Translations under genes and position numbers: made by a program
In this document: one piece after another, positions 1-19,177 of the stretch
Layout: each line of letters begins with the position of its first letter
How positions within the stretch are numbered: the first letter of the stretch is position 1
Notes under the pieces: model-generated
Told to the model about the DNA's origin: nothing
What the model saw: only the letters and a program-made list of their open reading frames with translations
The model's database searches: none
Source: a virus
Taxonomy: Duplodnaviria > Heunggongvirae > Uroviricota > Caudoviricetes
Reading direction: 5' to 3' (one strand)
Length of the DNA: 19,177 nucleotides
IMG/VR virus record: IMGVR_UViG_638341196_000003

Positions 1-471
1 ATGTATGAGGCATACAACAATGGCTACCCAACAGCCTATGGTAATGTGCTTCATCTCACTGGCGTAACCGCAGTAGGAGAGGGTGAGTTACTTATTGGTT
101 GGAGTGGAACCAGCGGTGCTCATGCTCCGGCATATATTCGTTCCCGACGAGATACCACAGATGCTAACTGGTCTGGATGGGCGCAACTATATACAACTGC
201 TCATAAACCCTCAGCGGGAGATGTTGGTGCATACACCAAAACTGAGTCAGATTCACGTTATGTGAGAGACATGCGGCTGGGCGGTGCATCTACATATAAA
301 CCAGCAAATAATGGTACTACATGGACGCATCAGGCTCCGTCAGGTTGCGTATATACCGGCATTATTGTTCAGGATACCGGCTCAAACTCTGCCGATAACA
401 TTGGTGGCGTATATTACAGACCGGTGCAGAAATACATTAACGGGACATGGTATAACGTGGTGCAGGTATAA
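1..471 (+). CDS. Phage tail fiber protein, C-terminal portion (P2 gpH-like); 5' end lies upstream of the window
   Basis: Frame-1 ORF open from base 1 to a stop at 469-471. Gly/Thr/Ser/Asn-rich sequence typical of distal fiber domains. A tail fiber assembly gene follows 3 nt later, as in the P2 H-G pair. Confidence 0.6.
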   Translation: MYEAYNNGYPTAYGNVLHLTGVTAVGEGELLIGWSGTSGAHAPAYIRSRRDTTDANWSGWAQLYTTAHKPSAGDVGAYTKTESDSRYVRDMRLGGASTYKPANNGTTWTHQAPSGCVYTGIIVQDTGSNSADNIGGVYYRPVQKYINGTWYNVVQV

Positions 472-474
472 TTT

Positions 475-1002
475 ATGCAGCATTTAAAAAATATTACGGC
501 GGGTAATCCAAAAACGGTTGAACAATATCAATTGACAAAGGACTTTGATGTTGTCTGGTTTTTTTCAGAAGATGGTAAGAACTGGTACGAAGAACAAAAG
601 TATTTTGCTGATGACACGATAAAAATAGCGTACGACAAAGATAATATCATCCACTATGTGGAAAAGGATGTGACAGCTATCAGACCGGATGGATTAAGTG
701 TTGTTGAAGTGGCGGATATTACTGCTAACCGACGGGCGGACATTTCAGGGAACTGGATGTTTAAGGACGGCAAAGTGATTAAACGCGTTTATACGGCAGA
801 GGAATTACAGCAGCAGGCAGAAATTCGGAAAGCCAGACTTCTTGCAGATGCTGAATCCGTGATTTTGCCGCTGGAGCGCGCGGTCAGACTGAACATGGCA
901 ACAGATGAGGAGCGTAGCCGACTGGAATCATGGGAACGCTACAGCGTTCTGGTCAGTCGTGTGGATCCTGCAAATCCTGAATGGCCGGAAATGCCGCAAT
1001 AA
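475..1002 (+). CDS. Tail fiber assembly protein (P2 gpG-like chaperone)
   Basis: 175-aa ORF directly after the fiber gene, same length as P2 gpG; C-terminal ...[12 protein letters not shown] resembles Tfa-type chaperones. Identity is from recall, not a search. Confidence 0.7.
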
Positions 1003-1042
1003 GTTGTATTAGCTTACATATCTATGGCACAGAGTAAAGCCT

Positions 1043-1087
1043 AATCTGATAGTCCGCTCTGTGCCAGGAGCAGACATTGCCAACGTT
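1043..1087. repeat. Copy 1 of a ~30-38 bp repeat family (core TGTGCCAGGAGC-R-GAC-R-TTGCCA), about 40 bp after the G stop
   Basis: Hand alignment: 1052-1087 matches 5062-5097 at about 30 of 38 positions (direct); 1043-1080 matches the reverse complement of 10722-10759 at 31 of 38. Confidence 0.5.
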
Positions 1088-1470
1088 ATGACCCTCGATT
1101 ACATCAAAGAGCCCTATAGCCGAAACCTGCACCATAGCCATCTCTGTAGAATTCGTCCTAGGGGCTTTTAACAGACCTAGTTGTATGGATCGGAAGGAAA
1201 TATTAAAGCTCAAGGCGTCAGTCCAGTGCTGTCCTGTTTGCTTACCACACGAAAGAGTGCTGCTTGTACCTGCTAACTAATGGTATGCGGAGTGAGGGGG
1301 GCGGGTAGAACCAAAAGCACTTACTACGTGTGGCGCTCTCCTGGAAGAGGAGACGTCGAAGTGATAACGCTAACAACAGTCTTACTGGTGATGCAAATAA
1401 TGCTAGCTGGTCTGGTTGCCATCAAGCAACTGACCGGACGCCCGTAAGGGATGGAGGAACTTGATTAAAG

Positions 1471-1492
1471 GCAGGGGGGTTACCTCCCCTGC
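1471..1492 (+). terminator. Stem-loop of an intrinsic terminator split by IS2; its U-tract continues at 2829-2840
   Basis: GCAGGGG(G)...CCCCTGC stem ends exactly at the IS2 left junction. Removing IS2 and one copy of the CCTGC duplication gives GCAGGGGGGTTACCTCCCCTGC followed by CTTTTTTCGTTT. Confidence 0.5.
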
Positions 1493-1583
1493 TAGACTGG
1501 CCCCCTGAATCTCCAGACAACCAGTATCACTTAAATAAGTGATAGTCTTAATACTAGTTTTTAGACTAGTCATTGGAGTACAG

Positions 1584-1949
1584 ATGATTGATGTCTTAGG
1601 GCCGGAGAAACGCAGACGGCGTACCACACAGGAAAAGATCGCAATTGTTCAGCAGAGCTTTGAACCGGGGATGACGGTCTCCCTCGTTGCCCGGCAACAT
1701 GGTGTAGCAGCCAGCCAGTTATTTCTCTGGCGTAAGCAATACCAGGAAGGAAGTCTTACTGCTGTGGCCGCCGGAGAACAGGTTGTTCCTGCCTCTGAAC
1801 TTGCTGCCGCCATGAAGCAGATTAAAGAACTCCAGCGCCTGCTCGGCAAGAAAACGATGGAAAATGAACTCCTCAAAGAAGCCGTTGAATATGGACGGGC
1901 AAAAAAGTGGATAGCGCACGCGCCCTTATTGCCCGGGGATGGGGAGTAA
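1584..1949 (+). CDS. insC: IS2 transposase OrfA (InsC)
   Basis: 121-aa product [26 protein letters not shown]... with helix-turn-helix; ATG is the 16th codon of the listed ORF 1539-1949. Confidence 0.9.
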
Positions 1950-2812
1950 GCTTAGTCAGCCGTTGTCTCCGGGTGTCGCGTGCGCAGTTGCACGTCATTC
2001 TCAGACGAACCGATGACTGGATGGATGGCCGCCGCAGTCGTCACACTGATGATACGGATGTGCTTCTCCGTATACACCATGTTATCGGAGAGCTGCCCAC
2101 GTATGGTTATCGTCGGGTATGGGCGCTGCTTCGCAGACAGGCAGAACTTGATGGTATGCCTGCGATCAATGCCAAACGTGTTTACCGGATCATGCGCCAG
2201 AATGCGCTGTTGCTTGAGCGAAAACCTGCTGTACCGCCATCGAAACGGGCACATACAGGCAGAGTGGCCGTGAAAGAAAGCAATCAGCGATGGTGCTCTG
2301 ACGGGTTCGAGTTCTGCTGTGATAACGGAGAGAGACTGCGTGTCACGTTCGCGCTGGACTGCTGTGATCGTGAGGCACTGCACTGGGCGGTGACTACCGG
2401 CGGCTTCAACAGTGAAACAGTACAGGACGTCATGCTGGGAGCGGTGGAACGCCGCTTCGGCAACGATCTTCCGTCGTCTCCAGTGGAGTGGCTGACGGAT
2501 AATGGTTCATGCTACCGGGCTAATGAAACACGCCAGTTCGCCCGGATGTTGGGACTTGAACCGAAGAACACGGCGGTGCGGAGTCCGGAGAGTAACGGAA
2601 TAGCAGAGAGCTTCGTGAAAACGATAAAGCGTGACTACATCAGTATCATGCCCAAACCAGACGGGTTAACGGCAGCAAAGAACCTTGCAGAGGCGTTCGA
2701 GCATTATAACGAATGGCATCCGCATAGTGCGCTGGGTTATCGCTCGCCACGGGAATATCTGCGGCAGCGGGCTTGTAATGGGTTAAGTGATAACAGATGT
2801 CTGGAAATATAG
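1907..2812 (+). CDS. insD: IS2 transposase OrfB (InsD), DDE catalytic domain; normally made as an OrfAB fusion by -1 frameshifting
   Basis: 301-aa ORF overlapping orfA; A6G slippery run (GCAAAAAAGTGG) near 1896-1905; C-terminal [12 protein letters not shown] motif typical of the IS3 family. Confidence 0.9.
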
Positions 2813-2856
2813 GGGCAAATCCACCTGCCTTTTTTCGTTTCTGCGCAAGTTAGCTC

Positions 2857-2868
2857 TGTTATTATAAT
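2857..2868 (+). promoter_or_regulatory. Putative sigma70 -10 region (TGTTATTATAAT, extended -10 like) for the downstream 227-aa ORF
   Basis: TG-n-TATTAT / TATAAT hexamers 30-40 bp upstream of the ATG at 2899, immediately right of the IS2 end; no clear -35. Confidence 0.3.
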
Positions 2869-2898
2869 CCTTACTCACACTGTAAGGACATAGTTCAA

Positions 2899-3582
2899 AT
2901 GACTGAATGGCTTAATGCACATTTTGGTGCAGACGCAGCTACCTATCTTAGCTTATTAGTCGGCGTACTGGCACTGTTTGGTATTGGGGGCGGTGTTACA
3001 TATAGAATCAGACAGCAAAACAACATAAAACAGAAGGCAAAGAAAACCGAGGGTGATGTGAACCAGGCCGGGCGGGATATTAATCAGACCACCAACGTTT
3101 ACCACACATCCAATGAATCTACTGAGGACCCTGTAAAAAAAAAGCAAGATGAACATGATCTGAAGATAATCGACCAGATCCTTGAATTGCTGCCTTATGA
3201 GGATACTACTCAATGGGTTGAGCAGAGCTACCTGAGCGGTATACGGCAAGATGTTTGCTTAAACATTGAAAAAGCTGAAAAATTTAGCGGTGAAAAGTAT
3301 CGGTTATTCAATACTGAAGTGAATGGTGCGAAAGACGCTTTTTTGGACGCTATGACCGCATACGTAGATAGTACGCTACCATTTATGAGTGTTGATTACC
3401 CGAACAGAAAGCCAGTGATGCTAAGCCTTCCCCATGACTGGAAGAGTAAGAGTGTTGAATCGGAGGCAAACTTCCGCTTTCATCAGCAAAATGTGCGTGA
3501 AACATCGGGGGGGATGATTGCGCGCTATGAGGATTTTGTCAGGACATTTAAGGCTCATGGATTCATAAGCGATAAACTGTAA
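2899..3582 (+). CDS. Hypothetical membrane-anchored protein (227 aa): one N-terminal transmembrane helix, charged linker, soluble C-terminal domain; non-phage cargo
   Basis: Intact ORF with ATG start; hydrophobic segment YLSLLVGVLALFGIGGGV at residues ~16-33, then a Lys/Glu-rich linker. Own promoter-like region upstream and an intrinsic terminator downstream (rebuilt across the IS10-like insertion). No family recognised. Confidence 0.5.
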   Translation: MTEWLNAHFGADAATYLSLLVGVLALFGIGGGVTYRIRQQNNIKQKAKKTEGDVNQAGRDINQTTNVYHTSNESTEDPVKKKQDEHDLKIIDQILELLPYEDTTQWVEQSYLSGIRQDVCLNIEKAEKFSGEKYRLFNTEVNGAKDAFLDAMTAYVDSTLPFMSVDYPNRKPVMLSLPHDWKSKSVESEANFRFHQQNVRETSGGMIARYEDFVRTFKAHGFISDKL

Positions 3583-3675
3583 AGGCGCAGTGGGTCAGCG
3601 AACACCGCAACGACAGAACCGCGTAAGCGGTAAAATCAGCTTGTTAACTGGCGAGTTTATAGCCGTCCCTCCGGG

Positions 3676-4976
3676 CTGAGGGATCCCCACAAAATTACTG
3701 CTAATAAACCAGCACCATATTTCGGTAGGTTCTGGACAGATGGTTTAGAACTGTGCTCAGTACTGTTCGTCTTAAAATAAGTGGCGAGTGTCGAAGAACA
3801 TTCTTCGCTAACGTCAGATATGAGATAACCCGCCGGGATTTAATGCTGTTAGCCTGATATTTCAGGTGTAACCCTTTATTTTCAGCGTGATAACCGAGTA
3901 ACCACATTACGATAGTGCTCAACGTTGCCAGCAGACTCAGAACCAGAATTCTTCCTGTTGAACGACTTTTGCTGGCCCGAAGACCAAATCCGAAGCGCCC
4001 GTTCTTTTCATCACGAAAGTTTTGCTCTATCTGCATTCGCCGACTGTATAACTTGATGATTTCTCGCGCTCTGAAGTCATTTGTACTGCTGAAGATCAAC
4101 CAGGCTTCTTTTGCTGATTTGCTCTGTTCTTTGTCTGTTTTGTTTAAACCACTCTGACCTTTCGAACGTTTCTTTTTTCGCCCTTTTGCCGATTTCTTAT
4201 AGGTGTAAAAATGCCCCCGGATGCTTTTTTTCCTTTCTTTAACCAGCCTTCCAGCCTCCATATATTCCGGTGTTTTACATTCAGGGCTATCCGACACTTT
4301 TAACCATCTTTCAGGCGCGTTATCGAGGCAATACTGAACGTTATTTCTGATCCGACCAATAAAATCCCAGCCCAGAGAAGTAATATGGTGAAACCATGCG
4401 CTCTGAAATCCAGCATCCGTGACAATAATAACCCTGGCATCGGGGGGCAGGGATTGAGCAAGGGAATCAAGGAAATCATGTTGTATCAATGGATTATTTT
4501 GTTTTTCAGAAGGAACAACCTTACTCAATAACGGAATGGAACGCCCGTCACACAGAAGGCTGGCACGAAGAACATGATGCTCCTGGGAGGGATAGCCACT
4601 CCAGTCTACGGCTATTACACATAAAGATAACTGCCGTGTCAGCATTGAAGTGATATTCCTGAAAATCATTGGAATATCGCGATGGAGCGCCTCATTACCC
4701 ATGAGGCGATCAATACGTTTGCTCTTATTCTTAACTTGTGCATTACCCGGGAAAAAACGTCCGATACTGGTCAGCGTCAGAGATGCTCCGTTGATTAACG
4801 CCACTGTGGCATCCATCAGGGCATTTTGTCGGTACTGATGAAATGGTGCTAAGGCATCCCGGAAGAAATTCTGACATACTTTATGAACAGGCATAGCAGT
4901 GATCTCATTGAATTGTTGGCACAAATCAGTAGATCACATAATGCTATGTCTGTCTCGTTTTCTGGGAATTCCTCAG
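3676..4976 (-). mobile_element. IS4-family, IS10-like insertion sequence (1301 bp)
   Basis: Imperfect terminal inverted repeats CTGAGGGATCCCCACAAAATT (left) and CTGAGGAATTCCCAGAAAACG (right, reverse complement), 17 of 23 matching, resembling the IS10 end CTGATGAATCCCC. Perfect 9-bp duplication CCCTCCGGG at 3667-3675 and 4977-4985. Confidence 0.7.
3701..4924 (-). CDS. IS4-family (IS10 group-like) DDE transposase, 407 aa
   Basis: Shares landmarks with IS10 transposase as recalled (KRIDRLxGN, VDWS, RAS...GRS, DAGF, IYSxRMQIEQxFRD); stop 25 bp from the left inverted repeat. Confidence 0.85.
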   Translation of the reverse strand: MCQQFNEITAMPVHKVCQNFFRDALAPFHQYRQNALMDATVALINGASLTLTSIGRFFPGNAQVKNKSKRIDRLMGNEALHRDIPMIFRNITSMLTRQLSLCVIAVDWSGYPSQEHHVLRASLLCDGRSIPLLSKVVPSEKQNNPLIQHDFLDSLAQSLPPDARVIIVTDAGFQSAWFHHITSLGWDFIGRIRNNVQYCLDNAPERWLKVSDSPECKTPEYMEAGRLVKERKKSIRGHFYTYKKSAKGRKKKRSKGQSGLNKTDKEQSKSAKEAWLIFSSTNDFRAREIIKLYSRRMQIEQNFRDEKNGRFGFGLRASKSRSTGRILVLSLLATLSTIVMWLLGYHAENKGLHLKYQANSIKSRRVISYLTLAKNVLRHSPLILRRTVLSTVLNHLSRTYRNMVLVY

Positions 4977-5061
4977 CCCTCCGGGGCGGCTTTTTTATGA
5001 CTATAATCGACAGAATCACCTGAACGTCCAGGTGGGTTTCCCTGACAGGACGTCAAGGAAT

Positions 5062-5097
5062 GTTCGCTTTGTGCCAGGAGCGGACGTTGCCAGCATT
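5062..5097. repeat. Copy 2 of the repeat family, direct relative to copy 1, about 150 bp upstream of the 261-aa ORF
   Basis: Hand alignment to 1052-1087, about 30 of 38 identical, including an uninterrupted TGTGCCAGGAGC. Confidence 0.5.
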
Positions 5098-5246
5098 GAG
5101 TTTTCAGTTTTCAAAGGTATATCTTTAGATTTAGTTCACTTAGAATGAGCGTGTTAAAGTTTTCGGTTATGTGAGTATATTGAACATAACAAATAAACAA
5201 TAATTTTTGTATTCCATTTAGGATATAAAAAAGAGGGATTTGAGTT

Positions 5247-6032
5247 ATGTACGATTATAGTTTTTTACTTACTCCATCTACAGGATTTGTTAAAGGATTA
5301 TGTGGAGTTTGGTCGAATGATTTCTCTATAAATGATGATTCTGACTCTGATTTAGGGCAAACAGATATTCATTTACTTTCATCTCCTCATTTGAATATCA
5401 TATCCGACCCAAATGAATTGGCTTCCAAGTTAAAAGGTTTGTTGATGCTCATGAACGGCGCACTTAGCGTTCTTTATGGTTTTGAAAGATATCAATCTTT
5501 TGGTCCTCTTTCTATTTCTGGAAGTGAAGGCATTAATTACTCGGAAATATGCGGCTTTAAATCAATGGATGTAACTCAGGTAAACCCCTTTAATTTCCAT
5601 GACATACAGCAACCACACCCTCGCGCTGATAATTTTTCACGATTAATTAATTTATCATCTAAACATGAATCCTTACGTGTTGTTTTAGGTATGTGTGCCT
5701 TAGGTTATGATTGGGTTAATCTTTATCGTTTGTGGGAAACAATTAGAGAATATGTATATGATAAATATGTGAAAGGTATACTAAATTTCCCCGACGCTTA
5801 TAAAGGCAAGAAATATCAGAGAGATAAAGTAATTAGCATGGCTTTTAATATTGATGAAAAGGAAATCAGCAGATTCACGGGCACTGCTAATAGCTTTGAA
5901 CTGTTAGGGTATCTTGCGAGACATGGAAAGGGAAGTTCCGGAGGGATATTAAAAAATCCGATGTCAAGAGTTGACGCAAGCATTTTCGTACACAAAGCAA
6001 CTTACAAATATTGTAAGTTATTTTTGATGTAA
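5247..6032 (+). CDS. Hypothetical protein (261 aa), AT-rich non-phage cargo gene
   Basis: Intact ORF with ATG and an upstream AGAGGGA ribosome-binding site; the gene and its upstream region are visibly AT-rich compared with the flanking tail genes. No transmembrane segment or recognisable motif. Confidence 0.5.
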   Translation: MYDYSFLLTPSTGFVKGLCGVWSNDFSINDDSDSDLGQTDIHLLSSPHLNIISDPNELASKLKGLLMLMNGALSVLYGFERYQSFGPLSISGSEGINYSEICGFKSMDVTQVNPFNFHDIQQPHPRADNFSRLINLSSKHESLRVVLGMCALGYDWVNLYRLWETIREYVYDKYVKGILNFPDAYKGKKYQRDKVISMAFNIDEKEISRFTGTANSFELLGYLARHGKGSSGGILKNPMSRVDASIFVHKATYKYCKLFLM

Positions 6033-6124
6033 GTAAAAAGTTGAAGCTATAATACTCAAAGTATCGAAAACTACGTTCGTCGTGCACTCGAAAACAATAT
6101 GCTTATTGTGTCTGCACTAATTAC

Positions 6125-6161
6125 TCAAGGTCCGAGAAAAATGGCGAAGCTCATCTTTTTC
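6125..6161 (-). terminator. Intrinsic terminator serving the minus-strand HNH-like gene (hairpin GGCGAAGC/GCTTCGCC followed on the minus strand by AUUUUUCUC)
   Basis: Perfect 8-bp inverted repeat at 6133-6140 and 6154-6161, about 33 nt past the stop at 6194-6196; lies between two convergent cargo genes. Confidence 0.45.
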
Positions 6162-6193
6162 AGGCTTCGCCAACTTGAGTTATTGGTTAAAAT

Positions 6194-6372
6194 TCATTTA
6201 GGAATAATAGAATGCAATTCGTGACTCACCTGGATTTCATAGTGTTTCAATAGTTCTCCGATGTTAATTCCTACTACCTTACGAACTGCGCCGAGGGAGA
6301 AGTTAAGCTCCTCAATGCCCGGCCGATCTGGCGTTGAATTCATATAGTGTCGGCACGCACGGACAATTGACT
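6194..6372 (-). pseudogene. 3' segment (last 58 codons plus stop) of the HNH-like cargo gene interrupted by the IS911-like element
   Basis: Minus-strand frame at 6370 continues in phase the frame ending at 8845 once the IS and one copy of the ACT duplication are removed. The N-terminal residues of listed ORF 6194-6451 lie inside the IS end and are an artefact. Confidence 0.6.
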
Positions 6373-6380
6373 TGAAGTGG

Positions 6381-8509
<2,129 letters not shown>

Positions 8510-8510
8510 G

Positions 8511-8772
8511 TAGCCTTTTTTAATATTTCATTCTCCATTTCAATGCGTTGTAGCTTTTTCCTCAGCTTACGTATTTCGATTTGTTCTGGTGTTATCGGAG
8601 AGGCTTTTGGTGTTTTGCCCTGACGCTCATCACGCAGTTGTTTGACCCATCTTGTCATTGTGGAAAGGCCAACATCCATAGCTTTGGCGGCATCTGCCAC
8701 CGTGTATTTCTGGTCAACAACCAGTTGAGCGGATTCGCGTTTAAACTCTGCGCTAAAATTTCTTTTTTTCAT
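8511..8772 (-). pseudogene. IS911-like orfA, 5' portion (codons 1-88) cut by IS30; the last 12 codons and stop resume at 7288-7247
   Basis: [56 protein letters not shown]...EILKKAT, then IS30; downstream of IS30 the frame reads [12 protein letters not shown]-stop. Confidence 0.8.
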
Positions 8773-8844
8773 TGGAGCACCTGTGTTGTTCTGAGGCGAG
8801 CATATCACCTCTGTTCAGGTGGCCAAATTCAGTGTGCCACTTCA

Positions 8845-9421
8845 ACTCGACGATCAACGATAGCGGAGACTCAGGTGCAATCTCGGAGCGAATCGCCGTA
8901 AGAGAGAGTCGGAGCTCCTTCAAAGAATCCGAGACTCGTGCTGGATCCTCTTGAGCATATGGCAGATAAAGAGAACTCTTGTCTTCCAATAAATGGATCA
9001 ACCGCAGAGCAATTTTCTCGTCTGGGCGATGCGATAGAAATTGAAACATTAGCCTCTTTCCTCCCTCCAAGCACTCCTTCATTAGTGATTCGTGGTTACG
9101 TTTCCATTTTCGCAAATACTCGGCGGGGTAGCCCATACCGCCATTCTTATCAACTAAATCAGCACAAGCTCCGCACAACCATATAGCATTTTTTATGCTC
9201 TTCCGCTCTGTTTCTGACTGAGACATGTCATAGCGCGGTCCGCCAGGGCTCGCCGCGCAGATATGCGCCGCCTCACCCGTCTTGATAGAAAGATTTTCCG
9301 CCAATTGATCCGGGCCGATTGTTACCCTATGACAAGAGGGATTGCTACAAATATATGTAGCGCGCTCTGCTACCTTACCTACAACGCTTGGAGGAAAGTT
9401 GTGCCTATTTGTCTTGGTCAT
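8845..9421 (-). pseudogene. 5' segment (codons 1-192) of the HNH-like cargo gene interrupted by the IS911-like element
   Basis: ATG at 9421; product carries CSNPSCH...GEAAHICAASPGG...NAIWLCGACADLVD, an HNH-type Cys/His/Asn signature with non-canonical substitutions. The tail of listed ORF 8753-9421 beyond 8845 is read-through into the IS. Confidence 0.6.
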
Positions 9422-9492
9422 AAAAGTTATGCTTCTTTGTTTTTTTCATCTATGTGGGGAGAATAAAATCATACTTTTTATATCTGATCCTA

Positions 9493-10645
9493 AATAGCTG
9501 CGCTTAATACCGCTACACTTTTGCCAGTCCATGTTTGCCTCCGGGGAATGGGCTGACGGTTTCCATAAAATGGCGAACTTTTTTCAACAGTTGCCACATT
9601 GAGCGGCACTGATGATTACGCGTTATTGTGTCGTGAAGTGCCTGCCATAGCCGTTCAACATGATTCACCCATGGCGAGTAAACCGGCTGATAAATGACCC
9701 TGAACTTCGGGTTCTCCTTCAGCCAGCTCTGTGTTTCCCGGCTTTTGTGGATAATGTAGTTGTCCACGATCAGCGTGATGGTTTTCGCCCGACGGTATGT
9801 CGCTTTAAGCCGCTTCAGCAGGCTGATGAACAGCGCCGAACTTTTGCTGTTGCCGCCCACATAGCTGACTTTACCTGTCCCGCTGTGCAGCGCTCCGGCC
9901 AGATAATATTTTTCATTCTGTCCCGGCGTGACCACCCGTTTTTGCTGTCCGCGCAGTTGCCAGTCCGCACCGATTTTGGGATGAAGATGGATATCCACTT
10001 CATCTTCATAAAAGACCGGATGCTCTGCGCTGCATTCGTCCAGTGCTTTATGGATTGCTGCCATCTTTTCATCTTTATGCGGGTCACGGATACGCAGAGT
10101 TGGCGCAGCCCTTCGCCACACAATCCCCGCAGACGGCAACCAGCGGCGAACGGTTCCGGCATTTAACTGGCAACCGGTTATCTCATTGATTTTTATTGCC
10201 AGCAGTTCTGTACTCCAGCGTGAACGCTGGTAGACAAAGTCGCCGGGAGAATGTTTTACCAGCTCACGTAACAGTGTGCAGATATGCTCAAACGGCCAGC
10301 GACGGGCACGCCCGGCAGGTAATGATTTCAGTCCCTCAACACCCGACTGCGTGAACCAGTTAATCCAGCGTCCAACAGAGGAACGGGCGCAGCAGAGCGT
10401 TCTGGCAACGTCGCTGACACGGTCGCCCCGGTGCAGCATCAGCATGGCAGTCAGTCTGCGGGCATAATTTTTATCGTGTGTTTTATGGATGGCTTTCTGC
10501 ATCAGGCGTCGTTCGTCACGGGAAATTGGTGCTATGATCGGCATTGCTCAGTCCGGTTGGTGATTTGTTTTGATTTGGCGATTGATCAGATCGCACAATC
10601 CGGGCTAAGTTCCCTCAAAATGATCTACTATTCCGCGCAGCTATT
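9493..10645 (-). mobile_element. IS630 insertion sequence, complete (1153 bp)
   Basis: 343-aa transposase; imperfect terminal inverted repeats (AATAGCTGCGC...); flanking TA duplication at 9491-9492 and 10646-10647; reconstructed target GATCCTAGGTCTG contains CTAG. Confidence 0.9.
9513..10544 (-). CDS. IS630 (Tc1/mariner superfamily) transposase
   Basis: 343-aa product MPIIAPISRDERRLMQKAIHKTHDKNYARRL... matches IS630 transposase from recall. Confidence 0.9.
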   Translation of the reverse strand: MPIIAPISRDERRLMQKAIHKTHDKNYARRLTAMLMLHRGDRVSDVARTLCCARSSVGRWINWFTQSGVEGLKSLPAGRARRWPFEHICTLLRELVKHSPGDFVYQRSRWSTELLAIKINEITGCQLNAGTVRRWLPSAGIVWRRAAPTLRIRDPHKDEKMAAIHKALDECSAEHPVFYEDEVDIHLHPKIGADWQLRGQQKRVVTPGQNEKYYLAGALHSGTGKVSYVGGNSKSSALFISLLKRLKATYRRAKTITLIVDNYIIHKSRETQSWLKENPKFRVIYQPVYSPWVNHVERLWQALHDTITRNHQCRSMWQLLKKVRHFMETVSPFPGGKHGLAKV

Positions 10646-10721
10646 TAGGTCTGACCAGCAACCTATTGATCAAAAAACCAAGATATTAGCTAAAAAAAAT
10701 CAGCATACTTGAGACCAAGCT

Positions 10722-10759
10722 CAATGTCCGCTCCTCGCTCAAAGCAGACTGTCAGATTT
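10722..10759. repeat. Copy 3 of the repeat family, inverted relative to copy 1, about 180 bp upstream of FI
   Basis: 10722-10759 matches the reverse complement of 1043-1080 at 31 of 38 positions by hand alignment. Confidence 0.5.
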
Positions 10760-10819
10760 GATAGCATTTGGGCTATGTAAATTGTCAGGCGGAAAATGAG
10801 TGAGTACAAATCAGGACAG

Positions 10820-10849
10820 GCGGGCGAATTGCCCGCATTTTCTTTATCT
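10820..10849 (+). terminator. Terminator-like hairpin (GCGGGC-GAATT-GCCCGC followed by ATTTTCTTTATCT) upstream of FI
   Basis: Perfect 6-bp GC stem with 5-nt loop and a T-rich tail on the + strand; could insulate the FI late operon from the cargo island. Confidence 0.35.
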
Positions 10850-10941
10850 GTTGTTTCATCCCCTGACCAGCCAGGTCAAATAGCGTCTCATGCTCTGCAC
10901 AACAGAAAATAGTTGCACCCATTAACCACGGAGTTAAACGG

Positions 10942-12132
10942 ATGAGTGACTATCATCACGGCGTGCAGGTGCTGGAGATTAACGACGGCACCCGCGTCAT
11001 TTCCACCGTATCCACGGCCATTGTCGGCATGGTCTGCACGGCCAGCGATGCAGATGCGGAAACCTTCCCCCTCAATAAACCGGTGCTGATTACCAATGTG
11101 CAGAGCGCAATTGCAAAGGCCGGTAAAAAAGGCACGCTGGCGGCGTCGTTACAGGCCATCGCTGACCAGTCAAAACCGGTCACCGTTGTTGTGCGCGTGG
11201 AAGACGGCACCGGCGACGACGAAGAAACGAAGCTCGCGCAGACCGTTTCCAATATCATCGGCACCACCGACGAAAACGGTCAGTACACCGGACTGAAAGC
11301 CCTGCTGGCGGCGGAGTCGGTAACCGGTGTTAAACCGCGCATTCTCGGTGTGCCGGGACTGGATACCAAAGAGGTGGCTGTTGCACTGGCATCAGTCTGT
11401 CAGAAGCTGCGCGCTTTCGGGTATATCAGCGCATGGGGCTGTAAAACCATTTCCGAGGTGAAAGCCTACCGCCAGAATTTCAGCCAGCGTGAGCTGATGG
11501 TCATCTGGCCGGATTTCCTCGCATGGGATACGGTCACCAGTACCACCTCCACCGCGTATGCCACCGCCCGTGCGCTGGGGCTGCGCGCTAAAATCGACCA
11601 GGAGCAGGGCTGGCATAAAACGCTGTCCAACGTCGGGGTGAACGGTGTTACCGGCATCAGCGCGTCCGTATTCTGGGATTTGCAGGAGTCCGGCACCGAT
11701 GCTGACCTGCTTAACGAGTCAGGCGTCACAACGCTGATTCGCCGTGACGGTTTCCGCTTCTGGGGTAACCGTACCTGCTCTGATGACCCGCTGTTCCTCT
11801 TTGAAAACTACACCCGCACCGCGCAGGTGCTGGCCGACACGATGGCTGAGGCGCACATGTGGGCGGTGGACAAGCCCATCACCGCAACGCTGATTCGCGA
11901 CATCGTTGACGGCATCAATGCCAAATTCCGTGAGCTGAAAACAAACGGCTATATCGTGGATGCGACCTGCTGGTTCAGCGAAGAATCCAACGATGCGGAA
12001 ACCCTCAAGGCCGGAAAACTGTATATCGACTACGACTATACACCGGTGCCTCCTCTCGAAAACCTGACCCTGCGCCAGCGTATTACCGATAAATACCAGG
12101 CAAATCTGGTCACCTCGGTTAACAGCAATTAA
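10942..12132 (+). CDS. FI: Contractile tail sheath protein (P2 gpFI-like)
   Basis: 396-aa ORF, same length as P2 FI; position and order match the P2 FI-FII-E-T-U-D cluster. Confidence 0.9.
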   Translation: MSDYHHGVQVLEINDGTRVISTVSTAIVGMVCTASDADAETFPLNKPVLITNVQSAIAKAGKKGTLAASLQAIADQSKPVTVVVRVEDGTGDDEETKLAQTVSNIIGTTDENGQYTGLKALLAAESVTGVKPRILGVPGLDTKEVAVALASVCQKLRAFGYISAWGCKTISEVKAYRQNFSQRELMVIWPDFLAWDTVTSTTSTAYATARALGLRAKIDQEQGWHKTLSNVGVNGVTGISASVFWDLQESGTDADLLNESGVTTLIRRDGFRFWGNRTCSDDPLFLFENYTRTAQVLADTMAEAHMWAVDKPITATLIRDIVDGINAKFRELKTNGYIVDATCWFSEESNDAETLKAGKLYIDYDYTPVPPLENLTLRQRITDKYQANLVTSVNSN

Positions 12133-12144
12133 GGAGCCTGACCG

Positions 12145-12662
12145 ATGGCAATGCCGCGCAAACTCAAGTTAATGAACGTCTTTCTGAACGGCTACAGCTA
12201 TCAGGGCGTTGCAAAGTCCGTCACGCTGCCAAAACTGACCCGTAAACTCGAAAACTATCGCGGTGCGGGGATGAACGGAAGCGCACCGGTAGACCTCGGC
12301 CTTGATGACGATGCGCTGTCAATGGAGTGGTCGCTCGGGGCTTCCCGGATTCGGTTATCTGGGAGCTCTACGCCGCAACCGGCGTGGATGCCGTACCGAT
12401 TCGTTTTGCTGGCTCTTACCAGCGCGACGATACCGGCGAAACGGTGGCCGTCGAGGTGGTCATGCGTGGCCGTCAGAAAGAAATCGACACCGGCGAGGGG
12501 AAACAGGGAGAAGACACCGAGTCGAAAATCTCCGTGGTCTGCACCTATTTCCGGCTGACGATGGACGGTAAGGAGCTGGTCGAAATCGACACCATCAACA
12601 TGATTGAGAAGGTGAACGGTGTCGACCGGCTGGAGCAACACCGCCGCAATATCGGCCTGTGA
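12145..12662 (+). pseudogene. FII: Tail tube protein (P2 gpFII-like), frame disrupted near 12337-12340
   Basis: N-terminal 62 codons in frame 1 (…LSMEWSLG), remainder in the overlapping frame (GFPDSVIWELYAAT…) of listed ORFs 12145-12558 and 12327-12662. The break sits in a G4 run where one more G would restore a ~172-aa protein. Confidence 0.6.
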
Positions 12663-12718
12663 TTTTCATCCGGTCAGCCAGGCTGACCGGTTAACCCTGA
12701 TTCAGAAGTGAGAAAACC

Positions 12719-12994
12719 ATGAACAAAGAAAATGTGATTACCCTGGACAATCCGGTCAAGCGTGGTGAGCAGGTTATCGAACAGGTCACGCTGATGAAAC
12801 CCAATGCCGGGACGCTGCGCGGTGTCAGTCTGGCTGCGGTCGCAAACTCCGAAGTCGATGCACTGATTAAGGTGCTGCCGCGCATGACGGCACCGATGCT
12901 GACCGAGCAGGAAGTCGCCGCGCTGGAACTGCCTGACCTTGTGGCGCTGGCCGGTAAGGTGGTCGGTTTTTTGTCGCCGAACTCGGTGCAGTAA
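12719..12994 (+). CDS. E: Tail assembly chaperone (P2 gpE-like)
   Basis: 91-aa ORF between the tube and tape measure genes; contains the slippery run GGTTTTTTG near its 3' end. Confidence 0.75.
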   Translation: MNKENVITLDNPVKRGEQVIEQVTLMKPNAGTLRGVSLAAVANSEVDALIKVLPRMTAPMLTEQEVAALELPDLVALAGKVVGFLSPNSVQ

Positions 12995-13146
12995 CGTTCC
13001 CGAAAAATCTGTCGGTCGATGAGCTGATGGCGGATGTGGCAGTGATATTTCACTGGCCGCCATCAGAACTGTATCCCATGAGTCTGACCGAACTCATCAC
13101 ATGGCGCGAAAAGGCGCTCCGGCGAAGCGGAAACACGAATGAGTAA
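12719..13146 (+). CDS. Tail assembly chaperone frameshift product (P2 gpE+E'-like) made by programmed -1 frameshift
   Basis: From the T6G run at 12967-12973 the -1 frame stays open to a stop at 13144-13146 (…FFVAELGAVTFPKNLSVDELMADVAVIFHWPPSELYPMSLTELITWREKALRRSGNTNE), overlapping the tape measure start. Confidence 0.55.
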
Positions 13147-15586
13147 CAATGTAAAATTACAGGTATTGCTCAGGGCTGTTGACCAGGCATCCCGCCCGTT
13201 TAAATCCATCCGCACAGCGAGCAAGTCGCTGTCGGGGGATATCCGGGAAACACAAAAATCACTGCGCGAGCTGAACGGTCACGCATCCCGTATTGAGGGA
13301 TTTCGCAAGACCAGTGCACAGCTCGCCGTGACTGGTCATGCACTTGAAAAGGCACGGCAGGAGGCCGAAGCCCTTGCCACACAGTTTAAAAACACCGAAC
13401 GTCCCACCCGTGCTCAGGCGAAAGTGCTGGAATCCGCAAAGCGTGCGGCGGAGGACTTACAGGCGAAATATAACCGCCTGACGGATTCCGTTAAACGCCA
13501 GCAGCGGGAACTGGCCGCTGTGGGAATTAATACCCGCAATCTTGCACATGATGAGCAGGGACTGAAAAACCGTATCAGTGAAACCACCGCACAACTTAAC
13601 CGTCAGCGCGACGCGCTGGCGCGTGTCAGTGCGCAACAGGCAAAACTTAACGCAGTAAAACAGCGTTATCAGGCCGGAAAGGAACTGGCCGGAAATATGG
13701 CCTCAGTAGGCGCTGCCGGTGTGGGGATTGCGGCGGCGGGAACGATGGCCGGAGTTAAGTTGCTGATGCCCGGTTATGAGTTTGCGCAGAAAAACTCAGA
13801 ATTGCAGGCCGTGCTAGGAGTGGCAAAAGACTCCGCCGAAATGGCCGCGCTACGCAAGCAGGCGCGCCAGCTCGGTGACAATACCGCCGCCTCAGCGGAT
13901 GATGCGGCCGGTGCGCAGATTATCATTGCGAAAGCGGGTGGAGATGTTGATGCCATTCAGGCGGCAACGCCGGTCACGCTGAATATGGCGCTGGCGAACC
14001 GCCGCACGATGGAAGAAAACGCCGCCCTGCTGATGGGGATGAAATCCGCCTTTCAGCTTTCAAACGATAAGGTTGCTCATATCGGGGATGTTCTCTCCAT
14101 GACGATGAACAAAACCGCCGCCGATTTTGACGGCATGAGCGATGCGCTGACCTATGCCGCACCTGTGGCAAAAAATGCCGGTGTCAGCATTGAAGAAACC
14201 GCCGCAATGGTCGGGGCACTGCATGATGCAAAAATTACCGGTTCAATGGCGGGGACGGGAAGCCGTGCCGTGTTAAGCCGCCTGCAGGCACCGACGGGAA
14301 AAGCATGGGATGCACTGAAAGAGCTTGGTGTGAAAACCTCAGACAGCAAGGGAAACACCCGGCCAGTATTTACCATTCTGAAAGAAATGCAGGCCAGTTT
14401 TGATAAAAACCGGCTCGGTACTGCCCAGCAGGCTGAATACATGAAAACCATTTTCGGGGAGGAGGCCAGCTCAGCCGCTGCTGTGCTGATGACTGCCGCC
14501 TCAACCGGAAGGCTGGACAAACTGACCGCTGCGTTTAAAGCCTCAGACGGGAAGACCGCGGAGCTGGTAAATATCATGCAGGACAACCTCGGCGGTGACT
14601 TTAAGGAGTTTCAGTCCGCTTATGAGGCGGTAGGGACTGACCTGTTTGACCAGCAGGAAGGCGCGCTGCGTAAGCTCACGCAGACGGCCACAAAGTATGT
14701 GTTAAAACTCGACGGCTGGATACAGAAAAACAAATCACTGGCGTCAACTATCGGCCTCATTGCCGGTGGCGCACTGGTGCTGACTGGCATCATCGGTGCC
14801 ATTGGTCTTGTAGCCTGGCCGGTTATCACCGGCATCAATGCCATTATCGCGGCAGCAGGCGCAATGGGGGCAATCTTCACGACGGTTGGCAGTGCTGTTA
14901 TGACGGCCATCGGGGCGATTAGCTGGCCGGTTGTGGCCGTGGTGGCCGCCATTGTCGCCGGGGCGTTGCTTATCCGTAAATACTGGGAGCCTGTCAGCGT
15001 ATTCTTCGGCGGTGTGGTTGAAGGGCTGAAAGCGGCATTTGCGCCGGTGGGGGAACTGTTCACGCCACTTAAGCCGGTGTTTGACTGGCTGGGTGAAAAG
15101 TTACAGGCCGCGTGGCAGTGGTTTAAAAACCTGATTGCACCGGTCAAAGCCACCCAGGACACCCTGAACCGTTGCCGTGACACGGGCGTCATGTTCGGGC
15201 AGGCACTGGCTGACGCGCTGATGCTGCCGCTTAATGCGTTCAACAAACTGCGCAGCGGTATTGACTGGGTACTGGAAAAACTCGGCGTCATCAACAAAGA
15301 GTCAGACACACTTGACCAGACCGCCGCCAGAACTCATGCCGCCACGTATGGCACCGGTGGTTATATTCCGGCGACCAGCTCTTATGCAGGCTATCAGGCT
15401 TATCAGCCGGTCACGGCACCGGCTGGCCGCTCTTATGTGGACCAGAGTAAAAACGAATATCACATCAGCCTGACCGGTGGTACTGCGCCGGGGACACAGC
15501 TTGACCGCCAGTTACAGGATGCGCTCGAAAAATACGAGCGGGATAAACGAGCGCGCGCCCGTGCCAGCATGATGCATGACGGTTAA
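13139..15586 (+). CDS. T: Tail tape measure protein (P2 gpT-like)
   Basis: 815-aa ORF, Ala/Gly-rich with predicted coiled-coil and hydrophobic segments; same length and position as P2 T. Confidence 0.9.
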   Translation: MSNNVKLQVLLRAVDQASRPFKSIRTASKSLSGDIRETQKSLRELNGHASRIEGFRKTSAQLAVTGHALEKARQEAEALATQFKNTERPTRAQAKVLESAKRAAEDLQAKYNRLTDSVKRQQRELAAVGINTRNLAHDEQGLKNRISETTAQLNRQRDALARVSAQQAKLNAVKQRYQAGKELAGNMASVGAAGVGIAAAGTMAGVKLLMPGYEFAQKNSELQAVLGVAKDSAEMAALRKQARQLGDNTAASADDAAGAQIIIAKAGGDVDAIQAATPVTLNMALANRRTMEENAALLMGMKSAFQLSNDKVAHIGDVLSMTMNKTAADFDGMSDALTYAAPVAKNAGVSIEETAAMVGALHDAKITGSMAGTGSRAVLSRLQAPTGKAWDALKELGVKTSDSKGNTRPVFTILKEMQASFDKNRLGTAQQAEYMKTIFGEEASSAAAVLMTAASTGRLDKLTAAFKASDGKTAELVNIMQDNLGGDFKEFQSAYEAVGTDLFDQQEGALRKLTQTATKYVLKLDGWIQKNKSLASTIGLIAGGALVLTGIIGAIGLVAWPVITGINAIIAAAGAMGAIFTTVGSAVMTAIGAISWPVVAVVAAIVAGALLIRKYWEPVSVFFGGVVEGLKAAFAPVGELFTPLKPVFDWLGEKLQAAWQWFKNLIAPVKATQDTLNRCRDTGVMFGQALADALMLPLNAFNKLRSGIDWVLEKLGVINKESDTLDQTAARTHAATYGTGGYIPATSSYAGYQAYQPVTAPAGRSYVDQSKNEYHISLTGGTAPGTQLDRQLQDALEKYERDKRARARASMMHDG

Positions 15587-15600
15587 GGAGGTGACGAAAA

Positions 15601-16080
15601 ATGATGCTCGCGTTAGGTATGTTTGTTTTTATGCGCCAGACGCTGCCACATCAGACCATGCAGCGTGAATCAGATTATCGCTGGCCGTCAAATTCCCGTA
15701 TCGGTAAACGGGATGCCTATCAGTTTCTCGGTGTAGGTGAGGAGAACATCACACTTGCCGGTGTGCTTTATCCCGAACTGACTGGCGGAAAGCTGACGAT
15801 GACCACGCTCAGACTGATGGCAGAGGAAGGCCGGGCGTGGCCGTTGCTGGATGGCACCGGCATGATTTACGACATGTATGTCATCAGCAAGGTGAGTGAA
15901 ACAGGGAGTATTTTCTTTGCAGACGGCACACCCCGGAAAATTGATTTTACGCTGTCGCTCACCCGCGTTGATGAGTCACTGGCCGCGCTTTATGGCGATA
16001 TCGGTAAACAGGCGGAATCGCTCATCGGTAAGGCTGGCAGTATGGCGACTAAATTCACGGGTATGACGGGGGCGGGATAA
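15601..16080 (+). CDS. U: Tail protein (P2 gpU-like)
   Basis: 159-aa ORF after T; stop overlaps the next start (TAATG) as in P2 U-D. Confidence 0.8.
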   Translation: MMLALGMFVFMRQTLPHQTMQRESDYRWPSNSRIGKRDAYQFLGVGEENITLAGVLYPELTGGKLTMTTLRLMAEEGRAWPLLDGTGMIYDMYVISKVSETGSIFFADGTPRKIDFTLSLTRVDESLAALYGDIGKQAESLIGKAGSMATKFTGMTGAG

Positions 16081-17243
16081 TGCTGGATGCGCTGACATTT
16101 GATGCAGGCAGTACGCTGACGCCGGATTACATGCTGATGCTCGACAGCAGGGATATTACCGGCAATATCAGCGACCGTCTGATGAGCATGACCCTGACGG
16201 ATAACCGGGGCTTTGAGGCTGACCAGCTTGATATTGAACTGAACGATGCCGACGGGCAGGTCGGGCTGCCGGTTCGTGGCGCTGTCCTGACGGTGTATAT
16301 CGGCTGGAAAGGTTTTGCCCTGGTATGCAAAGGGAAATTTACCGTTGATGAGGTTGAACACCGGGGCGCACCGGATGTGGTCACCATCCGCGCCCGGAGT
16401 GCAGATTTTCGCGGGACGCTCAATTCCCGCCGGGAAGGCTCATGGCATGACACCACGCTCGGTGCGATTGTTGAGGCGATAGCCTCCCGGAACAGGCTGG
16501 AAGCCAGTGTCGCTCCGTCACTGGCCGGAATTAAAATTCCGCACATCGACCAGTCGCAGGAGTCTGATGCGAAATTCCTGACCCGCCTTGCTGAACGCAA
16601 CGGCGGTGAGGTGTCGGTAAAAATGGGAAAACTGCTGTTTCTCAAAGCGGGGCAGGGGGTGACGGCCAGCGGTAAAAAAATCCCGCAGATTACCATCACC
16701 CGCAGCGACGGCGACCGTCATCATTTTGCGATTGCTGACCGTGGAGCCTACACCGGCGTAATGGCAAAGTGGTTACACACCAAAGACCCGAAGCCACAAA
16801 AGCAGAAGATAAAACTGAAACGCAAAAAGAAAGAGAAACACCTGCGCGCACCGGAGCACCCGAAAGCGAAACCGGTCAGGCAGAAGAAAGCGCCTAAAGT
16901 ACCGGAAGCGCGCGAAGGTGAATACATGGCCGGTGAGGCTGATAACGTTTTTGCCCTGACTACGGTATATGCCACAAAAGCGCAGGCCATGCGCGCCGCT
17001 CAGGCGAAGTGGGATAAGCTGCAACGGGGCGTGGCGGAGTTCTCCATCAGTCTGGCTACTGGTCGGGCAGATATTTACACGGAAACGCCGGTCAAAGTGT
17101 CAGGTTTTAAGCGCGTCATAGACGAGCAGGACTGGACAATCACTAAGGTGACACACTTTCTGAATAATAGCGGCTTCACGACGTCCTTAGAGCTTGAGGT
17201 CAGGCTTTCTGATGTGGAGTACGAAACAGAAGGTGATGAGTAA
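16080..17243 (+). CDS. D: Tail protein D (P2 gpD-like)
   Basis: 387-aa ORF with a Lys-rich internal segment (KPQKQKIKLKRKKKEK), same length and position as P2 D. Confidence 0.85.
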   Translation: MLDALTFDAGSTLTPDYMLMLDSRDITGNISDRLMSMTLTDNRGFEADQLDIELNDADGQVGLPVRGAVLTVYIGWKGFALVCKGKFTVDEVEHRGAPDVVTIRARSADFRGTLNSRREGSWHDTTLGAIVEAIASRNRLEASVAPSLAGIKIPHIDQSQESDAKFLTRLAERNGGEVSVKMGKLLFLKAGQGVTASGKKIPQITITRSDGDRHHFAIADRGAYTGVMAKWLHTKDPKPQKQKIKLKRKKKEKHLRAPEHPKAKPVRQKKAPKVPEAREGEYMAGEADNVFALTTVYATKAQAMRAAQAKWDKLQRGVAEFSISLATGRADIYTETPVKVSGFKRVIDEQDWTITKVTHFLNNSGFTTSLELEVRLSDVEYETEGDE

Positions 17244-17324
17244 TGTTTTGTTTTTATCTGTTTGTTTTATAAGGGTAAATTAACTAAAATGGCACCATCA
17301 ACAAAACCGGAAGAGGTGCTCGCG

Positions 17325-17543
17325 ATGTTTCATTGTCCTTTATGCCAGCATGCCGCACATGCGCGTACAAGCCGCTATATCACTGACACGACAAAAGAGC
17401 GTTATCACCAGTGTCAGAACGTGAATTGCAGTGCCACGTTCATCACTTATGAGTCGGTACAGCGATACATCGTGAAGCCGGGAGAAGTCCACGCCGTAAG
17501 GCCGCACCCGTTGCCATCAGGGCAGCAAATTATGTGGATGTAA
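17325..17543 (+). CDS. ogr: Late-gene transcription activator Ogr (zinc-finger protein)
   Basis: 72-aa product MFHCPLCQHAAHARTSRYITDTTKERYHQCQNVNCSATF... with the Cys4 motif; begins at the third Met of listed ORF 17262-17543. Confidence 0.85.
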   Translation: MFHCPLCQHAAHARTSRYITDTTKERYHQCQNVNCSATFITYESVQRYIVKPGEVHAVRPHPLPSGQQIMWM

Positions 17544-17556
17544 TTACAAACAGAAA

Positions 17557-17582
17557 GCCCCTCAGTCGAGGGGCTTTTTTGT
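17557..17582 (+). terminator. Intrinsic terminator after ogr (GCCCCTC-AGTC-GAGGGGC followed by TTTTTTGT)
   Basis: Perfect 7-bp GC-rich stem, 4-nt loop, T6 tract 14 nt after the ogr stop. Confidence 0.6.
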
Positions 17583-17644
17583 CGATGTGGTCAATGTGTG
17601 GACGTGACCAGAAATAAATCCTTTTATTTCAATTTATTGTACGT

Positions 17645-17671
17645 AAAAAATAAGCCCGTGTAAGGGAGATT
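17645..17671. other. Probable prophage right attachment-site core (AAAAAATAAGCCCGTGTAAGGGAGATT) overlapping the cyaR 3' end
   Basis: The 27-nt string matches the P2 att core as I recall it and sits between the ogr terminator and the body of cyaR; recollection only, not verified. Confidence 0.45.
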
Positions 17672-17731
17672 ACACAGGCTAAGGAGGTGGTTCCTGGTAC
17701 AGCTAGCATTTTATGGGTTATGTTTTTCAGC
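17645..17731 (-). ncRNA. cyaR: CyaR (RyeE) Hfq-dependent small RNA
   Basis: Reverse complement reads GCUGAAAAACAUAACCCAUAAAAUGCUAGCUGUACCAGGAACCACCUCCUUAGCCUGUGUAAUCUCCCUUACACGGGCUUAUUUUUU, an 87-nt RNA with terminator hairpin and U-tract; lies between ogr and yegQ as in E. coli K-12. Confidence 0.85.
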
Positions 17732-17738
17732 GAAACGG

Positions 17739-17781
17739 ATGATAACCTTAATAAATGCAACTGTATGTGATCGGTTTCTAA
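17739..17781 (-). promoter_or_regulatory. cyaR promoter: -10 hexamer TATCAT (17739-17744) and a class II CRP half-site pair TGTGA-N6-TCTAA (17766-17781)
   Basis: -10 lies 8-13 nt upstream of the inferred 5' end at 17731; CRP-like site is centred about 42 nt upstream, consistent with known CRP dependence of cyaR. Confidence 0.5.
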
Positions 17782-17815
17782 GAATTTTCCATCCGGGAAA
17801 AATAATCGAAATTAA

Positions 17816-19177
17816 TCACTTACCGTGGGGGTTACGCGTGGTTTCCCCGGAGAAATTACGCATTAGCAGCGCGTAATTTAGCTCAAGATCCTGCGGGACC
17901 GGGAGCCACACAGTATAACCATCGCCTGGTGCGACCGGCATAGCTTCGCCTTTGGCGTTTTCCATGTGCTCAAGGGTAAAGTTAATGTTGCCTTGCGGCG
18001 TCATCAGCTCAAGACTGTCGCCAACGGAGAATTTATTTTTCACCGCTACCGCTGCGAGGTCCCCCTTGCGCTCACCGGTAAACTCACCAACAAACTGCTG
18101 GCGGTCAGAAACTGAATAACCGTATTCGTAGTTCTGATAATCGTCGTGAGTATGACGACGCAGGAAACCTTCGGTATAGCCACGATGCGCCAGACCTTCC
18201 AGAGTTTCCAGCAGGCTGGTATCGAACGGTTTTCCCGCAGCGGCGTCATCGATAGCTTTGCGGTAAACCTGTGCGGTGCGTGCGCAATAGTAGAAAGATT
18301 TGGTACGACCTTCGATTTTCAGCGAATGCACGCCCATTTTGGTCAGGCGTTCTACATGGGCGATGGCGCGCAGATCTTTCGAGTTCATGATGTAAGTGCC
18401 GTGCTCATCTTCAAACGCGGTCATATACTCGCCCGGACGCTGGGCCTCTTCGATCATAAACACTTTGTCGGTTGGCGCGCCGATACCCAGCGTCGGCTCA
18501 ACATTTTGCACCGGAATCGGCTCGTACTTGTGTACGATGTTGCCAACGTCATCTTCTTTCCCTTCCTGGACGTTGTACTCCCAGCGGCAGGCGTTGGTGC
18601 AGGTACCCTGGTTCGGATCGCGCTTGTTGATATAGCCAGAGAGCAGGCAGCGACCGGAGTAGGCCATGCACAGTGCGCCGTGAACGAAGATCTCGATCTC
18701 CATATCCGGCACCTGATTGCGGATCTCTTCAATCTCTTCAAGCGACAGCTCGCGAGAGAGGATCACGCGGGTCAGGCCCATTTGCTGCCAGAATTTCACC
18801 GTCGCCCAGTTTACGGCGTTAGCCTGCACCGAGAGGTGGATCGGCATTTCAGGGAAGTGCTCACGCACCAGCATAATCAGCCCTGGATCGGACATAATCA
18901 GCGCATCCGGCCCCATTTCCACCACCGGTTTCAGGTCACGGATAAAGGTTTTCAGCTTGGCGTTGTGCGGTGCAATGTTGACCACGACATAAAACTTTTT
19001 CCCCAGCGCGTGGGCTTCATTGATGCCGAGCTGAAGATTTTCGTGGTTGAATTCGTTGTTGCGCACACGTAGGGAGTAACGCGGCTGGCCCGCATAAACA
19101 GCATCTGCGCCATAAGCGAAAGCGTAACGCATATTTTTCAGCGTTCCCGCCGGGGAAAGGAGTTCCGGTTTAAACAT
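17816..19177 (-). CDS. yegQ: Peptidase U32-family protein YegQ (TrhP, tRNA hydroxylation)
   Basis: 453-aa ORF MFKPELLSPAGTLKNMRYAFAYGADAVYAGQPRYSLRVRNNEF... with conserved Cys residues; start codon at the window edge (19175-19177). Confidence 0.9.
   Translation of the reverse strand: MFKPELLSPAGTLKNMRYAFAYGADAVYAGQPRYSLRVRNNEFNHENLQLGINEAHALGKKFYVVVNIAPHNAKLKTFIRDLKPVVEMGPDALIMSDPGLIMLVREHFPEMPIHLSVQANAVNWATVKFWQQMGLTRVILSRELSLEEIEEIRNQVPDMEIEIFVHGALCMAYSGRCLLSGYINKRDPNQGTCTNACRWEYNVQEGKEDDVGNIVHKYEPIPVQNVEPTLGIGAPTDKVFMIEEAQRPGEYMTAFEDEHGTYIMNSKDLRAIAHVERLTKMGVHSLKIEGRTKSFYYCARTAQVYRKAIDDAAAGKPFDTSLLETLEGLAHRGYTEGFLRRHTHDDYQNYEYGYSVSDRQQFVGEFTGERKGDLAAVAVKNKFSVGDSLELMTPQGNINFTLEHMENAKGEAMPVAPGDGYTVWLPVPQDLELNYALLMRNFSGETTRNPHGK

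Follow-up and report, generated by a model that had tools for sequence, protein, structure and literature searches.

We identified positions 1003-10941 of the window (the whole 19,177-nucleotide stretch analyzed here) as, very probably, a P2-like Z-region cargo slot in Shigella that holds 3 independent single-gene anti-phage modules, genes A, B, and C, and was later invaded by 5 insertion sequences (ISs). The modules appear to be delimited by copies of a palindrome, at which P2 phages, CP4-44-like islands, and an e14-like prophage would have traded cargo. The interval is the 9939-bp gap between a tail-fiber-assembly gene and the sheath gene, and its borders and native features other than ISs and palindromes are as follows:

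475-1002, + strand: tail-fiber assembly gene (P2 G-like), left border of the slot (Pfam Caudo_TAP, E 1.5e-33)
1029-1492, + strand: native leader segment, ending in a strong terminator-like hairpin since split by IS2
2899-3582, + strand: gene A, 227 aa, intact
5247-6032, + strand: gene B, 261 aa, 35% GC, intact
6194-6372, - strand: 3' part of gene C, codons ~192-250
8845-9421, - strand: 5' part of gene C, HNH nuclease domain and start of a DUF6650-type domain
10942-12132, + strand: tail sheath gene (P2 FI-like), right border of the slot (Pfam Phage_sheath)

In the near-identical E. coli locus L002, the counterparts of the 2 border genes are annotated as tail fiber assembly protein and phage tail sheath, which, with the Caudo_TAP match, bears out the borders of the original prediction (ends 1002, starts 10942). 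The position between these genes and the flanking Z-region inverted repeats identify a P2 Z-region cargo slot; the earlier assignment to the G-FI (Z/fun) position is upheld by the same inverted repeats flanking the "P2-EC46 proviral Z-region" of AJ512680, a record of Nilsson, Karlsson and Haggard-Ljungquist from 2004. The repeats annotated there match window positions 975-1075 (left) and 10729-10816 (right) with 83% and 93% identity. The P2-EC46 Z-region likewise lies between tail-fiber assembly and sheath genes, but it carries other cargo, in the form of a Lit-like peptidase U49 protein together with an HNH protein of 368 aa, and, unlike the island here, it has no ISs; the HNH N-terminal domain of one of its ORFs is 39% identical to that of gene C.

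The slot had also been called a documented hotspot, and this agrees with a 2026 survey that located 16% of P2 defense systems in the hotspot downstream of GpL and treated it as identical to the accessory-gene hotspot among the tail genes (PMC13586616). Same or equivalent slots of other strains carried different cargo, including a HEPN protein, a GIY-YIG nuclease, Lit-like and HNH proteins, and HEC-08. The old/tin hotspot of P2 and the P4 hotspot similarly interchange diverse defense genes at a fixed position (Rousset et al. 2022, PMC9122126); old/tin lies between gpA and gpQ, whereas the slot in the window is the tail-gene slot, described as a lesser hotspot (PMC13586616). GC content was 35-36% across 5001-6250 compared with 53-59% in the tail genes, matching the AT richness noted in and upstream of gene B. 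The leader segment contains an unannotated 55-aa hydrophobic ORF (1280-1447) and had no Pfam or Rfam match, and an Rfam search of the IS-free island returned nothing but sub-threshold chance matches.

Native DNA was delimited by alignment of the window with island copies that lack ISs (segments 1029-1492, 2820-3675, 4977-6372, 8845-9492, and 10646-10749), and the limits of the ISs were set from their ends and target duplications:

1493-2823, + strand: IS2, 1331 bp, target duplication CCTGC (NCBIfam IS2 TnpB, E 1e-219)
3676-4976, - strand: IS10-like IS4-family element, 1301 bp, 9-bp target duplication CCCTCCGGG (NCBIfam transpos_IS4_2, E 8e-107)
6373-8844, - strand: IS3-family element, target duplication ACT (NCBIfam transpos_IS3, E 3e-90)
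7289-8509, - strand: IS30, 1221 bp, terminal repeats located (NCBIfam transpos_IS30, E 2e-81)
9493-10645, - strand: IS630, 1153 bp, TA duplication (NCBIfam transpos_IS630, E 7e-76)

The 5 ISs comprise 6257 bp, plus 19 bp of duplications, and subtracting both from the 9939-bp interval leaves ~3663 bp of native DNA, close to the roughly 6.3 kb and 3.6 kb originally estimated. IS2 entered a hairpin 70 bp upstream of gene A, and the IS10-like element entered the terminator hairpin of the same gene. The IS3-family element, presumably IS911-like from its ends and OrfA, splits gene C and carries the nested IS30 inside its orfA; IS630 lies 71 bp upstream of the gene C start codon. In the source genome, the island mainly displays IS erosion of prophage-borne immunity in Shigella.

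By sequence, gene B is DS-29 (WP_061089765.1; working name HEP3), with 260 of 261 residues identical and a sole difference, I246 for N246, at a position where the family more commonly has I. DS-29 is a single-gene system discovered by DefensePredictor in an ECOR strain of E. coli, and it protects E. coli when cloned alone on a plasmid with its native promoter, the HEP3 TU as cloned covering gene B alone; protection was reported in 2026 against T4, RB69, and 2 other phages, with replicated drops of 1.3-6.3 log (PMC13092281). The DS-29 source contig has the same neighbors, gene A upstream and gene C convergent downstream, but the window copy sits in the Z slot of a Shigella P2 with the IS10-like element 270 bp upstream. 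This puts a recently validated system into a natural setting on a mobile element, within the tail-gene cargo slot of a P2-like prophage. The C-terminal domain of gene B is helical and appears HEPN-like. The HEPN catalytic motif Rx4-6H was not found, as R and H are adjacent throughout the family; the family-wide invariant residues are N215, R225, H226, and G227, in a loop with pLDDT below 50. These residues make up an N-x9-R-H-G motif. Gene B would most likely be an infection-triggered nuclease that aborts T-even-type infections. Ten distant relatives of gene B had no Pfam match, profile searches with genes A and B against PDB sequences gave nothing further, NCBIfam returned nothing useful for genes A, B, or C, and sequenced phages searched for genes A and B gave no match.

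Here the IS3-family element, inserted at codon ~192, inactivates gene C. When 9421-8848 is joined to 6372-6194, the result is a 250-aa protein 2 residues off an intact E. coli copy, so that the predicted split coordinates were correct, bar an ambiguity from the 3-bp target duplication. The HNH part matched PDB chain 9om4 (E 2e-11) and HNH/Cap5-type chains (E 2e-11 to 7e-3) and has the catalytic His and Asn with 4 zinc-binding cysteines; C25, C30, H53, N78, C83, and C86 were invariant in 31 homologues. The PADLOC profile PDC-M68A was matched with E 6.6e-24 over profile positions 5-113 of 253 only, and CBASS/SAVED-HNH effector models over the HNH part only (residues ~5-120); a literature search found no paper mentioning PDC-M68. 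For the C-terminal domain, precomputed PF20355 annotations were present in 120 of the 120 homologues listed (PF20355.5 matches unmarked, E<=1e-5), and RefSeq labels WP_073840803.1 a DUF6650 family protein. A local PF20355.3 hmmscan gave no match for gene C and subthreshold matches in 2 of 31 relatives, and hhalign of gene C against the single DS-27 sequence found nothing.

From its domain matches, gene C is an HNH nuclease that stands alone and has a C-terminal domain of putative DUF6650 type. The protein would combine an HNH DNase with a DUF6650-type domain for regulation or oligomerization, making it a gated nuclease by analogy with 2 known effectors: Cap5, the SAVED-HNH effector of CBASS, with whose chains its N-terminal HNH aligns, and ThsG, the DUF6650 effector of type VI Thoeris, whose domain label it shares in precomputed Pfam and RefSeq annotation. 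All would likely share one design, in which a sensor or oligomerization domain gates a nuclease. No TIR gene, as in type VI Thoeris, was found in the island or beside gene C homologues in loci L028 and L031; gene C has no SAVED domain, and no cyclase gene, as in CBASS, was found nearby or beside 2 sampled homologues.

The gene A product has a transmembrane helix at its N-terminus, followed by a disordered linker bearing a QAGRDIN motif and, C-terminally, by a helical bundle; it would be an inner-membrane-tethered protein, predicted N-out with the bundle in the cytoplasm. No relative of known function was found. A candidate relationship to the baseplate protein gp11 of phage XM1 (E 4.5e-4 with a single sequence, 8.6e-5 with a profile) was rejected, because the match covers a loop insertion of gp11 and the folds differ: gp11 is a beta-sandwich tube-like protein (PMC10457771), and the gene A domain is predicted with confidence as an all-alpha bundle. 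None of the 3 genes resembles a phage structural gene, as first proposed, and all are of defense type; in an ECOR strain, all 3 were flagged "predicted novel defense gene" (PMC13092281). The uncharacterized defense function expected in the island is borne out as defense-type cargo, but gene B is the published DS-29 and gene C is broken by an IS, which leaves only gene A uncharacterized.

The A-B-C cassette is a 3.4-kb block that was 99.5-100% identical between 3 kinds of mobile element in E. coli; besides the P2 slot, it sits in CP4-44-like islands and at an e14-like prophage end. DS-29 is thus seen traveling as a module with 2 other candidates among at least 3 kinds of mobile element. Conserved non-prophage contexts had been named beforehand as evidence against a cargo role; such contexts exist in the literal sense, but they are variable cargo slots of mobile elements, beside type I R-M and DarTG, and the cargo idea stands.

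A lox-like palindrome, GTCCGCTC-TGTGCCAG-GAGCGGAC, marks the two ends of the island and divides its interior; a pattern search found 3 copies in the window against 0.01 expected:

1052-1075, + strand: left palindrome, GTCCGCTC-TGTGCCAG-GAGCAGAC, core of the P2 Z-region "left inverted repeat"
5062-5085, + strand: internal palindrome, GTTCGCTT-TGTGCCAG-GAGCGGAC, between genes A and B
10726-10749, - strand: right palindrome in inverted orientation, core of the Z-region "right inverted repeat"

Homology to non-P2 copies of the island begins at 1029 (locus L001) or 1069 (L026) and, for L001, stops exactly at 10749, and the breakpoints of cargo exchange fall in the palindrome or within ~25 bp of it. 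The palindrome is conserved across Proteobacteria. Like lox/FRT-type sites, it has inverted arms (8-bp core, ~11 bp with flanks) around a conserved asymmetric spacer, TGTGCCAG or TGTGCCAA, and this spacer contains the sfx core of the R64 shufflon, GTGCCAA, or is one base off; the window copies read GTGCCAG, as against GTGCCAA in many copies elsewhere. Shufflon-type sites pair this 7-bp core with a conserved right arm and an Rci-type recombinase. The sfx arms are probably unrelated to those of the palindrome. The window encodes no recombinase or integrase, and a 200-aa tyrosine recombinase adjoins a palindrome half-site in L024 and L025. Integron attC features were not found in the palindrome (R''/R' boxes, RYYYAAC ... 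GTTRRRY) or in the window (IntI). In a wider sample, the palindrome is more like a REP-type element, often lying between convergent gene ends in housekeeping-looking DNA. At 122 sites in other genomes, gene 3' ends were the commoner neighbors (70 vs 40 upstream, 73 vs 35 downstream); a rule placing it without exception ahead of a cargo gene and in the orientation of that gene was true for the 3 window copies and failed at these sites.

It is quite unlikely, in our estimate, that GTCCGCTY-TGTGCCAR-GAGCGGAC is the core of an undescribed, widespread site-specific recombination system that inserts and swaps single-gene defense modules across Proteobacteria and, at the same time, that gene A is a defense module. 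The proposed scope of such a system takes in P2 phages, CP4-44-like islands, lambdoid prophage ends, and other loci. Were the proposal true, the system would correspond, in lox-like form, to integron attC sites, gene A would be of a completely new membrane-tethered type, and a true recombination site would explain the fast swapping of defense genes at such hotspots. Two cheap and concrete experiments are offered by the island, one on gene A, an intact membrane-anchored candidate, and one on the conserved palindrome at the cargo-exchange points.

The adjacency of the 3 genes and their movement as a single block between 3 kinds of mobile element would fit 1 multi-gene defense system needing them all, but we consider this very improbable, as gene B protects alone from a plasmid (PMC13092281), gene A occurs alone in strain GPEC859, and no sampled A, B, or C homologue outside Escherichia/Shigella has either other gene nearby. 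This separate travel argues for 3 modules rather than 1 system. The genes further differ in GC content and have separate terminators, with terminator-like hairpins before and after gene A, a palindrome copy between genes A and B, and genes B and C convergent, in line with the independent organization first noted. A less remote, though still unlikely, alternative is that gene A, and possibly the others, serves lysogenic conversion or host interaction rather than defense, as an envelope-altering membrane protein or a regulator tether. The AJ512680 record names its Z-region ORFs "putative lysogenic conversion proteins", gene A combines a membrane anchor with a generic helical bundle resembling sensor domains, and PADLOC returned no match for it. 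Set against this, a machine-learning model predicts gene A to be defensive (DefensePredictor log-odds 5.34, above the strict cut-off of 4 in its paper), and its neighboring modules in every E. coli slot are defense genes. Gene A and its homologues occur as prophage morons, in cassette arrays rich in toxin-antitoxin and defense genes, and on conjugative plasmids, a distribution from which we infer a defense or exclusion role; the integron context concerns a distant homologue only, in an apparent array recognized by gene content.

On a further reading, unlikely in our view, the island has lost its function in this genome: it would be a remnant decaying in a Shigella chromosome laden with ISs, and its intact-looking ORFs would no longer be expressed. 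Five ISs in 9.9 kb, the split of gene C, the 2 elements in the hairpins flanking gene A, and a sixth IS in a related assembly all point that way, as does a 1-bp deletion in the tube gene FII, with truncated tube ORFs also called in independent Shigella assemblies. Genes A and B, however, are 100% and 99.6% identical to their E. coli versions, with no frameshift or stop, and no element has disturbed the 70 bp before gene A or the 270 bp before gene B. The IS2 transposase genes also read toward gene A, so read-through transcription into it may occur.

We identified the island at 1003-10941, which occupies the P2 G-FI slot (Z-region) of the prophage, as a new, IS-degraded instance of an already known locus type. 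In P2 itself this slot contains Z/fun, which excludes T5. The window, the tail module of a P2-like prophage, is laid out as follows:

1-471, tail-fibre gene, 3' end
475-1002, tail-fibre assembly gene (Pfam Caudo_TAP)
1003-10941, island
10942-12132, sheath gene
12145-12662, tube gene FII, followed by E/E'
13139-15586, tape measure gene, followed by U
16080-17243, D
17262-17543, ogr
17816-19177, chromosomal trhP/yegQ (NCBIfam equivalog, E 4e-264)

The original prediction of a cargo island between the tail-fibre assembly and sheath genes was accurate in its coordinates, in its three genes, and in its division between insertion sequences (6.26 kb) and native DNA (about 3.66 kb). A megablast search of 5,426 complete E. 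coli genomes yielded copies of the island that lack the insertion sequences, and alignment to 2 of these copies (loci L001 and L002) resolved the interval into 5 native segments and 4 insertions. The limits of the insertion sequences were set from their ends, target duplications (TSDs), and transposase families:

1493-2823, IS2, TSD CCTGC
3676-4976, IS10-like IS4-family element, 9-bp TSD
6373-8844, IS3-family element, TSD ACT, splitting gene C
7289-8509, IS30, nested in orfA of the IS3-family element
9493-10645, IS630, TA duplication

From its ends and OrfA, we take the IS3-family element to be IS911-like; since IS30 lies inside its orfA, it is itself inactivated. IS2 has inserted into a GC-rich terminator-like hairpin that precedes gene A by 70 bp (1488-1492/2824-2828), and the IS10-like element sits inside gene A's own GC-rich terminator-like hairpin after the gene (3667-3675/4977-4985). 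The reading frames of genes A (2899-3582) and B (5247-6032) are intact, and a gene C of 250 aa is recovered when 9421-8848 is joined to 6372-6194. As had been proposed, the surroundings of gene B are AT-rich, with 35% GC versus 53-59% in the tail genes. The chimeric open reading frame that arose from the insertion in gene C had identical counterparts only in assemblies labelled Shigella boydii or S. dysenteriae, which identifies the source genome as Shigella. A closely related Shigella assembly, GCA_900618165.1, carries the same island with an extra IS630 (L019 17872-18903) that separates IS2 from the tail-fibre assembly gene, so IS accumulation in this related genome is ongoing.

Gene B is a published defence gene with an inferred mechanism. 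Its product is 1 residue apart from WP_061089765.1, which bears the working id HEP3, is designated DS-29, and is listed as defensive (TRUE, replicated) in the supplementary tables of PMC13092281. In that study, each transcription unit (TU) was introduced into MG1655 on a low-copy plasmid together with its own promoter region; the HEP3 unit, covering the single coding sequence equivalent to gene B, protects (PMC13092281). Phage titres fell from empty vector to DS-29 from 2.2e9 to 1e3 for Bas60, 2e8 to 2e3 for T4, 5e7 to 1e4 for Candy, and 2e5 to 1.1e4 for RB69 (PMC13092281). Gene B itself had zero sequence matches in Pfam, PADLOC, NCBIfam, PHROG, and PDB, and a Pfam family was absent in all 10 scanned relatives. 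With a profile, 1,183 relatives at E<=1e-3 were retrieved from 1.84 billion representatives, mostly of 230-280 aa among the matches listed. Only N215, R225, H226, and G227 were invariant across 38 aligned relatives; they sit within the motif FTGTANNF..LG..ARHG, which differs from the canonical HEPN Rx4-6H.

Genes A, B, and C are three modules rather than one system: near the sampled homologues of each gene neither of the other 2 was present, E. coli GPEC859 carries gene A without B and C, and the HEP3 unit protects with gene B alone. At least 80% of the cassette formed by the three genes was found in only 15 of the 5,426 E. coli genomes, and three contexts were examined. The G-FI slot recurs with the same cassette, in a P2 remnant beside yegR (L002), or with other cargo. 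The cassette also occupies the cargo slot of CP4-44-like islands, adjoining YeeP-like GTPase and Ag43 genes, where one copy (L001) adjoins a type I R-M system with embedded DarTG and another (L025) has as neighbours a PADLOC HEC-08 gene and a tyrosine recombinase of 200 aa; a further copy (L026) is located where an e14-like lambdoid remnant ends at icd. The HEC-08 gene encodes a 366-aa "hypothetical protein" matching the PADLOC candidate HEC-08/DUF3644 over its full length (E 4e-174; L025 9529-10629, minus strand, and L024 6453-7553, minus strand). Other cargo included a 442-aa HEPN protein in the P2 G-FI slot of another strain, a GIY-YIG nuclease in the island slot of another, and a Lit-like peptidase U49 protein with an HNH protein in the P2-EC46 Z-region. 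The spread of the cassette matches the conclusion of PMC13586616, in which near-identical P2 defences were found in other mobile elements and cryptic islands. The reading of a defence-type cargo island at the P2 Z slot is supported; the suggestion of an uncharacterised function stood for gene A only and failed for gene B, already published as DS-29.

Gene C encodes an HNH nuclease domain in its N-terminal residues 1-120 (PADLOC PDC-M68A, E 6.6e-24), which also matches PADLOC CBASS endonuclease and SAVED-HNH effector models, PDB chain 9om4 (E 2e-11), and Cap5-type chains. The Cys4, His, and Asn residues of this domain were invariant in 31 homologues, and the family comprises 401 clusters from several phyla. 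Membership in the DUF6650 family, newly tied to defence via DS-27, is probable: precomputed annotation assigns PF20355 (DUF6650) to family members, and one E. coli allele is named "DUF6650 family protein" in RefSeq; with the local PF20355.3 model, gene C was undetected and 2 of 31 relatives gave subthreshold matches. A Thoeris or CBASS system was ruled out, because no TIR or cyclase neighbour was present in the island or at the 2 homologues examined. One of these 2 homologues is a lone moron on the opposite strand, placed between Q and the holin genes in a lambdoid prophage of E. coli. By analogy, gene C probably encodes a gated nuclease that would work like the Thoeris and CBASS effectors. 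In the window the gene is dead, broken at about codon 192 by the IS3-family element, with IS630 71 bp ahead of the start codon.

Gene A, identical to WP_000141343.1, is the sole truly uncharacterised gene in the island. Its relatives form only 16 clusters, in Enterobacterales, Vibrio, and Pseudoalteromonas. The protein begins with a single hydrophobic helix; the strongly basic stretch after it suggests, by the positive-inside rule, an N-out, C-in topology. Next comes a disordered linker, whose QAGRDIN motif is present as tandem repeats in one homologue, and then a confidently predicted C-terminal helical bundle (residues 78-227). DefensePredictor scored gene A at 5.34, a model prediction, with the strict cut-off being 4 (PMC13092281). 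Gene A homologues stand alone in four kinds of place: amid toxin-antitoxin pairs and a DUF2971 gene in what looks, from gene content, like a Vibrio superintegron array; 3' of the tail-fibre genes in a lambdoid prophage; on a small plasmid-like Salmonella contig; and on Yersinia, Salmonella, and E. coli plasmids, 6 of 8 predicted conjugative. Upstream of gene A, the native segment 1029-1492 (464 bp) ends in a strong 13-bp-stem terminator and holds an unannotated 55-aa open reading frame (1280-1447, plus strand) with a hydrophobic C-terminal half; segment and frame had no Pfam or Rfam match, so a small membrane peptide and a non-coding transcript are both possible readings.

The left and right inverted repeats annotated in GenBank AJ512680 ("P2-EC46 proviral Z-region") correspond to 975-1075 and 10729-10816 of the window. 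Both have at their core a lox-like palindrome, GTCCGCTC-TGTGCCAG-GAGCRGAC, with 8-bp arms (about 11 bp counting flanking bases) and an 8-nt asymmetric spacer, and the window holds 3 copies, versus 0.01 expected by chance:

1052-1075, plus strand, left copy
5062-5085, plus strand, copy between genes A and B
10726-10749, minus strand, right copy

Window homology to the non-P2 copies begins at 1029 or 1069 and stops exactly at 10749, the L025 junction falls inside the right copy, and the breakpoints among P2, CP4-44-like-island, and e14-like contexts lie in the palindrome or within about 25 bp of it. Copies also border alternative cargos. A survey of one genome per species gave at least 120 loci, which among the matches listed lay in many Enterobacterales as well as Idiomarina, Alphaproteobacteria, and Nitrosomonadales; the left arm, outside the search pattern, was present at 58 of 120 sites versus 0.9 expected, and a second related hairpin often stood 20-50 bp upstream.

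Exchange at the palindrome may have been site-specific recombination; alternatively, the palindrome may have acted as a REP-like repeat at which recombination took place. Site-specific recombination at these inverted repeats was reportedly proposed in a 2004 paper on the P2 Z-region, judging by its title and GenBank annotation. The spacer contains the R64 shufflon sfx core GTGCCAA or is one base off, and the 200-aa tyrosine recombinase WP_001305361.1 (Pfam Phage_integrase) adjoins a palindrome half-copy in the E. coli island slot (L024 7952-8554, L025 11028-11630). Leclercia, Pantoea, and Rahnella (L059, L067, L084) have versions 91-95% identical to it close to the palindrome. However, sites in the wide sample mostly followed gene 3' ends, often beside ordinary-looking genes, with no recombinase consistently close by, and the palindrome is therefore recorded just as a conserved element at which sequence comparison suggests that cargo exchange occurred.

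At the prophage end, ogr directly adjoins trhP (yegQ; 17262-19177), the locus where E. coli K-12 retains just the ogrK/yegZ P2 remnant; the P2 remnant of strain cM2a begins beside yegR (L002). Tube gene FII carries a 1-bp deletion in a G-run at about 12337, a frameshift versus the E. coli copy, and truncated tube frames were called in independent Shigella assemblies too; the prophage therefore probably has a defective tail module.

Follow-up and report, generated by a model that had tools for sequence, protein, structure and literature searches.

The three short repeats that bracket the cargo island between the P2 gene G and gene FI homologues of this phage DNA are probably crossover sites for conservative, site-specific exchange of gene cassettes. 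They lie in a window of 19,177 nucleotides, i.e., the whole stretch of DNA that was analysed. Each repeat contains one of two types of short core, and the same cassettes recur between such cores at unrelated places, with homology ending inside the cores.

Three repeats and two cassettes

When searched with the 28-nt consensus GTCCGCTTTGTGCCAGGAGCGGACATTG, allowing up to 3 mismatches, the window yielded exactly three matches (Table 1), while the same search of 200 dinucleotide-preserving shuffles of the window yielded none. The three copies noted in a first-pass annotation are thus present where it had placed them. Repeat searches aligned 1052-1087 with 5062-5097 (83% over 36 nt) and 5066-5089 with 10722-10745 (88% complementarity), and a base-by-base recount of 1042-1079 against 10722-10759 reproduced the 31/38 positions previously counted between copy 1 and the reverse complement of copy 3. 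The inverted similarity of these two copies extends outward for ~70 nt (~1011-1079 versus 10722-10790). The 38-nt unit originally proposed is too long, the conserved unit being a 24-nt core plus RTTG. The five IS elements of the island were assigned from Pfam matches and terminal inverted repeats; none has the repeat as its end, and the earlier remark that no IS end explains the repeats was therefore correct.

Table 1. Positions of features in and around the cargo island of the window.
Feature	Position	Strand	Remarks
P2 gene G homologue, tail fibre assembly	475-1002	+	Pfam Caudo_TAP, E 1.5e-33; left backbone edge
Degenerate outer half, left junction	1014-1040	-	inverted L-like core; central TGGCACAG kept, arms gone
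Copy 1, L-type core	1052-1079	+	GTCCGCTCT-GTGCCA-GGAGCAGAC + ATTG; 2 mismatches to consensus GTCCGCTTTGTGCCAGGAGCGGACATTG; left edge of cassette 1
Cassette 1	1080-5061	+	between L copies 1 and 2
IS2	1493-2823		in cassette 1
227-aa ORF	2899-3582	+	in cassette 1
IS4-family IS10-like element	3676-4976		in cassette 1
Copy 2, internal L-type core	5062-5089	+	GTTCGCTTT-GTGCCA-GGAGCGGAC + GTTG; 2 mismatches to consensus GTCCGCTTTGTGCCAGGAGCGGACATTG; cassette 1/cassette 2 border
Cassette 2	5090-10721		between L copy 2 and R copy 3
261-aa ORF	5247-6032	+	in cassette 2
250-aa nuclease-like ORF	6194-6375 + 8845-9421	-	in cassette 2; interrupted by IS3-family element
IS3-family element	6376-8844		in cassette 2; itself interrupted by IS30
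IS30	7289-8509		within IS3-family element
IS630	9493-10645		intergenic in cassette 2
Copy 3, R-type core	10722-10749	-	minus strand, GTCTGCTTT-GAGCGA-GGAGCGGAC + ATTG; 3 mismatches to consensus GTCCGCTTTGTGCCAGGAGCGGACATTG; right edge of cassette 2
Outer extension, right inverted repeat	10750-10790	-	mirrors 1011-1051; from alignment and flank comparison
Terminator-like hairpin	10820-10836	+	outside island, upstream of FI; separate from repeat
P2 gene FI homologue, tail sheath	10942-12132	+	from ORF list; right backbone edge

The core is built of two inverted arms of 9 nt, GTCCGCTYY and RRAGCGGAC, which flank an invariant central hexamer, with RTTG following on the cargo side. Two hexamer types were distinguished, i.e., L (GTGCCA, copies 1 and 2) and R (GAGCGA, copy 3). 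Neighbouring sites obey a strict syntax, 145 of 150 pairs holding a single polarity of L(+) with R(-); units bounded by two L sites (n=27) or two R sites (n=22) in direct orientation are also common. The cargo between sites has a median length of 1.3 kb. A full junction comprises an R core, an 18-nt spacer and an L core; in the window and in P2, half-sites stand alone and no full junction occurs. The 9-bp inverted repeat recorded beside copy 1 was also found (GGCACAGAG at 1026-1034, CTCTGTGCC at 1057-1065), and GGCACAGAG falls within the degenerate half-site at 1014-1040. This half-site is conserved across P2-like contexts, as judged by flank comparison. It begins 36 nt ahead of copy 1, which is inside the range of 25-43 nt that separates the paired cores of full junctions. 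It may well be a relic of the left junction.

On the left, ~900 E. coli genomes align with the window up to 1066-1090 and diverge thereafter; on the right, ~1,000 E. coli P2-like prophages align from 10718-10737 onward. Stripped of its IS elements, the intervening island is made up of two cassettes. The 227-aa ORF of cassette 1 had no match in Pfam, NCBIfam, PADLOC or PHROG, while the 250-aa ORF, which is intact in locus L003, matches there PADLOC PDC-M68A (E 2e-24) and CBASS-type endonuclease effectors. No recombinase gene is encoded in the window.

Shared cassettes and the exchange zone

Both cassettes were found in other settings. A segment of an e14-like prophage in another E. coli strain matches IS-stripped window 1053-10749 at 99% identity, and 1053-5085 without IS is 98-99% identical to part of a CP4-like island in E. 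coli SE11. Cassette by cassette, IS-stripped cassette 1 matches L004 6708-8094 (the SE11 island) and L003 7723-8994 at 98-99% identity, and cassette 2 matches L003 8986-11128 at 99%. Homology with the SE11 island starts at 1053, inside copy 1, and that with L003 stops at 10749, the edge of copy 3. At copy 2, 18 E. coli genomes match upstream and then break at 5085-5090, whereas 15 run through; the SE11 island carries other cargo beyond the equivalent core. Near-identical cassettes in unrelated contexts, with homology that ends within the cores, support the suggestion of the first-pass annotation that the repeats are exchange sites delimiting cargo modules. The copies also flank the G-FI cargo in P2-like viral contigs: those matched at 99% by tblastn always had G followed by L, the cargo, R and FI, and in every viral contig with both genes (~two dozen) L lay towards G and R towards FI.

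The position of exchange was located with a breakpoint profile of 466 unique sites. When the same cargo lay in different outer contexts (22 groups, 31 pairs), differences fell at core positions 1-9 (61% at position 4, 51% at position 8), with 0% at positions 10-15 and at most 9% at 18-28. When the same outer context held different cargo (28 groups, 139 pairs), at most 7% differed at positions 1-15, 39-48% at 16-17 and 14-79% at the four positions past the core; since the loci compared are in many cases related, these pair counts are not independent events. The outer arm tracks the flanking context and the inner arm tracks the cargo, with the switch in the invariant hexamer. Consistent with this, rare inner-arm variants, e.g., ATGAACGGAC and AGAAGCGGAA, move along with their cargo. 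Crossovers were never seen left of position 8 and rarely right of position 21.

The core also occurs at unrelated loci, i.e., in other prophages, genomic islands, plasmids and other genera, a finding that the first-pass annotation would have counted against its proposal. Since the core plays the same role there, and is present at few places per E. coli genome (median 1, maximum 5), its wider occurrence extends the exchange reading and does not refute it. Cassette arrays were detected in many Enterobacterales, in other Proteobacteria and on at least 748 plasmids, and the core sequence is near-identical across orders and classes. An IS110-family element has inserted at one identical core position in three unrelated loci, which marks the core as a discrete, recurrent target.

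A candidate recombinase beside the R site

A conserved tyrosine recombinase of ~200 aa, with a catalytic domain only, is encoded by a gene that adjoins an R site. Among recombinases that share at least 85% identity with the query we found ~20 distinct upstream sequences, nearly all of which had an R-type core 31-35 nt (mostly 33) before the start codon. The gene-proximal arm ATAAGGGAC and the hexamer of these sites are near-invariant, while the distal arm varies with the neighbour. Gene and site together follow the pattern of an integrase gene beside its attachment site. The gene is present in 795/5,426 E. coli genomes, and the taxa with this recombinase (Enterobacterales, Idiomarina, others) parallel the taxonomic range of the core. 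It was found in only 6/120 of the loci identified by the core pattern in species genomes, and a recognisable adjacent core was missing at recombinase loci L317-L324 (marine ICE-like contigs) and L315/L316 (Idiomarina).

The candidate gave weak NCBIfam matches to 'tyrosine-type DNA invertase' (E 2e-5 to 3e-6), with scores far under the family cut-offs (24-27 bits versus 222). Its best NCBIfam matches, the XerA and XerC models, were sub-threshold too, and no solved structure was matched by sequence. Like FimB/FimE-type recombinases, it has ~200 aa, is essentially a catalytic domain and is associated with short inverted sites; the sites and contexts differ, however. We infer that this recombinase is the likely enzyme for the repeats.

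Alternatives, related systems and a model

Homologous recombination, by RecA or a phage Red/RecT-type system, could join any two cores that are conserved for other reasons, with no dedicated recombinase involved. Co-resident prophages often recombine, most loci, the window included, encode no recombinase, and exchange falls on the bases that vary least, to which crossovers by homology would be forced as well; a crossover in the invariant hexamer cannot be told apart from homologous exchange in a short identical stretch. Positions 16-17, moreover, are linked to cargo only in part, so that the crossover would not lie at a single phosphodiester bond. We nevertheless regard this explanation as unlikely. 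The outer arms of some exchange partners have diverged strongly (e.g., AGCAGCCCT versus GTCCGCTTT), so that they share as little as ~15 nt of identity, which is short for RecA-dependent recombination and below its usual minimum. Homologous recombination also leaves unexplained the confinement of crossovers to about positions 8-21 of a longer conserved stretch, the two strictly opposed hexamer types, and a recombinase gene 33 nt from an R site with a variable distal arm. A transposition mechanism fares worst of all: although cargo lies between inverted repeats, L(+) and R(-), and identical cargo is found at unrelated sites, as expected if a non-autonomous DDE-type transposon (mobile insertion cassette) were mobilised in trans, the units lack target-site duplications and L-L and R-R direct units are common. 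The breakpoint profile contradicts such an element, as the outer arm stays with its context and does not move with the cargo.

The palindromic character of the cores invites two further readings. A REP/BIME-like or regulatory palindrome (transcript-stabilising hairpin, insulator or operator), coinciding with module edges through its intergenic position, would account for cores that are imperfect palindromes between genes, for full junctions that fold as one long hairpin (-26 to -28 kcal/mol, z about -8), for two types that alternate in orientation as in BIMEs, and for the weak bias in gene orientation (106/177 read L to R). REPs, however, have hundreds of copies and species-specific sequences, against the low copy number and the wide conservation of this core. 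The central 'loop' is more strongly conserved than the 'stem', of which pair 4-21 is unpaired in ~1/3 of sites with almost no compensatory changes, and the arm-specific linkage to cargo and context is left unexplained. The three window cores fold no better than shuffled sequence, an Rfam search of the repeats gave no match and no promoter- or terminator-like site was found at any core; the regulatory or RNA element once considered is accordingly improbable. Still more doubtful are integron-type attC sites, i.e., an integrase-less cluster whose sites an integron integrase would recombine in the form of folded single strands. Full junctions do start with ..AAC/AAT and end with GTT/ATT, their long imperfect hairpin turns the two L/R differences into mismatches, and the arrays are of one polarity with cassette-like cargo. 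The exchange, however, falls at the central hexamer of each half-site and not at the terminal-box G/TT, and the cargo takes the inner arm and RTTG along. Gene orientation shows only a weak bias, half-sites occur singly in the window and in P2, and the loci yielded no integrase of IntI size. P2-like phages go unmentioned in a published search of 10,705 phage genomes with IntegronFinder and HattCI (PMC9892861).

The site-specific exchange that we favour has a precedent in the Z/fun repeats of P2-like coliphages (Nilsson, Karlsson, Haggard-Ljungquist, Mol Biol Evol 2004), which have the same sequence at the same G-FI locus. In P2 itself, the Z/fun ORFs lie between an L site and an R site. GenBank AJ512679 and AJ512680 already annotate the two outer copies as inverted repeats; copies 1 and 3 align with these 'left' and 'right inverted repeat' annotations (copy 1 with P2-EC45 and P2-EC46, copy 3 with P2-EC46). 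According to the summary in PMC8987985, Nilsson et al. (2004) proposed site-specific recombination at these repeats, i.e., the same role in exchanging lysogenic-conversion genes. The window differs in its third, internal, direct copy, which divides the cargo in two. Beyond that annotation, our analysis narrows the unit from ~100 bp to 24-28 bp, tells L and R hexamer types apart, locates the zone of exchange, traces the sites well outside P2 and puts forward a candidate recombinase, although some of these points may predate our work.

Among other systems, the pdif modules of Acinetobacter plasmids have XerC/XerD-dependent dif-like sites that flank resistance and toxin-antitoxin modules. They share with the present sites a ~28-bp arm/6-bp centre/arm layout, alternating orientation, plasmid arrays and small accessory modules mostly without a recombinase gene. 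Here, by contrast, two hexamer types replace the XerC-side/XerD-side arm asymmetry, the hosts are Enterobacterales prophages, islands and plasmids, and the candidate enzyme is the ~200-aa recombinase and not XerC/XerD; to our knowledge, the core does not resemble the dif, cer or psi consensus. Integrons likewise share one-polarity arrays, short, mostly single-gene cassettes with candidate defence and toxin-antitoxin genes, and structured, imperfectly palindromic junctions, but differ in crossover position, in IntI, which is absent here, in an attC box model that does not fit, in the single half-sites that serve as boundaries here and in the weak gene orientation bias. The sites resemble integron and pdif-module systems yet belong to neither. 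Engineered cassette exchange (loxP/lox2272, FRT/F3) follows the same logic of identical arms with different spacers, inverted and flanking a cassette; that is a laboratory design, and this would be a natural arrangement, in which L and R are presumably incompatible.

In the model that we propose, each copy would be a simple recombination site of ~24-28 bp at which DNA is swapped within or beside the central hexamer, so that the resident backbone would keep the outer arm and the cargo would carry the inner arm. The exchange would be enzymatic and conservative, carried out by a tyrosine recombinase acting in trans, for which the catalytic-domain-only protein encoded beside the R site is the best candidate. 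L and R would not recombine together; given their opposite orientation and differing hexamers, a cassette could be replaced by L-L and R-R crossovers without inversion or deletion. A circle with one L site could also integrate at a resident L site, and cassette 1, between L copies 1 and 2, is what integration of such a circle would be expected to leave. The window would then represent the P2 Z/fun locus holding two cassettes, into which the five IS elements probably came later.

Boundary repeats of the G-FI island

The 28-nt consensus GTCCGCTTTGTGCCAGGAGCGGACATTG matched the window at three places, each with 2-3 mismatches, and these lie between genes G and FI (see table). The first-pass annotation had described three copies of a repeat here, two direct and one inverted; the copies are real and above chance, as the consensus was matched 0 times in 200 dinucleotide-preserving shuffles, and the same repeat pairs were recovered by repeat finding without the consensus. 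Its identity counts agree with the sequence, and the 9-bp inverted repeat it had noted beside copy 1 is present. By alignment, the inverted similarity between copies 1 and 3 runs outward to approximately 70 nt.

Each copy holds a core of 24-28 bp (positions 1-28), i.e., an outer arm, a central hexamer and, on the cargo side, an inner arm with RTTG. Position frequencies showed arms GTCCGCTYY / RRAGCGGAC around GWGCSA, with two site types that differ at two central positions: L (TGTGCCA; copies 1 and 2) and R (TGAGCGA; copy 3). R and L cores back to back around a short spacer form a full junction, of which a single core is a half-site. From its spacing and conservation, we infer that the 9-bp repeat next to copy 1 is best explained as what survives, at the centre, of an outer half-site of a junction, inverted and otherwise degenerate. 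A palindrome, GTCCAGGTGGGTTTCCCTGACAGGAC, 31 nt before copy 2, has only its GTCC...GGAC ends in common with the core; it could represent the R half-site of an earlier junction in a very degenerate form.

Comparison of the left copy with phage records yielded matches in 94 P2-like phages, among them AJ512679 and AJ512680, the Z regions of P2-EC45 and P2-EC46 from the Haggard-Ljungquist laboratory. In both records the stretch matching the left copy (87.7-92.6% identical to their left repeats) is annotated "left inverted repeat", with a "right inverted repeat" at the opposite cargo end, and copies 1 and 3 align with this annotated pair. In phage P2 itself, an L and an R site lie around the Z/fun ORFs. 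The inverted repeats of the P2 Z region, to which copies 1 and 3 belong, were reportedly described by Nilsson et al. in 2004, who according to a review (PMC8987985) proposed site-specific recombination at them. Both the outer pair and the general idea have thus appeared in the literature before. The P2 Z/fun repeats have the same G-FI location and sequence as the window copies, but comprise one left and one right inverted repeat, whereas the window adds an internal direct copy. This copy extends the P2 Z/fun pattern rather than excluding the window from it; locally, this is a P2 boundary repeat of a known kind, with one more copy inside the island. The first interpretation previously offered for the repeats, as exchange sites bounding cargo modules, is supported.

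Coordinates of features in the window, in phage P2 and in comparison loci (L-numbers; L003, e14-like prophage of E. coli Z1323PEC0014; L004, CP4-like island of E. coli SE11)
Feature	Location	Remark
Gene G (tail fibre assembly)	window 475-1002	left flank of copies
9-bp inverted repeat	window 1026-1034 / 1057-1065	beside copy 1
Copy 1	window 1052-1079 (+)	L-type
IS2	window 1493-2823	
IS4-family, IS10-like element	window 3676-4976	
Palindrome	window 5031-5056	
Copy 2	window 5062-5089 (+)	L-type
250-aa ORF	window 6194-6375 + 8845-9421 (-)	broken by IS3-family element; intact at L003 10203-10955
IS3-family element	window 6376-8844	split by IS30
IS30	window 7289-8509	inside IS3-family element
IS630	window 9493-10645	
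Copy 3	window 10722-10749 (-)	R-type
Gene FI (tail sheath)	window 10942-12132	right flank of copies
Cassette 1	between copies 1 and 2	227-aa ORF
Cassette 2	between copies 2 and 3	261-aa ORF + 250-aa ORF
P2 L site	P2 record 15423-15446	
P2 R site	P2 record 17021-17044	
DUF2971 protein	L004 8953-9681	
IS110-family insertion	L003 6226-7722	
IS110-family insertion	L005 ~4014-6289	interrupted by IS1
IS110-family insertion	L006 ~6014-7511	
R-to-L junction	L226 3126-3191	18-nt spacer
R-to-L junction	L133 1321-1386	18-nt spacer
R-to-L junction	L151 13872-13937	18-nt spacer
Related palindromes	L026 ~4300-4400	Alphaproteobacteria MAG
Related palindromes	L075 6845-6960	Alphaproteobacteria MAG
Related palindromes	L060, L069	Alphaproteobacteria MAGs
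Immunity RNAs	L226 7457-7654	array-bearing viral contig
Small recombinase gene	L317-L324 10001-10603	marine metagenome contigs

The island bears five IS insertions in 9.7 kb, assigned from terminal repeats, Pfam matches and target duplications against IS-free relatives. No end of these elements is the repeat, so the earlier statement that no IS end accounts for the repeats holds; the inverted-repeat pairs I2, I3, I6 and I10, rejected as its source, are those of the IS10-like element, IS2, IS30 and IS630. Once the IS are taken out, a segment of a defective lambdoid prophage beside icd in E. coli Z1323PEC0014 matches window 1053-10749 at 99% identity, and part of a CP4-like island in E. coli SE11 matches window 1053-5085 at 98-99%. 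The prophage, an e14-like locus, holds both window cassettes, its first site being split by an IS110-family element. The SE11 island repeats the three-site layout (+, +, -); its first cassette is shared with the window and its second is different. These matches show that the island consists of two cassettes. In E. coli cM2a (NZ_CM176588), the whole island lies in a P2-like prophage without any of the five IS, and their presence in the window suggests an IS-rich, Shigella-like host.

The N-terminal part of the 250-aa ORF matches PADLOC PDC-M68A (E 2e-24) and CBASS/SAVED-HNH endonuclease effectors, the likeness being to their nuclease domain; the window copy of this candidate defence gene, interrupted by the IS3-family element, has probably lost its activity. 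The alternative second cassette of SE11 encodes a DUF2971 protein matching the PADLOC candidate system PDC-S31 (E 5e-95) and adjoining a 205-aa ORF without clear family. The 227-aa and 261-aa ORFs had no match in Pfam, NCBIfam, PADLOC or PHROGs. By their likeness to PDC-M68A/CBASS and PDC-S31, the cargo genes appear to be candidates for a role in defence, in line with what is expected of a variable locus of P2 (PMC9122126).

Distribution and grammar of L and R sites

The 20-nt pattern GCTYTGWGCSAGGAGCRGAC was present in at least 120 stretches in bacterial contigs (one genome per species) and at least 120 in viral contigs. Most of the genome matches listed were from Enterobacterales; the others included Idiomarina, Pseudomonas and several Alphaproteobacteria, all of which share flanking palindrome bases outside the search pattern. 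A relaxed core scan returned 346 matches in 984 kb of these loci versus 1 in shuffled sequence. The 74-nt full-junction consensus was found in 2,209 of 5,426 complete E. coli genomes, at a median of one and a maximum of five places per genome, and in at least 748 plasmids, mainly of Klebsiella, Enterobacter and Pantoea.

A single polarity, L(+) with R(-), was kept in 145 of 150 neighbouring site pairs. Cargo of 0.4-4 kb was enclosed where R followed L (61 cases), and L-L (27) and R-R (22) pairs enclosed cargo too; L following R usually formed a tight junction, approximately 42 nt from start to start. The spacer of these junctions is 18 nt long (consensus CTTCAGCTCAGTTAGCTC) and conserved across genera, which suggests that it may have a function of its own, e.g., in accessory binding. 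Wherever both genes were visible in a P2-like viral contig, the order was G, L, cargo, R, FI, and most of these contigs had one cassette. An L-R-L-R arrangement occurred in loci L133, L143 and L196, and the L-L-R island type of the window in L163, L173 and L199. Gene orientation within cassettes was weakly biased (106/177, 60%), ruling out a strong gene polarity.

In Alphaproteobacteria MAGs, related palindromes with the same arms and other centres, e.g., GTCCGCTTTACCCCCGAAAGCGGAC and GTCCGCTCTGGGTCAGAAGCGGAC, lie beside canonical L cores, a hint that there may be more site types than L and R. Separately, an IS110-family "RNA-guided" transposase element was observed at the identical core position (GCTYTGTGCCAGG / IS / AGCRGAC) in three contexts, i.e., an e14-like prophage, plasmid pHH107-3 and a CP4-6-like island. 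BLAST with its left junction returned the flanking half-core in most of the best 40 of 64 matched records; the element therefore seems to target the core.

Exchange zone and alternative identities of the core

Where the same cargo flank occurred in different outer contexts (22 groups, 31 pairs), the cores differed at positions 1-9 (61% at position 4, 51% at position 8), at none of positions 10-15, in 16-25% at positions 16-17 and rarely beyond. Where the same outer context bordered different cargo (28 groups, 139 pairs), they were near-identical through position 15 and divergent from 16 on. Rare inner-arm variants accompany their cargo when it moves elsewhere, and certain outer arms remain in the context they belong to. 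The breakpoint profile and arm linkage together place the exchange zone in the invariant hexamer GWGCSA and the next two bases (positions 10-17). Core and zone share the layout of a simple tyrosine-recombinase site, in which inverted arms surround a 6-8 bp overlap hosting exchange.

This profile rejects both whole-repeat transposition and an integron-type crossover. In DDE transposons and mobile insertion cassettes the whole terminal repeat moves, so that the outer arm should travel with the cargo, but here it stays with its context; nor were direct duplications, the target-site trait of DDE transposons, found at the flanks. Integron attC sites cross over at G/TT of the R' box, and a break was expected at the terminal GTT, whereas exchange here falls within positions 10-17 and RTTG stays with the cargo. 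In array form the sites resemble integrons. Within the 8-kb loci, beyond which the array ends often lay, a search for tyrosine recombinases of IntI size gave none. attC sites fold as single strands with extrahelical bases; here the full junction folds strongly (z ~ -8, two mismatches), and the window's three single cores fold as single-stranded DNA no better than shuffles. P2-like phages are not mentioned in a published phage integron/attC screen (PMC9892861). REP/BIME elements number hundreds of copies per genome and are species-specific in sequence, in contrast to the few junctions per E. coli genome and the same core across Enterobacterales, Idiomarina and Alphaproteobacteria seen here, and no RAYT-like gene, the REP/BIME partner, was among the recurrent neighbour genes. 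In defining features that were tested, the core departs from attC sites as well as from REP/BIME elements and transposon ends. Xer/dif-like (pdif) modules of Acinetobacter plasmids, which depend on XerC and XerD binding to the site arms, have a site of the same build: 28 bp (11-nt arm, 6-nt centre, 11-nt arm) in alternating orientation; the likeness is architectural only. To our knowledge, the core does not resemble the dif, cer or psi consensus.

The other possibility raised in the first-pass annotation, an RNA or regulatory element, found no support. Rfam at permissive thresholds returned nothing at any core in the window and four array-rich loci, a promoter and terminator scan found no such site at the cores, and the window cores folded at shuffle level. 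The core "loop" is more conserved than its "stem", in which pair 4-21 is unpaired in about one third of sites and compensatory changes are almost absent; with neither folding nor stem covariation, a hairpin function of the window cores was dropped. Rfam did identify isrK and C4 antisense RNA with its a1/b1 targets on viral contig L226; these are P1/P7-type immunity RNAs, unrelated to the repeats. The P2-like inversions of PMC4272514 are Hin-type tail-fibre switches and were likewise set aside as unrelated.

A candidate recombinase and a proposed mechanism of cassette exchange

Clustering of neighbouring ORFs revealed no universal partner gene of the cores. The sole shared recombinase in the 8-kb loci (ORF clustering, jackhmmer), in 6 of the 120 loci listed, was a tyrosine recombinase of approximately 200 aa with a Phage_integrase catalytic domain only (Pfam E 1e-17 to 1e-19), in whose translation the catalytic motifs LRGCD, HSMRR, LLGH and the RY tyrosine were recognized by eye. 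A PDB sequence search gave no match. This protein, which has only generic annotation, keeps an identity of 75% or more from Enterobacterales to Idiomarina, Cycloclasticus and others. It occurs in 795 of the 5,426 E. coli genomes, where arrays of L and R sites surround its gene.

Among recombinases with 85% or more identity to the query there were some 20 distinct upstream sequences, and nearly all showed an R-type core 31-35 nt (mostly 33) before the start codon, with a near-invariant gene-proximal arm (ATAAGGGAC) and hexamer and a distal arm varying with the neighbour. Judged from sequence, the pattern is that of an integrase gene which lies next to its attachment site and has integrated many times independently, and the small recombinase is a candidate cognate enzyme of the core. 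Exceptions to the linkage are Idiomarina and a marine ICE-like context, both without a recognizable adjacent core. In the latter (L317-L324), a recombinase 84% identical lies between arsenic- and copper-resistance genes, with no recognizable core within 10 kb of the gene.

What the sequences show is sites with a grammar, cassettes shared between contexts, a zone of exchange and a recombinase gene linked to a site; we infer in addition an enzymatic exchange, incompatible L and R sites and the small recombinase as the likely enzyme. In the proposed mechanism, conservative recombination of like sites would move the cassettes: a circle with one L site would integrate at a resident L site to give L-cargo-L, of which window cassette 1 may be a product, and a pair of crossovers, one between L sites and one between R sites, would swap an L-R cassette without inverting it, different overlap sequences keeping L and R apart. 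As most cassettes, the window's included, do not encode a recombinase, it would act in trans. The element would work as a natural version of recombinase-mediated cassette exchange. The main rival, homologous recombination within the short conserved core, would look alike where the crossover falls inside an invariant hexamer; however, the identity shared by some exchange partners is short (~15 nt), the exchange zone is sharply limited, and both the L/R grammar and the recombinase-site linkage would be left unexplained, so that we consider it unlikely.

Returning to enzymatic exchange, we propose, tentatively and as a possibility still short of an even chance, that the repeats are a local instance of an unrecognized Proteobacteria-wide cassette-exchange system, with heterospecific L/R sites of 24-28 bp and a catalytic-domain-only tyrosine recombinase of ~200 aa, through which P2-like and other prophages, CP4-like islands and conjugative plasmids trade defence and other accessory genes. 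It might be a natural RMCE counterpart and a third system beside integrons and pdif modules. Full-text searches with six core strings found no paper, a concept-level search found nothing on this exchange system, and the wider system appears undescribed in the literature searchable here.

About a fifth of E. coli genomes contain P2-like prophages, whose variable loci act as reservoirs for anti-phage systems. A 2022 hotspot study cited both P2-like variable loci and discussed mechanism just for cos-adjacent hotspots (PMC9122126). A 24-bp site in two types, a map of where exchange falls and a candidate enzyme make cargo exchange at the G-FI locus directly testable and, if the L/R logic is true, the system would offer a compact natural tool for cassette exchange. 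The core also serves as a sequence tag: in Klebsiella, Enterobacter, Pantoea and others it can mark the cassette boundaries of prophages, islands and plasmids, and so lead to further candidate defence genes.

Follow-up and report, generated by a model that had tools for sequence, protein, structure and literature searches.

An IS2 insertion within the intrinsic terminator ahead of a cargo gene in a defective P2-like prophage

The locus described here raises the question of what becomes of an accessory gene when a transposable element parts the terminator that precedes it. It lies in a 19,177 nt stretch of Caudoviricetes DNA (the window, meaning the whole stretch analysed), where a sequence-only reading had placed an IS2 element inside an intrinsic (Rho-independent) terminator, T1, upstream of a gene for a 227-aa protein. 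The features concerned are as follows.

1468–1492, + strand: left half of the split T1, a complete stem–loop AAAGGCAGGGGGGTTACCTCCCCTGC, with IS2 next in place of the U-tract
1488–1492: left copy of the 5 bp target-site duplication CCTGC
1493–2823, + strand: IS2 (from its ends, ORFs and profile match; anatomy compared with PMC3299598)
1493–1534: IRL of IS2
1540–1548: P_IRL of IS2, a weak extended −10 promoter, TGATAGTCT
1584–1949: orfA of IS2, open
1901–1907: A6G (AAAAAAG) slippery, −1 frameshift site of IS2
1907–2812: orfB of IS2, open and overlapping orfA
2783–2823: IRR of IS2
2824–2828: right copy of the 5 bp target-site duplication CCTGC
2829–2840, + strand: orphaned T1 U-tract CTTTTTTCGTTT, directly adjoining the hairpin wherever the empty site was read
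2899–3582, + strand: 227-aa cargo gene; N-terminal membrane helix, C-terminal helical bundle

IS2 and the terminator that it divides

Positions 1493–2823 of the window comprise an intact IS2 of exactly 1331 bp. Its imperfect terminal inverted repeats (42 and 41 bp; TAGACTGG... and ...CAAATCCA) were read at both ends and agree with the description in PMC3299598. Pfam searches of the ORFs return HTH_Tnp_1 for the helix–turn–helix of orfA, as well as rve and rve_3 for the DDE region of orfB, and OrfB, at 727.6 bits, clears the cut-off of 597 set for the NCBIfam model ‘IS2 transposase TnpB’. In length, repeats, A6G motif, DDE (rve) domain and 5 bp duplication, the element is like the IS2 (IS3 family, IS2 group) of E. 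coli and Shigella; of 44 other full-length copies compared, drawn from E. coli, Shigella and Klebsiella, 39 differ from it at 2–9 positions (99.3–99.8 % identity). The identification as IS2 with a CCTGC duplication is thus borne out, and, with regard to other IS2 insertions, the element is no different, only the site being particular. A canonical copy such as this would have arrived by the usual copy-out/paste-in route, generating the 5 bp duplication. Its transposase is oriented in the same direction as the 227-aa gene, and its right end lies 75 nt upstream of the ATG of that gene.

Removal of IS2 and one CCTGC yields GGCAGGGGGGTTACCTCCCCTGCC followed by TTTTTT (restored stretch AAAGGCAGGGGGGTTACCTCCCCTGCCTTTTTTCGTTT), which folds at −19.8 kcal/mol, or −23.2 kcal/mol with its A/U extension; the earlier description of a textbook intrinsic terminator is well founded on both the fold and the adjoining T-run. 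A terminator scan of IS-free loci returns T1 with 13 pairs, 8 of them G–C, and a 4 nt loop; its stem of 10–13 pairs is GC-rich and its loop short, as in intrinsic terminators, and at each empty site read TTTTTTCGTTT follows the stem without a gap. IS2-free relatives, comparison with which had been set as the test that might overturn the idea, instead support it. The uninterrupted site is a single match in 31 of 5,426 complete E. coli genomes; the empty site itself was read in 7 of these 31 and in two viral contigs, and in all of them hairpin and T-run are contiguous, with CCTGC present in single copy. Variation amongst the empty sites is minor: loss of one G, gain of one A, a loop shorter by one base, or T5 in place of T6. 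An Rfam search of positions 900–3700 (E ≤ 1) gave one sub-threshold chance match and no known RNA family over the leader or T1, and an exact scan of species-representative genomes found no copy of the 22 nt T1 hairpin.

The claim that IS2 sits exactly between stem and U-tract stands in part. The hairpin is indeed split from its U-tract, which is displaced by 1336 bp; the full stem, however, is one G–C pair longer than had been noted, so the insertion point of IS2 falls within the last stem pairs of this strong intrinsic terminator. As an effect of the duplication, the left copy retains a 9 bp stem (the left-junction fold at T1 is −21.5 kcal/mol), and the right copy retains CCTGCC and the T-run. 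From the end of the T-run to the ATG of the 227-aa gene is 63 nt, close to the 60 bp first estimated. Because hairpin and U-tract now lie 1.3 kb apart, and cannot act jointly as the sequence-only reading had recognized, T1 would, by the general mechanism of such elements, be unable to terminate as an intrinsic terminator.

Transcription towards the 227-aa gene

Whether this loss matters depends on what could now reach the 227-aa gene, and on what the gene has of its own, for which the following features are relevant.

475–1002, + strand: G-like gene for P2-type tail fibre assembly, closing the late operon upstream (Pfam Caudo_TAP, E = 1.5e-33)
2811–2832, + strand: weak hybrid hairpin AGGGGCA-AATCCACC-TGCCTTT, then TTTCGTTT, built from the terminus of IS2 and the duplicated arm of the T1 stem
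2857–2868, + strand: putative promoter of the 227-aa gene, an extended −10 TGTTATTAT overlapping TATAAT (from sequence and conservation)
2869–2887, + strand: 5′-UTR inverted repeat CCTTAC-N7-GTAAGG, overlapping the Shine–Dalgarno AAGGA (2884–2888)

The putative promoter is untouched by IS2 and lies 29 bp downstream of it. Alignment of homologues of the 227-aa protein with 46–59 % identity reveals a conserved TGnTAnnAT motif, and it is from this conservation that the promoter is assigned; a consensus promoter scan called none for the gene, with no good −35. In divergent homologues T1 is absent upstream, and the −10 region, Shine–Dalgarno and start codon are kept. For this reason a role for T1 as an attenuator or regulatory leader of the 227-aa gene was rejected. 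The 5′-UTR repeat retains its pairing, as G–U, in several strains that carry C2870T. With a conserved extended −10 of its own, the 227-aa gene would not need read-through for its expression. The protein itself has no match in Pfam, PADLOC, PHROG or NCBIfam, and a Foldseek search of PDB with its AlphaFold2 model (mean pLDDT 70) gave nothing at E ≤ 0.001.

Upstream of T1 lies, as previously proposed, a fibre operon with a P2-type pair of tail fibre (H) and fibre-assembly (G) genes, the G-like gene being annotated as a tail fiber assembly protein in matching prophages. As the sheath gene at 10942–12132 is homologous to annotated FI, the 227-aa gene is situated between G and FI of a P2-like prophage, with the same flanks as in phage P2, and the view of it as cargo holds, in the known G–FI (Z/fun) hotspot. 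This prophage is defective and decaying, in an IS-expanded, Shigella-like genome: a 1 nt deletion shifts the frame of the tail-tube gene and truncates its product, and five IS insertions occur within 9 kb. Given a defective prophage, late transcription of the fibre operon is unlikely to be of biological relevance. The suggestion that it might now read into the 227-aa gene is weakened further, since upstream transcripts must also cross 1.3 kb of IS2 and the gene has its own putative promoter. Classical IS2 insertions in the gal operon, as cited in PMC12095673 (refs 46 and 49), caused Rho-dependent polarity. There, as here, IS2 separates a gene from the transcription unit upstream of it; in the window, however, it replaces a terminator rather than interrupting an operon, so that its net effect on upstream read-through is probably neutral, one block being swapped for another.

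Transcription from IS2 itself was the other source proposed. In the ampC case (Jaurin and Normark 1983, as summarized in PMC9330008), a resident −10 lies 17 bp from the IS2 −35, and the Pjunc spacer requirement, 17 bp for IS2, is described in PMC3299598. The right end of IS2, with its outward −35 (TGGAAA, 2802–2807), likewise faces a downstream gene in the window, but the hexamers at 16, 17 and 18 bp (CCTGCC, CTGCCT and TGCCTT) include no −10, CTGCCT at 17 bp matching in 1 of 6 positions. A fusion promoter between IS2 and its flank is consequently ruled out. Read-out from the element's own weak promoter into the 227-aa gene is possible, as is an increase in transcription into the gene, given that 600 bp IS2 termini can activate a reporter placed downstream of them whatever the context (PMC5526668, the text of which does not specify the driving end). 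Transcripts leaving IS2 would also meet the hybrid hairpin at the right junction (7 pairs, 3 of them G–C, and an 8 nt loop in the terminator scan; −6.6 kcal/mol), possibly a leaky terminator. With a promoter of its own, no fusion promoter, 1.3 kb of IS2 to be crossed, and the hybrid hairpin followed by the old T-run, the consequence of the insertion for the 227-aa gene would probably be small.

It is improbable, therefore, that IS2 was selected here for raising 227-aa expression in the lysogen, or for making it constitutive, through loss of T1 and outward transcription, in favour of a protein likely to act in defence or exclusion. Co-orientation with the gene, at so short a distance, would suit this role, and IS2 is a documented activator of its neighbours, either by the outward −35 in IRR (PMC9330008) or by the 600 bp termini (PMC5526668). 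Nevertheless, the fusion promoter is impossible at this junction, the last 150 bp of the IS2 right end have no detectable promoter activity (PMC12095673), and P_IRL is a weak promoter under repression by OrfA (PMC3299598). In favour of such selection, too, the 227-aa gene is intact while the adjoining DUF6650 gene is disrupted; against it, the gene already has a conserved putative promoter, the insertion is found in a single lineage, with no second case amongst 5,426 E. coli genomes or metagenome contigs, and the prophage around it is decaying amid IS expansion.

Age of the insertion and choice of target

The IS2 junction at T1 is absent from all 5,426 complete E. coli genomes, and an exact scan of metagenome contigs for the left junction returned none. 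A viral contig 99.9 % identical to the window (L100) carries ISSfl1 and IS630, without IS2 and IS911::IS30, which indicates that IS2 arrived late. A 600 bp Shigella dysenteriae contig begins 4 nt after the right end of IS2, as fits an assembly break at a repeat. The event is recent, lineage-specific and ordinary. Overall, the locus is best explained, with good though not complete confidence, as a tolerated and essentially neutral hit by a canonical IS2 in non-coding DNA of a decaying prophage, and not as adaptive rewiring.

The terminator beyond the 227-aa gene, T2, is also interrupted.

3661–3675, + strand: left half of T2 (AGCCGTCCCTCCGGG), split by ISSfl1
3676–4976, − strand: ISSfl1 (IS4 family, 1301 bp), junctions mapped
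4977–4996, + strand: right half of T2 (CCCTCCGGGGCGGCTTTTTT)

In IS-free loci T2 is intact, as AGCCGTCCCTCCGGGGCGGCT followed by TTTTTT. ISSfl1 sits in its loop and inner stem, flanked by a 9 bp duplication, CCCTCCGGG (3667–3675 and 4977–4985). In addition, strain RS571 harbours an IS186/IS421-type element in T1, with a duplication of ~10 bp. Two of the four insertion events in this hotspot, those of IS2 and ISSfl1, strike the two terminators flanking the 227-aa gene, and a rough chance of at least two of four falling on hairpins is 0.002 to 0.01. Taken with the RS571 element, such a figure is a hint that targeting or selection, and not chance alone, was at work.

Structure-directed targeting would hold that several IS families, IS2 included, prefer terminator hairpins, in which a GC-rich palindrome stands beside an A/T tract. 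Three independent insertions from three families in the two hairpins of one gene (IS2 in T1, ISSfl1 in the loop of T2, IS186/IS421 in T1 of RS571) would be consistent with this. For IS186/IS421 the match is specific: T1 contains GGGG-TTACCT-CCCC, the published target is GGGG(N6/N7)CCCC, as at the lon promoter hotspot (PMC5009759), and the RS571 element struck exactly there. That, however, is another element in another strain, and IS2 has no such motif, none being apparent across 58 reconstructed duplications (PMC5009759). An IS2 study does suggest insertion near intrinsically bent DNA (PMC3299598). A survey of IS2 targets started from 70 left ends, which represented 46 distinct flanks; a clean duplication was seen at 15 other sites. 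Not one of the 15 is a hairpin with a T-run, although at one (L035) IS2 likewise abuts a short hairpin, CAGGGA..TCCCTTG, at its 3′ foot. The fetched loci contained no additional copy of ISSfl1 from which its preference might be judged. Survivorship, moreover, enriches IS hits in non-coding spacers, and IS2 is itself biased to non-coding DNA (29 of 71 new insertions; PMC5009759). With 0 of 15 sites terminator-like and no published motif, a preference of IS2 for terminators was rejected, and targeting of this kind across families is considered unlikely. Equally doubtful is the broader proposal that hairpins are preferred by IS2 (as they demonstrably are by IS186 and apparently, here, by ISSfl1) and that the paired loss of terminators is a selected rewiring, coupling the 227-aa membrane protein, in a P2 defence hotspot, to IS-borne or phage late transcription.

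The mobile cassette and a possible native role of T1

The sequence-only reading had implied that T1 terminates the fibre operon. In P2-like contexts T1 is the first + strand terminator after G, but it travels with a cassette ordered as leader, T1, 227-aa gene, T2, 261-aa gene and DUF6650 gene. In ~28 of the 31 genomes that cassette is found in a CP4-like island, where its neighbour is a divergent GTPase gene and no fibre operon precedes it. Besides such islands, an e14-like prophage and P2-like prophages also carry the cassette, T1 included, and in the one other P2-like prophage with different cargo that was checked, no + strand terminator lies between G and cargo. T1 therefore belongs to a mobile three-gene cassette, of which it would be the upstream insulator, and not to the phage. 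Amongst PADLOC models, those for PDC-M68A and endonuclease effectors match the DUF6650 protein, whilst none matches the 261-aa protein; in the window the DUF6650 gene is disrupted and the 227-aa gene intact.

Two further features of this region are listed below.

1051–1079, + strand: palindromic hotspot-boundary site GTCCGCTC-TGTGCCAG-GAGCAGAC, at which P2 homology stops and cassette homology starts
1361–1447, + strand: candidate 28-aa hydrophobic small ORF with a GTG start (Shine–Dalgarno GAGGAG, 1347–1352)

In CP4-like islands, T1 is preceded only by an unannotated leader containing the candidate 28-aa ORF. Its stop codon lies 20 nt before T1, and all three SNPs amongst cassette copies are synonymous, third-position changes; the peptide has no match in Pfam. 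From this weak evidence, the transcript natively ended by T1 may be that of the small ORF. That T1 is instead some other palindrome (a protein-binding site, a recombination site or an RNA-stabilizing 3′ structure), its splitting being without meaning for transcription, is highly improbable: upstream of it in the CP4-like context there is neither a + strand gene, annotated or obvious, nor a strong promoter, and other palindromic sites abound in the cassette, but T1 has every sequence hallmark of a terminator, with T6 directly after its stem, a second element of its kind (T2) follows the 227-aa gene, and an ORF with a strong Shine–Dalgarno ends just before it.

The module boundaries of the cassette always fall at the conserved palindrome, which also follows G in phage P2 and brackets the Z/fun hotspot there.

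Phage ‘morons’ are accessory genes that lie within a late operon but have a promoter of their own and a terminator on either side. The 227-aa gene resembles them in its putative promoter, two flanking intrinsic terminators and G–FI position, but in the window both terminators have been destroyed by ISs. Z/fun is an accessory hotspot of P2 (PMC13586616, PMC9122126), and transposable elements are reported to be almost absent from P2 hotspots (PMC13586616); this locus is exceptional in that respect because of prophage decay in an IS-expanded host.

The earlier interpretation is, overall, partly supported. At face value the finding matters little, being one more IS2 in a Shigella-type genome rich in ISs, where it occupies non-coding sequence of a dead prophage. 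It does, however, offer a tidy instance from nature of a terminator hairpin parted from its U-tract by an IS, for which a near-isogenic relative with an empty site exists (L100), and the locus is a convenient test case for changes in read-through, for leak from the right end of IS2 and for terminators as landing pads for ISs. Of greater interest than the insertion are its surroundings, where a cassette moves between P2-like prophages, an e14-like prophage and CP4-like islands, and where the palindrome at its boundary bears on how defence cargo is swapped at phage hotspots.

IS2 and the terminator that it divides

Features of the insertion, as read from the sequence:
1488-1492 and 2824-2828, direct repeat CCTGC on either side of IS2
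1493-2823, IS2, 1331 bp, starting TAGACTGGCCCCCTG and finishing GGGGCAAATCCA
1584-1949, IS2 orfA, 121 aa
1907-2812, IS2 orfB, 301 aa

The element has imperfect terminal repeats of 42/41 bp, and its two reading frames overlap at an AAAAAAG slippery site. Pfam places HTH_Tnp_1 in OrfA and rve/rve_3 in OrfB, the NCBIfam 'IS2 transposase TnpB' model scores 727.6 bits (cut-off 597), and among 44 full-length IS2 copies (E. coli, Shigella, Klebsiella), 39 differ from it at 2-9 positions. The element belongs fully to IS2, with all of the defining features tested present. Its transposition genes read in the same direction as the 227-aa cargo gene downstream, and a weak extended -10 promoter, TGATAGTCT, lies just inside its left end.

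In silico removal of IS2 and one CCTGC copy yields AAAGGCAGGGGGGTTACCTCCCCTGCCTTTTTTCGTTT, the terminator T1, with a G/C-rich stem of 10 bp (13 pairs with its A-U extension), a 4-nt loop and a T6 run ending 63 nt from the ATG of the 227-aa ORF. With a folding energy of -19.8 to -23.2 kcal/mol, restored T1 shows all the sequence features of an intrinsic terminator. In the window the hairpin now runs into UAGACUGG, and the U-tract is displaced by 1.3 kb. When an 800-nt reconstruction of the IS2-free locus was compared with 5,426 complete E. coli genomes, 31 returned a single unbroken match (98.6-99.8% identity). Empty sites were inspected in seven of these 31 genomes as well as in two IMG/VR viral contigs; the hairpin is contiguous with the T-run in all of them, and variation is confined to single-base length variants. 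The sequence-only reading, that IS2 with its CCTGC duplication splits a textbook terminator, is therefore upheld by the junctions, the restored sequence and the natural empty sites, none of the relatives inspected having an IS2-free sequence that lacks the contiguous hairpin and T-tract.

The IS2 junction at T1 is absent from all 5,426 complete E. coli genomes and from the metagenome contigs searched. A viral contig (L100, IMGVR_UViG_2531839178_000021; matching region 5959-13724) matches the window at 99.9% identity across 5 kb and harbours ISSfl1 and IS630, with neither IS2 nor the IS911::IS30 composite; IS2 is therefore a late arrival in one lineage. L100 also serves as a near-isogenic natural empty-site control and shows in which order the ISs were acquired. 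One Shigella dysenteriae contig, 600 bp long, has its first base 4 nt past the IS2 right end, as expected of a short-read assembly break at an IS2 repeat; this suggests that the window comes from S. dysenteriae or a near relative of it.

A mobile cassette in the G-FI hotspot

Features of the hotspot and its flanks:
475-1002, G, P2-type tail-fibre assembly protein gene
1051-1079 (+), 5061-5089 (+) and 10722-10750 (-), palindromic site of ~29 nt
1347-1447, candidate small gene, Shine-Dalgarno GAGGAG, GTG start at 1361, stop 20 nt ahead of T1
3676-4976, ISSfl1 (IS4 family), 1301 bp, 9-bp duplication CCCTCCGGG, centred on the T2 hairpin loop
6376-8844, IS911 interrupted by IS30, 2469-bp composite, cutting the DUF6650 gene at its 3' end
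9493-10645, IS630, 1153 bp with a 343-aa transposase, inserted at TA ~70 bp upstream of the DUF6650 gene
10942-12132, FI, tail sheath gene

All of the DNA between G and FI falls within the accessory hotspot (G-FI, or Z/fun) of a P2-like prophage, a known location of defence and accessory cargo (PMC13586616; PMC9122126). In IS-free relatives it holds a 3.4-kb cassette comprising, in order, a 400-nt leader, T1, the 227-aa gene, a second terminator (T2), a 261-aa gene and a convergent DUF6650 gene. T2 is strong in IS-free copies (AGCCGTCCCTCCGGGGCGGCT plus T6, -15.9 kcal/mol, 78 nt past the stop of the 227-aa gene). In most genomes the cassette, leader and T1 included, resides in CP4-like islands adjoining a divergent YeeP-type GTPase gene and Ag43; elsewhere it lies at the end of an e14-like or lambdoid prophage, or, in a few cases, in P2-like prophages. 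As T1 moves with the cassette across these contexts, it belongs to the cassette and is not the terminator of the fibre operon. The disrupted DUF6650 gene (8753-9421 (-) plus 6194-6375) encodes a protein matching the PADLOC candidate PDC-M68A (E = 6e-24) as well as CBASS/SAVED-HNH-type effector nuclease domains, and thus the cassette is probably defence-related. The hotspot carries five IS elements in total (IS2, ISSfl1, IS911, IS30 and IS630), and the 2469-bp composite recurs in 758 E. coli genomes. P2 hotspots are reported to contain almost no transposable elements (PMC13586616).

Every module boundary is marked by the conserved palindromic site (GTCCGCTC-TGTGCCAG-GAGCGGAC; 8-bp arms, 8-nt spacer), which separates the 227-aa and 261-aa modules and also stands at the cassette ends in CP4-like islands and the e14-like prophage; homology between contexts breaks in or beside it. 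Phage P2 (L099, 2604-2632 and 4199-4227) and most P2-like prophages checked carry it after G and, inverted, before FI, and it is present as well in loci L102, L103, L001, L003, L006 and L084. The 60 nt across the left-hand copy match 1,634 of the 5,426 E. coli genomes. Cargo exchange may run through this site, which has the look of a recombinase core or of a crossover point provided by short homology. In CP4-like islands a 200-aa tyrosine recombinase gene lies near it.

Within the cassette leader, the candidate small ORF would encode a hydrophobic 28-aa peptide, MITLTTVLLVMQIMLAGLVAIKQLTGRP, which has no family match and is annotated in no RefSeq genome. Its GAGGAG is sequestered within a predicted hairpin, and the three SNPs that distinguish cassette copies here (1396, 1423 and 1435) are all synonymous, third-position changes; in style it resembles a type I toxin.

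Transcription into the 227-aa gene

The insertion leaves intact the 70 nt from IS2 to the ATG of the 227-aa gene (2899-3582). This stretch contains an extended -10, TGTTATTAT(AAT), at 2857-2868, and alignment with the DNA upstream of homologues that have only 46-59% protein identity reveals conservation of TCTG-TA--AT, the Shine-Dalgarno and the start region; farther upstream, T1 included, the sequences are unrelated. The gene thus appears to have a putative promoter of its own. At 2869-2887 an inverted repeat, CCTTAC-N7-GTAAGG, overlaps the Shine-Dalgarno; the C2870T variant of several strains preserves the pairing as G-U, and homologues have another repeat, CTGAT..ATCAG, at the equivalent place, which suggests translational or operator control. 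The protein, predicted to have a membrane helix at its N terminus, then a disordered linker and a confidently modelled helical bundle, matched no family and no PDB fold. Its own family is small (16 clusters, 36-63% identity; Salmonella, Vibrio, Pseudoalteromonas and metagenomes), the members being found singly behind phage tail-fibre genes, next to KAP NTPase/Abi_2 genes, or within regions of conjugative elements.

With regard to transcription out of IS2, its own promoter is weak and OrfA-repressed (PMC3299598), and reporter results on outward activity conflict: termini of 600 bp drove strong, context-independent expression (PMC5526668), whereas no promoter activity was detected for the terminal 150 bp on the right (PMC12095673). 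Given these conflicting data, some read-out into the 227-aa gene is possible. Together, the end of IS2 and the duplicated arm of the stem would form a weak hairpin (AGGGGCA/TGCCTTT, 7 pairs, -6.6 kcal/mol) followed by the old T-run, probably a partial block to transcripts exiting IS2.

As for read-through from the fibre operon, the terminator scan of another P2-like prophage (cargo GapS4a/b) picked up no intrinsic terminator on the + strand from G to the cargo, and phage P2, by reading of the printed sequence, has after G a hairpin only, without a T-tract; for phages of this family, cargo that is not insulated from G is thus nothing out of the ordinary. Transcripts from upstream would need to cross IS2, which is classically polar according to references cited in PMC12095673. 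Moreover, the tail-tube gene FII (12145-12663) carries a 1-nt deletion at about 12336 relative to E. coli cM2a, a frameshift that leaves a product of 137 instead of 172 aa. The prophage is thus defective, which makes it unlikely that late transcription of the fibre operon has any biological importance. The proposed opening of the cargo gene to upstream transcription is supported in part: hairpin and U-tract do lie 1.3 kb apart, and the fibre-operon half is undercut.

An IS2 fusion promoter was ruled out, as the outward -35 TGGAAA (2802-2807), which gives rise to Pjunc in the minicircle when followed by a 17-bp spacer (PMC3299598), here faces CTGCCT at 17 bp instead of a -10.

Insertions into terminators

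T2 is likewise split, by ISSfl1 (split site 3661-4996), and thus both insulators of one gene have been destroyed by different ISs. In the CP4-like island of an unrelated strain, E. coli RS571 (L002, NZ_CP034389, about 4663 and 6001), an IS186/IS421 element lies within the T1 hairpin with a ~10-bp duplication, GGTTACCTCC; the T1 sequence GGGG-TTACCT-CCCC agrees with the published IS186 target GGGG-N6-CCCC (PMC5009759). Taken as a whole the locus is striking: if four insertions fell in the 3.7-kb hotspot, two would strike the ~63 bp of terminators with a rough probability of 0.002, or of 0.01 counting non-coding DNA only. IS186 is an established case of targeting and ISSfl1 a plausible one, but for IS2 the idea finds no support: 58 reconstructed IS2 duplications from a mutation-accumulation study show no motif, the one bias being to non-coding DNA, with 29 of 71 insertions (PMC5009759), and none of 15 duplication-flanked IS2 sites sampled has a hairpin and T-run. 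The position of IS2 at T1 is probably no more than chance, and the likeliest explanation of the terminator hits is targeting plus survivorship of insertions in non-coding DNA.

The arrangement is similar to classical polar IS2 insertions, but their defining feature is missing, no operon being interrupted, and to IS2 fusion-promoter cases, but without a correctly spaced -10. Insertion into palindromic or terminator sequences is already known, IS186 hotspots being an example, and no new kind of system is present. IS2 in T1 is an ordinary, recent insertion that happens to bisect a textbook terminator, and is probably neutral; the paired terminator hits, the palindromic boundary sites and the candidate small ORF may merit study in their own right.

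Follow-up and report, generated by a model that had tools for sequence, protein, structure and literature searches.

A predicted two-module membrane protein encoded between G and FI of a P2-like prophage: a mobile single-gene module and candidate abortive-infection-type protein

The cargo between G and FI

The DNA analysed here (the window, the whole stretch of 19,177 nucleotides) comes from a P2-like (Peduovirus) prophage and covers its late region, in which the C-terminus of the tail-fibre gene H (1-471) and gene G (475-1002; Caudo_TAP 1.5e-33, 93-97% identity to G of Peduovirus records) are followed, beyond a long insert, by the sheath gene FI (10942-12132) and then by FII, E, T, U, D, ogr and a host U32-peptidase gene. 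Everything from 1029 to 10749 is cargo and lies at the G/FI position, the Z/fun locus, so called for the accessory gene which lies between G and FI in phage P2 and which excludes T5. The Z/fun locus has been named as a defence locus of P2 (PMC13586616), and the other P2 hotspot, old/tin, was analysed by Rousset et al. 2022.

The cargo is a single three-gene cassette of 3445 bp, 99.6-99.9% identical by BLAST to an uninterrupted copy in E. coli (L001), which has been cut up in the window by five insertion sequence (IS) copies. Its left part (1029-1492, + strand; 98.5% identity to L001 7545-8008) is a leader with only short ORFs, none of them convincing, and with the stem-loop of an upstream terminator at about 1467-1492; no Rfam match was obtained for it, nor was any regulatory RNA matched in or around the cassette at E<=0.1. 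This intrinsic terminator is a strong one (AAAGGCAGGGGGGTTACCTCCCCTGCCTTT followed by TTTCG, L001 7983-8012), and in the window it contains an element which we take to be IS2 from its ends and transposase (1493-2823, + strand; ORFs at 1539-1949 and 1907-2812; junctions placed against the uninterrupted copy). A 5-bp target duplication, CCTGC, flanks the element at 1488-1492 and 2824-2828, and the hairpin is thereby parted from its T-tract, which is now found at 2829-2835 in the native 5' region (2824-2898, + strand) of the gene that is the subject of this analysis.

That gene runs from an ATG at 2899 to 3582 on the + strand and encodes a predicted two-module inner-membrane protein of 227 amino acids. 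Its reading frame is intact, as an earlier note on this DNA had stated, and the product matches protein cluster P0001 (97 member sequences, all annotated “hypothetical protein”) along its whole length with 100% identity. Fourteen homologues at 36-65% identity align with it from end to end, with 40 invariant columns and with M1, W4, N6, G10 and D12 conserved, so the gene and its start codon are real. The -10-like element that had been proposed upstream is present (TATAAT at 2863-2868, with TGtTATTAT at 2857-2865), but there is no acceptable -35 for this gene and no promoter was called at this place when the intact copy was scanned for sigma-70 sites, so the evidence for a promoter is weak. A 7-bp hairpin at 2868-2888 (RNA fold -13.2 kcal/mol, z -2.7) covers the Shine-Dalgarno sequence AAGGA (2884-2888) with its 3' arm.

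Downstream, an IS10-like element of the IS4 family (3676-4976, - strand; 407-aa DDE_Tnp_1 transposase at 3701-4924; 9-bp duplication CCCTCCGGG at 3667-3675 and 4977-4985) lies inside the intrinsic terminator of the gene, dividing it into a 5' half at 3661-3675 on the + strand (AGCCGTCCCTCCGGG) and a 3' half, GCGGC followed by six T, which extends up to 4996. The rebuilding of this terminator across the insertion in the earlier note was exactly right, as the two halves joined are identical to the contiguous terminator of uninterrupted copies (AGCCGTCCCTCCGGGGCGGCT followed by TTTTTT; L001 8841-8861, -17.5 kcal/mol); a scan of L001 gave 9 terminator-like sites where 3.2 were expected. The segment with the 3' half of the terminator (4977-5085, + strand) also contains the right end of a 1.4-kb single-gene module, which corresponds to cassette nt 1411 and to about position 5085 of the window. 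Beyond this is a separate 2-kb module made up of the second cassette gene (5247-6032, + strand; 261 aa, 35% G+C, no family) and the third (6194-9421, - strand), which encodes a 250-aa HNH-like protein (PADLOC PDC-M68A-like; “DUF6650 family” in RefSeq) and is interrupted at 6372/8845 by an IS3-family element (6373-8844), which in turn carries IS30. An IS630-type element (9493-10645) is the last of the insertions.

The gene had been described as a moron, bounded by terminators and independently expressed. It is indeed cargo, with a G+C content of 43% compared to 57% for FI, and in intact copies it has a terminator on either side, with the -10-like box as the only feature on the promoter side; in the window, however, the upstream terminator is split by IS2 and the downstream one by the IS10-like element, and the gene is here the first module of a three-gene cassette. 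Conservation at G/FI loci elsewhere was found, as four other P2-like viral contigs (L021-L024) have this cassette between their G and FI genes; it is uninterrupted in the IMG/VR contig L021 and carries intermediate IS loads in L023 and L024.

Spread of the single-gene module

The gene is present in 33 of 5426 complete E. coli genomes. Only 15 of these carriers have the whole three-gene cassette, and about 18 have cassette nt 1-1411 alone, with a constant end approximately 94 bp past the terminator, followed in one variant by genes for a 366-aa protein, an integrase fragment and a dynamin-family protein and in another by a 205-aa protein and a DUF2971 gene. Serratia proteamaculans and S. montpellierensis have cassette nt 186-1411 only, at 97% DNA identity.

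A three-gene system, of which the 227-aa protein would be one subunit alongside the 261-aa and HNH-like (DUF6650/PDC-M68A-like) proteins, could be read from the trio being kept together at >99% identity at the P2 hotspot and in Ag43/GTPase islands (E. coli islands of the Ag43/YeeP type are among the places where the gene is found), in the 15 E. coli genomes as well as in viral contigs. We consider this very unlikely, and the distribution largely refutes it, given the module that stands alone in E. coli and Serratia and a comparison of K99S with CFS3313, in which the 261-aa/DUF6650 pair is a separate insertion-deletion block placed after the module. The 261-aa and HNH-like genes adjoin no homologue of the 227-aa gene outside the E. 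coli cassette, and no homologue elsewhere has these neighbours; within the cassette, a strong terminator and 355 bp separate the 227-aa gene from the 261-aa gene, and in the window the HNH-like gene is broken while the 227-aa gene is intact.

The marine integron branch provides the strongest evidence for a single-gene unit. In the chromosomal integron of Vibrio alginolyticus (L003), a distant homologue is bracketed, as an integron cassette, by two attC copies (7811-7948 and 8685-8822) that are 874 nt apart, and the gene together with its attC is 92.8% identical between Vibrio and Marinobacterium (L020), where a tyrosine-recombinase gene is directly upstream; in Pseudoalteromonas the gene and an attC-like remnant are found at 82% identity. 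These marine homologues, as single-gene cassettes encoding a transmembrane (TM) segment and an unknown domain, are by description like the defence cassettes of sedentary integrons, such as the V. cholerae cassette Brigantia, whose protein has a TM domain only (bioRxiv 10.1101/2024.07.02.601686), but of the cluster names read for this family none is from V. cholerae. No conserved downstream partner was seen, as the marine copies are followed by small ORFs that are unrelated, and no similarity was detectable for the genes (196-261 aa) that come next to the E. coli, Yersinia-plasmid, Salmonella-plasmid and SE11 copies on their downstream side. With its own terminators, its 1.4-kb module alone in E. 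coli islands and Serratia, and its integron cassettes, the independent transcription unit of the earlier note is upheld, and the gene constitutes a single-gene module that is autonomous and horizontally mobile. Members of its family are very rare, forming 16 clusters out of 5.8 billion.

Two modules and their partners

Searches with the 227-aa protein found no match in Pfam, NCBIfam or PHROGs with an E-value under 0.1, no family at E<=1 in PADLOC-DB v2 and no similar protein by tblastn in 50,697 phage records, and it has no homology to any validated defence protein in PADLOC, Pfam, NCBIfam or PHROGs. Clear homology to a structural or lysis protein, which the earlier note had named as evidence against its reading, was not seen in PHROGs (none below E=0.1) or in BFVD (none below E=0.07). 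The literature yielded no paper on WP_000141343 or on LPO_1073, and Vpar_1526 only in a proteome list.

The single N-terminal TM helix and the soluble domain of approximately 150 residues that had been read from the sequence both held up. The helix spans residues 15-35 (Kyte-Doolittle mean 1.89), with no Lys or Arg before it and seven after it, which predicts an N-out/C-in topology and hence a cytoplasmic location for the large soluble domain; a single TM helix may be an anchor only, which would speak against an effector role for it. The linker that follows is rich in Lys, Gln and Asn and not, as had been thought, in Lys and Glu. AlphaFold2 modelled an all-helical bundle at residues 78-220, mostly with pLDDT >90, and gave low confidence to residues 1-74; the stretch 27-77 came out unstructured (pLDDT about 30), which tells nothing of the motif described below.

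An exhaustive profile search of the family, which returned only 61 representatives, exposed two modules that also occur separately. The N-module (residues 1-63; 2899-3087, + strand) consists of a tail, MTEWLN.HFGADAATY, the TM helix at about 15-35, a basic linker and the sequence GDVNQAGRDIN. The C-domain (residues 84-227; 3148-3579, + strand) is the four- or five-helix bundle modelled at pLDDT >90, predicted to be cytoplasmic, with the conserved motifs D-L-K-I-I..I..LLPYEDT and P..L.LPHDWK. Each of the two modules recombines independently with other partners.

The C-domain is found behind unrelated membrane anchors in other proteins, behind a TIR_2 domain in P0057 (1.2e-7), the gene for which is beside AbiEi/AbiEii on a conjugative element, and behind an HNH domain (PF01844) in at least 11 clusters, where hhalign of the family against the HNH fusions gave 94.6% probability (E 6.8e-8) over residues of about 84-221. 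Being joined alternately to a membrane segment, TIR or HNH, it shows the pattern of a sensor or regulator with interchangeable killing modules. The HNH-like neighbour in the cassette was also considered as a carrier of the same C-domain and was rejected (hhalign 0.1% and 0.4%). Fold matches to the C-domain were to generic helical bundles only and gave no pointer to a ligand or trigger. A family profile match to PDB 7kh1 (E 8.6e-5 over about 115 residues) and a shared D[LF]..I..I..LLP...AE.AE..G..Y pattern raised the further idea that the protein is a phage structural derivative related to gp11, the baseplate/tube-initiator protein of Vibrio phage XM1. This is exceedingly improbable, as the hhalign probability was only 38% and gp11, described as a beta-sandwich (PMC10457771), disagrees in fold with the all-alpha model of the C-domain, and for these two reasons the lead was dropped; furthermore, the gene is in cargo, outside the structural operon, and is also found in non-phage elements.

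The N-module has an acidic, conserved N-tail, and A14, T15, Y16 and Q56 are invariant in 17 diverse sequences, a conservation that goes well beyond the needs of a plain anchor. It also stands alone in mini-proteins of 60-70 amino acids, one of which, from Salmonella, is on at least 1000 contigs. The mini-protein genes are found just upstream of genes for proteins with the Vpar_1526/LPO_1073 domain, overlapping their starts, and in one such case in Salmonella the pair adjoins TacA/TacT. In P0039, P0044 and P0063 the N-module and the Vpar_1526 domain are fused. The LPO_1073/Vpar_1526 family (NF045477, PF28206) is like the family studied here in having the N-module either fused or as an overlapping upstream mini-gene, but the C-domain of the 227-aa protein is a different domain from Vpar_1526 and gave no match to these entries in NCBIfam, where only the proteins sharing its N-module matched. 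The C-domain can likewise be encoded apart, as in a Yersinia split form with a 70-aa mini-protein, 17 nt and then a 148-aa C-domain ORF (45% identical), and in a split form of the family on Salmonella IncFII plasmids with ORFs of 92 and 140 amino acids that overlap by 4 nt.

A homopolymer of nine A (A9, 3135-3143, + strand; Lys-Lys-Lys) lies exactly at the junction of the two modules and is a frameshift hotspot. A9 is also present at the equivalent place in lineages with 55-64% protein identity (L019, L025), and the Yersinia split form has A8. Genes split by A10 (L002), by A8 (L024) or by deletion of a neighbouring G (L018) encode products reduced to the N-module, of which P0027 (87 aa, 20 member sequences) is an example. 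These variants may reflect phase variation, transcriptional slippage or sequencing error.

Approximately 50 residues into the N-modules there is a short motif, [IVF]-Q-x-[GA]-[GR]-[DN], which is IQVGGD or IQIGGN in mini-proteins, NQAGRD in the 227-aa protein and repeated three times in tandem in P0008. The version in the mini-proteins, IQ[VI]GGD, has an invariant Q, to which Q56 corresponds in the alignment. In three independent pairs of mini-protein and Vpar_1526 genes (L034, L038, L043) the motif, as [VA]IQ[VIA][GA]G[DN], is found in both partners, for example as ...GGIVIQVGGDF... in the mini-protein and then as MNQKAQANENSTVIQIAGNL... in the downstream protein. Many mini-proteins have a core (GIQVG, VIQVGG) of the G-phi-Q-phi-G type, which has been named for the RHIM, PP and BASS3 amyloid motifs, and bacterial amyloid-signalling pairs have been described, including the Bab/Agp Abi system of E. 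coli (bioRxiv 10.1101/2024.11.07.622273; 10.1101/2020.01.06.895854). The N-module relatives are like the small proteins of Bab/Agp and of the Bell/NLR BASS pairs in being small, with a hydrophobic helix at the N-terminus and a short Gly/Gln motif at the C-terminus, and in that the product of the adjacent gene, here of the Vpar_1526 type, starts with the same motif (VIQ[VI][GA]G[DN]). This arrangement, in which one motif closes the small protein and opens its neighbour, is diagnostic of amyloid-signalling pairs; all-in-one fused forms also exist, as they do for NLRs. They differ in that the partners are Vpar_1526 proteins or the helical bundle and not NLR or TPR-PIN proteins, and no homology to Bell/Bab or to Agp is evident. 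The 227-aa protein itself is a fused form with one motif, to which the comparison of paired partners does not directly apply, and its motif is degenerate (VNQAG), with only Q56 and G58 of V-N-Q-A-G-R-D matching the G-phi-Q-phi-G core; the C-domain ORF of the Yersinia split form has no motif. An amyloid-type reading of the motif in the 227-aa protein remains a lead.

Possible roles in defence

Homologues are found in a variety of mobile elements. One follows the tail fibres of a lambdoid prophage, one is in the variable region of an ICE, and there are homologues on eight plasmids, six of them conjugative. Several have defence genes as neighbours: one is sandwiched between PifA upstream (2.5e-257) and AbiD downstream (3.9e-61), others adjoin RmrT with an HTH/M78 protein or PDC-S28 (E=0), one is the first cassette of an integron and is followed by a TIR cassette, one is carried, together with an AbiP/AbiC-like gene, as cargo by a type I-F CRISPR-associated Tn7-like transposon, and one is beside a type I R-M system and DarTG. 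The recurrence of defence genes near family members is a suggestive association, counted over about 14 contexts with no background model and hence no statistic.

A membrane-tethered product and a place at a prophage hotspot were the grounds on which the earlier note compared the gene with P2 Z/fun and proposed an abortive-infection or superinfection-exclusion effector. The likeness to Z/fun stands as to place, since both are non-essential, low-G+C cargo with their own transcription unit at the hotspot between G and FI, and a P2-type reference record (NC_070905) also encodes a membrane protein there, but it does not extend to sequence: none of the phage records searched by tblastn has a similar protein, and the 233-aa membrane protein of NC_070905 gave a BLASTP E of 18; in the P2 record examined, the accessory gene is encoded on the other strand. 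Nor is the family specific to phages. Mobile or prophage cargo with a membrane-spanning segment and a cytoplasmic domain is known from RexAB, PifA, AbiZ-type, TIR-TM and Sucellos proteins, but the 227-aa protein, with its one TM helix and plain helical bundle, has no match to them in PADLOC. The family is absent from every library tested and would belong to the compact, membrane-anchored defence cargo of mobile elements. The putative role as an Abi or Sie protein, resting on guilt by association and on domain-swap logic, is the best available reading and is strengthened by this analysis.

We put the chances at about even that the gene encodes an abortive-infection-type single-gene anti-phage protein, a cytoplasmic sensor coupled to a membrane effector. 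The C-domain, as a cytoplasmic helical bundle, would be the sensor or regulatory module and the N-module, with its short periplasmic tail, one TM helix and membrane-proximal Q-x-G-[GR]-D motif, would be the effector. An infection cue would cause the C-domain to release the N-module or to drive its self-association, either of which would compromise the membrane, so that the infected cell is stopped before phage release. The defence function, the assignment of sensor and effector, and membrane damage as the output are all inferred. Points that weigh against this reading are the rarity of the family, the weak promoter, the generic fold of the C-domain, the TM helix that may be an anchor only, and the contexts in which no defence neighbour is recognised.

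Non-abortive superinfection exclusion, with injection or an early membrane step being blocked (Sie/Imm-type) and the cell not killed, would suit a gene that directly follows the tail-fibre genes in two unrelated prophage types, P2-like and lambdoid, and a protein with a single membrane anchor and a highly conserved short N-tail that is predicted to be periplasmic. We regard it as quite unlikely, because the prediction places most of the protein in the cytoplasm, which favours an intracellular sensor of the Abi type over a periplasmic injection blocker, because TIR and HNH, to which this C-domain is fused elsewhere, are killing domains that act in the cytoplasm, as fits suicide effectors better than an entry block, and because most carriers are non-phage (integrons, plasmids, islands, a CRISPR-associated transposon).

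The protein may alternatively have no part in defence and be an accessory membrane protein of a mobile element (addiction or toxin-like, or plasmid/ICE exclusion) or act in host envelope physiology, in which case the defence neighbours would merely mirror the cargo zones that mobile elements have in general. The plasmid and integron copies repeatedly have toxin-antitoxin, partition, resolvase and umuDC genes beside them, the related mini-protein/Vpar_1526 pair of Salmonella adjoins TacA/TacT as noted above, and several contexts (a Pseudoalteromonas islet, Citrobacter and Yersinia plasmids and the ICE) have no recognised defence gene. Against this, a domain joined to TIR and HNH, as the C-domain is, typically belongs to immune or conflict proteins, the TIR fusion is beside AbiE, and the gene sits exactly at hotspots of defence-gene exchange, and so we consider a non-defence role unlikely.

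A more speculative reading, which we would rate as rather doubtful, is that the 227-aa protein belongs, as a fused, all-in-one representative, to an undescribed class of membrane death switch that would be widespread in Enterobacteria and Vibrios. In its basic form this would be a protein of 60-70 amino acids with the conserved tail, one TM helix and a C-terminal RHIM-like G-phi-Q-phi-G-G-D motif, which would be switched on when its motif associates, in a templated, amyloid-like manner, with a second copy of that motif carried by a cytoplasmic sensor, either the Vpar_1526 domain or the helical bundle. Slippage at the A9 tract would then yield an effector-only product, either as a switch or as a mix of sensor-controlled and free-effector forms.

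If the defence function holds, these compact genes of 0.7 kb would make up a new anti-phage family, which current defence-annotation libraries do not detect and which moves among P2 prophage hotspots, chromosomal islands, integrons, plasmids, an ICE and CRISPR-associated transposons. The family also offers a natural experiment on sensor and effector, with one helical domain joined to a membrane helix, TIR or HNH, and one membrane module joined to two different cytoplasmic domains, fused or as overlapping genes. Through the motif common to the two partners of the related mini-protein/Vpar_1526 pairs, amyloid-type signalling, so far shown in one E. coli defence system, would extend to a much commoner gene pair, whose Salmonella gene is the one found on at least 1000 contigs.

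A leader hairpin and an A9 tract in the target gene

The gene in question encodes the 227-aa membrane-anchored candidate anti-phage protein (2899-3582, plus strand). Its 5'-UTR contains a hairpin (UCCUUAC...GUAAGGA, 2868-2888) that is predicted to sequester the Shine-Dalgarno sequence in its stem, and the 58-nt leader including this hairpin folds with -13.2 kcal/mol (z -2.7). Within the coding sequence, a run of nine A residues (A9; 3135-3143) marks the exact junction of the two protein modules, and comparison of the window with loci L002, L018, L024, L019, L025 and L046 showed that an A9 run at the module junction is found again in diverged lineages and that natural +1/-1 variants of the region give N-module-only products. 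This could reflect phase variation or transcriptional slippage.

A profile of the family gave a weak match (E 8.6e-5) to gp11 of Vibrio phage XM1 (PDB 7kh1), aligning residues 66-180 with the insertion region of this baseplate tube-initiator protein; the relationship was rejected, as it found no support from hhalign (38%) or fold searches.

Insertion sequences and the state of the prophage

Between 1493 and 10645, the 9.7-kb prophage cargo contains five IS copies: IS2, one IS10-like and one IS630-type element, and a member of the IS3 family with an IS30 copy nested inside it. Two of the five interrupt intrinsic terminators. A partial, identical protein (P0002) bears a name from Shigella dysenteriae, which, together with the IS load, suggests a genome of Shigella type.

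The tail-tube gene FII (12145-12662) is apparently frameshifted, its 137-aa ORF being overlapped in a different frame by one of 111 aa, and the prophage may therefore be defective. The 137-aa ORF is 100% identical to its counterpart in the P2-like viral contig L024; a second such contig, L021, matches it in two pieces and may have an intact gene.

Recurrent neighbours and paired mini-proteins

A DUF2971 protein is encoded within approximately 1-3 kb of a homologue of the target in each of three unrelated settings, at 6562-7290 of L003 (a Vibrio integron), 4793-5572 of L017 (Serratia) and 8246-8974 of L031 (E. coli SE11). Genes of umuD/umuC type lie within a few kb of homologues in one prophage, two plasmids and one CRISPR-associated transposon (L006/L007, L019, L050 and L015), probably reflecting merely the common cargo zones of mobile elements.

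Genes for 64-70-aa transmembrane mini-proteins, which are stand-alone N-modules, overlap a Vpar_1526-domain gene in L043 (7001-8000, Salmonella), L034 and L038, and both products of each pair share the motif VIQ[VI][GA]G[DN]. The Salmonella pair is very common, adjoining TacA/TacT downstream of glyQS.

The two other cassette genes

The HNH-like gene (6194-6372 and 8845-9421, minus strand) is broken by the IS3-family insertion, the other two cassette genes being intact. Its 250-aa product matches PADLOC PDC-M68A (6e-24) and is named 'DUF6650 family protein' in RefSeq; the C-terminal half of this product is unrelated to the C-domain of the target. The intact 261-aa ORF (5247-6032, plus strand, 35% G+C) had no match in any library searched. 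Because these two genes always travel together, as a separate 2-kb block, they may constitute a two-gene candidate system of their own.

Follow-up and report, generated by a model that had tools for sequence, protein, structure and literature searches.

The feature at positions 3676-4976 of the window (the whole 19,177-nucleotide stretch of DNA that was analysed) is one intact copy of ISSfl1, an insertion sequence of the IS4 family and the IS10 subgroup, which lies in a terminator-like hairpin and is flanked by a 9-bp duplication. The probability of this reading is about 0.96. ISSfl1 is an already known, named element, and the name is based on the RefSeq/PGAP annotation and on the literature. 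The window contains a single ISSfl1 copy, with the following element and borders:

3676..4976, minus strand: 1301-bp insertion sequence ISSfl1, whose transposase is encoded on the minus strand (megablast and empty site)
3667..3675, no strand: left copy of the 9-bp target-site duplication CCCTCCGGG, which is single in the empty site
4977..4985, no strand: right copy of the 9-bp target-site duplication CCCTCCGGG, which is single in the empty site
3676..3694, no strand: terminal inverted repeat at the transposase-distal ('inside'-type) end, CTGAGGGATCCCCACAAAA, with a GATC Dam site at 3682-3685
4958..4976, no strand: terminal inverted repeat at the transposase-proximal ('outside'-type) end, read inward from 4976 as CTGAGGAATTCCCAGAAAA, with a private G>A change at 4967

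The 1301-bp element is located exactly between the two CCCTCCGGG copies, and the chance of an exact 9-mer at two fixed positions is about 4e-6. The terminal inverted repeats are identical at 16/19 positions in the window copy and at 17/19 positions in the other copies, because the window copy carries the private G>A at 4967. The empty site was reconstructed by deleting 3676-4985 (the element and one 9-mer), and the joined 1400-bp flanks were searched. All 1400/1400 bases were recovered in one ungapped piece, at 99.8-99.9% identity, in 15 complete E. coli chromosomes. The junction of one empty E. coli locus, read base by base, is ...TTTATAGCCGTCCCTCCGGGGCGGCTTTTTTATG..., with CCCTCCGGG present once. 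The 9-mer is thus host target sequence that was duplicated at insertion, and the ends of the element are as deduced from it. The first-pass annotation had proposed the identical 9-bp flanks with these ends, as well as the length of 1301 bp, and the E. coli match confirmed them; its imperfect inverted-repeat termini beginning with CTGAGG were also correct, as both ends start in this way.

The identity of the element was determined by megablast. Positions 1-1301 were covered at 99.5-99.8% identity in 66 plasmids, most of which are virulence plasmids of Shigella (pWR501 and pCP301 among them), and, of 5,426 complete E. coli genomes, one carries a full-length copy. Over 1301/1301 bases, the window copy shares 99.5% identity with the pWR501 copy and 99.8% with that of an S. 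boydii plasmid. In RefSeq, the CDS of both plasmids is labelled 'IS4-like element ISSfl1 family transposase'; in the original pCP301 record the same ORF is labelled 'ISSfl3 ORF' with the 407-aa start, which is a naming inconsistency. The Citrobacter rodentium genome paper cites an 'IS4 family (ISSfl1-like)' element, and ISSfl1 has been cited as a locus on the EPEC pEAF plasmids. The ISSfl1 copies on pWR100/pWR501 and pCP301 are likewise 1301 bp long, with identical ends, a 397-aa transposase, and 99.5-99.8% overall identity. Compared with the ISSfl1 of Shigella virulence plasmids, the window copy has three private nucleotides; two change an amino acid, and the third falls within the right inverted repeat. 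The insertion sites are also different: the window copy occupies a chromosomal-island terminator, whereas the plasmid copy (pWR501/pCP301) lies inside IS100.

The element carries one gene:

3701..4894, minus strand: transposase gene, 397 aa plus stop (Pfam, NCBIfam, and RefSeq CDS boundaries)

The maximal ORF on the minus strand spans 3701-4924 and encodes 407 aa from a TTG start at 4924. This ORF, on which the 407-aa transposase of the first-pass annotation was based, does exist; however, the RefSeq CDS (1194 nt, 397 aa) starts at the ATG at window position 4894, and the alignment with the IS10A transposase starts at the same ATG. Judged by this conserved start, the transposase is likely to be 397 aa rather than 407 aa. 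It was matched by Pfam DDE_Tnp_1 (E 3e-18) and by NCBIfam NF033591 (357 bits, cut-off 152). The DDE/YREK catalytic set is intact, consisting of D97 (VDWS), D160 (TDAGF), and Y283-R286-E290-K297. A PDB sequence search with the transposase gave chance histone matches only and did not pick up the Tn5 transposase. The exact transposase of the window copy was found in one NCBI assembly contig (GCA_000211935.2), where it adjoins the same 261-aa gene.

The IS4 family is defined by a single-ORF DDE transposase with a Y-(2)-R-(3)-E-(6)-K signature (PMC2266710). ISSfl1 has a single ORF, no frameshift, and the signature YSRRMQIEQNFRDEK. Elements of the IS10 subgroup are 1200-1350 bp long, with CT ends, the YREK residues, and 9-bp repeats (PMC2266710 Table 1). 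ISSfl1 is 1301 bp long and both of its CTGAGG ends begin with 5'-CT; its direct repeats are 9 bp in the window and at two other independent sites, and 10 bp at two further sites. Its transposase aligns with that of IS10A over 368 aa at 34.8% identity (E 4.5e-71), and the two proteins are collinear from the first methionine onward. The IS10A transposase matches NF033591 at 407 bits, and both ISSfl1 and IS10A fail the other IS4 model, NF033592. Pairwise identity and the two models together place ISSfl1 with IS10. It is not IS10 itself (IS10R, IS10L, or IS10A), as the amino-acid identity to IS10A and ISVsa5 is about 35%; the earlier description of the element as IS10-like, not IS10 itself, agrees with this value and with the close similarity of the ends. 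The terminal 13 bp of ISSfl1 are 12/13 as in IS10 (IS10A, ISVsa5) at each end. The ends of ISSfl1 read CTGAGGGATCCCC (with GATC) and CTGAGGAATCCCC, and those of the IS10R-type ISVsa5 read CTGAGAGATCCCC (with GATC) and CTGATGAATCCCC; in both elements, only the transposase-distal end has the GATC. The inside end of ISSfl1 matches the inside ends of IS10A and ISVsa5 at 12/13 positions each, with GATC in all of them. The CTGATG start, which had been given earlier for IS10, is true for ISVsa5 at the outside end.

IS10 (IS10R/ISVsa5 and IS10A, the module of Tn10) is 1328-1329 bp long, compared with 1301 bp for ISSfl1, which is the same size class. Both have a single DDE YREK transposase, a 9-bp duplication, a match to NF033591, CTGA-G-ATCCCC termini, and an antisense hairpin of about 70 nt that covers the ATG and has a GATC some 14 nt outward from its apex. 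However, the two transposases are only 34.8% identical, and the Rfam RNA-OUT model matches IS10A but not ISSfl1. The targets are different as well: ISSfl1 apparently uses CCC-N3/4-GGG instead of the IS10 motif, and some of its duplications are 10 bp.

An unnamed 1340-bp element of the IS10 subgroup was found at six loci, in environmental metagenomes and in a MAG labelled 'Thioalkalispiraceae'. Over the terminal 19 bp it is nearly identical to ISSfl1, CTGAGG(G/T)ATCCCCACAAAA; its 398-aa transposase passes NF033591, and an antisense hairpin covers the ATG as in ISSfl1. The transposase is about 34% identical to that of ISSfl1, and no DNA similarity between the two elements was detectable beyond the termini. 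A scan of genome contigs with the left end of ISSfl1 identified one MAG contig, which belongs to this relative and not to ISSfl1. No clean duplications were found around its copies. Its conserved flanks were considered as a target consensus and dropped, since the left and right flanks are similar and never identical. A Salmonella relative is frame-shifted and its duplication has decayed, so that it is uninformative on duplication length.

The features around the insertion site are as follows:

2899..3582, plus strand: 227-aa gene whose predicted terminator was split (ORF; RefSeq hypothetical protein)
3661..3675, plus strand: 5' half of the split terminator-like hairpin, with the arm AGCCGTCCC, the loop TCC, and the first GGG (empty-site scan)
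4986..4996, plus strand: rest of the 3' stem arm (GCGGC) and the T-run, now 1310 bp from the 5' arm
1493-2823: IS2, flanked by a 5-bp duplication (CCTGC), in a second terminator-like hairpin

In the empty site, the hairpin reads AGCCGTCCC-TCC-GGGGCGGCT, followed by TTTTTAT, and a pattern scan flags AGCCGTCCCTCCGGGGCGGCT. The hairpin has 9 pairs (7 G-C) and a 3-nt loop, folds at -17.5 kcal/mol, and lies on the same strand as the 227-aa gene, 79 nt past its stop codon. The empty site thus has the GC-rich stem-loop, the immediate T-run, and the same-strand gene upstream that are expected of an intrinsic terminator. The duplicated 9-mer consists of the 3-nt loop and the three stem bases next to it on either side. 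The scan of the occupied window found no terminator-like site on the plus strand between 3550 and 5260, and neither junction of the element folds better than shuffled sequence. The empty-site hairpin and its T-run support, as a prediction, the earlier proposal that ISSfl1 was inserted into the terminator of the 227-aa gene; termination at this gene would have been lost through the insertion. The IS2 of the window, which had also been placed in a terminator hairpin in the first-pass annotation, likewise split a terminator-like hairpin.

Independent ISSfl1 insertions were collected from plasmids, one E. coli chromosome, and a metagenome scan (n = 8 sites). The duplications are as follows:

Window copy: CCCTCCGGG, 9 bp
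S. boydii plasmid copy: AGTACGGGG, 9 bp
Copy inside IS100 on pWR501/pCP301: CCCTTCAGG, 9 bp
Copy inside puuE of E. coli FDAARGOS_943: CCCGCGCGGG, 10 bp
Copy on a metagenome contig (L013): CCCGCGAGGG, 10 bp

The 10-bp duplication in puuE is backed by an empty site (100.0% over 356 nt), and that of the metagenome contig is located at the apex of an 8-bp hairpin, GCCGCCCC-GCGA-GGGGCGGC. The left flanks of three truncated ISSfl1 copies end in GGG. CCC, read outward, occupies 11/13 of the half-sites adjoining the termini, against a background of about 1.1% (binomial P ~3e-20). With only 8 independent sites, the flanks indicate that ISSfl1 is likely to prefer CCC-N3-GGG, which gives the 9-bp duplication, or CCC-N4-GGG, which gives the 10-bp one. 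Such a preference would explain the hits at the tops of GC-rich hairpins, where these motifs are common, and the choice of the terminator apex is probably not accidental. The target motif of IS10 is reportedly NGCTNAGCN; the ISSfl1 rule is likely to be symmetric like that of IS10, with other bases.

Two other readings of the element and its borders were weighed. The 9-mers might be part of the element, or the true ends might lie elsewhere, so that there would be no real target duplication; the first-pass annotation had itself named the former as a case against its boundaries, and it was examined here. A truncated, EPEC pEAF-like ISSfl1 copy is also preceded by CCCTCCGGG, and the base adjoining the left end is G in 8/8 independent copies. 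However, the single CCCTCCGGG of the empty site argues against the 9-mers as element sequence, the flanking repeats of four other full copies are different, and the base adjoining the right end is C or A among the copies. The recurrent G and the CCC...GGG at the flanks are better explained by target preference, and the probability of this reading is close to nil. Hardly more credible is the suggestion, made in the first-pass annotation, that this member of the IS10 group is new, or poorly catalogued, and corresponds to no named element. The transposase identity of only about 35% to IS10A and ISVsa5 clearly separates it from IS10; nevertheless, the full-length identity of 99.5-99.8% is to the RefSeq-named ISSfl1 of pWR501, pCP301, and many other Shigella plasmids, and the name ISSfl1 is used in several papers. 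The reading as a known ISSfl1 copy between true target-site duplications is preferred.

The right part of ISSfl1 contains a stable hairpin over the start of the transposase gene:

4883..4958, plus strand: 76-nt hairpin antisense to the 5' end of the transposase gene, with the start codon (4892-4894) in the stem (folding)

The hairpin corresponds to IS positions 19-94, with the ATG at 83-85, and folds at -34.8 kcal/mol (z -6.7). GATC sites near it are found at 4932-4935 and 4901-4904. It was aligned with relatives whose transposases are 55-71% identical and with DNA relatives, which gave 8 related sequences only. In this alignment, 94.9% of the cells are paired, whereas slid registers give 27-47%. 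Compensatory double changes occur at three pairs (7 cells), a result reached by 4/500 shuffles. The G.U pairs are biased to the antisense (plus) strand (24 vs 4), and the antisense strand folds better in 6/8 sequences. As a positive control, the Rfam RNA-OUT model was matched in IS10A at 85.9 bits (IS positions 46-114, with the ATG at 107). The same model (RF00240, gathering threshold 41 bits) gave no match in the window at E<=10, or in ISSfl1 and its relatives at E<=1. Weak Rfam matches of the miRNA and snoRNA types within the element were dismissed as generic hairpin matches. The sigma-70 scan near the right end gave no promoter candidate, either for the transposase or for an antisense RNA. 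IS10A, ISSfl1, and the 1340-bp relative share one arrangement: the antisense hairpin has the ATG close to its 5' foot, and the distance from its apex outward to a GATC is 13.5-15.5 nt. By position and shape, the ISSfl1 hairpin may be regarded as an RNA-OUT analogue rather than a demonstrated member of that family. ISSfl1 might therefore be under RNA-OUT-like antisense control, possibly together with fold-back inhibition and Dam sensing.

Against a consensus built from six full copies, the window copy has differences at 3/1301 bases:

4257: private change, G213E in the transposase
4751: private change, L48F in the transposase
4967: private change, G>A in the right inverted repeat (position 10)

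With L48F, G213E, and the inverted-repeat change, the window copy may have less than full activity.

The function of the hairpin and the activity of this copy could each be read in another way. The hairpin might act in the transposase mRNA, by start-codon fold-back, or as a DNA or protein-binding feature, and not as an antisense RNA. The sense strand is also stable (-28.6 kcal/mol, z -5.7), fold-back inhibition is reportedly known in IS10, and the failure to find either an antisense promoter or an Rfam RNA-OUT match favours a role in the mRNA. On the other hand, the G.U bias and the better folds in most of the sequences point to the antisense strand, and the size of the hairpin and its place relative to the ATG and the GATC fit the Rfam-confirmed RNA-OUT of IS10A. 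This alternative is possible, and somewhat less probable than an antisense role. The antisense-RNA and mRNA fold-back roles are not mutually exclusive. Less likely still is that the window copy has become fixed in place, as a relic unable to transpose. Such a relic could be reconciled with L48F, with G213E, and with the G>A at position 10 of the right repeat, which falls within the conserved terminal 13 bp, and many plasmid relatives of ISSfl1 are truncated or frame-shifted. However, the ORF of the window copy is uninterrupted, with D97, D160, E290, and the YREK residues all in place, and the perfect duplication together with so few differences from the consensus implies a recent insertion. 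An ISSfl1 copy that arrived recently is therefore the preferred view, with an RNA-OUT-like hairpin as the favoured reading of its right end.

By analogy with IS10 and Tn10, the single 397-aa DDE transposase would bind the CTGAGG(G/A)ATCCCC termini and excise ISSfl1 by a cut-and-paste reaction. The element would then be inserted at staggered cuts 9 bp apart, and repair of these cuts would produce the CCCTCCGGG duplication. With the apex of a GC-rich intrinsic-terminator hairpin as the target, the terminator would be split in two. Regulation may also be IS10-like, with a Dam GATC in the transposase-distal end only, and a second GATC near the conserved antisense hairpin that covers the start codon, at about 14 nt outward from the hairpin apex. 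Cut-and-paste chemistry and Dam control in ISSfl1 are thus suggested by the similarity to IS10. A more general proposal is given about even odds: that ISSfl1, and probably the IS10 subgroup as a whole, retains an RNA-OUT-type antisense hairpin at the transposase start, with a Dam site at a fixed distance from the hairpin apex, unseen by Rfam, and that the choice of CCC-N3/4-GGG by ISSfl1 sets both its 9/10-bp duplications, through the spacing of the half-sites, and its bias towards the apices of GC-rich hairpins.

The flanking 227-aa and 261-aa proteins gave no Pfam, NCBIfam, or PADLOC match. Further insertions in the window, as compared with the E. coli empty locus, are:

6373-8844: an IS3-family element and IS30
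9493-10645: IS630

IS630 is followed in the window by P2-like tail genes and trhP (yegQ). ISSfl1 has destroyed a predicted terminator in an island that also holds IS2, an IS3-family element, IS30, and IS630. Insertions at such a density are a typical mark of the IS expansion in Shigella-type genomes. For annotation, the gain is that a known mobile element is correctly labelled (ISSfl1, with a 397-aa transposase and a 9-bp duplication). Only the target rule and the RNA-OUT-like hairpin go beyond routine annotation, and the kind of site is predictable. The CCC-N3/4-GGG rule would aid the prediction of ISSfl1 insertion sites and would explain the terminator hits, and the conserved antisense hairpin suggests that the Rfam RNA-OUT family could be widened to the relatives of IS10.

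Two full copies of ISSfl1 are flanked by duplications of 10 bp, not 9. One is located within puuE of E. coli FDAARGOS_943 (L001 3001-4301; duplication CCCGCGCGGG), and the other on a metagenome contig (L013 417-1717; duplication CCCGCGAGGG). The 10-bp duplication in puuE was confirmed by the empty site, which is identical across 356 nt. At both copies, the spacing from the CCC to the GGG half-site of the proposed target is 4, not 3. A further metagenome contig (L020 3135-4174) carries an ISSfl1 copy truncated to positions 1-1039, with 97.2% identity, which resembles the EPEC pEAF copies H2-H5. The 9-mer directly before this copy, CCCTCCGGG, is the same as that in the window; the sequence farther upstream is unrelated. 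A strongly preferred target of ISSfl1 would fit with the 9-mer common to the two sites.

A distinct IS10-subgroup element of 1340 bp was found in many copies (L005, L014-L019, L021-L028, and L030-L038), on metagenome contigs Ga03162xx and in one 'Thioalkalispiraceae' MAG. Its terminal 19 bp nearly match those of ISSfl1; its transposase (398 aa) shares only about 34% identity with that of ISSfl1. The flanks of this element are similar, nGTCWGAsn on one side and GGrCAGAsn on the other, yet the two sides of a copy are never the same. These flanks may thus belong to the element itself, may derive from a highly favoured target that recombination has scrambled, or may have another origin.

The naming of ISSfl1 differs between records. 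In the original annotation of pCP301 (AF386526.1, 1526-2749), its ORF is named 'ISSfl3 ORF', with a TTG start and 407 aa; RefSeq/PGAP names the same element ISSfl1, with an ORF of 397 aa. The two annotations are inconsistent in both the element name and the start codon.

The genes flanking ISSfl1 and the other insertion sequences in the window are as follows:

2899-3582, 227-aa gene, one side of ISSfl1
5247-6032, 261-aa gene, other side of ISSfl1
1493-2823, IS2 copy (1331 bp), with 1488-1492 and 2824-2828 as a 5-bp duplication, CCTGC
6381-7220, IS3-family orfB
7296-8447, IS30-family transposase
9513-10544, IS630-family transposase

The 227-aa and 261-aa proteins had no match in Pfam, NCBIfam, or PADLOC. 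At the E. coli locus without the ISSfl1 insertion (L002), their counterparts are located in an island, where their neighbours are an Ag43-type autotransporter, genes of the GTPase, DUF932, and dynamin families, one each, and an integrase fragment. In the window, P2-like phage tail genes (10851-19177; sheath, tube, tape measure, and late control D) adjoin trhP (yegQ), and this module is matched at 97% in many Enterobacteriaceae plasmids and chromosomes.

The IS2 copy was inserted into the 3' arm of a second hairpin that resembles a terminator, AAAGGCAGGGGGGTTACCTCCCCTGCCTTT with a T-run directly after it; in the E. coli empty locus, this hairpin is uninterrupted (L002 5828-5857). Comparison with the E. 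coli CFSAN061762 locus identified two further insertion blocks, 6373-8844, containing the IS3-family orfB and the IS30-family transposase, and 9493-10645, containing the IS630-family transposase. The window thus holds five IS insertions within about 10 kb, a density that is typical for Shigella-type IS expansion.

Follow-up and report, generated by a model that had tools for sequence, protein, structure and literature searches.

An open reading frame at positions 5247–6032 (plus strand) of a viral stretch of 19,177 nucleotides (IMG/VR record IMGVR_UViG_638341196_000003, Caudoviricetes; the whole stretch is called the window below) is very probably DS-29, a one-gene anti-phage defence system carried as cargo in a variable slot of a defective P2-like prophage beside trhP/yegQ. 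The frame is intact, begins with ATG and encodes 261 residues. The product has the same length as WP_061089765.1 and is identical to it at 260 of 261 residues, the sole difference being Ile at position 246 here and Asn in the clone that was tested experimentally. WP_061089765.1 is the protein called 'HEP3', or DS-29, in the DefensePredictor paper of DeWeirdt, Mahoney & Laub (Science 2026; PMC13092281). A literature search on DS-29 found it named only in that paper and its preprint.

The sequence of WP_061089765.1 is given in Table S8 under the working name 'HEP3', with its result marked as replicated. In Table S6, HEP3 belongs to the randomly chosen set, is a transcription unit of one gene, is scored 'defensive TRUE' and bears the name DS-29 (PMC13092281). 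The HHblits log-odds in Table S6 is −3.8, so remote homology to known defence genes did not reveal HEP3 (PMC13092281). As a single cloned gene with its native promoter region, HEP3 reduced phage plating in E. coli MG1655; the −log10 EOP values in Table S7 for this N246 allele are 6.3 (Bas60), 5.0 (T4), 3.7 (Candy) and 1.26 (RB69) (PMC13092281). The allele of strain F41, WP_001375234.1, appears in Table S10 as a predicted defence gene with a log-odds of 10.9 (PMC13092281). From these data it follows that the gene is already known, published in 2026, and experimentally supported as a single-gene defence system. The copy described here shares the one-gene organisation of the published one and lies in a P2 remnant ridden with insertion sequences.

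The DS-29 family in Enterobacterales

The sequence-only reading, made before any database search, had described the gene as an orphan. That label has to be given up, as the family comprises at least 73 clusters at 50% identity and has a published name. A search of 5.8 billion proteins returned 32 relatives of similar length with 45–90% identity, and all named members among them belong to Enterobacterales. The count of at least 73 clusters, with members nearly all 230–280 residues long, comes from an exhaustive search of 1.84 billion cluster representatives with a cut-off of E ≤ 0.001. Homologues were found in Escherichia, Klebsiella, Citrobacter, Serratia, Dickeya, Pantoea and Proteus. The DS-29 protein cluster also includes a member from Shigella dysenteriae, which together with the load of insertion sequences around the gene suggests a Shigella-like source.

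Conservation as a coding sequence, on which the earlier reading had made its proposal depend, is evident from intact orthologues spanning 90% down to ~25% identity and from dN/dS values of 0.28 against the Klebsiella copy, 0.22 against Citrobacter and 0.14 against the P0019 copy. These sequence comparisons indicate that the family is under purifying selection.

Known domains gave no purchase on the protein. PADLOC and Foldseek, both of which had been suggested as checks in the sequence-only reading, returned no match for the product: it was without a hit in Pfam-A, NCBIfam, PADLOC-DB 2.0 and PHROGs, and Foldseek searches of a predicted structure against the PDB and BFVD gave nothing significant. 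Sequence searches of the PDB, including two run with profiles, found no match either, nor did tblastn against 50,697 phage genomes. Searching 64 family members with Pfam yielded just scattered matches, all at E > 0.01; no Pfam model matches any of ~110 homologues, and a second large protein search, using a profile of the 64 sequences, recovered no relative with any Pfam domain.

Base composition and expression signals

The AT-richness noted in the sequence-only reading is real. The GC content is 0.349 (34.9%) across the frame, with a GC3 of 0.28, and falls to 0.267 in the 150 bp upstream, compared with 0.502 for the entire window and 0.53–0.575 for the sheath, tube, tape-measure, gpU and gpD genes. 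These tail genes had been taken as flanking the frame, which is right for the slot as a whole, framed by phage genes at 475–1002 and from 10942 onward, and wrong for the direct neighbours, which are insertion sequences and other cargo. The Shine-Dalgarno sequence AGAGGGA is present as described, at 5232–5238 with a spacing of 8 nt to the ATG. The 19-residue Kyte-Doolittle mean of the product peaks at 1.29, so no transmembrane segment is expected, in agreement with the earlier reading.

Upstream of the start codon lies an AT-rich module of ~180 bp (5066–5246, plus strand), presumed to be the native promoter region, which carries the AGAGGGA and is delimited by a constant homology boundary. In the Klebsiella, Citrobacter and Pantoea copies alike, homology ends on the left at 5065–5075 of the window (3893–3903 of L010, the locus of strain cM2a, which is free of insertion sequences). 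This constant boundary shows that the transfer unit is the DS-29 gene together with ~180 bp of AT-rich upstream DNA, and it bears out the suggestion that the gene has its own expression signals. A promoter scan gave no strong sigma-70 consensus in the conserved module, so the promoter of DS-29 is a putative one. An insertion sequence lies 271 bp upstream of the start codon; in the cM2a locus, the distance to the upstream gene is 354 bp. Just left of the module, ~110 bp at 4977–5085 match one plasmid and another 18 E. coli genomes with 99% identity, at sites that have no annotation and no DS-29; this segment could represent a conserved flanking sequence of the cargo slot or a scar left there by recombination.

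Downstream, the 161 bp between DS-29 and the convergent frame hold a GC-rich 10-bp hairpin (6142–6172) with a fold energy of −16 to −17 kcal/mol, which a terminator consensus scan overlooked because its loop is 11 nt. The two genes had been said to have a common terminator region. A single hairpin does lie between them, but its U-tract serves the minus strand only, where the sequence after the stem reads AUUUUUCU. This makes the hairpin a canonical intrinsic terminator of the convergent gene and at best a weak one for DS-29.

A variable slot in a P2-like prophage remnant

In a megablast search against 5,426 complete E. coli genomes, the window corresponds to a P2-like prophage remnant located between yegR and ogrK/trhP. 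The slot that holds DS-29 is anchored on the left by a P2-type tail-fibre assembly gene (475–1002, plus strand; Pfam Caudo_TAP, E = 1.5e-33, and the RefSeq annotation of the cM2a locus) and on the right by the P2-type tail sheath gene FI (10942–12132, plus strand; Pfam Phage_sheath_1, Phage_sheath_1C and Gp18_domIII_N). Pfam matches identify tube, tape-measure, gpU and gpD genes after the sheath gene, followed by trhP/yegQ. The content of the stretch between tail-fibre assembly and sheath genes differs among strains, and some strains have a HEPN-domain gene or GapS4b somewhere within the same prophage stretch. In strain cM2a, the slot contains only a 227-aa gene and the 261-aa gene, both on the plus strand, and a convergent gene for a 250-aa 'DUF6650 family protein' on the minus strand. 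This strain-to-strain variability, together with the movement of the DS-29 module among E. coli, Klebsiella, Citrobacter and Pantoea, upholds the proposal that the gene is horizontally acquired cargo.

We take the slot, between genes G and FI, to be the Z/fun locus of the P2 map. Vassallo et al. described a second defence-enriched P2 locus in 2022, holding fun and three newly found systems (PMC9519451). DS-29 resembles that cargo in being a defence gene of small size and high AT content that can be exchanged within a P2-like prophage. The content here is different (DS-29, the HNH-DUF6650 gene and the 227-aa gene), and the same block also occurs in a CP4-like integrative island of strain F41.

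The 227-aa gene (2899–3582, plus strand) has no match in Pfam, NCBIfam, PADLOC or PHROGs. It accompanies DS-29 in E. coli only, sharing a 3.4-kb block with it in cM2a and F41. The representative of its cluster, WP_000141344.1, is a predicted defence gene in Table S10, where the row for a 232-aa member of the cluster gives a log-odds of ~6.6 (PMC13092281). We considered this gene as a partner of DS-29 and rejected it, as it is absent beside DS-29 in Klebsiella, Citrobacter and Pantoea. In the F41 island, the HNH-DUF6650 gene is followed by a 366-aa HEC-08/DUF3644 protein (positions 14228–15328 of that locus, L001), itself listed as a predicted defence gene (PMC13092281); the F41 block is thus part of a small cluster of defence genes, beside an integrase disrupted by an insertion sequence. 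The HEC-08/DUF3644 protein has the same length as DS-38 ('HEP2'), a validated DefensePredictor system, and is likened to it by length only.

Decay of the remnant around an intact gene

The boundaries of the insertion sequences were set by aligning the window to the cM2a locus. IS2 lies at 1493–2823, within the cargo slot. An IS4-family element of 1,301 bp with IS10-like ends (3676–4976, minus strand) is recognised by Pfam DDE_Tnp_1, inverted repeats and the 9-bp duplication CCCTCCGGG; this is the element 271 bp from the DS-29 start codon, and it lies outside the conserved 5′ module. An IS911-type element of the IS3 family with a nested IS30-type element, 2,472 bp together (6373–8844, minus strand), has terminal inverted repeats and a 3-bp duplication, ACT, and splits the HNH-DUF6650 gene. 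Pfam assigns rve/HTH_21 to 6381–7220 and HTH_38/rve to 7296–8447 within this composite, and the names IS911 and IS30 are presumptive, given on the basis of the ends and sizes of the elements. Finally, an IS630-type element of 1,153 bp (9493–10645, minus strand; Pfam DDE_3 and HTH, TA duplication) lies upstream of the HNH-DUF6650 start. In all, there are five insertion sequences within ~9 kb, from four insertions given that IS30 is nested, with clean inverted repeats and target duplications. None of the 5,426 complete E. coli genomes in our collection matches this configuration.

The tube gene FII (12145–12558) has a 1-bp deletion in a G run at ~12336 and is left with 137 codons compared with 172. 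Taken with the insertions, this deletion shows that the prophage is defective, and the remnant is incapable of making tails; head and replication modules are also absent from it within the window. A separate difference is seen at the gpU/gpD junction, where 297 bp (16032–16328) are present in the window and deleted in cM2a, where gpU and gpD both have a 'partial' annotation. The remnants in the window and in cM2a have decayed independently.

Such a setting could suit a silent passenger, with DS-29 persisting as an intact frame in a decaying remnant while no longer being expressed or useful. Four insertions within ~9 kb, a split cargo gene next door, a frameshifted tube gene, missing head and replication modules and an insertion sequence 271 bp from the start codon are all as this explanation would have it. 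We nevertheless consider it improbable, as neither the frame nor any part of the 180-bp conserved 5′ module has been disturbed, the protein is one residue away from the tested allele and the family is under purifying selection. In addition, a 2026 study in NAR found the defence genes of defective P2 and P4 elements to be nearly identical to their counterparts in intact elements, and probably functional.

The convergent HNH-DUF6650 gene and the autonomy of DS-29

The sequence-only reading had noted a convergent HNH-like gene. The neighbour is indeed convergent, but it is broken: only its last 59 codons adjoin DS-29, and the HNH-bearing 192 codons lie beyond the 2.47-kb insertion. We located the breakpoint using blastn against the cM2a locus. 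The 3′ fragment (6194–6372, minus strand) is identical at 58 of 59 positions to residues 192–250 of the intact 250-aa F41 protein, and the short convergent frame at 6194–6451 contains no more of the gene than this. The 5′ fragment, comprising the first 192 codons with the HNH/His-Me-finger part (8845–9421, minus strand), is identical to the intact protein at 188 of 192 positions.

The intact 250-aa protein (5022–5774 of the cM2a locus) has the RefSeq name 'DUF6650 family protein'. In PADLOC, its residues 9–119 match PDC-M68A (E = 3.8e-24), and residues 4–120 match the HNH endonuclease module in effector models that include SAVED-HNH. Its precomputed Pfam annotation lists PF20355, unlike our hmmscan against the current Pfam-A, which gave no match at E ≤ 0.1; the mismatch may be due to differing model versions. 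The E. coli protein WP_059356353.1, likened to the neighbour by its two-domain layout only, has HHpred matches in Table S5 to ICEA/His-Me finger at residues 5–93 and to DUF6650 at 132–246 (99.5%) (PMC13092281).

A 2025 preprint shows that in type VI Thoeris the role of ThsG effector falls to DUF6650 proteins, which are activated by 2′cADPR from an adjacent TIR protein (10.64898/2025.12.03.692087). The neighbour is annotated as carrying the DUF6650 domain that defines ThsG, and the locus is a defence slot. A TIR search over all slot frames found no match, DS-29 has no TIR signature, the DS-29 and DUF6650 genes are separable, and the neighbour bears an N-terminal HNH nuclease, whereas the ThsG proteins described have either transmembrane helices or no extra domain at all. 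In one Klebsiella context, a TIR gene lies two genes upstream of DS-29 and three from DUF6650; other contexts of the same cassette lack one.

Whether the two genes are independent or linked cargo had been left open in the sequence-only reading, which proposed co-occurrence as a check. Linkage is tight in E. coli, where DS-29 and HNH-DUF6650 occur in exactly the same 15 of 5,426 complete genomes. In Klebsiella, a 2.05-kb two-gene cassette, ~94% identical to that of E. coli, is found in two or three contexts: on plasmids, next to the leading-region genes, and at two sites in the chromosome, within SRAP/umuDC islands, of which one adjoins smpB and has a TIR gene. The linkage is broken elsewhere. 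A Pantoea agglomerans megaplasmid carries the DS-29 module only, from 182 bp before the start codon to 45 bp beyond the stop codon, and in Citrobacter DS-29 is accompanied by just the last 30 codons of the DUF6650 gene. Nine loci sampled from relatives with ≤66% identity show no DUF6650 neighbour, and have instead DUF2971, a conjugative element, a prophage, BREX with an integrase, rne, IS21 with a toxin-antitoxin pair or a capsid gene nearby. DUF2971, whose gene precedes the homologue in K. aerogenes, was rejected as a partner because it was seen in that lineage only. Across all contexts, DS-29 is found with integrases, BREX, insertion sequences, conjugative elements and plasmids and has no constant partner. 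The absence or reduction to a stub of DUF6650 in Pantoea, Citrobacter and the distant relatives indicates that DS-29 is an autonomous unit, and its convergent neighbour, conserved 5′ module and solitary occurrence in Pantoea mark it as a stand-alone transcription unit.

The shared distribution in E. coli and the ~94% identical cassette in Klebsiella would also fit a single two-gene system, in which DS-29 senses infection or makes a small-molecule signal for HNH-DUF6650, in effect a Thoeris-like pathway lacking a TIR protein. The DUF6650 domain acts as an effector in response to a signal and normally depends on a partner (10.64898/2025.12.03.692087), and the slot holds no TIR gene. We think this unlikely, as DS-29 protects alone (PMC13092281), is separable from DUF6650 in the Pantoea, Citrobacter and ≤66% identity loci, and is convergent with it, each gene having its own upstream region. 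In the window, the DUF6650 gene is destroyed and DS-29 is intact. Another DUF6650 protein, the SMEK-DUF6650 protein DS-27, also defends solo (PMC13092281). The separability of the genes and the solo activity of both DS-29 and DS-27 make DS-29 unlikely as a supplier of signal. A role as a TIR-like signal producer was rejected as the main reading, since the protein has no TIR signature or fold match and no acidic residue conserved across the wider family, and it works and travels alone. Its published solo activity, the selection on the family and the survival of DS-29 beside a destroyed neighbour together favour two independent, often co-travelling units, the first of the options that had been left open.

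The Klebsiella plasmid copy raised one further candidate function. There, the cassette lies beside ArdA, anti-restriction, SSB and ParB leading-region genes, and DS-29 could on that account be an anti-defence gene, a plasmid-establishment gene or an addiction-module toxin. An IS110-type element separates the cassette from the leading-region genes, which are on the opposite strand, no antitoxin-like partner is conserved across contexts, and published plating data show protection (PMC13092281). We regard such a function as extremely unlikely, and on the strand, the intervening element and the plating data we rejected DS-29 as an anti-defence or leading-region gene.

Predicted structure and possible mechanism

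An AF2 model of DS-29 built from a 22-sequence alignment (pLDDT 85, pTM 0.85) has two parts, an N-terminal α/β region (~residues 1–125) of four short strands and a long helix, and a C-terminal half (~129–260) that is helical and possibly HEPN-like. Among 64 diverse family members, the adjacent residues R225 and H226 are invariant (64 of 64), and S46, G71, Y160, F210 and N215 are near-invariant. The family signature, at residues 210–227, is FTGTANxFxxLGxxARHG, extending to FTGTANxFxxLGxxARHG-x6-P-x3-M-x-L-x-EA, and a second conserved motif, SxHLN, is found near residue 46 (S46-x-H48-L-N50). Model confidence is lowest at 225–232, which is the conserved site itself.

On this basis, DS-29 may be cytoplasmic and have a divergent HEPN-like nuclease as its C-terminal helical domain, with a putative active site around the invariant N215…R225-H226, perhaps together with the N-terminal S46-x-H48-L-N50. 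Infection would switch the protein on, RNA would be cut and phage growth would stop, perhaps at the infected cell's expense; sensing of infection or control of the nuclease would fall to the N-terminal α/β region.

The hallmarks of the HEPN superfamily are a four-helix up-down bundle, the motif Rx4–6H and metal-independent RNase activity, usually in a dimer. No His is found 4–6 residues past R225 in any of the 64 members, so DS-29 does not carry the defining Rx4–6H motif. In this it differs from HEPN defence nucleases such as Cas13, Csm6, HEPN/MNT toxins, the C-terminal domain of AbiA and RnlA/LsoA. It differs from them also in its weak scores, in the lack of a Foldseek match and in having an extra conserved N-terminal α/β domain without a recognised relative. 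When the DS-29 family profile was aligned using hhalign with the DS-28 HEPN nuclease and the F41 HEC-08/DUF3644 protein, nothing significant was found. An infection-activated, divergent HEPN-like nuclease is still the most likely single mechanism for DS-29, but given the absence of Rx4–6H and the low model confidence at 225–232, we hold it only tentatively, at rather less than an even chance.

Some other catalytic or binding chemistry has about the same likelihood. DS-29 would still defend, but not as a HEPN RNase: the Arg-His pair and D25…S46-x-H48-L-N50 would form another kind of active or binding site, and the HEPN resemblance would reflect merely a common helical bundle. The protein could then be, for example, an enzyme directed at nucleotides or NAD, a DNA nuclease, or a sensor that interferes with some process of the host. 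The missing Rx4–6H in all 64 members, the Foldseek result against the PDB and BFVD and the lack of a Pfam match among ~110 homologues are consistent with such a chemistry, as is the conserved polar motif that the N-terminal half carries in its own right. The mechanistic pointer given in the DefensePredictor paper, an HHpred match to HEPN-like_int, has a probability of just 57–59% (PMC13092281). We judge this alternative to be only a little short of evenly balanced.

The two main questions about DS-29 could also be answered jointly, with DS-29 as the non-HEPN founder of a new family of Arg-His enzymes or sensors that, in its common cassette, cooperates with HNH-DUF6650 and has basal defence activity when alone. 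We see this as very unlikely. If true, DS-29 might for example produce or relay a small-molecule signal read by the ThsG-type DUF6650 domain, and the pair would be a TIR-independent relative of Thoeris signalling.

Implications

The practical use of the identification is in annotation: entries named 'hypothetical protein' across seven enterobacterial genera can now be called DS-29, a phage-defence gene with experimental support. In this P2 remnant, the interval between tail-fibre and sheath genes may be regarded as a defence hotspot that has outlived its prophage. The analysis adds to the published record in two respects. The residues S46, G71, Y160, F210, N215, R225 and H226, invariant or nearly so, make a short list for mutagenesis, and they make plain that a non-canonical motif underlies the 'HEPN' label. 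DS-29 is also often found in a 2-kb cassette with HNH-DUF6650, which contains the effector domain that responds to 2′cADPR in Thoeris, with no TIR gene in the slot described here. The occurrence of HNH-DUF6650 without a TIR partner, here and in most contexts of the cassette, raises the question of what activates orphan DUF6650 effectors.

Follow-up and report, generated by a model that had tools for sequence, protein, structure and literature searches.

IS630 at a CTAG site splits the conserved 5' region of a predicted anti-phage nuclease gene in an eroding P2-like prophage remnant

The window, by which we mean the whole stretch of 19,177 nucleotides analysed here (IMG/VR virus record IMGVR_UViG_638341196_000003; Caudoviricetes), contains a gene that is interrupted within its coding region and that also has an insertion sequence, IS630, a short distance upstream of its start codon. 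This arrangement raises the question of what the upstream insertion did to the gene, in particular whether it took the promoter away, and which of the two insertions came first. The upstream element and its ends were delimited as follows.

9493–10645, minus strand: complete IS630, 1153 bp, with 99.7% identity to annotated IS630 along its full length
9491–9492: left copy of the TA target-site duplication, preceded by C; a single CTAG in the empty alleles
10646–10647: right copy of the TA target-site duplication, followed by G (junction comparison)
9493–9509: terminal inverted repeat of IS630, on the 3' side of the transposase gene
10629–10645: terminal inverted repeat of IS630, on the 5' side of the transposase gene
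9513–10544, minus strand: intact IS630 transposase ORF, 343 aa, matching Pfam DDE_3 and HTH_23/29/32

The interval 9491–10647 consists of the element and both TA copies. At the DNA level the element matches E. coli sequences annotated as 'IS630-like element IS630 family transposase' (99.7% over 1153 bp), and inverted-repeat arms were detected at 9489–9509 and 10629–10649 (21 nt, 90% complementary). The transposase matches Pfam DDE_3 at 2.6e-24 with its HTH domains in the N-terminal part, and it scored 255.5 bits against the NCBIfam IS630 equivalog (transpos_IS630, NF033545), for which the cutoff is 100. When compared with four annotated, independent IS630 copies from EIEC pINV plasmids and E. 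coli chromosomes, the window copy has the same length and ends, and G104V is its sole private transposase substitution. It shares with IS630 of Shigella sonnei (IS630/Tc1/mariner superfamily) the length of 1153 bp, the 343-aa DDE transposase and the CTAG target, and differs from it only in G104V and in the new insertion site. By these measures the element is an ordinary IS630, already known in kind and not a new element type; it is complete and probably still active.

The window reads ...GATCC-TA on the left of the element and TA-GGTCTG on the right, and in-silico removal of IS630 together with one TA yields GATCCTAGGTCTG. All five independent IS630 copies examined (5/5, the window copy included) are preceded by C-TA and followed by TA-G, and in the IS-free reconstruction of the window 6 of the 617 TA dinucleotides (~1%) lie inside CTAG. 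IS630 is described as preferring CTAG and duplicating TA in passages of PMC2170065 and PMC6811581 that cite Tenzen and Ohtsubo (1991). The element, which encodes a Tc1/mariner-like DDE transposase, inserted by cut-and-paste into the TA of CTAG, at a distance of 69 nt from the nuclease ATG (9421).

The joined IS630 flanks were searched against 5426 complete E. coli genomes, and the uninterrupted site was found in 15 records. In E. coli cM2a the empty site reads GATCCTAGGGCTG; the gene has the same position there as in the window, with a tail fibre assembly gene on one side and the P2 FI sheath gene on the other, and the locus is a P2 prophage remnant adjoining yegR/yegS and ogrK. In AH65 and 13 other E. 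coli the same cargo occupies another island, beside DarT and a type I restriction system, and the sequence spanning their uninterrupted site matches the reconstruction from the window at 100% identity. By blastn, the window equals the cM2a locus plus four simple insertions. The IS630 insertion at this site was found in none of the 5426 complete E. coli genomes, and the exact IS630 junction had no match among the GTDB representatives (one genome per species). According to the original prediction, the element was IS630, it had duplicated the TA of a CTAG some 70 bp ahead of the gene, and its target could be reconstructed as GATC-CTAG-GTCTG. These points are borne out: identity, repeats, flanks and empty alleles agree, and the empty E. 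coli alleles read GATC-CTAG-G(T/G)CTG at the exact site.

The gene downstream of IS630 is divided in two by a second insertion, and further insertion sequences lie in the same region.

8845–9421, minus strand: 5' part of the nuclease gene, codons 1–192; RefSeq 'DUF6650 family protein', 250 aa when intact
6194–6372, minus strand: 3' part of the nuclease gene, codons 193–250 plus stop, displaced by IS911::IS30 (blastn against cM2a)
6373–8844, minus strand: IS911 interrupted by IS30, a 2472-bp composite; the coding-region insertion
7289–8509: IS30 inside IS911
About 1493–2819: IS2 (blastn against cM2a)
About 3676–4976: ISSfl1-like IS4-family element (blastn against cM2a)

The first 120 residues of the encoded protein match PADLOC PDC-M68A (3.6e-24), CBASS HNH effectors (3.6e-20) and the Shedu N-terminal nuclease, and in the PDB they match 9om4_A, an 'HNH endonuclease' (1.3e-11), followed by 8ysq, 8fm1 and 7rwk (HNH or Cap5 chains). 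Seven residues, C24, C29, H52, N77, C82, C85 and D90, are invariant in six homologues, which is the pattern of a zinc-stabilised HNH site. The PADLOC and PDB matches together with the invariant His, Asn and Cys residues agree with the earlier description of the gene as HNH-like. Pfam and NCBIfam scans of either half of the nuclease (Pfam to E = 10) gave no match and no Pfam HNH model, and the C-terminal 130 aa matched nothing in the Pfam copy searched. PF20355 (DUF6650) appears in the precomputed Pfam hits and in the RefSeq name, but this label was not reproduced by hmmscan of each half against the local Pfam copy at E = 10; BLASTP of the nuclease against the DUF6650-containing DS-27 protein also gave no match. 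DUF6650 has been described as the ThsG effector domain of type VI Thoeris (bioRxiv 10.64898/2025.12.03.692087). No TIR partner gene is present in the cassette, and no conserved partner (TIR, cyclase or methylase) was found beside distant homologues. In the DefensePredictor study (PMC13092281), the product of this gene, WP_059356353.1, is a 'predicted novel defense gene' with a log-odds of 5.5 and is not among the tested units (not in Table S6). We regard the gene as a predicted anti-phage nuclease with a Cap5-type HNH domain. It resembles the Cap5-type HNH effectors of CBASS and PDC-M68 in that residues 1–120 align and the catalytic His and Asn and the four-Cys zinc site are kept, whereas it lacks a SAVED domain and has neither a cyclase nor a TIR partner nearby.

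The nuclease gene is one of three cargo genes, the others being a 227-aa gene and DS-29, in the G-FI (fun/Z) moron locus. The host element is a cryptic P2-like prophage remnant at yegR-ogrK in which only tail genes are left. Two neighbouring genes bear on the interpretation.

5247–6032, plus strand: DS-29 ('HEP3'), intact, convergent with the nuclease gene, one residue different from WP_061089765.1
10942–12132, plus strand: P2 FI tail sheath gene, untouched, with sheath domains; IS630 lies 296 bp upstream of its ATG

From 10722 onward the window is 96.6% identical to Peduovirus P2, and the cargo locus is syntenic with cM2a and with one other sequence (L014). The G-FI position is one of three moron regions of P2-like phages (PMC6823313), and other P2-like phages carry unrelated genes there. 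As at the P2 fun(Z) locus, the cargo of the window is flanked by the genes for tail fibre assembly and for the FI sheath; unlike at that locus, the cargo comprises three genes and the prophage is a remnant. DS-29 is a single-gene HEPN defence system that protected against phage on its own (DefensePredictor, PMC13092281). The window neighbour at 5247–6032 is one residue off the tested protein, but it is not the gene hit by IS630. Since DS-29 was validated alone, the HNH gene is not needed for DS-29 activity. The pair of HNH gene and DS-29 recurs in Sodalis, Enterobacter (in a lambdoid prophage), Serratia and Klebsiella, and DS-29 is absent beside more distant homologues and in a Klebsiella/Citrobacter context; the two genes appear linked but separable. 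The idea that the three cargo genes form one fixed unit was rejected because homologues of 72–77% identity occur without both neighbours. The 227-aa and 261-aa neighbours of the nuclease gene had no significant family in Pfam or NCBIfam.

The IS911::IS30 composite is inserted after codon 192 of the nuclease gene and is flanked by a 3-bp ACT duplication (6370–6372 and 8845–8847). When 6373–8847 was excised in silico, the full 250-aa ORF was regained; it differs by three substitutions from the allele of E. coli cM2a and by one from that of S. boydii, indicating that the gene died recently. This excision also sustains the earlier claim that the gene was hit twice, in its 5' region and in its coding region. 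The 10-kb cargo region holds four IS insertions in all, which amount to five IS elements with one of them nested.

The truncated 222-aa ORF of the window has exact matches in seven public contigs, the proteins being labelled Shigella boydii and Shigella dysenteriae. The left IS630 junction is present in two long and three short contigs, and the right junction in both long ones. A full-length 250-aa version, labelled S. boydii, was found on GCA_000268145.1 and in two sequencing runs. These three sequences are collinear with the window at 99.8–99.9% identity and have the same IS630 junctions and the ISSfl1-like element, without IS911::IS30. Because three assemblies combine an identical IS630 site with an intact ORF and lack the composite, the IS630 insertion is older than the coding insertion. 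By parsimony, and on the assumption that IS911::IS30 was not precisely excised in the intact-ORF strains, IS630 came first and IS911::IS30 second, with the window lineage gaining the composite after codon 192 in a later step. This order, drawn from the S. boydii-labelled assemblies, is new here. The prophage would belong to a Shigella lineage labelled boydii/dysenteriae, an assignment that follows the protein labels of identical sequences. A similar event, the insertion of IS630 at CTAG in fliC of Shigella sonnei, is described in passages of PMC6811581 and involves the same element, the same motif and reductive Shigella evolution; by that description the insertion there is in the coding region, whereas here it is in 5' non-coding sequence and the coding insertion was made by a different IS. 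Taken as a whole, we put the probability at about 0.78 that the locus reflects IS-driven erosion of prophage cargo, typical of Shigella, in which IS630 split the 5' region of the gene.

We then considered which sequence the IS630 insertion had separated from the gene.

9422–9490, minus strand: proximal part of the conserved 5' region, still joined to the gene (eight-context alignment); holds TATGAT at 9473–9468
10648–10749, minus strand: outer 102 bp of the conserved 5' region, displaced by 1.15 kb; includes the block ATCTTGGTT..TTGATCAA
10820–10836, plus strand: intrinsic-terminator-like hairpin followed by a T-run, in P2 backbone between the cargo and the FI upstream region

An alignment of eight unrelated contexts showed conservation for about 173 bp before the ATG and then an abrupt loss in every context. 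In the window this region corresponds to 9422–9492 plus 10648–10749, and IS630 splits it 71/102, with the strongly conserved block ATCTTGGTT..TTGATCAA among the displaced 102 bp. Homology to P2-like phages with other cargo begins at 10722/3. The original prediction took about 300 bp to have lain upstream of the gene and to be shared divergently with FI, which does not hold: judged by the conservation edge at 10749 and the start of P2 sequence at 10722/3, the interval is made up of about 100 bp of gene-specific sequence and about 200 bp of phage backbone. Expression of FI should be unaffected because its gene is 296 bp away from IS630 and behind the terminator. The 5' region matched no family in an Rfam scan and had a folding z of -1.2.

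A strict sigma-70 scan of both alleles found no promoter, and the best score in a weight-matrix sigma-70 scan was 7.3, compared with a median best of 9.5 for shuffled sequence. No P2 late-promoter dyad (TGT-N12-ACA) was found in 10700–10945. The sole -10-like hexamer kept in 8/8 contexts, as TATGAT, TAGAAT or TAGATT, lies 48–52 nt before the ATG (9473–9468 in the window) and stays with the gene. With a 17-nt spacer the -35 position of this hexamer is CTAG itself, and no recognisable -35 for it was seen in either allele. Another such hexamer lies about 130 nt upstream, within the displaced sequence; it is kept as TATGCT/TATGAT in 7/8 contexts and could be the real promoter. Conservation alone guides where we would place the promoter. 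The transposase gene is co-directional with the nuclease gene at a stop-to-ATG gap of 91 nt, no terminator-like site was found on the minus strand between the transposase stop (9513) and the ATG (9421), and read-through from the one gene into the other is possible.

Since the conserved -10 is retained and its -35 position falls on CTAG, a split of the 5' region fits these data better than a removal of the promoter. The reading we favour, at slightly less than even odds, is that IS630 split the promoter region and detached the conserved upstream block. The core -10 (TATGAT, 9473–9468) would have stayed with the gene, the insertion would have come to lie at the -35 position, and the conserved upstream block would have been lost, so that native transcription control would be lost or changed without deletion of the whole promoter. 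Any transcription that is left could be due to read-through from the transposase gene, which points the same way. The earlier claim that the insertion probably removes the promoter is thus only partly retained. The conserved 5' region is indeed split and 102 bp of it are displaced, but the only -10 conserved in 8/8 contexts remains with the gene, and no sigma-70 candidate on either side of the element scores above shuffled sequence.

It is less probable, although still a serious contender, that all of the native promoter lies right of the element, from 10648 onward, and that its removal by IS630 had silenced the gene by the time of the coding insertion. The displaced 102 bp of the conserved 5' region, which include its most conserved block, are consistent with this, as is the pair CGGACA-17-TATGCT (10730–10702), the second-best sigma-70-like pair in the IS-free allele with a score of 6.1 (the top pair is TTGAGC-17-GATTTT, 7.1), whose -10 is kept as TATGCT/TATGAT in 7/8 contexts. 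However, its score is below the shuffled median best of 9.5, its -35 is not conserved and its hexamer is missing from the context that diverges most. P2 backbone moreover makes up most of the claimed 300 bp, and in some strains the ORF is intact after the IS630 insertion, though the elapsed time is short.

Somewhat more doubtful is that the insertion was neutral or even activating, with a promoter within the retained 70 bp or with read-through from the IS630 transposase gene, so that the intact-ORF strains would still express the nuclease. The best-conserved -10-like hexamer is retained, the two genes lie on the same strand with 91 nt from stop to ATG and no terminator-like site between them, and the ORF has remained intact in three S. 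boydii-labelled assemblies despite IS630. Against this, the -35 position at a 17-nt spacer is taken by the insertion site, the hybrid pair TTTAGG-15-TATGAT is weak (6.4), and an outward promoter of IS630 was not detected in the strict and weight-matrix scans. Finally, although IS elements crowd the region, it is scarcely credible that the junctions arose by assembly artefact or by recombination between IS copies rather than by simple transposition, as the TA duplication is exact, the empty site restored in silico matches real alleles, both flanks are collinear with E. coli, and both IS630 junctions recur identically in at least five other, independent public assemblies, which speaks against an assembly artefact.

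The conserved 5' region that IS630 split ends, at its outer side, in a short motif.

10722–10749, minus strand: boundary motif GTCTGCTTTGAGCGAGGAGCGGACATTG, 28 nt, covering the outer cargo edge and the first P2 backbone bases

The motif has the consensus GTCCGCTTTGTGCCAGGAGCGGACGTTG, and each cargo module carries it at its outer end. Three copies are present in the window, where none is expected by chance: at 1052–1079, just after the tail fibre assembly gene and at the left cargo edge; at 5062–5089, upstream of DS-29; and at 10722–10749. Each copy is oriented toward the next cargo gene. The motif marks both edges of the P2 G-FI locus, and it does likewise in phage P2 around different cargo. 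A degenerate-pattern search of IMG/VR returned 119 prophage stretches with 205 distinct instances and unrelated flanks. Consecutive copies formed 59 inward-facing pairs (315–4743 bp apart), 24 back-to-back pairs (22 of them 28–46 bp apart) and 31 tandem pairs, and neighbouring modules meet back-to-back with a fixed spacing of about 46 bp. DarT/DarG, CBASS, Pycsar, ThsB, PD-Lambda-1, PD-T7-1, PDC-S33, the HNH gene and others are enclosed by inward-facing pairs. Among the 5426 E. coli genomes, 3401 contain one to five copies, at unannotated positions.

A possible motif stem of 7–8 bp showed no covariation and had no Rfam match, and the notion of a hairpin was rejected on present evidence, as the stem positions vary independently (TA at pair 4/21: 5 seen, 5.1 expected). 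The motif looks conserved as DNA sequence and not as a hairpin. How cassettes are swapped in P2 and P4 hotspots has been described as a mechanism not understood (PMC13586616). A speculative proposal, which we think unlikely to be correct as it stands, is that the motif serves defence cassettes, for instance the pair of HNH gene and DS-29, as a recombination site or a short homology arm when they move among P2-like prophages, lambdoid prophages and chromosomal islands. The motif sequence was not found in the literature searched. A report by Nilsson et al. (2004, Mol Biol Evol 21:1), the title of which is said to concern site-specific recombination in P2-like coliphages, may already describe it.

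The finding itself is minor, one more IS630 at its textbook target in the eroding cargo of a Shigella prophage. It is nevertheless a clean example of stepwise inactivation, in which an insertion into the 5' region was followed by one into the coding region, and the inactivated gene is a predicted anti-phage nuclease beside the validated and still intact DS-29. The S. boydii-type strains, which carry IS630 and an intact ORF, offer a natural experiment on whether expression requires the 102 bp that were displaced. The boundary motif could matter more, as it may explain the swapping of defence cassettes at prophage hotspots.

The IS911 that interrupts the nuclease gene carries an IS30 within it (window 6373-8844), and a 3-bp ACT duplication was found at the ends of IS911. 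The composite therefore moved as one 2472-bp unit with IS30 already inside, and its transposition was presumably driven by IS911 transposase provided in trans. Exact copies of this composite occur in 758 of 5426 E. coli genomes. In the public assembly GCA_900618165.1 (L015), the nested 1221-bp IS30 (3913-5133) lies in the orientation opposite to that of the window (7289-8509) and of L016, a further public assembly, while its flanks are otherwise identical to both; the nested element has either inverted or been assembled differently.

The IS630 transposase is intact in the window, whereas in L021, an S. boydii-labelled assembly, the transposase at the same insertion site is split into ORFs of 246 aa and 84 aa (L021 1877-2909); the nuclease ORF is intact there. 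About 300 bp of the tail U/D gene region (window 16032-16328) is kept in the window but deleted in the P2 remnant of E. coli cM2a (L001, about 12033), where both genes at the deletion are annotated as partial.

The two cargo genes accompanying the nuclease gene and the copies of a 28-nt boundary motif are as follows.

2899-3582, + strand, third cargo gene (227 aa), protein identical to WP_000141343.1
5247-6032, + strand, intact DS-29 ('HEP3') homologue, one residue different from the tested protein
1052-1079 (+), 5062-5089 (+) and 10722-10749 (-), boundary motif in the window
907 and 2501 in L014, 2334 and 4351 in L028, 2329 and 4358 in L032, boundary motif in other loci

DS-29 is a validated single-gene HEPN defence system (PMC13092281). 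Upstream of the start of the window homologue, at a distance of about 270 bp and beyond the gene's boundary motif, is an ISSfl1-like element (3676-4976). A hydrophobic helix lies at the N-terminus of the 227-aa protein, which matched no family in the libraries searched; its gene is listed as a 'predicted novel defense gene' with a log-odds of 5.3 (PMC13092281). IS2 (about 1493-2819) sits upstream of this gene.

The conserved 28-nt motif (consensus GTCCGCTTTGTGCCAGGAGCGGACGTTG) stands at the outer borders of cargo modules in prophages. It was found in 119 IMG/VR loci, and E. coli genomes carry 1-5 copies. Among consecutive copies, 59 pairs face inward with known defence systems between them and 22 stand back to back at a spacing of 28-46 bp. 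The motif showed no covariation in its stem and no match in Rfam, and it could serve as a signal for cassette exchange or for regulation. Nilsson et al. 2004 may already have described it.

The nuclease (L001 5825-6577) and its homologues are labelled 'DUF6650' (PF20355) by RefSeq and by precomputed Pfam hits, and PF20355 is the ThsG effector domain of type VI Thoeris. An hmmscan search of the nuclease against the Pfam copy used, taken to an E-value of 10, yielded no match to DUF6650. Should the label hold, the protein would be an HNH-DUF6650 fusion lacking a TIR partner, and such an architecture would be uncommon.

Follow-up and report, generated by a model that had tools for sequence, protein, structure and literature searches.

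Why is the tail tube gene FII of a P2-like prophage divided between two overlapping open reading frames (ORFs)? The gene is located in a 19,177-nt stretch of DNA (IMG/VR record IMGVR_UViG_638341196_000003), referred to in its full length as the window. The host chromosome belongs to Shigella, in the clade of S. dysenteriae 1012 and S. boydii 965-58, and the prophage is a P2-like (Peduovirus) remnant beside yegQ/trhP. The initial annotation, made from the sequence of the window, left two options for the split. Either the prophage is decaying and the gene has been inactivated by a real mutation, or the sequence contains a homopolymer error. A third option is that the two-ORF arrangement is itself functional.

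A single missing base divides the FII gene

Read directly, positions 12331-12345 are TCGCTCGGGGCTTCC, in which a run of G (12337-12340) is followed by C (12341). The FII gene (12145-12662, plus strand) is 518 nt long, as compared to 519 nt in P2 (AF063097.1) and phage pro483. An alignment with the FII genes of these two phages, as the initial annotation had proposed, placed one 1-nt gap at the run of four G residues (12337-12340, plus strand). No other indel is present in the gene or, in the alignment with P2, elsewhere in the coding sequence of the F operon. Since the break is a difference from homologues and not a statistical pattern, a chance model is inapplicable.

The two ORFs, both on the plus strand, overlap in different frames. 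The upstream ORF (12145-12558, ATG start) encodes 137 aa, of which residues 1-65 are native gpFII and the other 72 are out of frame. The downstream ORF (12327-12662, GTG start) encodes 111 aa, corresponding to the C-terminal two thirds of gpFII without its first 64 residues. It is without a spaced ribosome-binding site, since the sole GGAG nearby, at 12324-12327, overlaps the GTG start codon. Insertion of one base after 12340 restores an ORF of 519 nt with a 172-aa product that is 100% identical to P2 gpFII, including EWSLGGFPDSVIW. The coordinates, the pair of ORFs and the expected peptide in the initial annotation were thus all correct. Its claim that the site requires five G residues was right in that a base is missing and the frame is split, but two intact alleles are common and five G is just one of them: P2 and pro483 read CTCGGTGGCTTC at the same site, that is GGT-GGC rather than GGG-GGC. 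We refer to the intact alleles, GGGGG and GGTGG, as G5 and GGTGG, and to the run in the window as G4.

The 137-aa ORF matched the Pfam profile PF04985 (Phage_tube) with E = 1.8e-18, covering profile positions 1-61 of 165 only, and the same profile was also listed for the 111-aa ORF. This match, the identity of the repaired product to P2 gpFII and the location between the sheath gene FI and the chaperone gene E all agree with the name FII that had been given to the gene. A single uninterrupted ORF of about 172 aa, as expected of a functional member of the PF04985 family, is lacking because the 1-nt deletion splits the gene. Judged from its sequence, FII is here a pseudogene of the P2 gpFII/PF04985 family and not a functional member.

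Independent assemblies of the remnant share the deletion

Contigs of the same remnant were fetched via the exact 111-aa product and the exact FI protein, and the fetched loci are denoted by L numbers. The N-terminus of the 111-aa product, MVARGFPD, is possible only with the deletion, so that this product traces the G4 allele. It is on record for 135 contigs, for example as "major tail tube protein" of Shigella boydii 965-58, while the exact FI protein of the window carries the name Shigella dysenteriae in the records. The 137-aa upstream product, looked up in the same exact manner, gave no match. Evidently, the 111-aa ORF is the only one that gene callers retain, and the allele is therefore traceable through that product only. 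A 31-mer of the G4 allele had no match among the GTDB species representatives.

All 10 other assemblies of the remnant beside yegQ/trhP that were sampled, from S. dysenteriae and S. boydii records, contained G4. These are the WGS assembly of S. dysenteriae 1012 (AAMJ02, AAMJ02000002.1; L017), S. boydii 965-58 (AKNA01, AKNA01000058.1; L005), CP027027.1 (L006 and L018), UYIS01 (UYIS01000021.1; L007), AMJQ01 (L019), ABSSWT01 (L022), the Logan short-read assemblies of runs ERR5982220 and SRR13615173 (L020 and L021) and an IMG/VR prophage contig (L047). The FII haplotype was identical to that of the window in nine of them, and L019 combined the same G4 with two substitutions. Three loci (L017, L020 and L022) were 100% identical to the window across 4.5-7.2 kb. 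The contigs L020-L022 start at window positions 10622-10650, at the edge of an IS630-family element, which is typical of short-read contigs, and 110 of the 149 index blocks for the exact FI protein of the lineage had a longest contig of 20-50 kb. The IS content differed among the assemblies: two IS insertions were absent from L005, and an IS30-family element was inverted in L006 and L007.

A homopolymer miscall would not recur across differing assembly methods, which argues that the deletion is real, and its presence in assemblies with differing IS content indicates that the allele is older than the divergence of the strains. From this concordance among the assemblies of the lineage, we conclude that the FII deletion is very probably a true and vertically inherited mutation. 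If the missing base were instead a homopolymer or compression artefact in the assembly of the window, and FII intact in the strain, the artefact would have to have been reproduced in ten further assemblies, independently assembled short-read sets among them, and none of the sampled lineage members carried an intact allele. The site does invite such errors, as the G-run lies within a very stable, G+C-rich hairpin region prone to Sanger compressions and long-read homopolymer errors; several other G4 records also come from assemblies rich in split genes (L003, L008 and L012), and in L011 the FII gene bears a further G-run deletion. An artefact should not be reproducible across independent assemblies and technologies, and we regard this explanation as extremely improbable.

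Of the two options in the initial annotation, the inactivating mutation in a decaying prophage is therefore supported, both by G4 in the 10 other assemblies and by the five IS elements in the prophage, while the sequencing error can be dismissed for this window. More generally, when reads are lacking, agreement among independent public assemblies can serve to distinguish true homopolymer indels from sequencing errors.

The G4 allele outside the lineage

We counted the alleles at the FII site in larger sets of sequences. Exact-match records of RefSeq complete E. coli genomes contained G5 in 734 cases, GGTGG in 652 and G4 in one, and G4 was present in 1 of the 1537 matching records of complete E. 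coli genomes. This sole copy, in strain 30EVA1 (NZ_CP138423.1), is marked as frameshifted by RefSeq. None of the 71 matching records of isolated phages had G4. Among the first 120 IMG/VR matches to an allele-neutral pattern there were 65 G5, 54 GGTGG and one G4, and among the first 120 metagenome matches to the same pattern 59 G5, 61 GGTGG and no G4. The G4 allele was thus found in 1 of these 240 unselected contigs, and that one, L047, is the same Shigella remnant. The initial annotation had held that a conserved two-ORF arrangement in homologues would speak against its reading; the arrangement does exist elsewhere, but as a rare, recurrent breakage (1/1537, 0/71 and 1/240) rather than as a conserved feature.

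A contraction from G5 to G4 was also seen on at least six to seven other FII haplotypes (L003, L004 and L008-L013; FII at locus positions 9819-10336, or 8838-9355 in L013). The prophages concerned occupy three attachment sites, namely yegQ, fieF-pfkA and pflB-focA-ycaO. With alleles called by regular expression, six of these haplotypes could each be paired with an intact twin that differs by 0-1 mismatches and is itself one of the fetched loci; all of the twins had G5 and none GGTGG, indicating that contraction from G5 to G4 recurs. The G4 calls in L003, L008 and L012, from assemblies full of split genes, and in L011, with its second G-run deletion, are probably long-read errors. In L004 and L010 the G4 allele is located in otherwise intact prophages, of which L004 is a metagenome scaffold with seven similar places. 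A G4 call at this FII site in a long-read assembly deserves suspicion.

It is conceivable, but in our view highly unlikely, that the G5 run is a true mutational hot spot that repeatedly and independently disarms P2-like prophages, or a selected target for such disarming. If it were, selection at the level of the host could keep the defence cargo and immunity of the prophage while blocking virion production; alternatively, the run could act as a low-frequency reversible switch.

Origin of the deletion

The deletion may have arisen from either of the two common intact alleles. A distance-based assignment from the FII haplotypes alone was ambiguous: the two nearest intact haplotypes, at 5 mismatches from that of the window (L002 and L014), have GGTGG, whereas the next five, at 6 mismatches, have G5. 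No intact twin near-identical to the Shigella FII haplotype was present among the fetched loci. The flanking context partly resolved the ambiguity, since the relatives that share the cargo, pF or tail-fibre context of the window (L143, L016, L023 and L212) all have G5, which makes a contraction from G5 to G4 the likely origin.

The alternative is a real deletion that removed the T of a P2-type GGTGGC, with no homopolymer slippage. It is suggested by the sequences of P2 and pro483, by the similar frequencies of GGTGG and G5 (652 and 734 records) and by the T in the two closest intact haplotypes. Apart from the context-sharing relatives, it is opposed by the six other G4 haplotypes with near-identical intact twins, all derived from G5 and none from T, and by the intact haplotypes within 7 mismatches of the window, of which 8 have G5 and 3 have T. 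We consider a loss of the T rather unlikely, and an origin by contraction of G5 likely. With GGTGGC in P2 itself, these sequence comparisons make a G5 ancestor probable and not certain.

Replication slippage is the most likely mechanism, by which the G5 of GGG-GGC was shortened to G4. With G5 restored, the run would be the only homopolymer of at least 5 bases in FII, and it lies in a hairpin-rich stretch. Elsewhere in the operon, G5 runs are present at 13234, 14866, 15049, 16068 and 16655. Strong folding may favour polymerase slippage and sequencing errors alike.

The folded stretch and the possibility of recoding

An 8-bp G+C-rich hairpin (12343-12364, plus strand) is located directly 3' of the run. 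The segment 12341-12440 has a minimum free energy of -47.2 kcal/mol (z = -5.0), the 4th in rank among 621 segments of 100 nt in the F operon, and overlapping segments hold ranks 2 and 3 of the 621. The strongly folded stretch 12343-12440, including the hairpin, is also conserved in intact FII alleles.

The structure raises the question of whether the two-ORF arrangement is functional, either by -1 ribosomal frameshifting or transcriptional slippage at a hairpin-aided G-run, or as a reversible phase-variation switch. The hairpin begins 3 nt past the run, a -1 shift after Gly65 would exactly recreate the wild-type sequence, and the same contraction recurs on at least 7 haplotypes at 3 integration sites. 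Programmed frameshifting was nevertheless rejected, for lack of both conservation of the two ORFs and a slippery heptamer. The two-ORF form is absent from the 71 isolated phages, and its single copy among the 1537 records from complete E. coli genomes is the RefSeq pseudogene. The zero-frame codons UCG CUC GGG GCU do not allow tandem re-pairing in the -1 frame: CTC-GGG-GCT is not an X-XXY-YYZ heptamer, and a slipped Gly tRNA would sit on CGG. As for the downstream RNA structure, the hairpin cluster is strong but lies only 3 nt past the run and is identical in intact alleles, in which a shift would be unwanted. The tail tube protein is moreover a major structural protein that is needed in hundreds of copies.

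Phase variation fits no better. The tracts of phase-variable loci are typically at least 7 bases long, with ON and OFF lengths in one lineage, whereas the run here is 4-5 G and the lineage members sampled (the window and 10 others) are "off" in 11 of 11 cases, with no "on" revertant. By what is established for such tracts, four G residues fall far short of the length needed for transcriptional slippage or efficient phase variation. Altogether, we find a functional two-ORF arrangement extremely improbable, and retain the reading of an inherited inactivating deletion. Spontaneous -1 shifting at GGG-G might occur at a very low level and would recreate the wild-type protein.

The F operon and the prophage end

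Positions 10727-17671, which extend from the pF promoter region up to the attP core, are collinear with the P2 F operon and 96.5% identical to it. On the plus strand, FI (tail sheath, 10942-12132) encodes 396 aa, of which 389 are identical to P2 gpFI. Downstream of FII follow E (12719-12994; 91 aa, 90 identical to P2), T (tape measure, 13139-15586; 815 aa, 803 identical to P2 gpT), U (15601-16080; 159 aa, 155 identical), D (16080-17243; 387 aa, 380 identical) and the late-gene activator ogr (17325-17543; all 72 aa identical to P2 Ogr). The lengths of FI, E, T, U, D and ogr are exactly those of P2. The T6G slippery site of the known -1 frameshift in E/E' is also present (12967-12973, plus strand), with the E' frame open from 12973 to about 13146.

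The right prophage end is marked by the attR core (17645-17671, plus strand), up to which the sequence is collinear with P2. It adjoins yegQ/trhP (17816-19177, minus strand), as annotated in the E. coli relatives. We take the yegQ-side site to be the classical P2 locI site, at which E. coli K-12 presumably keeps a D'-ogrK remnant.

The pF late-promoter region (10849-10918, plus strand) aligns with the activator-binding site and transcription start of P2. The pF/activator-site region is about 82% identical to P2, with a 3-nt gap inside the P2 Ogr-binding site. We considered damage to pF by the IS630 insertion or by this 3-nt difference and rejected it, since L023 and L212, two loci outside the Shigella remnant, match positions 10727-10945 with 100% identity. 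By its sequence, pF is here a common promoter variant and not a damaged one.

IS elements and the cargo region

Upstream of FI there are a tail-fibre fragment, gene G and a variable cargo region, and five IS elements are located between gene G and FI. An IS3-family (IS2-like) element (1493-2819, plus strand) is absent from L005. A further IS with a 407-aa DDE_Tnp_1 transposase (3701-4924, minus strand) is absent from the version in E. coli cM2a. A second IS3-family element (6373-8844, minus strand), also absent from L005, truncates a cargo gene and has an IS30-family element of 1221 bp (7289-8509) nested inside. An IS630-family transposase of 343 aa with DDE_3 and HTH domains (9513-10544, minus strand) separates the cargo genes from pF and FI. 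The IS30-family element occupies the same site in the opposite orientation in CP027027.1 and UYIS01 as compared to the window, L017 and L019, and the alignments of the two orientations overlap by 26 bp at each end, which corresponds to the terminal inverted repeats of the element. The difference could be due to inversion in place, independent re-insertion or misassembly.

The cargo genes, at the position of fun(Z) in P2 between G and FI, encode hypothetical proteins of 227 aa (2899-3582) and 261 aa (5247-6032), neither of which had a Pfam match, and a DUF6650 protein (8753-9421). The latter is cut by the IS3-family insertion to 222 aa, whereas L005 and E. coli cM2a have a version of 250 aa. 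Different cargo occupies the same position in other prophages: 30EVA1 has DarT and a macro-domain protein there, and L011 an SduA_C protein. This pattern suggests that the G-FI region is a variable slot, probably for anti-phage cargo.

Consequences of the deletion

Translation from the normal start would produce the 65 native residues followed by 72 out-of-frame residues up to the stop at 12558, a truncated product without about 107 residues of the tube fold. With such a product the tail tube would not be expected to polymerise, so that there would be no functional contractile tail and no infectious particle. FII is annotated in P2 as "essential tail protein; tail tube", and by analogy with P2 genetics no tails should be assembled without the tube protein. 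All other parts of the operon (pF, FI, E/E', T, U, D and ogr) are still full length, which suggests that the frameshift is a fairly recent step of decay. The same prophage has also taken up five IS elements.

Decay of this sort is ordinary for prophages and already known in kind. Frameshifted pseudogenes in defective, IS-riddled P2-like prophages are routine decay in Shigella genomes. In public records the 111-aa fragment is already among the called products, or copies equivalent to this one are labelled as frameshifted pseudogenes. A literature search for the P2-like remnant of Shigella or the FII frameshift returned nothing. In annotation, FII should be marked as a frameshifted pseudogene, with neither ORF treated as a gene, and the prophage classed as defective. 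The contraction from G5 to G4, present in all sampled members, is usable as a marker of the S. dysenteriae / S. boydii clade.

Comparison with known systems

The closest characterized relative is P2, in which FII is located at 18855-19373 of AF063097.1. The window shares with P2 the order FI-FII-E/E'-T-U-D-ogr-att, FII DNA of 97.3% identity and a repaired FII protein of 100% identity. It differs by the loss of one base at codon 65/66, where P2 reads GGTGGC, and by the resulting split into 137 and 111 aa. The T6G site of the programmed -1 frameshift in P2 E/E' belongs to the same operon, 630 nt downstream of the break in FII, and the window has kept it intact. It is a T-run recoding signal conserved in all homologues, and the FII break shares none of these features.

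The same remnant in AAMJ02000002.1, AKNA01000058.1, CP027027.1 and UYIS01000021.1 shares the integration site, cargo, IS630 insertion, FII haplotype and G4 of the window at 99.9-100% identity, while IS content and orientation vary among the strains. In CP027027.1, T is also called 63 aa short (752 as compared to 815 aa; 11001-13259 of L006) with an extra 1-nt gap relative to the window, which reflects either further decay in the lineage or an assembly error of the record.

Two E. coli prophages at yegQ resemble the remnant in different ways. Strain 30EVA1 (NZ_CP138423.1) has G4 at the same site, but its FII haplotype differs by 12 mismatches, FI is also frameshifted, and the prophage is otherwise complete with its DarT/macro-domain cargo. 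E. coli cM2a (NZ_CM176588.1, 1665964-1680540; L016) shares the attachment site (yegR-yegQ), the cargo of 227-aa, 261-aa and DUF6650 proteins and the tail operon. Unlike the window, it has an intact FII with G5 that differs at 15 sites, and no IS elements; everything to the left of the tail-fibre end is missing, and an internal deletion joins U and D, both of which are partly lost. The combination of an intact FII and other losses in cM2a suggests that the same prophage has decayed there along a different path.

Follow-up and report, generated by a model that had tools for sequence, protein, structure and literature searches.

Organization of the locus

The stretch of DNA analysed here (19,177 nt, hereafter the window) corresponds over its full length, with 0 mismatches, to positions 118055-137231 of contig AAMJ02000002.1 (GCA_000168075.1), an assembly that we take to be that of Shigella dysenteriae 1012. 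Exact matches to two proteins of the window, gpD and the tail-fibre assembly protein, led to this contig. The features at its right end, which runs from phage genes through an attachment site into the host genes cyaR and yegQ, are collected in Table 1. The Pfam family Phage_GPD was matched by a product identical to the protein of the window's gene D. The ogr ORF matches phrog_603 (1.3e-28) and occupies the same place as the annotated Ogr of P2, in agreement with an earlier note on this DNA that had named ogr as the last phage gene. The 429-nt segment that starts at the end of D, includes ogr and reaches the core is 98.1% identical to P2.

Downstream of ogr, a hairpin scan finds a G+C-rich stem of 10 bp (AAAGCCCCTC-AGTC-GAGGGGCTTT), made of the same bases that are annotated at 24265-24288 of P2 as "rho-independent terminator for ogr transcript and F operon". 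The terminator claimed in the earlier note is thus present, but the end assigned to it, 17582, lies too far downstream, since the T run stops 2 nt and the hairpin 5 nt before that position. The same note had treated the 62 nt between terminator and core as a spacer. An interval of this size does exist (62-64 nt, depending on the end chosen; the A+T-rich stretch from the T run to the core is 64 nt long), but the spacer reading fails: judged by its sequence, the interval is the P arm of attP and would be functional as such. It contains two direct repeats, TGTGGTCA (17586-17593) and TGTGGACG (17597-17604), set 11 nt apart, both of which agree with tgTGGaCa, the consensus of P2-type Int arm sites (PMC3448106).

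The 27-mer that follows, AAAAAATAAGCCCGTGTAAGGGAGATT, is present as a single copy in the window (0.00 copies expected from 200 shuffles) and is identical at 27 of 27 positions to the feature annotated as "attP" in the P2 record AF063097 (24356-24382), so that its earlier identification as the P2 att core proves right. The features of that record follow one another in the order ogr/F-operon terminator, Int "P arm", IHF, Int core site, Cox sites, P′ arm and int. Because window positions 17530-17671 equal P2 base for base, the terminator, Int arm, IHF and core features of P2 can be transferred directly to the window. From the same annotation, we infer that the terminator would function and that Int and IHF would bind at these positions.

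On the host side, a cmscan search recovers CyaR/RyeE (RF00112) at full length (1-85 of 85) with 100.7 bits (E = 1.8e-19; gathering score 47), and this is the sole Rfam match in the whole window. The minus-strand CyaR RNA that had been placed at 17645-17731 is therefore present, with limits that are those of the 87-nt transcript up to the last U of its tail. Folding of these 87 nt predicts a seed hairpin and the terminator. The att core coincides with nucleotides 61-87 of CyaR. Within the terminator, it starts two bases before the loop, at the end of the 5′ stem arm, and takes in the loop itself, the whole 3′ arm of the stem and the U tail. Beyond cyaR lies a minus-strand ORF of 453 aa, annotated as yegQ/trhP in E. 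coli records, and the distance between yegQ and cyaR is 157-160 nt in the window as well as in those other genera for which a distance is given. cyaR and its upstream region are identical to those of E. coli apart from one SNP at 17760, an A where CFT073 and K-12 have G; it falls in the promoter spacer, about 29 nt upstream of the cyaR 5′ end, and is probably neutral.

Table 1. Features of the attachment-site region and insertion sequences of the window (window coordinates)
Feature	Position	Strand	Basis
gene D (tail protein / late control D; penultimate phage gene)	16080-17243	+	387-aa ORF; gpD of P2 AF063097
ogr (late-gene transcription activator; last phage gene before the attachment site)	17325-17543	+	72-aa ORF
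ogr/F operon intrinsic terminator	hairpin 17554-17577, T run to 17580	+	hairpin scan and P2 annotation
putative Int arm-type binding region, P arm of attP	17582-17609	+	same sequence as P2 "Int, P arm" 24293-24320
putative IHF binding site of the P arm	17613-17646	+	same sequence as P2 "IHF" 24324-24357
27-nt common core of attR (attP core = attB core; last 27 nt of cyaR)	17645-17671		P2 annotation, homology breakpoints
cyaR (ryeE) sRNA gene	17645-17733 (Rfam match 17648-17733; 87-nt transcript read from 17731 to 17645)	-	RF00112
CyaR intrinsic terminator hairpin	17653-17680	-	11-bp stem, 6-nt loop, U tail; loop and 3′ arm inside the att core
host B′ side: cyaR body and promoter, then yegQ/trhP (17816-19177)	17672-19177	-	identity to CFT073
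IS2	1539-2812
IS4 family element	3701-4924
IS3 family element	6381-7220
IS30 family element	7296-8447
IS630 family element (inside the window)	9513-10544

Phage and host homologies overlap in the core

We located the junction from both of its sides. On the phage side, a megablast search of 17243-17815 against phage genomes showed that P2 and five other Peduovirus genomes (11 records among the matches listed) match from 17243 to 17671 and end there; in a pairwise alignment, P2 is identical over 17530-17671 and unrelated past 17671. The comparison with P2 attP that had been proposed in the earlier note thus gives a match that runs through 17671 and no further. On the host side, 17400-17950 was searched by megablast against 5,426 complete E. 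coli genomes, 5,424 of which match. In 1,132 of the E. coli genomes, ogr is joined to cyaR as it is in the window, and the match spans ogr to yegQ. At the ogr-less sites, as sampled, the match begins at query position 245/246, which corresponds to 17644/17645 of the window. Comparison with prophage-free sites, also proposed earlier, therefore places the breakpoint at 17644/17645, and the segment shared between the two sides is the 27-nt P2 core.

The flanks of the core switch in a reciprocal manner. The 75 nt to its left agree with P2 attP at 75 of 75 positions and with attB of CFT073 at 20 of 75, while the 75 nt to its right agree with the CFT073 site at 75 of 75 and with P2 attP at 12 of 75. 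What the phage and host blocks have in common is just the 27-mer plus one T at 17644. As both partners are identical within the 27 bp, the crossover point maps to this segment as a whole and to no single position in it. The unoccupied site in CFT073 has the order gatD, DeoR regulator, yegS, yegR, core/cyaR, yegQ. The interval between yegR and yegQ is presumably the locI of Barreiro and Haggard-Ljungquist (1992).

The same comparison bears on the fate of the sRNA gene. With 100.7 bits, CyaR reaches the same score at the unoccupied site of CFT073 as in the occupied window, and an RNA search of the P2 attP region and of the left junction described below found a CyaR-like RNA in neither. Since the phage and host blocks share only the core, and these 27 nt form the 3′ end of CyaR, the sRNA has one and the same sequence in occupied and empty sites. 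The phage evidently brings only this 3′ segment and restores the sRNA gene base for base, as happens at tRNA genes, which is in line with the earlier proposal of integration into the 3′ end of an sRNA gene with regeneration of that gene.

The left junction delimits a 19.4-kb element

A search of the source contig for a second copy of the core, as suggested in the earlier note, yielded a perfect copy in direct orientation at contig positions 116307-116333 (7779-7805 of our locus L127), which is 1,747-1,721 nt to the left of window position 1. The left junction had been said to lie outside the window, and this copy, attL, does so by 1.7 kb in the same contig. The distance from attL to attR is 19,392 bp. 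The left junction is intact in its anatomy, with a host B arm, the core, and a P′ arm with Cox and Int sites; its right flank is identical to P2 over the Cox sites and the P′ Int repeats and on into int, of which ~215 nt at the 3′ end are present, and the match to P2 ends at the inverted repeat of an IS630-family element inside int. A related lysogen, E. coli FXCREC004, likewise has two perfect cores, 26.8 kb apart, of which the left one lies between the yegR-side host flank and a P2 P′ arm, with int 80 nt away.

With both junctions in hand, we can ask whether the element results from an integration of its own. E. coli K-12 carries a cryptic remnant, ogrK-D′, with the same layout of ogr, P arm, core and cyaR on the right side, and the flanks of the core agree between K-12 and the window at 70 of 75 positions on the left and 75 of 75 on the right, as would be expected if both strains had inherited one ancient remnant vertically. 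We regard this as very improbable. The attL core of K-12 is truncated and fused to the middle of D, whereas the window element has a perfect 27-mer followed by a complete P′ arm and still holds 17 kb of late genes. Its P arm, moreover, agrees with P2 at 75 of 75 positions, as against 70 of 75 with the K-12 remnant. Finally, sister assemblies retain the genes from capsid through tail, so that the deletion in the present element is recent and its decay driven by IS elements. A separate integration of a P2-type phage therefore remains our preferred reading.

Decay of the element

The earlier note had spoken of a prophage. P2-type integration is confirmed, but a complete prophage is not what lies between the two cores. 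An intact and inducible P2 prophage would fit the perfect P arm and the two perfect cores, as well as the genes from FI to ogr, which are 96-99% identical to those of P2-like phages; even so, we give this possibility still less weight than descent from the K-12 remnant. Of int, the source contig retains a 3′ stub of ~215 nt, truncated by the IS630-family element, which bridges this stub directly to the 3′ part of the tail-fibre gene H; the window starts inside H, and its positions 1-471 hold the truncated gene. The C, cox, replication, capsid, lysis and baseplate genes, together with a complete int, are absent between the two cores. In addition, 4-5 further IS elements lie between the tail-fibre assembly gene G and the sheath gene FI, and the tail-tube gene FII (12145-12662) is frameshifted by a 1-nt deletion near 12339, where the window has CTCGG-GGC and the FXCREC004 prophage has CTCGGTGGC. 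As read from the contig, the element is a dead, IS-invaded P2 remnant of 19.4 kb with both att sites intact. When the whole window was compared by megablast with complete E. coli genomes, a collection that lacks the source strain, coverage by a single record reached 66% at most.

The IS630-family element at the deletion joint (8019-9177 of locus L127 in the source contig) has terminal inverted repeats of 20 nt. The region between G and FI (1003-10941) is a variable locus filled with IS elements of the five families listed in Table 1. Two orphan ORFs in this region, at 2899-3582 and 5247-6032, had no family match in PADLOC, Pfam or NCBIfam. A minus-strand ORF of 222 aa at 8753-9421 matches PDC-M68A of PADLOC over its N-terminal ~115 residues (6e-24), and this part also matches HNH-endonuclease effectors of the CBASS/SAVED type; the ORF is probably what remains of an anti-phage cargo gene that the adjacent IS elements disrupted.

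Interpretation of the junction

Taken together, 17543-17731 is almost certainly the attR of a P2-type prophage, formed when the phage entered its preferred site, locI, in the 3′ end of cyaR. Every sequence element expected of a P2 attR at locI was found, and it is solely as a functional prophage that the element falls short. That a phage sequence and an sRNA terminator came to share the 27 nt by chance or by convergence, without recombination, is an idea one might draw from the short and low-complexity nature of terminator hairpins, but it is practically negligible given that zero chance matches are expected, that independent blocks of phage and host homology switch exactly at the ends of the 27-mer, and that a second core with reciprocal flanks lies in the same contig, such a reciprocal pair of attL and attR being sufficient to refute it.

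P2 integrase is a tyrosine recombinase that binds core and arm sites. Starting from the anatomy of the sequence, the two junctions, the empty site and the decay, all of which were observed directly, the P2 annotation and established P2 biology suggest how protein binding and strand exchange may have proceeded here. IHF would bend the P arm and Int would bridge arm and core sites, with strand exchange inside the 27 bp that the attP core shares with the end of cyaR. The expected products are attL, with B arm, core and P′ arm, and attR, with P arm, core and B′ side; the latter would read ogr, terminator, P arm with its Int repeats and IHF site, core, the remainder of cyaR, and yegQ. Because core and target have the same sequence, the CyaR terminator is restored exactly, in its loop and 3′ stem arm as well as in its U tail, and the sRNA gene stays intact; the ogr terminator would stop transcription of the late operon from entering the convergent cyaR. 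The element can no longer excise on its own, since int, cox and most genes are lost. However, both att sites are complete, and we predict that Int and Cox supplied in trans would excise the remnant.

Use of cyaR in other genomes

At the "empty" P2 site of E. coli, the host B arm resembles a diverged P2 P arm and keeps one Int arm repeat, TGTGGTCA. In CFT073, this relic arm (2953-3001 of locus L003) reads TCGATGTGGTCAATG-GAAGACGGTGACCAG and scores 38 in local alignment, where the best of 2,000 shuffles reaches 29; in the source strain (7713-7778 of locus L127), where the similarity also covers the IHF region, it scores 41, and the shuffles reach 24 at most.

We scanned genomes representative of their species with a sequence pattern and obtained 120 cyaR loci, 101 of which also contain yegS. 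The distance from yegS to the 3′ end of cyaR is 74-150 nt in most of these 101 loci and 1,115 nt in E. coli, where the gap holds yegR and the relic arm, an insertion of ~1 kb that is absent in the other Enterobacterales species examined. yegR occurs in E. coli alone among the 120 cyaR loci. YegR matches a PHROG family (2.8e-72), which is weak evidence of phage origin, as PHROGs include genes from prophage borders. No older, degenerate attL core was found between yegS and yegR in CFT073 at up to 9 mismatches in 27, so that the case for a fossil prophage consists of the relic P arm and of synteny.

Clear P2-type arms with repeats at −59 and −48 relative to the core, the spacing of the window's P arm, recur beside cyaR in other genera, namely at both Citrobacter youngae loci and in Citrobacter sp. 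Awk 4, Enterobacter sp. UNJFSC 003, Enterobacteriaceae bacterium G50 and isolate BS0013 (in the last, one repeat under a stricter motif). Single or degraded arm repeats lie by cyaR in Salmonella enterica subsp. diarizonae and a Buttiauxella MAG. In Escherichia albertii, a truncated arm beside cyaR was read by eye. The core in these loci of other genera is a few bases off the E. coli core. A tblastn search at 1e-5 found ogr near cyaR in other genera at 3 of the 120 loci; most of the loci in other genera that bear a P arm are either remnants or carry a divergent activator.

From these comparisons, we read cyaR as a likely cross-genus hot spot for this phage group, with repeated use followed by decay. 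More tentatively, and at somewhat less than an even chance, the "unoccupied" attB of E. coli may itself be a fossil attR, in which case the ~1 kb from yegS to the core would derive from an earlier P2-like prophage and cyaR would have been re-used repeatedly across Enterobacteriaceae. If so, could the relic arm by the core add to the strong site preference of P2?

We also considered the U·G wobble of the E. coli CyaR terminator as a footprint of the 3′ arm supplied by phage, and rejected this; among the 120 species loci, a single G·U in the terminator is equally common without P2 arm motifs (47 of 111 loci) and with them (3 of 9).

Comparison with known systems

That P2 integrates at cyaR is already known from the P2 GenBank annotation and from the genome paper of E. 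coli W (PMC3032704), where Table 2 assigns Wphi2 (P2) of E. coli W, ogr-D′ of K-12 and P2*B of strain B to the insertion site "cyaR RNA". Besides this table, we found no open-access text that pairs cyaR with P2 attachment. The value of the present analysis is thus mainly one of annotation, in that the right border of the remnant is fixed to the base, cyaR is recognized as intact and the whole element is delimited, and it also provides a clean worked example of a phage that uses an sRNA terminator as its attachment site. Only two points go somewhat past known work, the evidence that cyaR has been used repeatedly across genera and that for a relic arm at the "empty" site of E. coli.

A database entry at this locus deserves mention in its own right. 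GenBank AY639599, "Phage TP", covers 17243-17815 of the window at 97.4% identity; although filed as a phage, it is in fact a prophage-host attR junction, in which the CDS called "putative protease" is the host yegQ/trhP and cyaR is unannotated.

Compared with phage P2 itself, which recombines attP with attB at locI by means of Int, IHF and Cox, the 27-nt core, the P arm and the order of D, ogr, terminator and att are identical to AF063097, and the junction is without any difference; it is the element behind the junction that has lost int, cox and most genes. The cryptic remnant of K-12 (ogrK, D′ pseudogene) shares the attR architecture and the host site, but keeps only ~0.6 kb, whereas the window element keeps 19.4 kb with a perfect attL, a P′ arm and the IS630-family joint. 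P2-like prophages in "rybB ncRNA", another insertion site in the same Table 2 (PMC3032704), likewise target an sRNA gene, although the sRNA and the core are different from those at cyaR. As rybB is also on record as a P2-like site, integration into the 3′ ends of sRNA genes may be a recurring habit of this phage group. Finally, integration at the 3′ end of an RNA gene with regeneration of that gene is established for phage 186 in tRNA-Ile and for Fels-2 and SopE-phi in ssrA (PMC3448106). Like these tRNA and tmRNA integrators, the phage at cyaR has its attB in the 3′ part of a structured RNA, and the phage copy of the 3′ segment saves the gene. It differs from them in having an Hfq-type sRNA as its target and in duplicating an intrinsic terminator rather than an acceptor or T arm.
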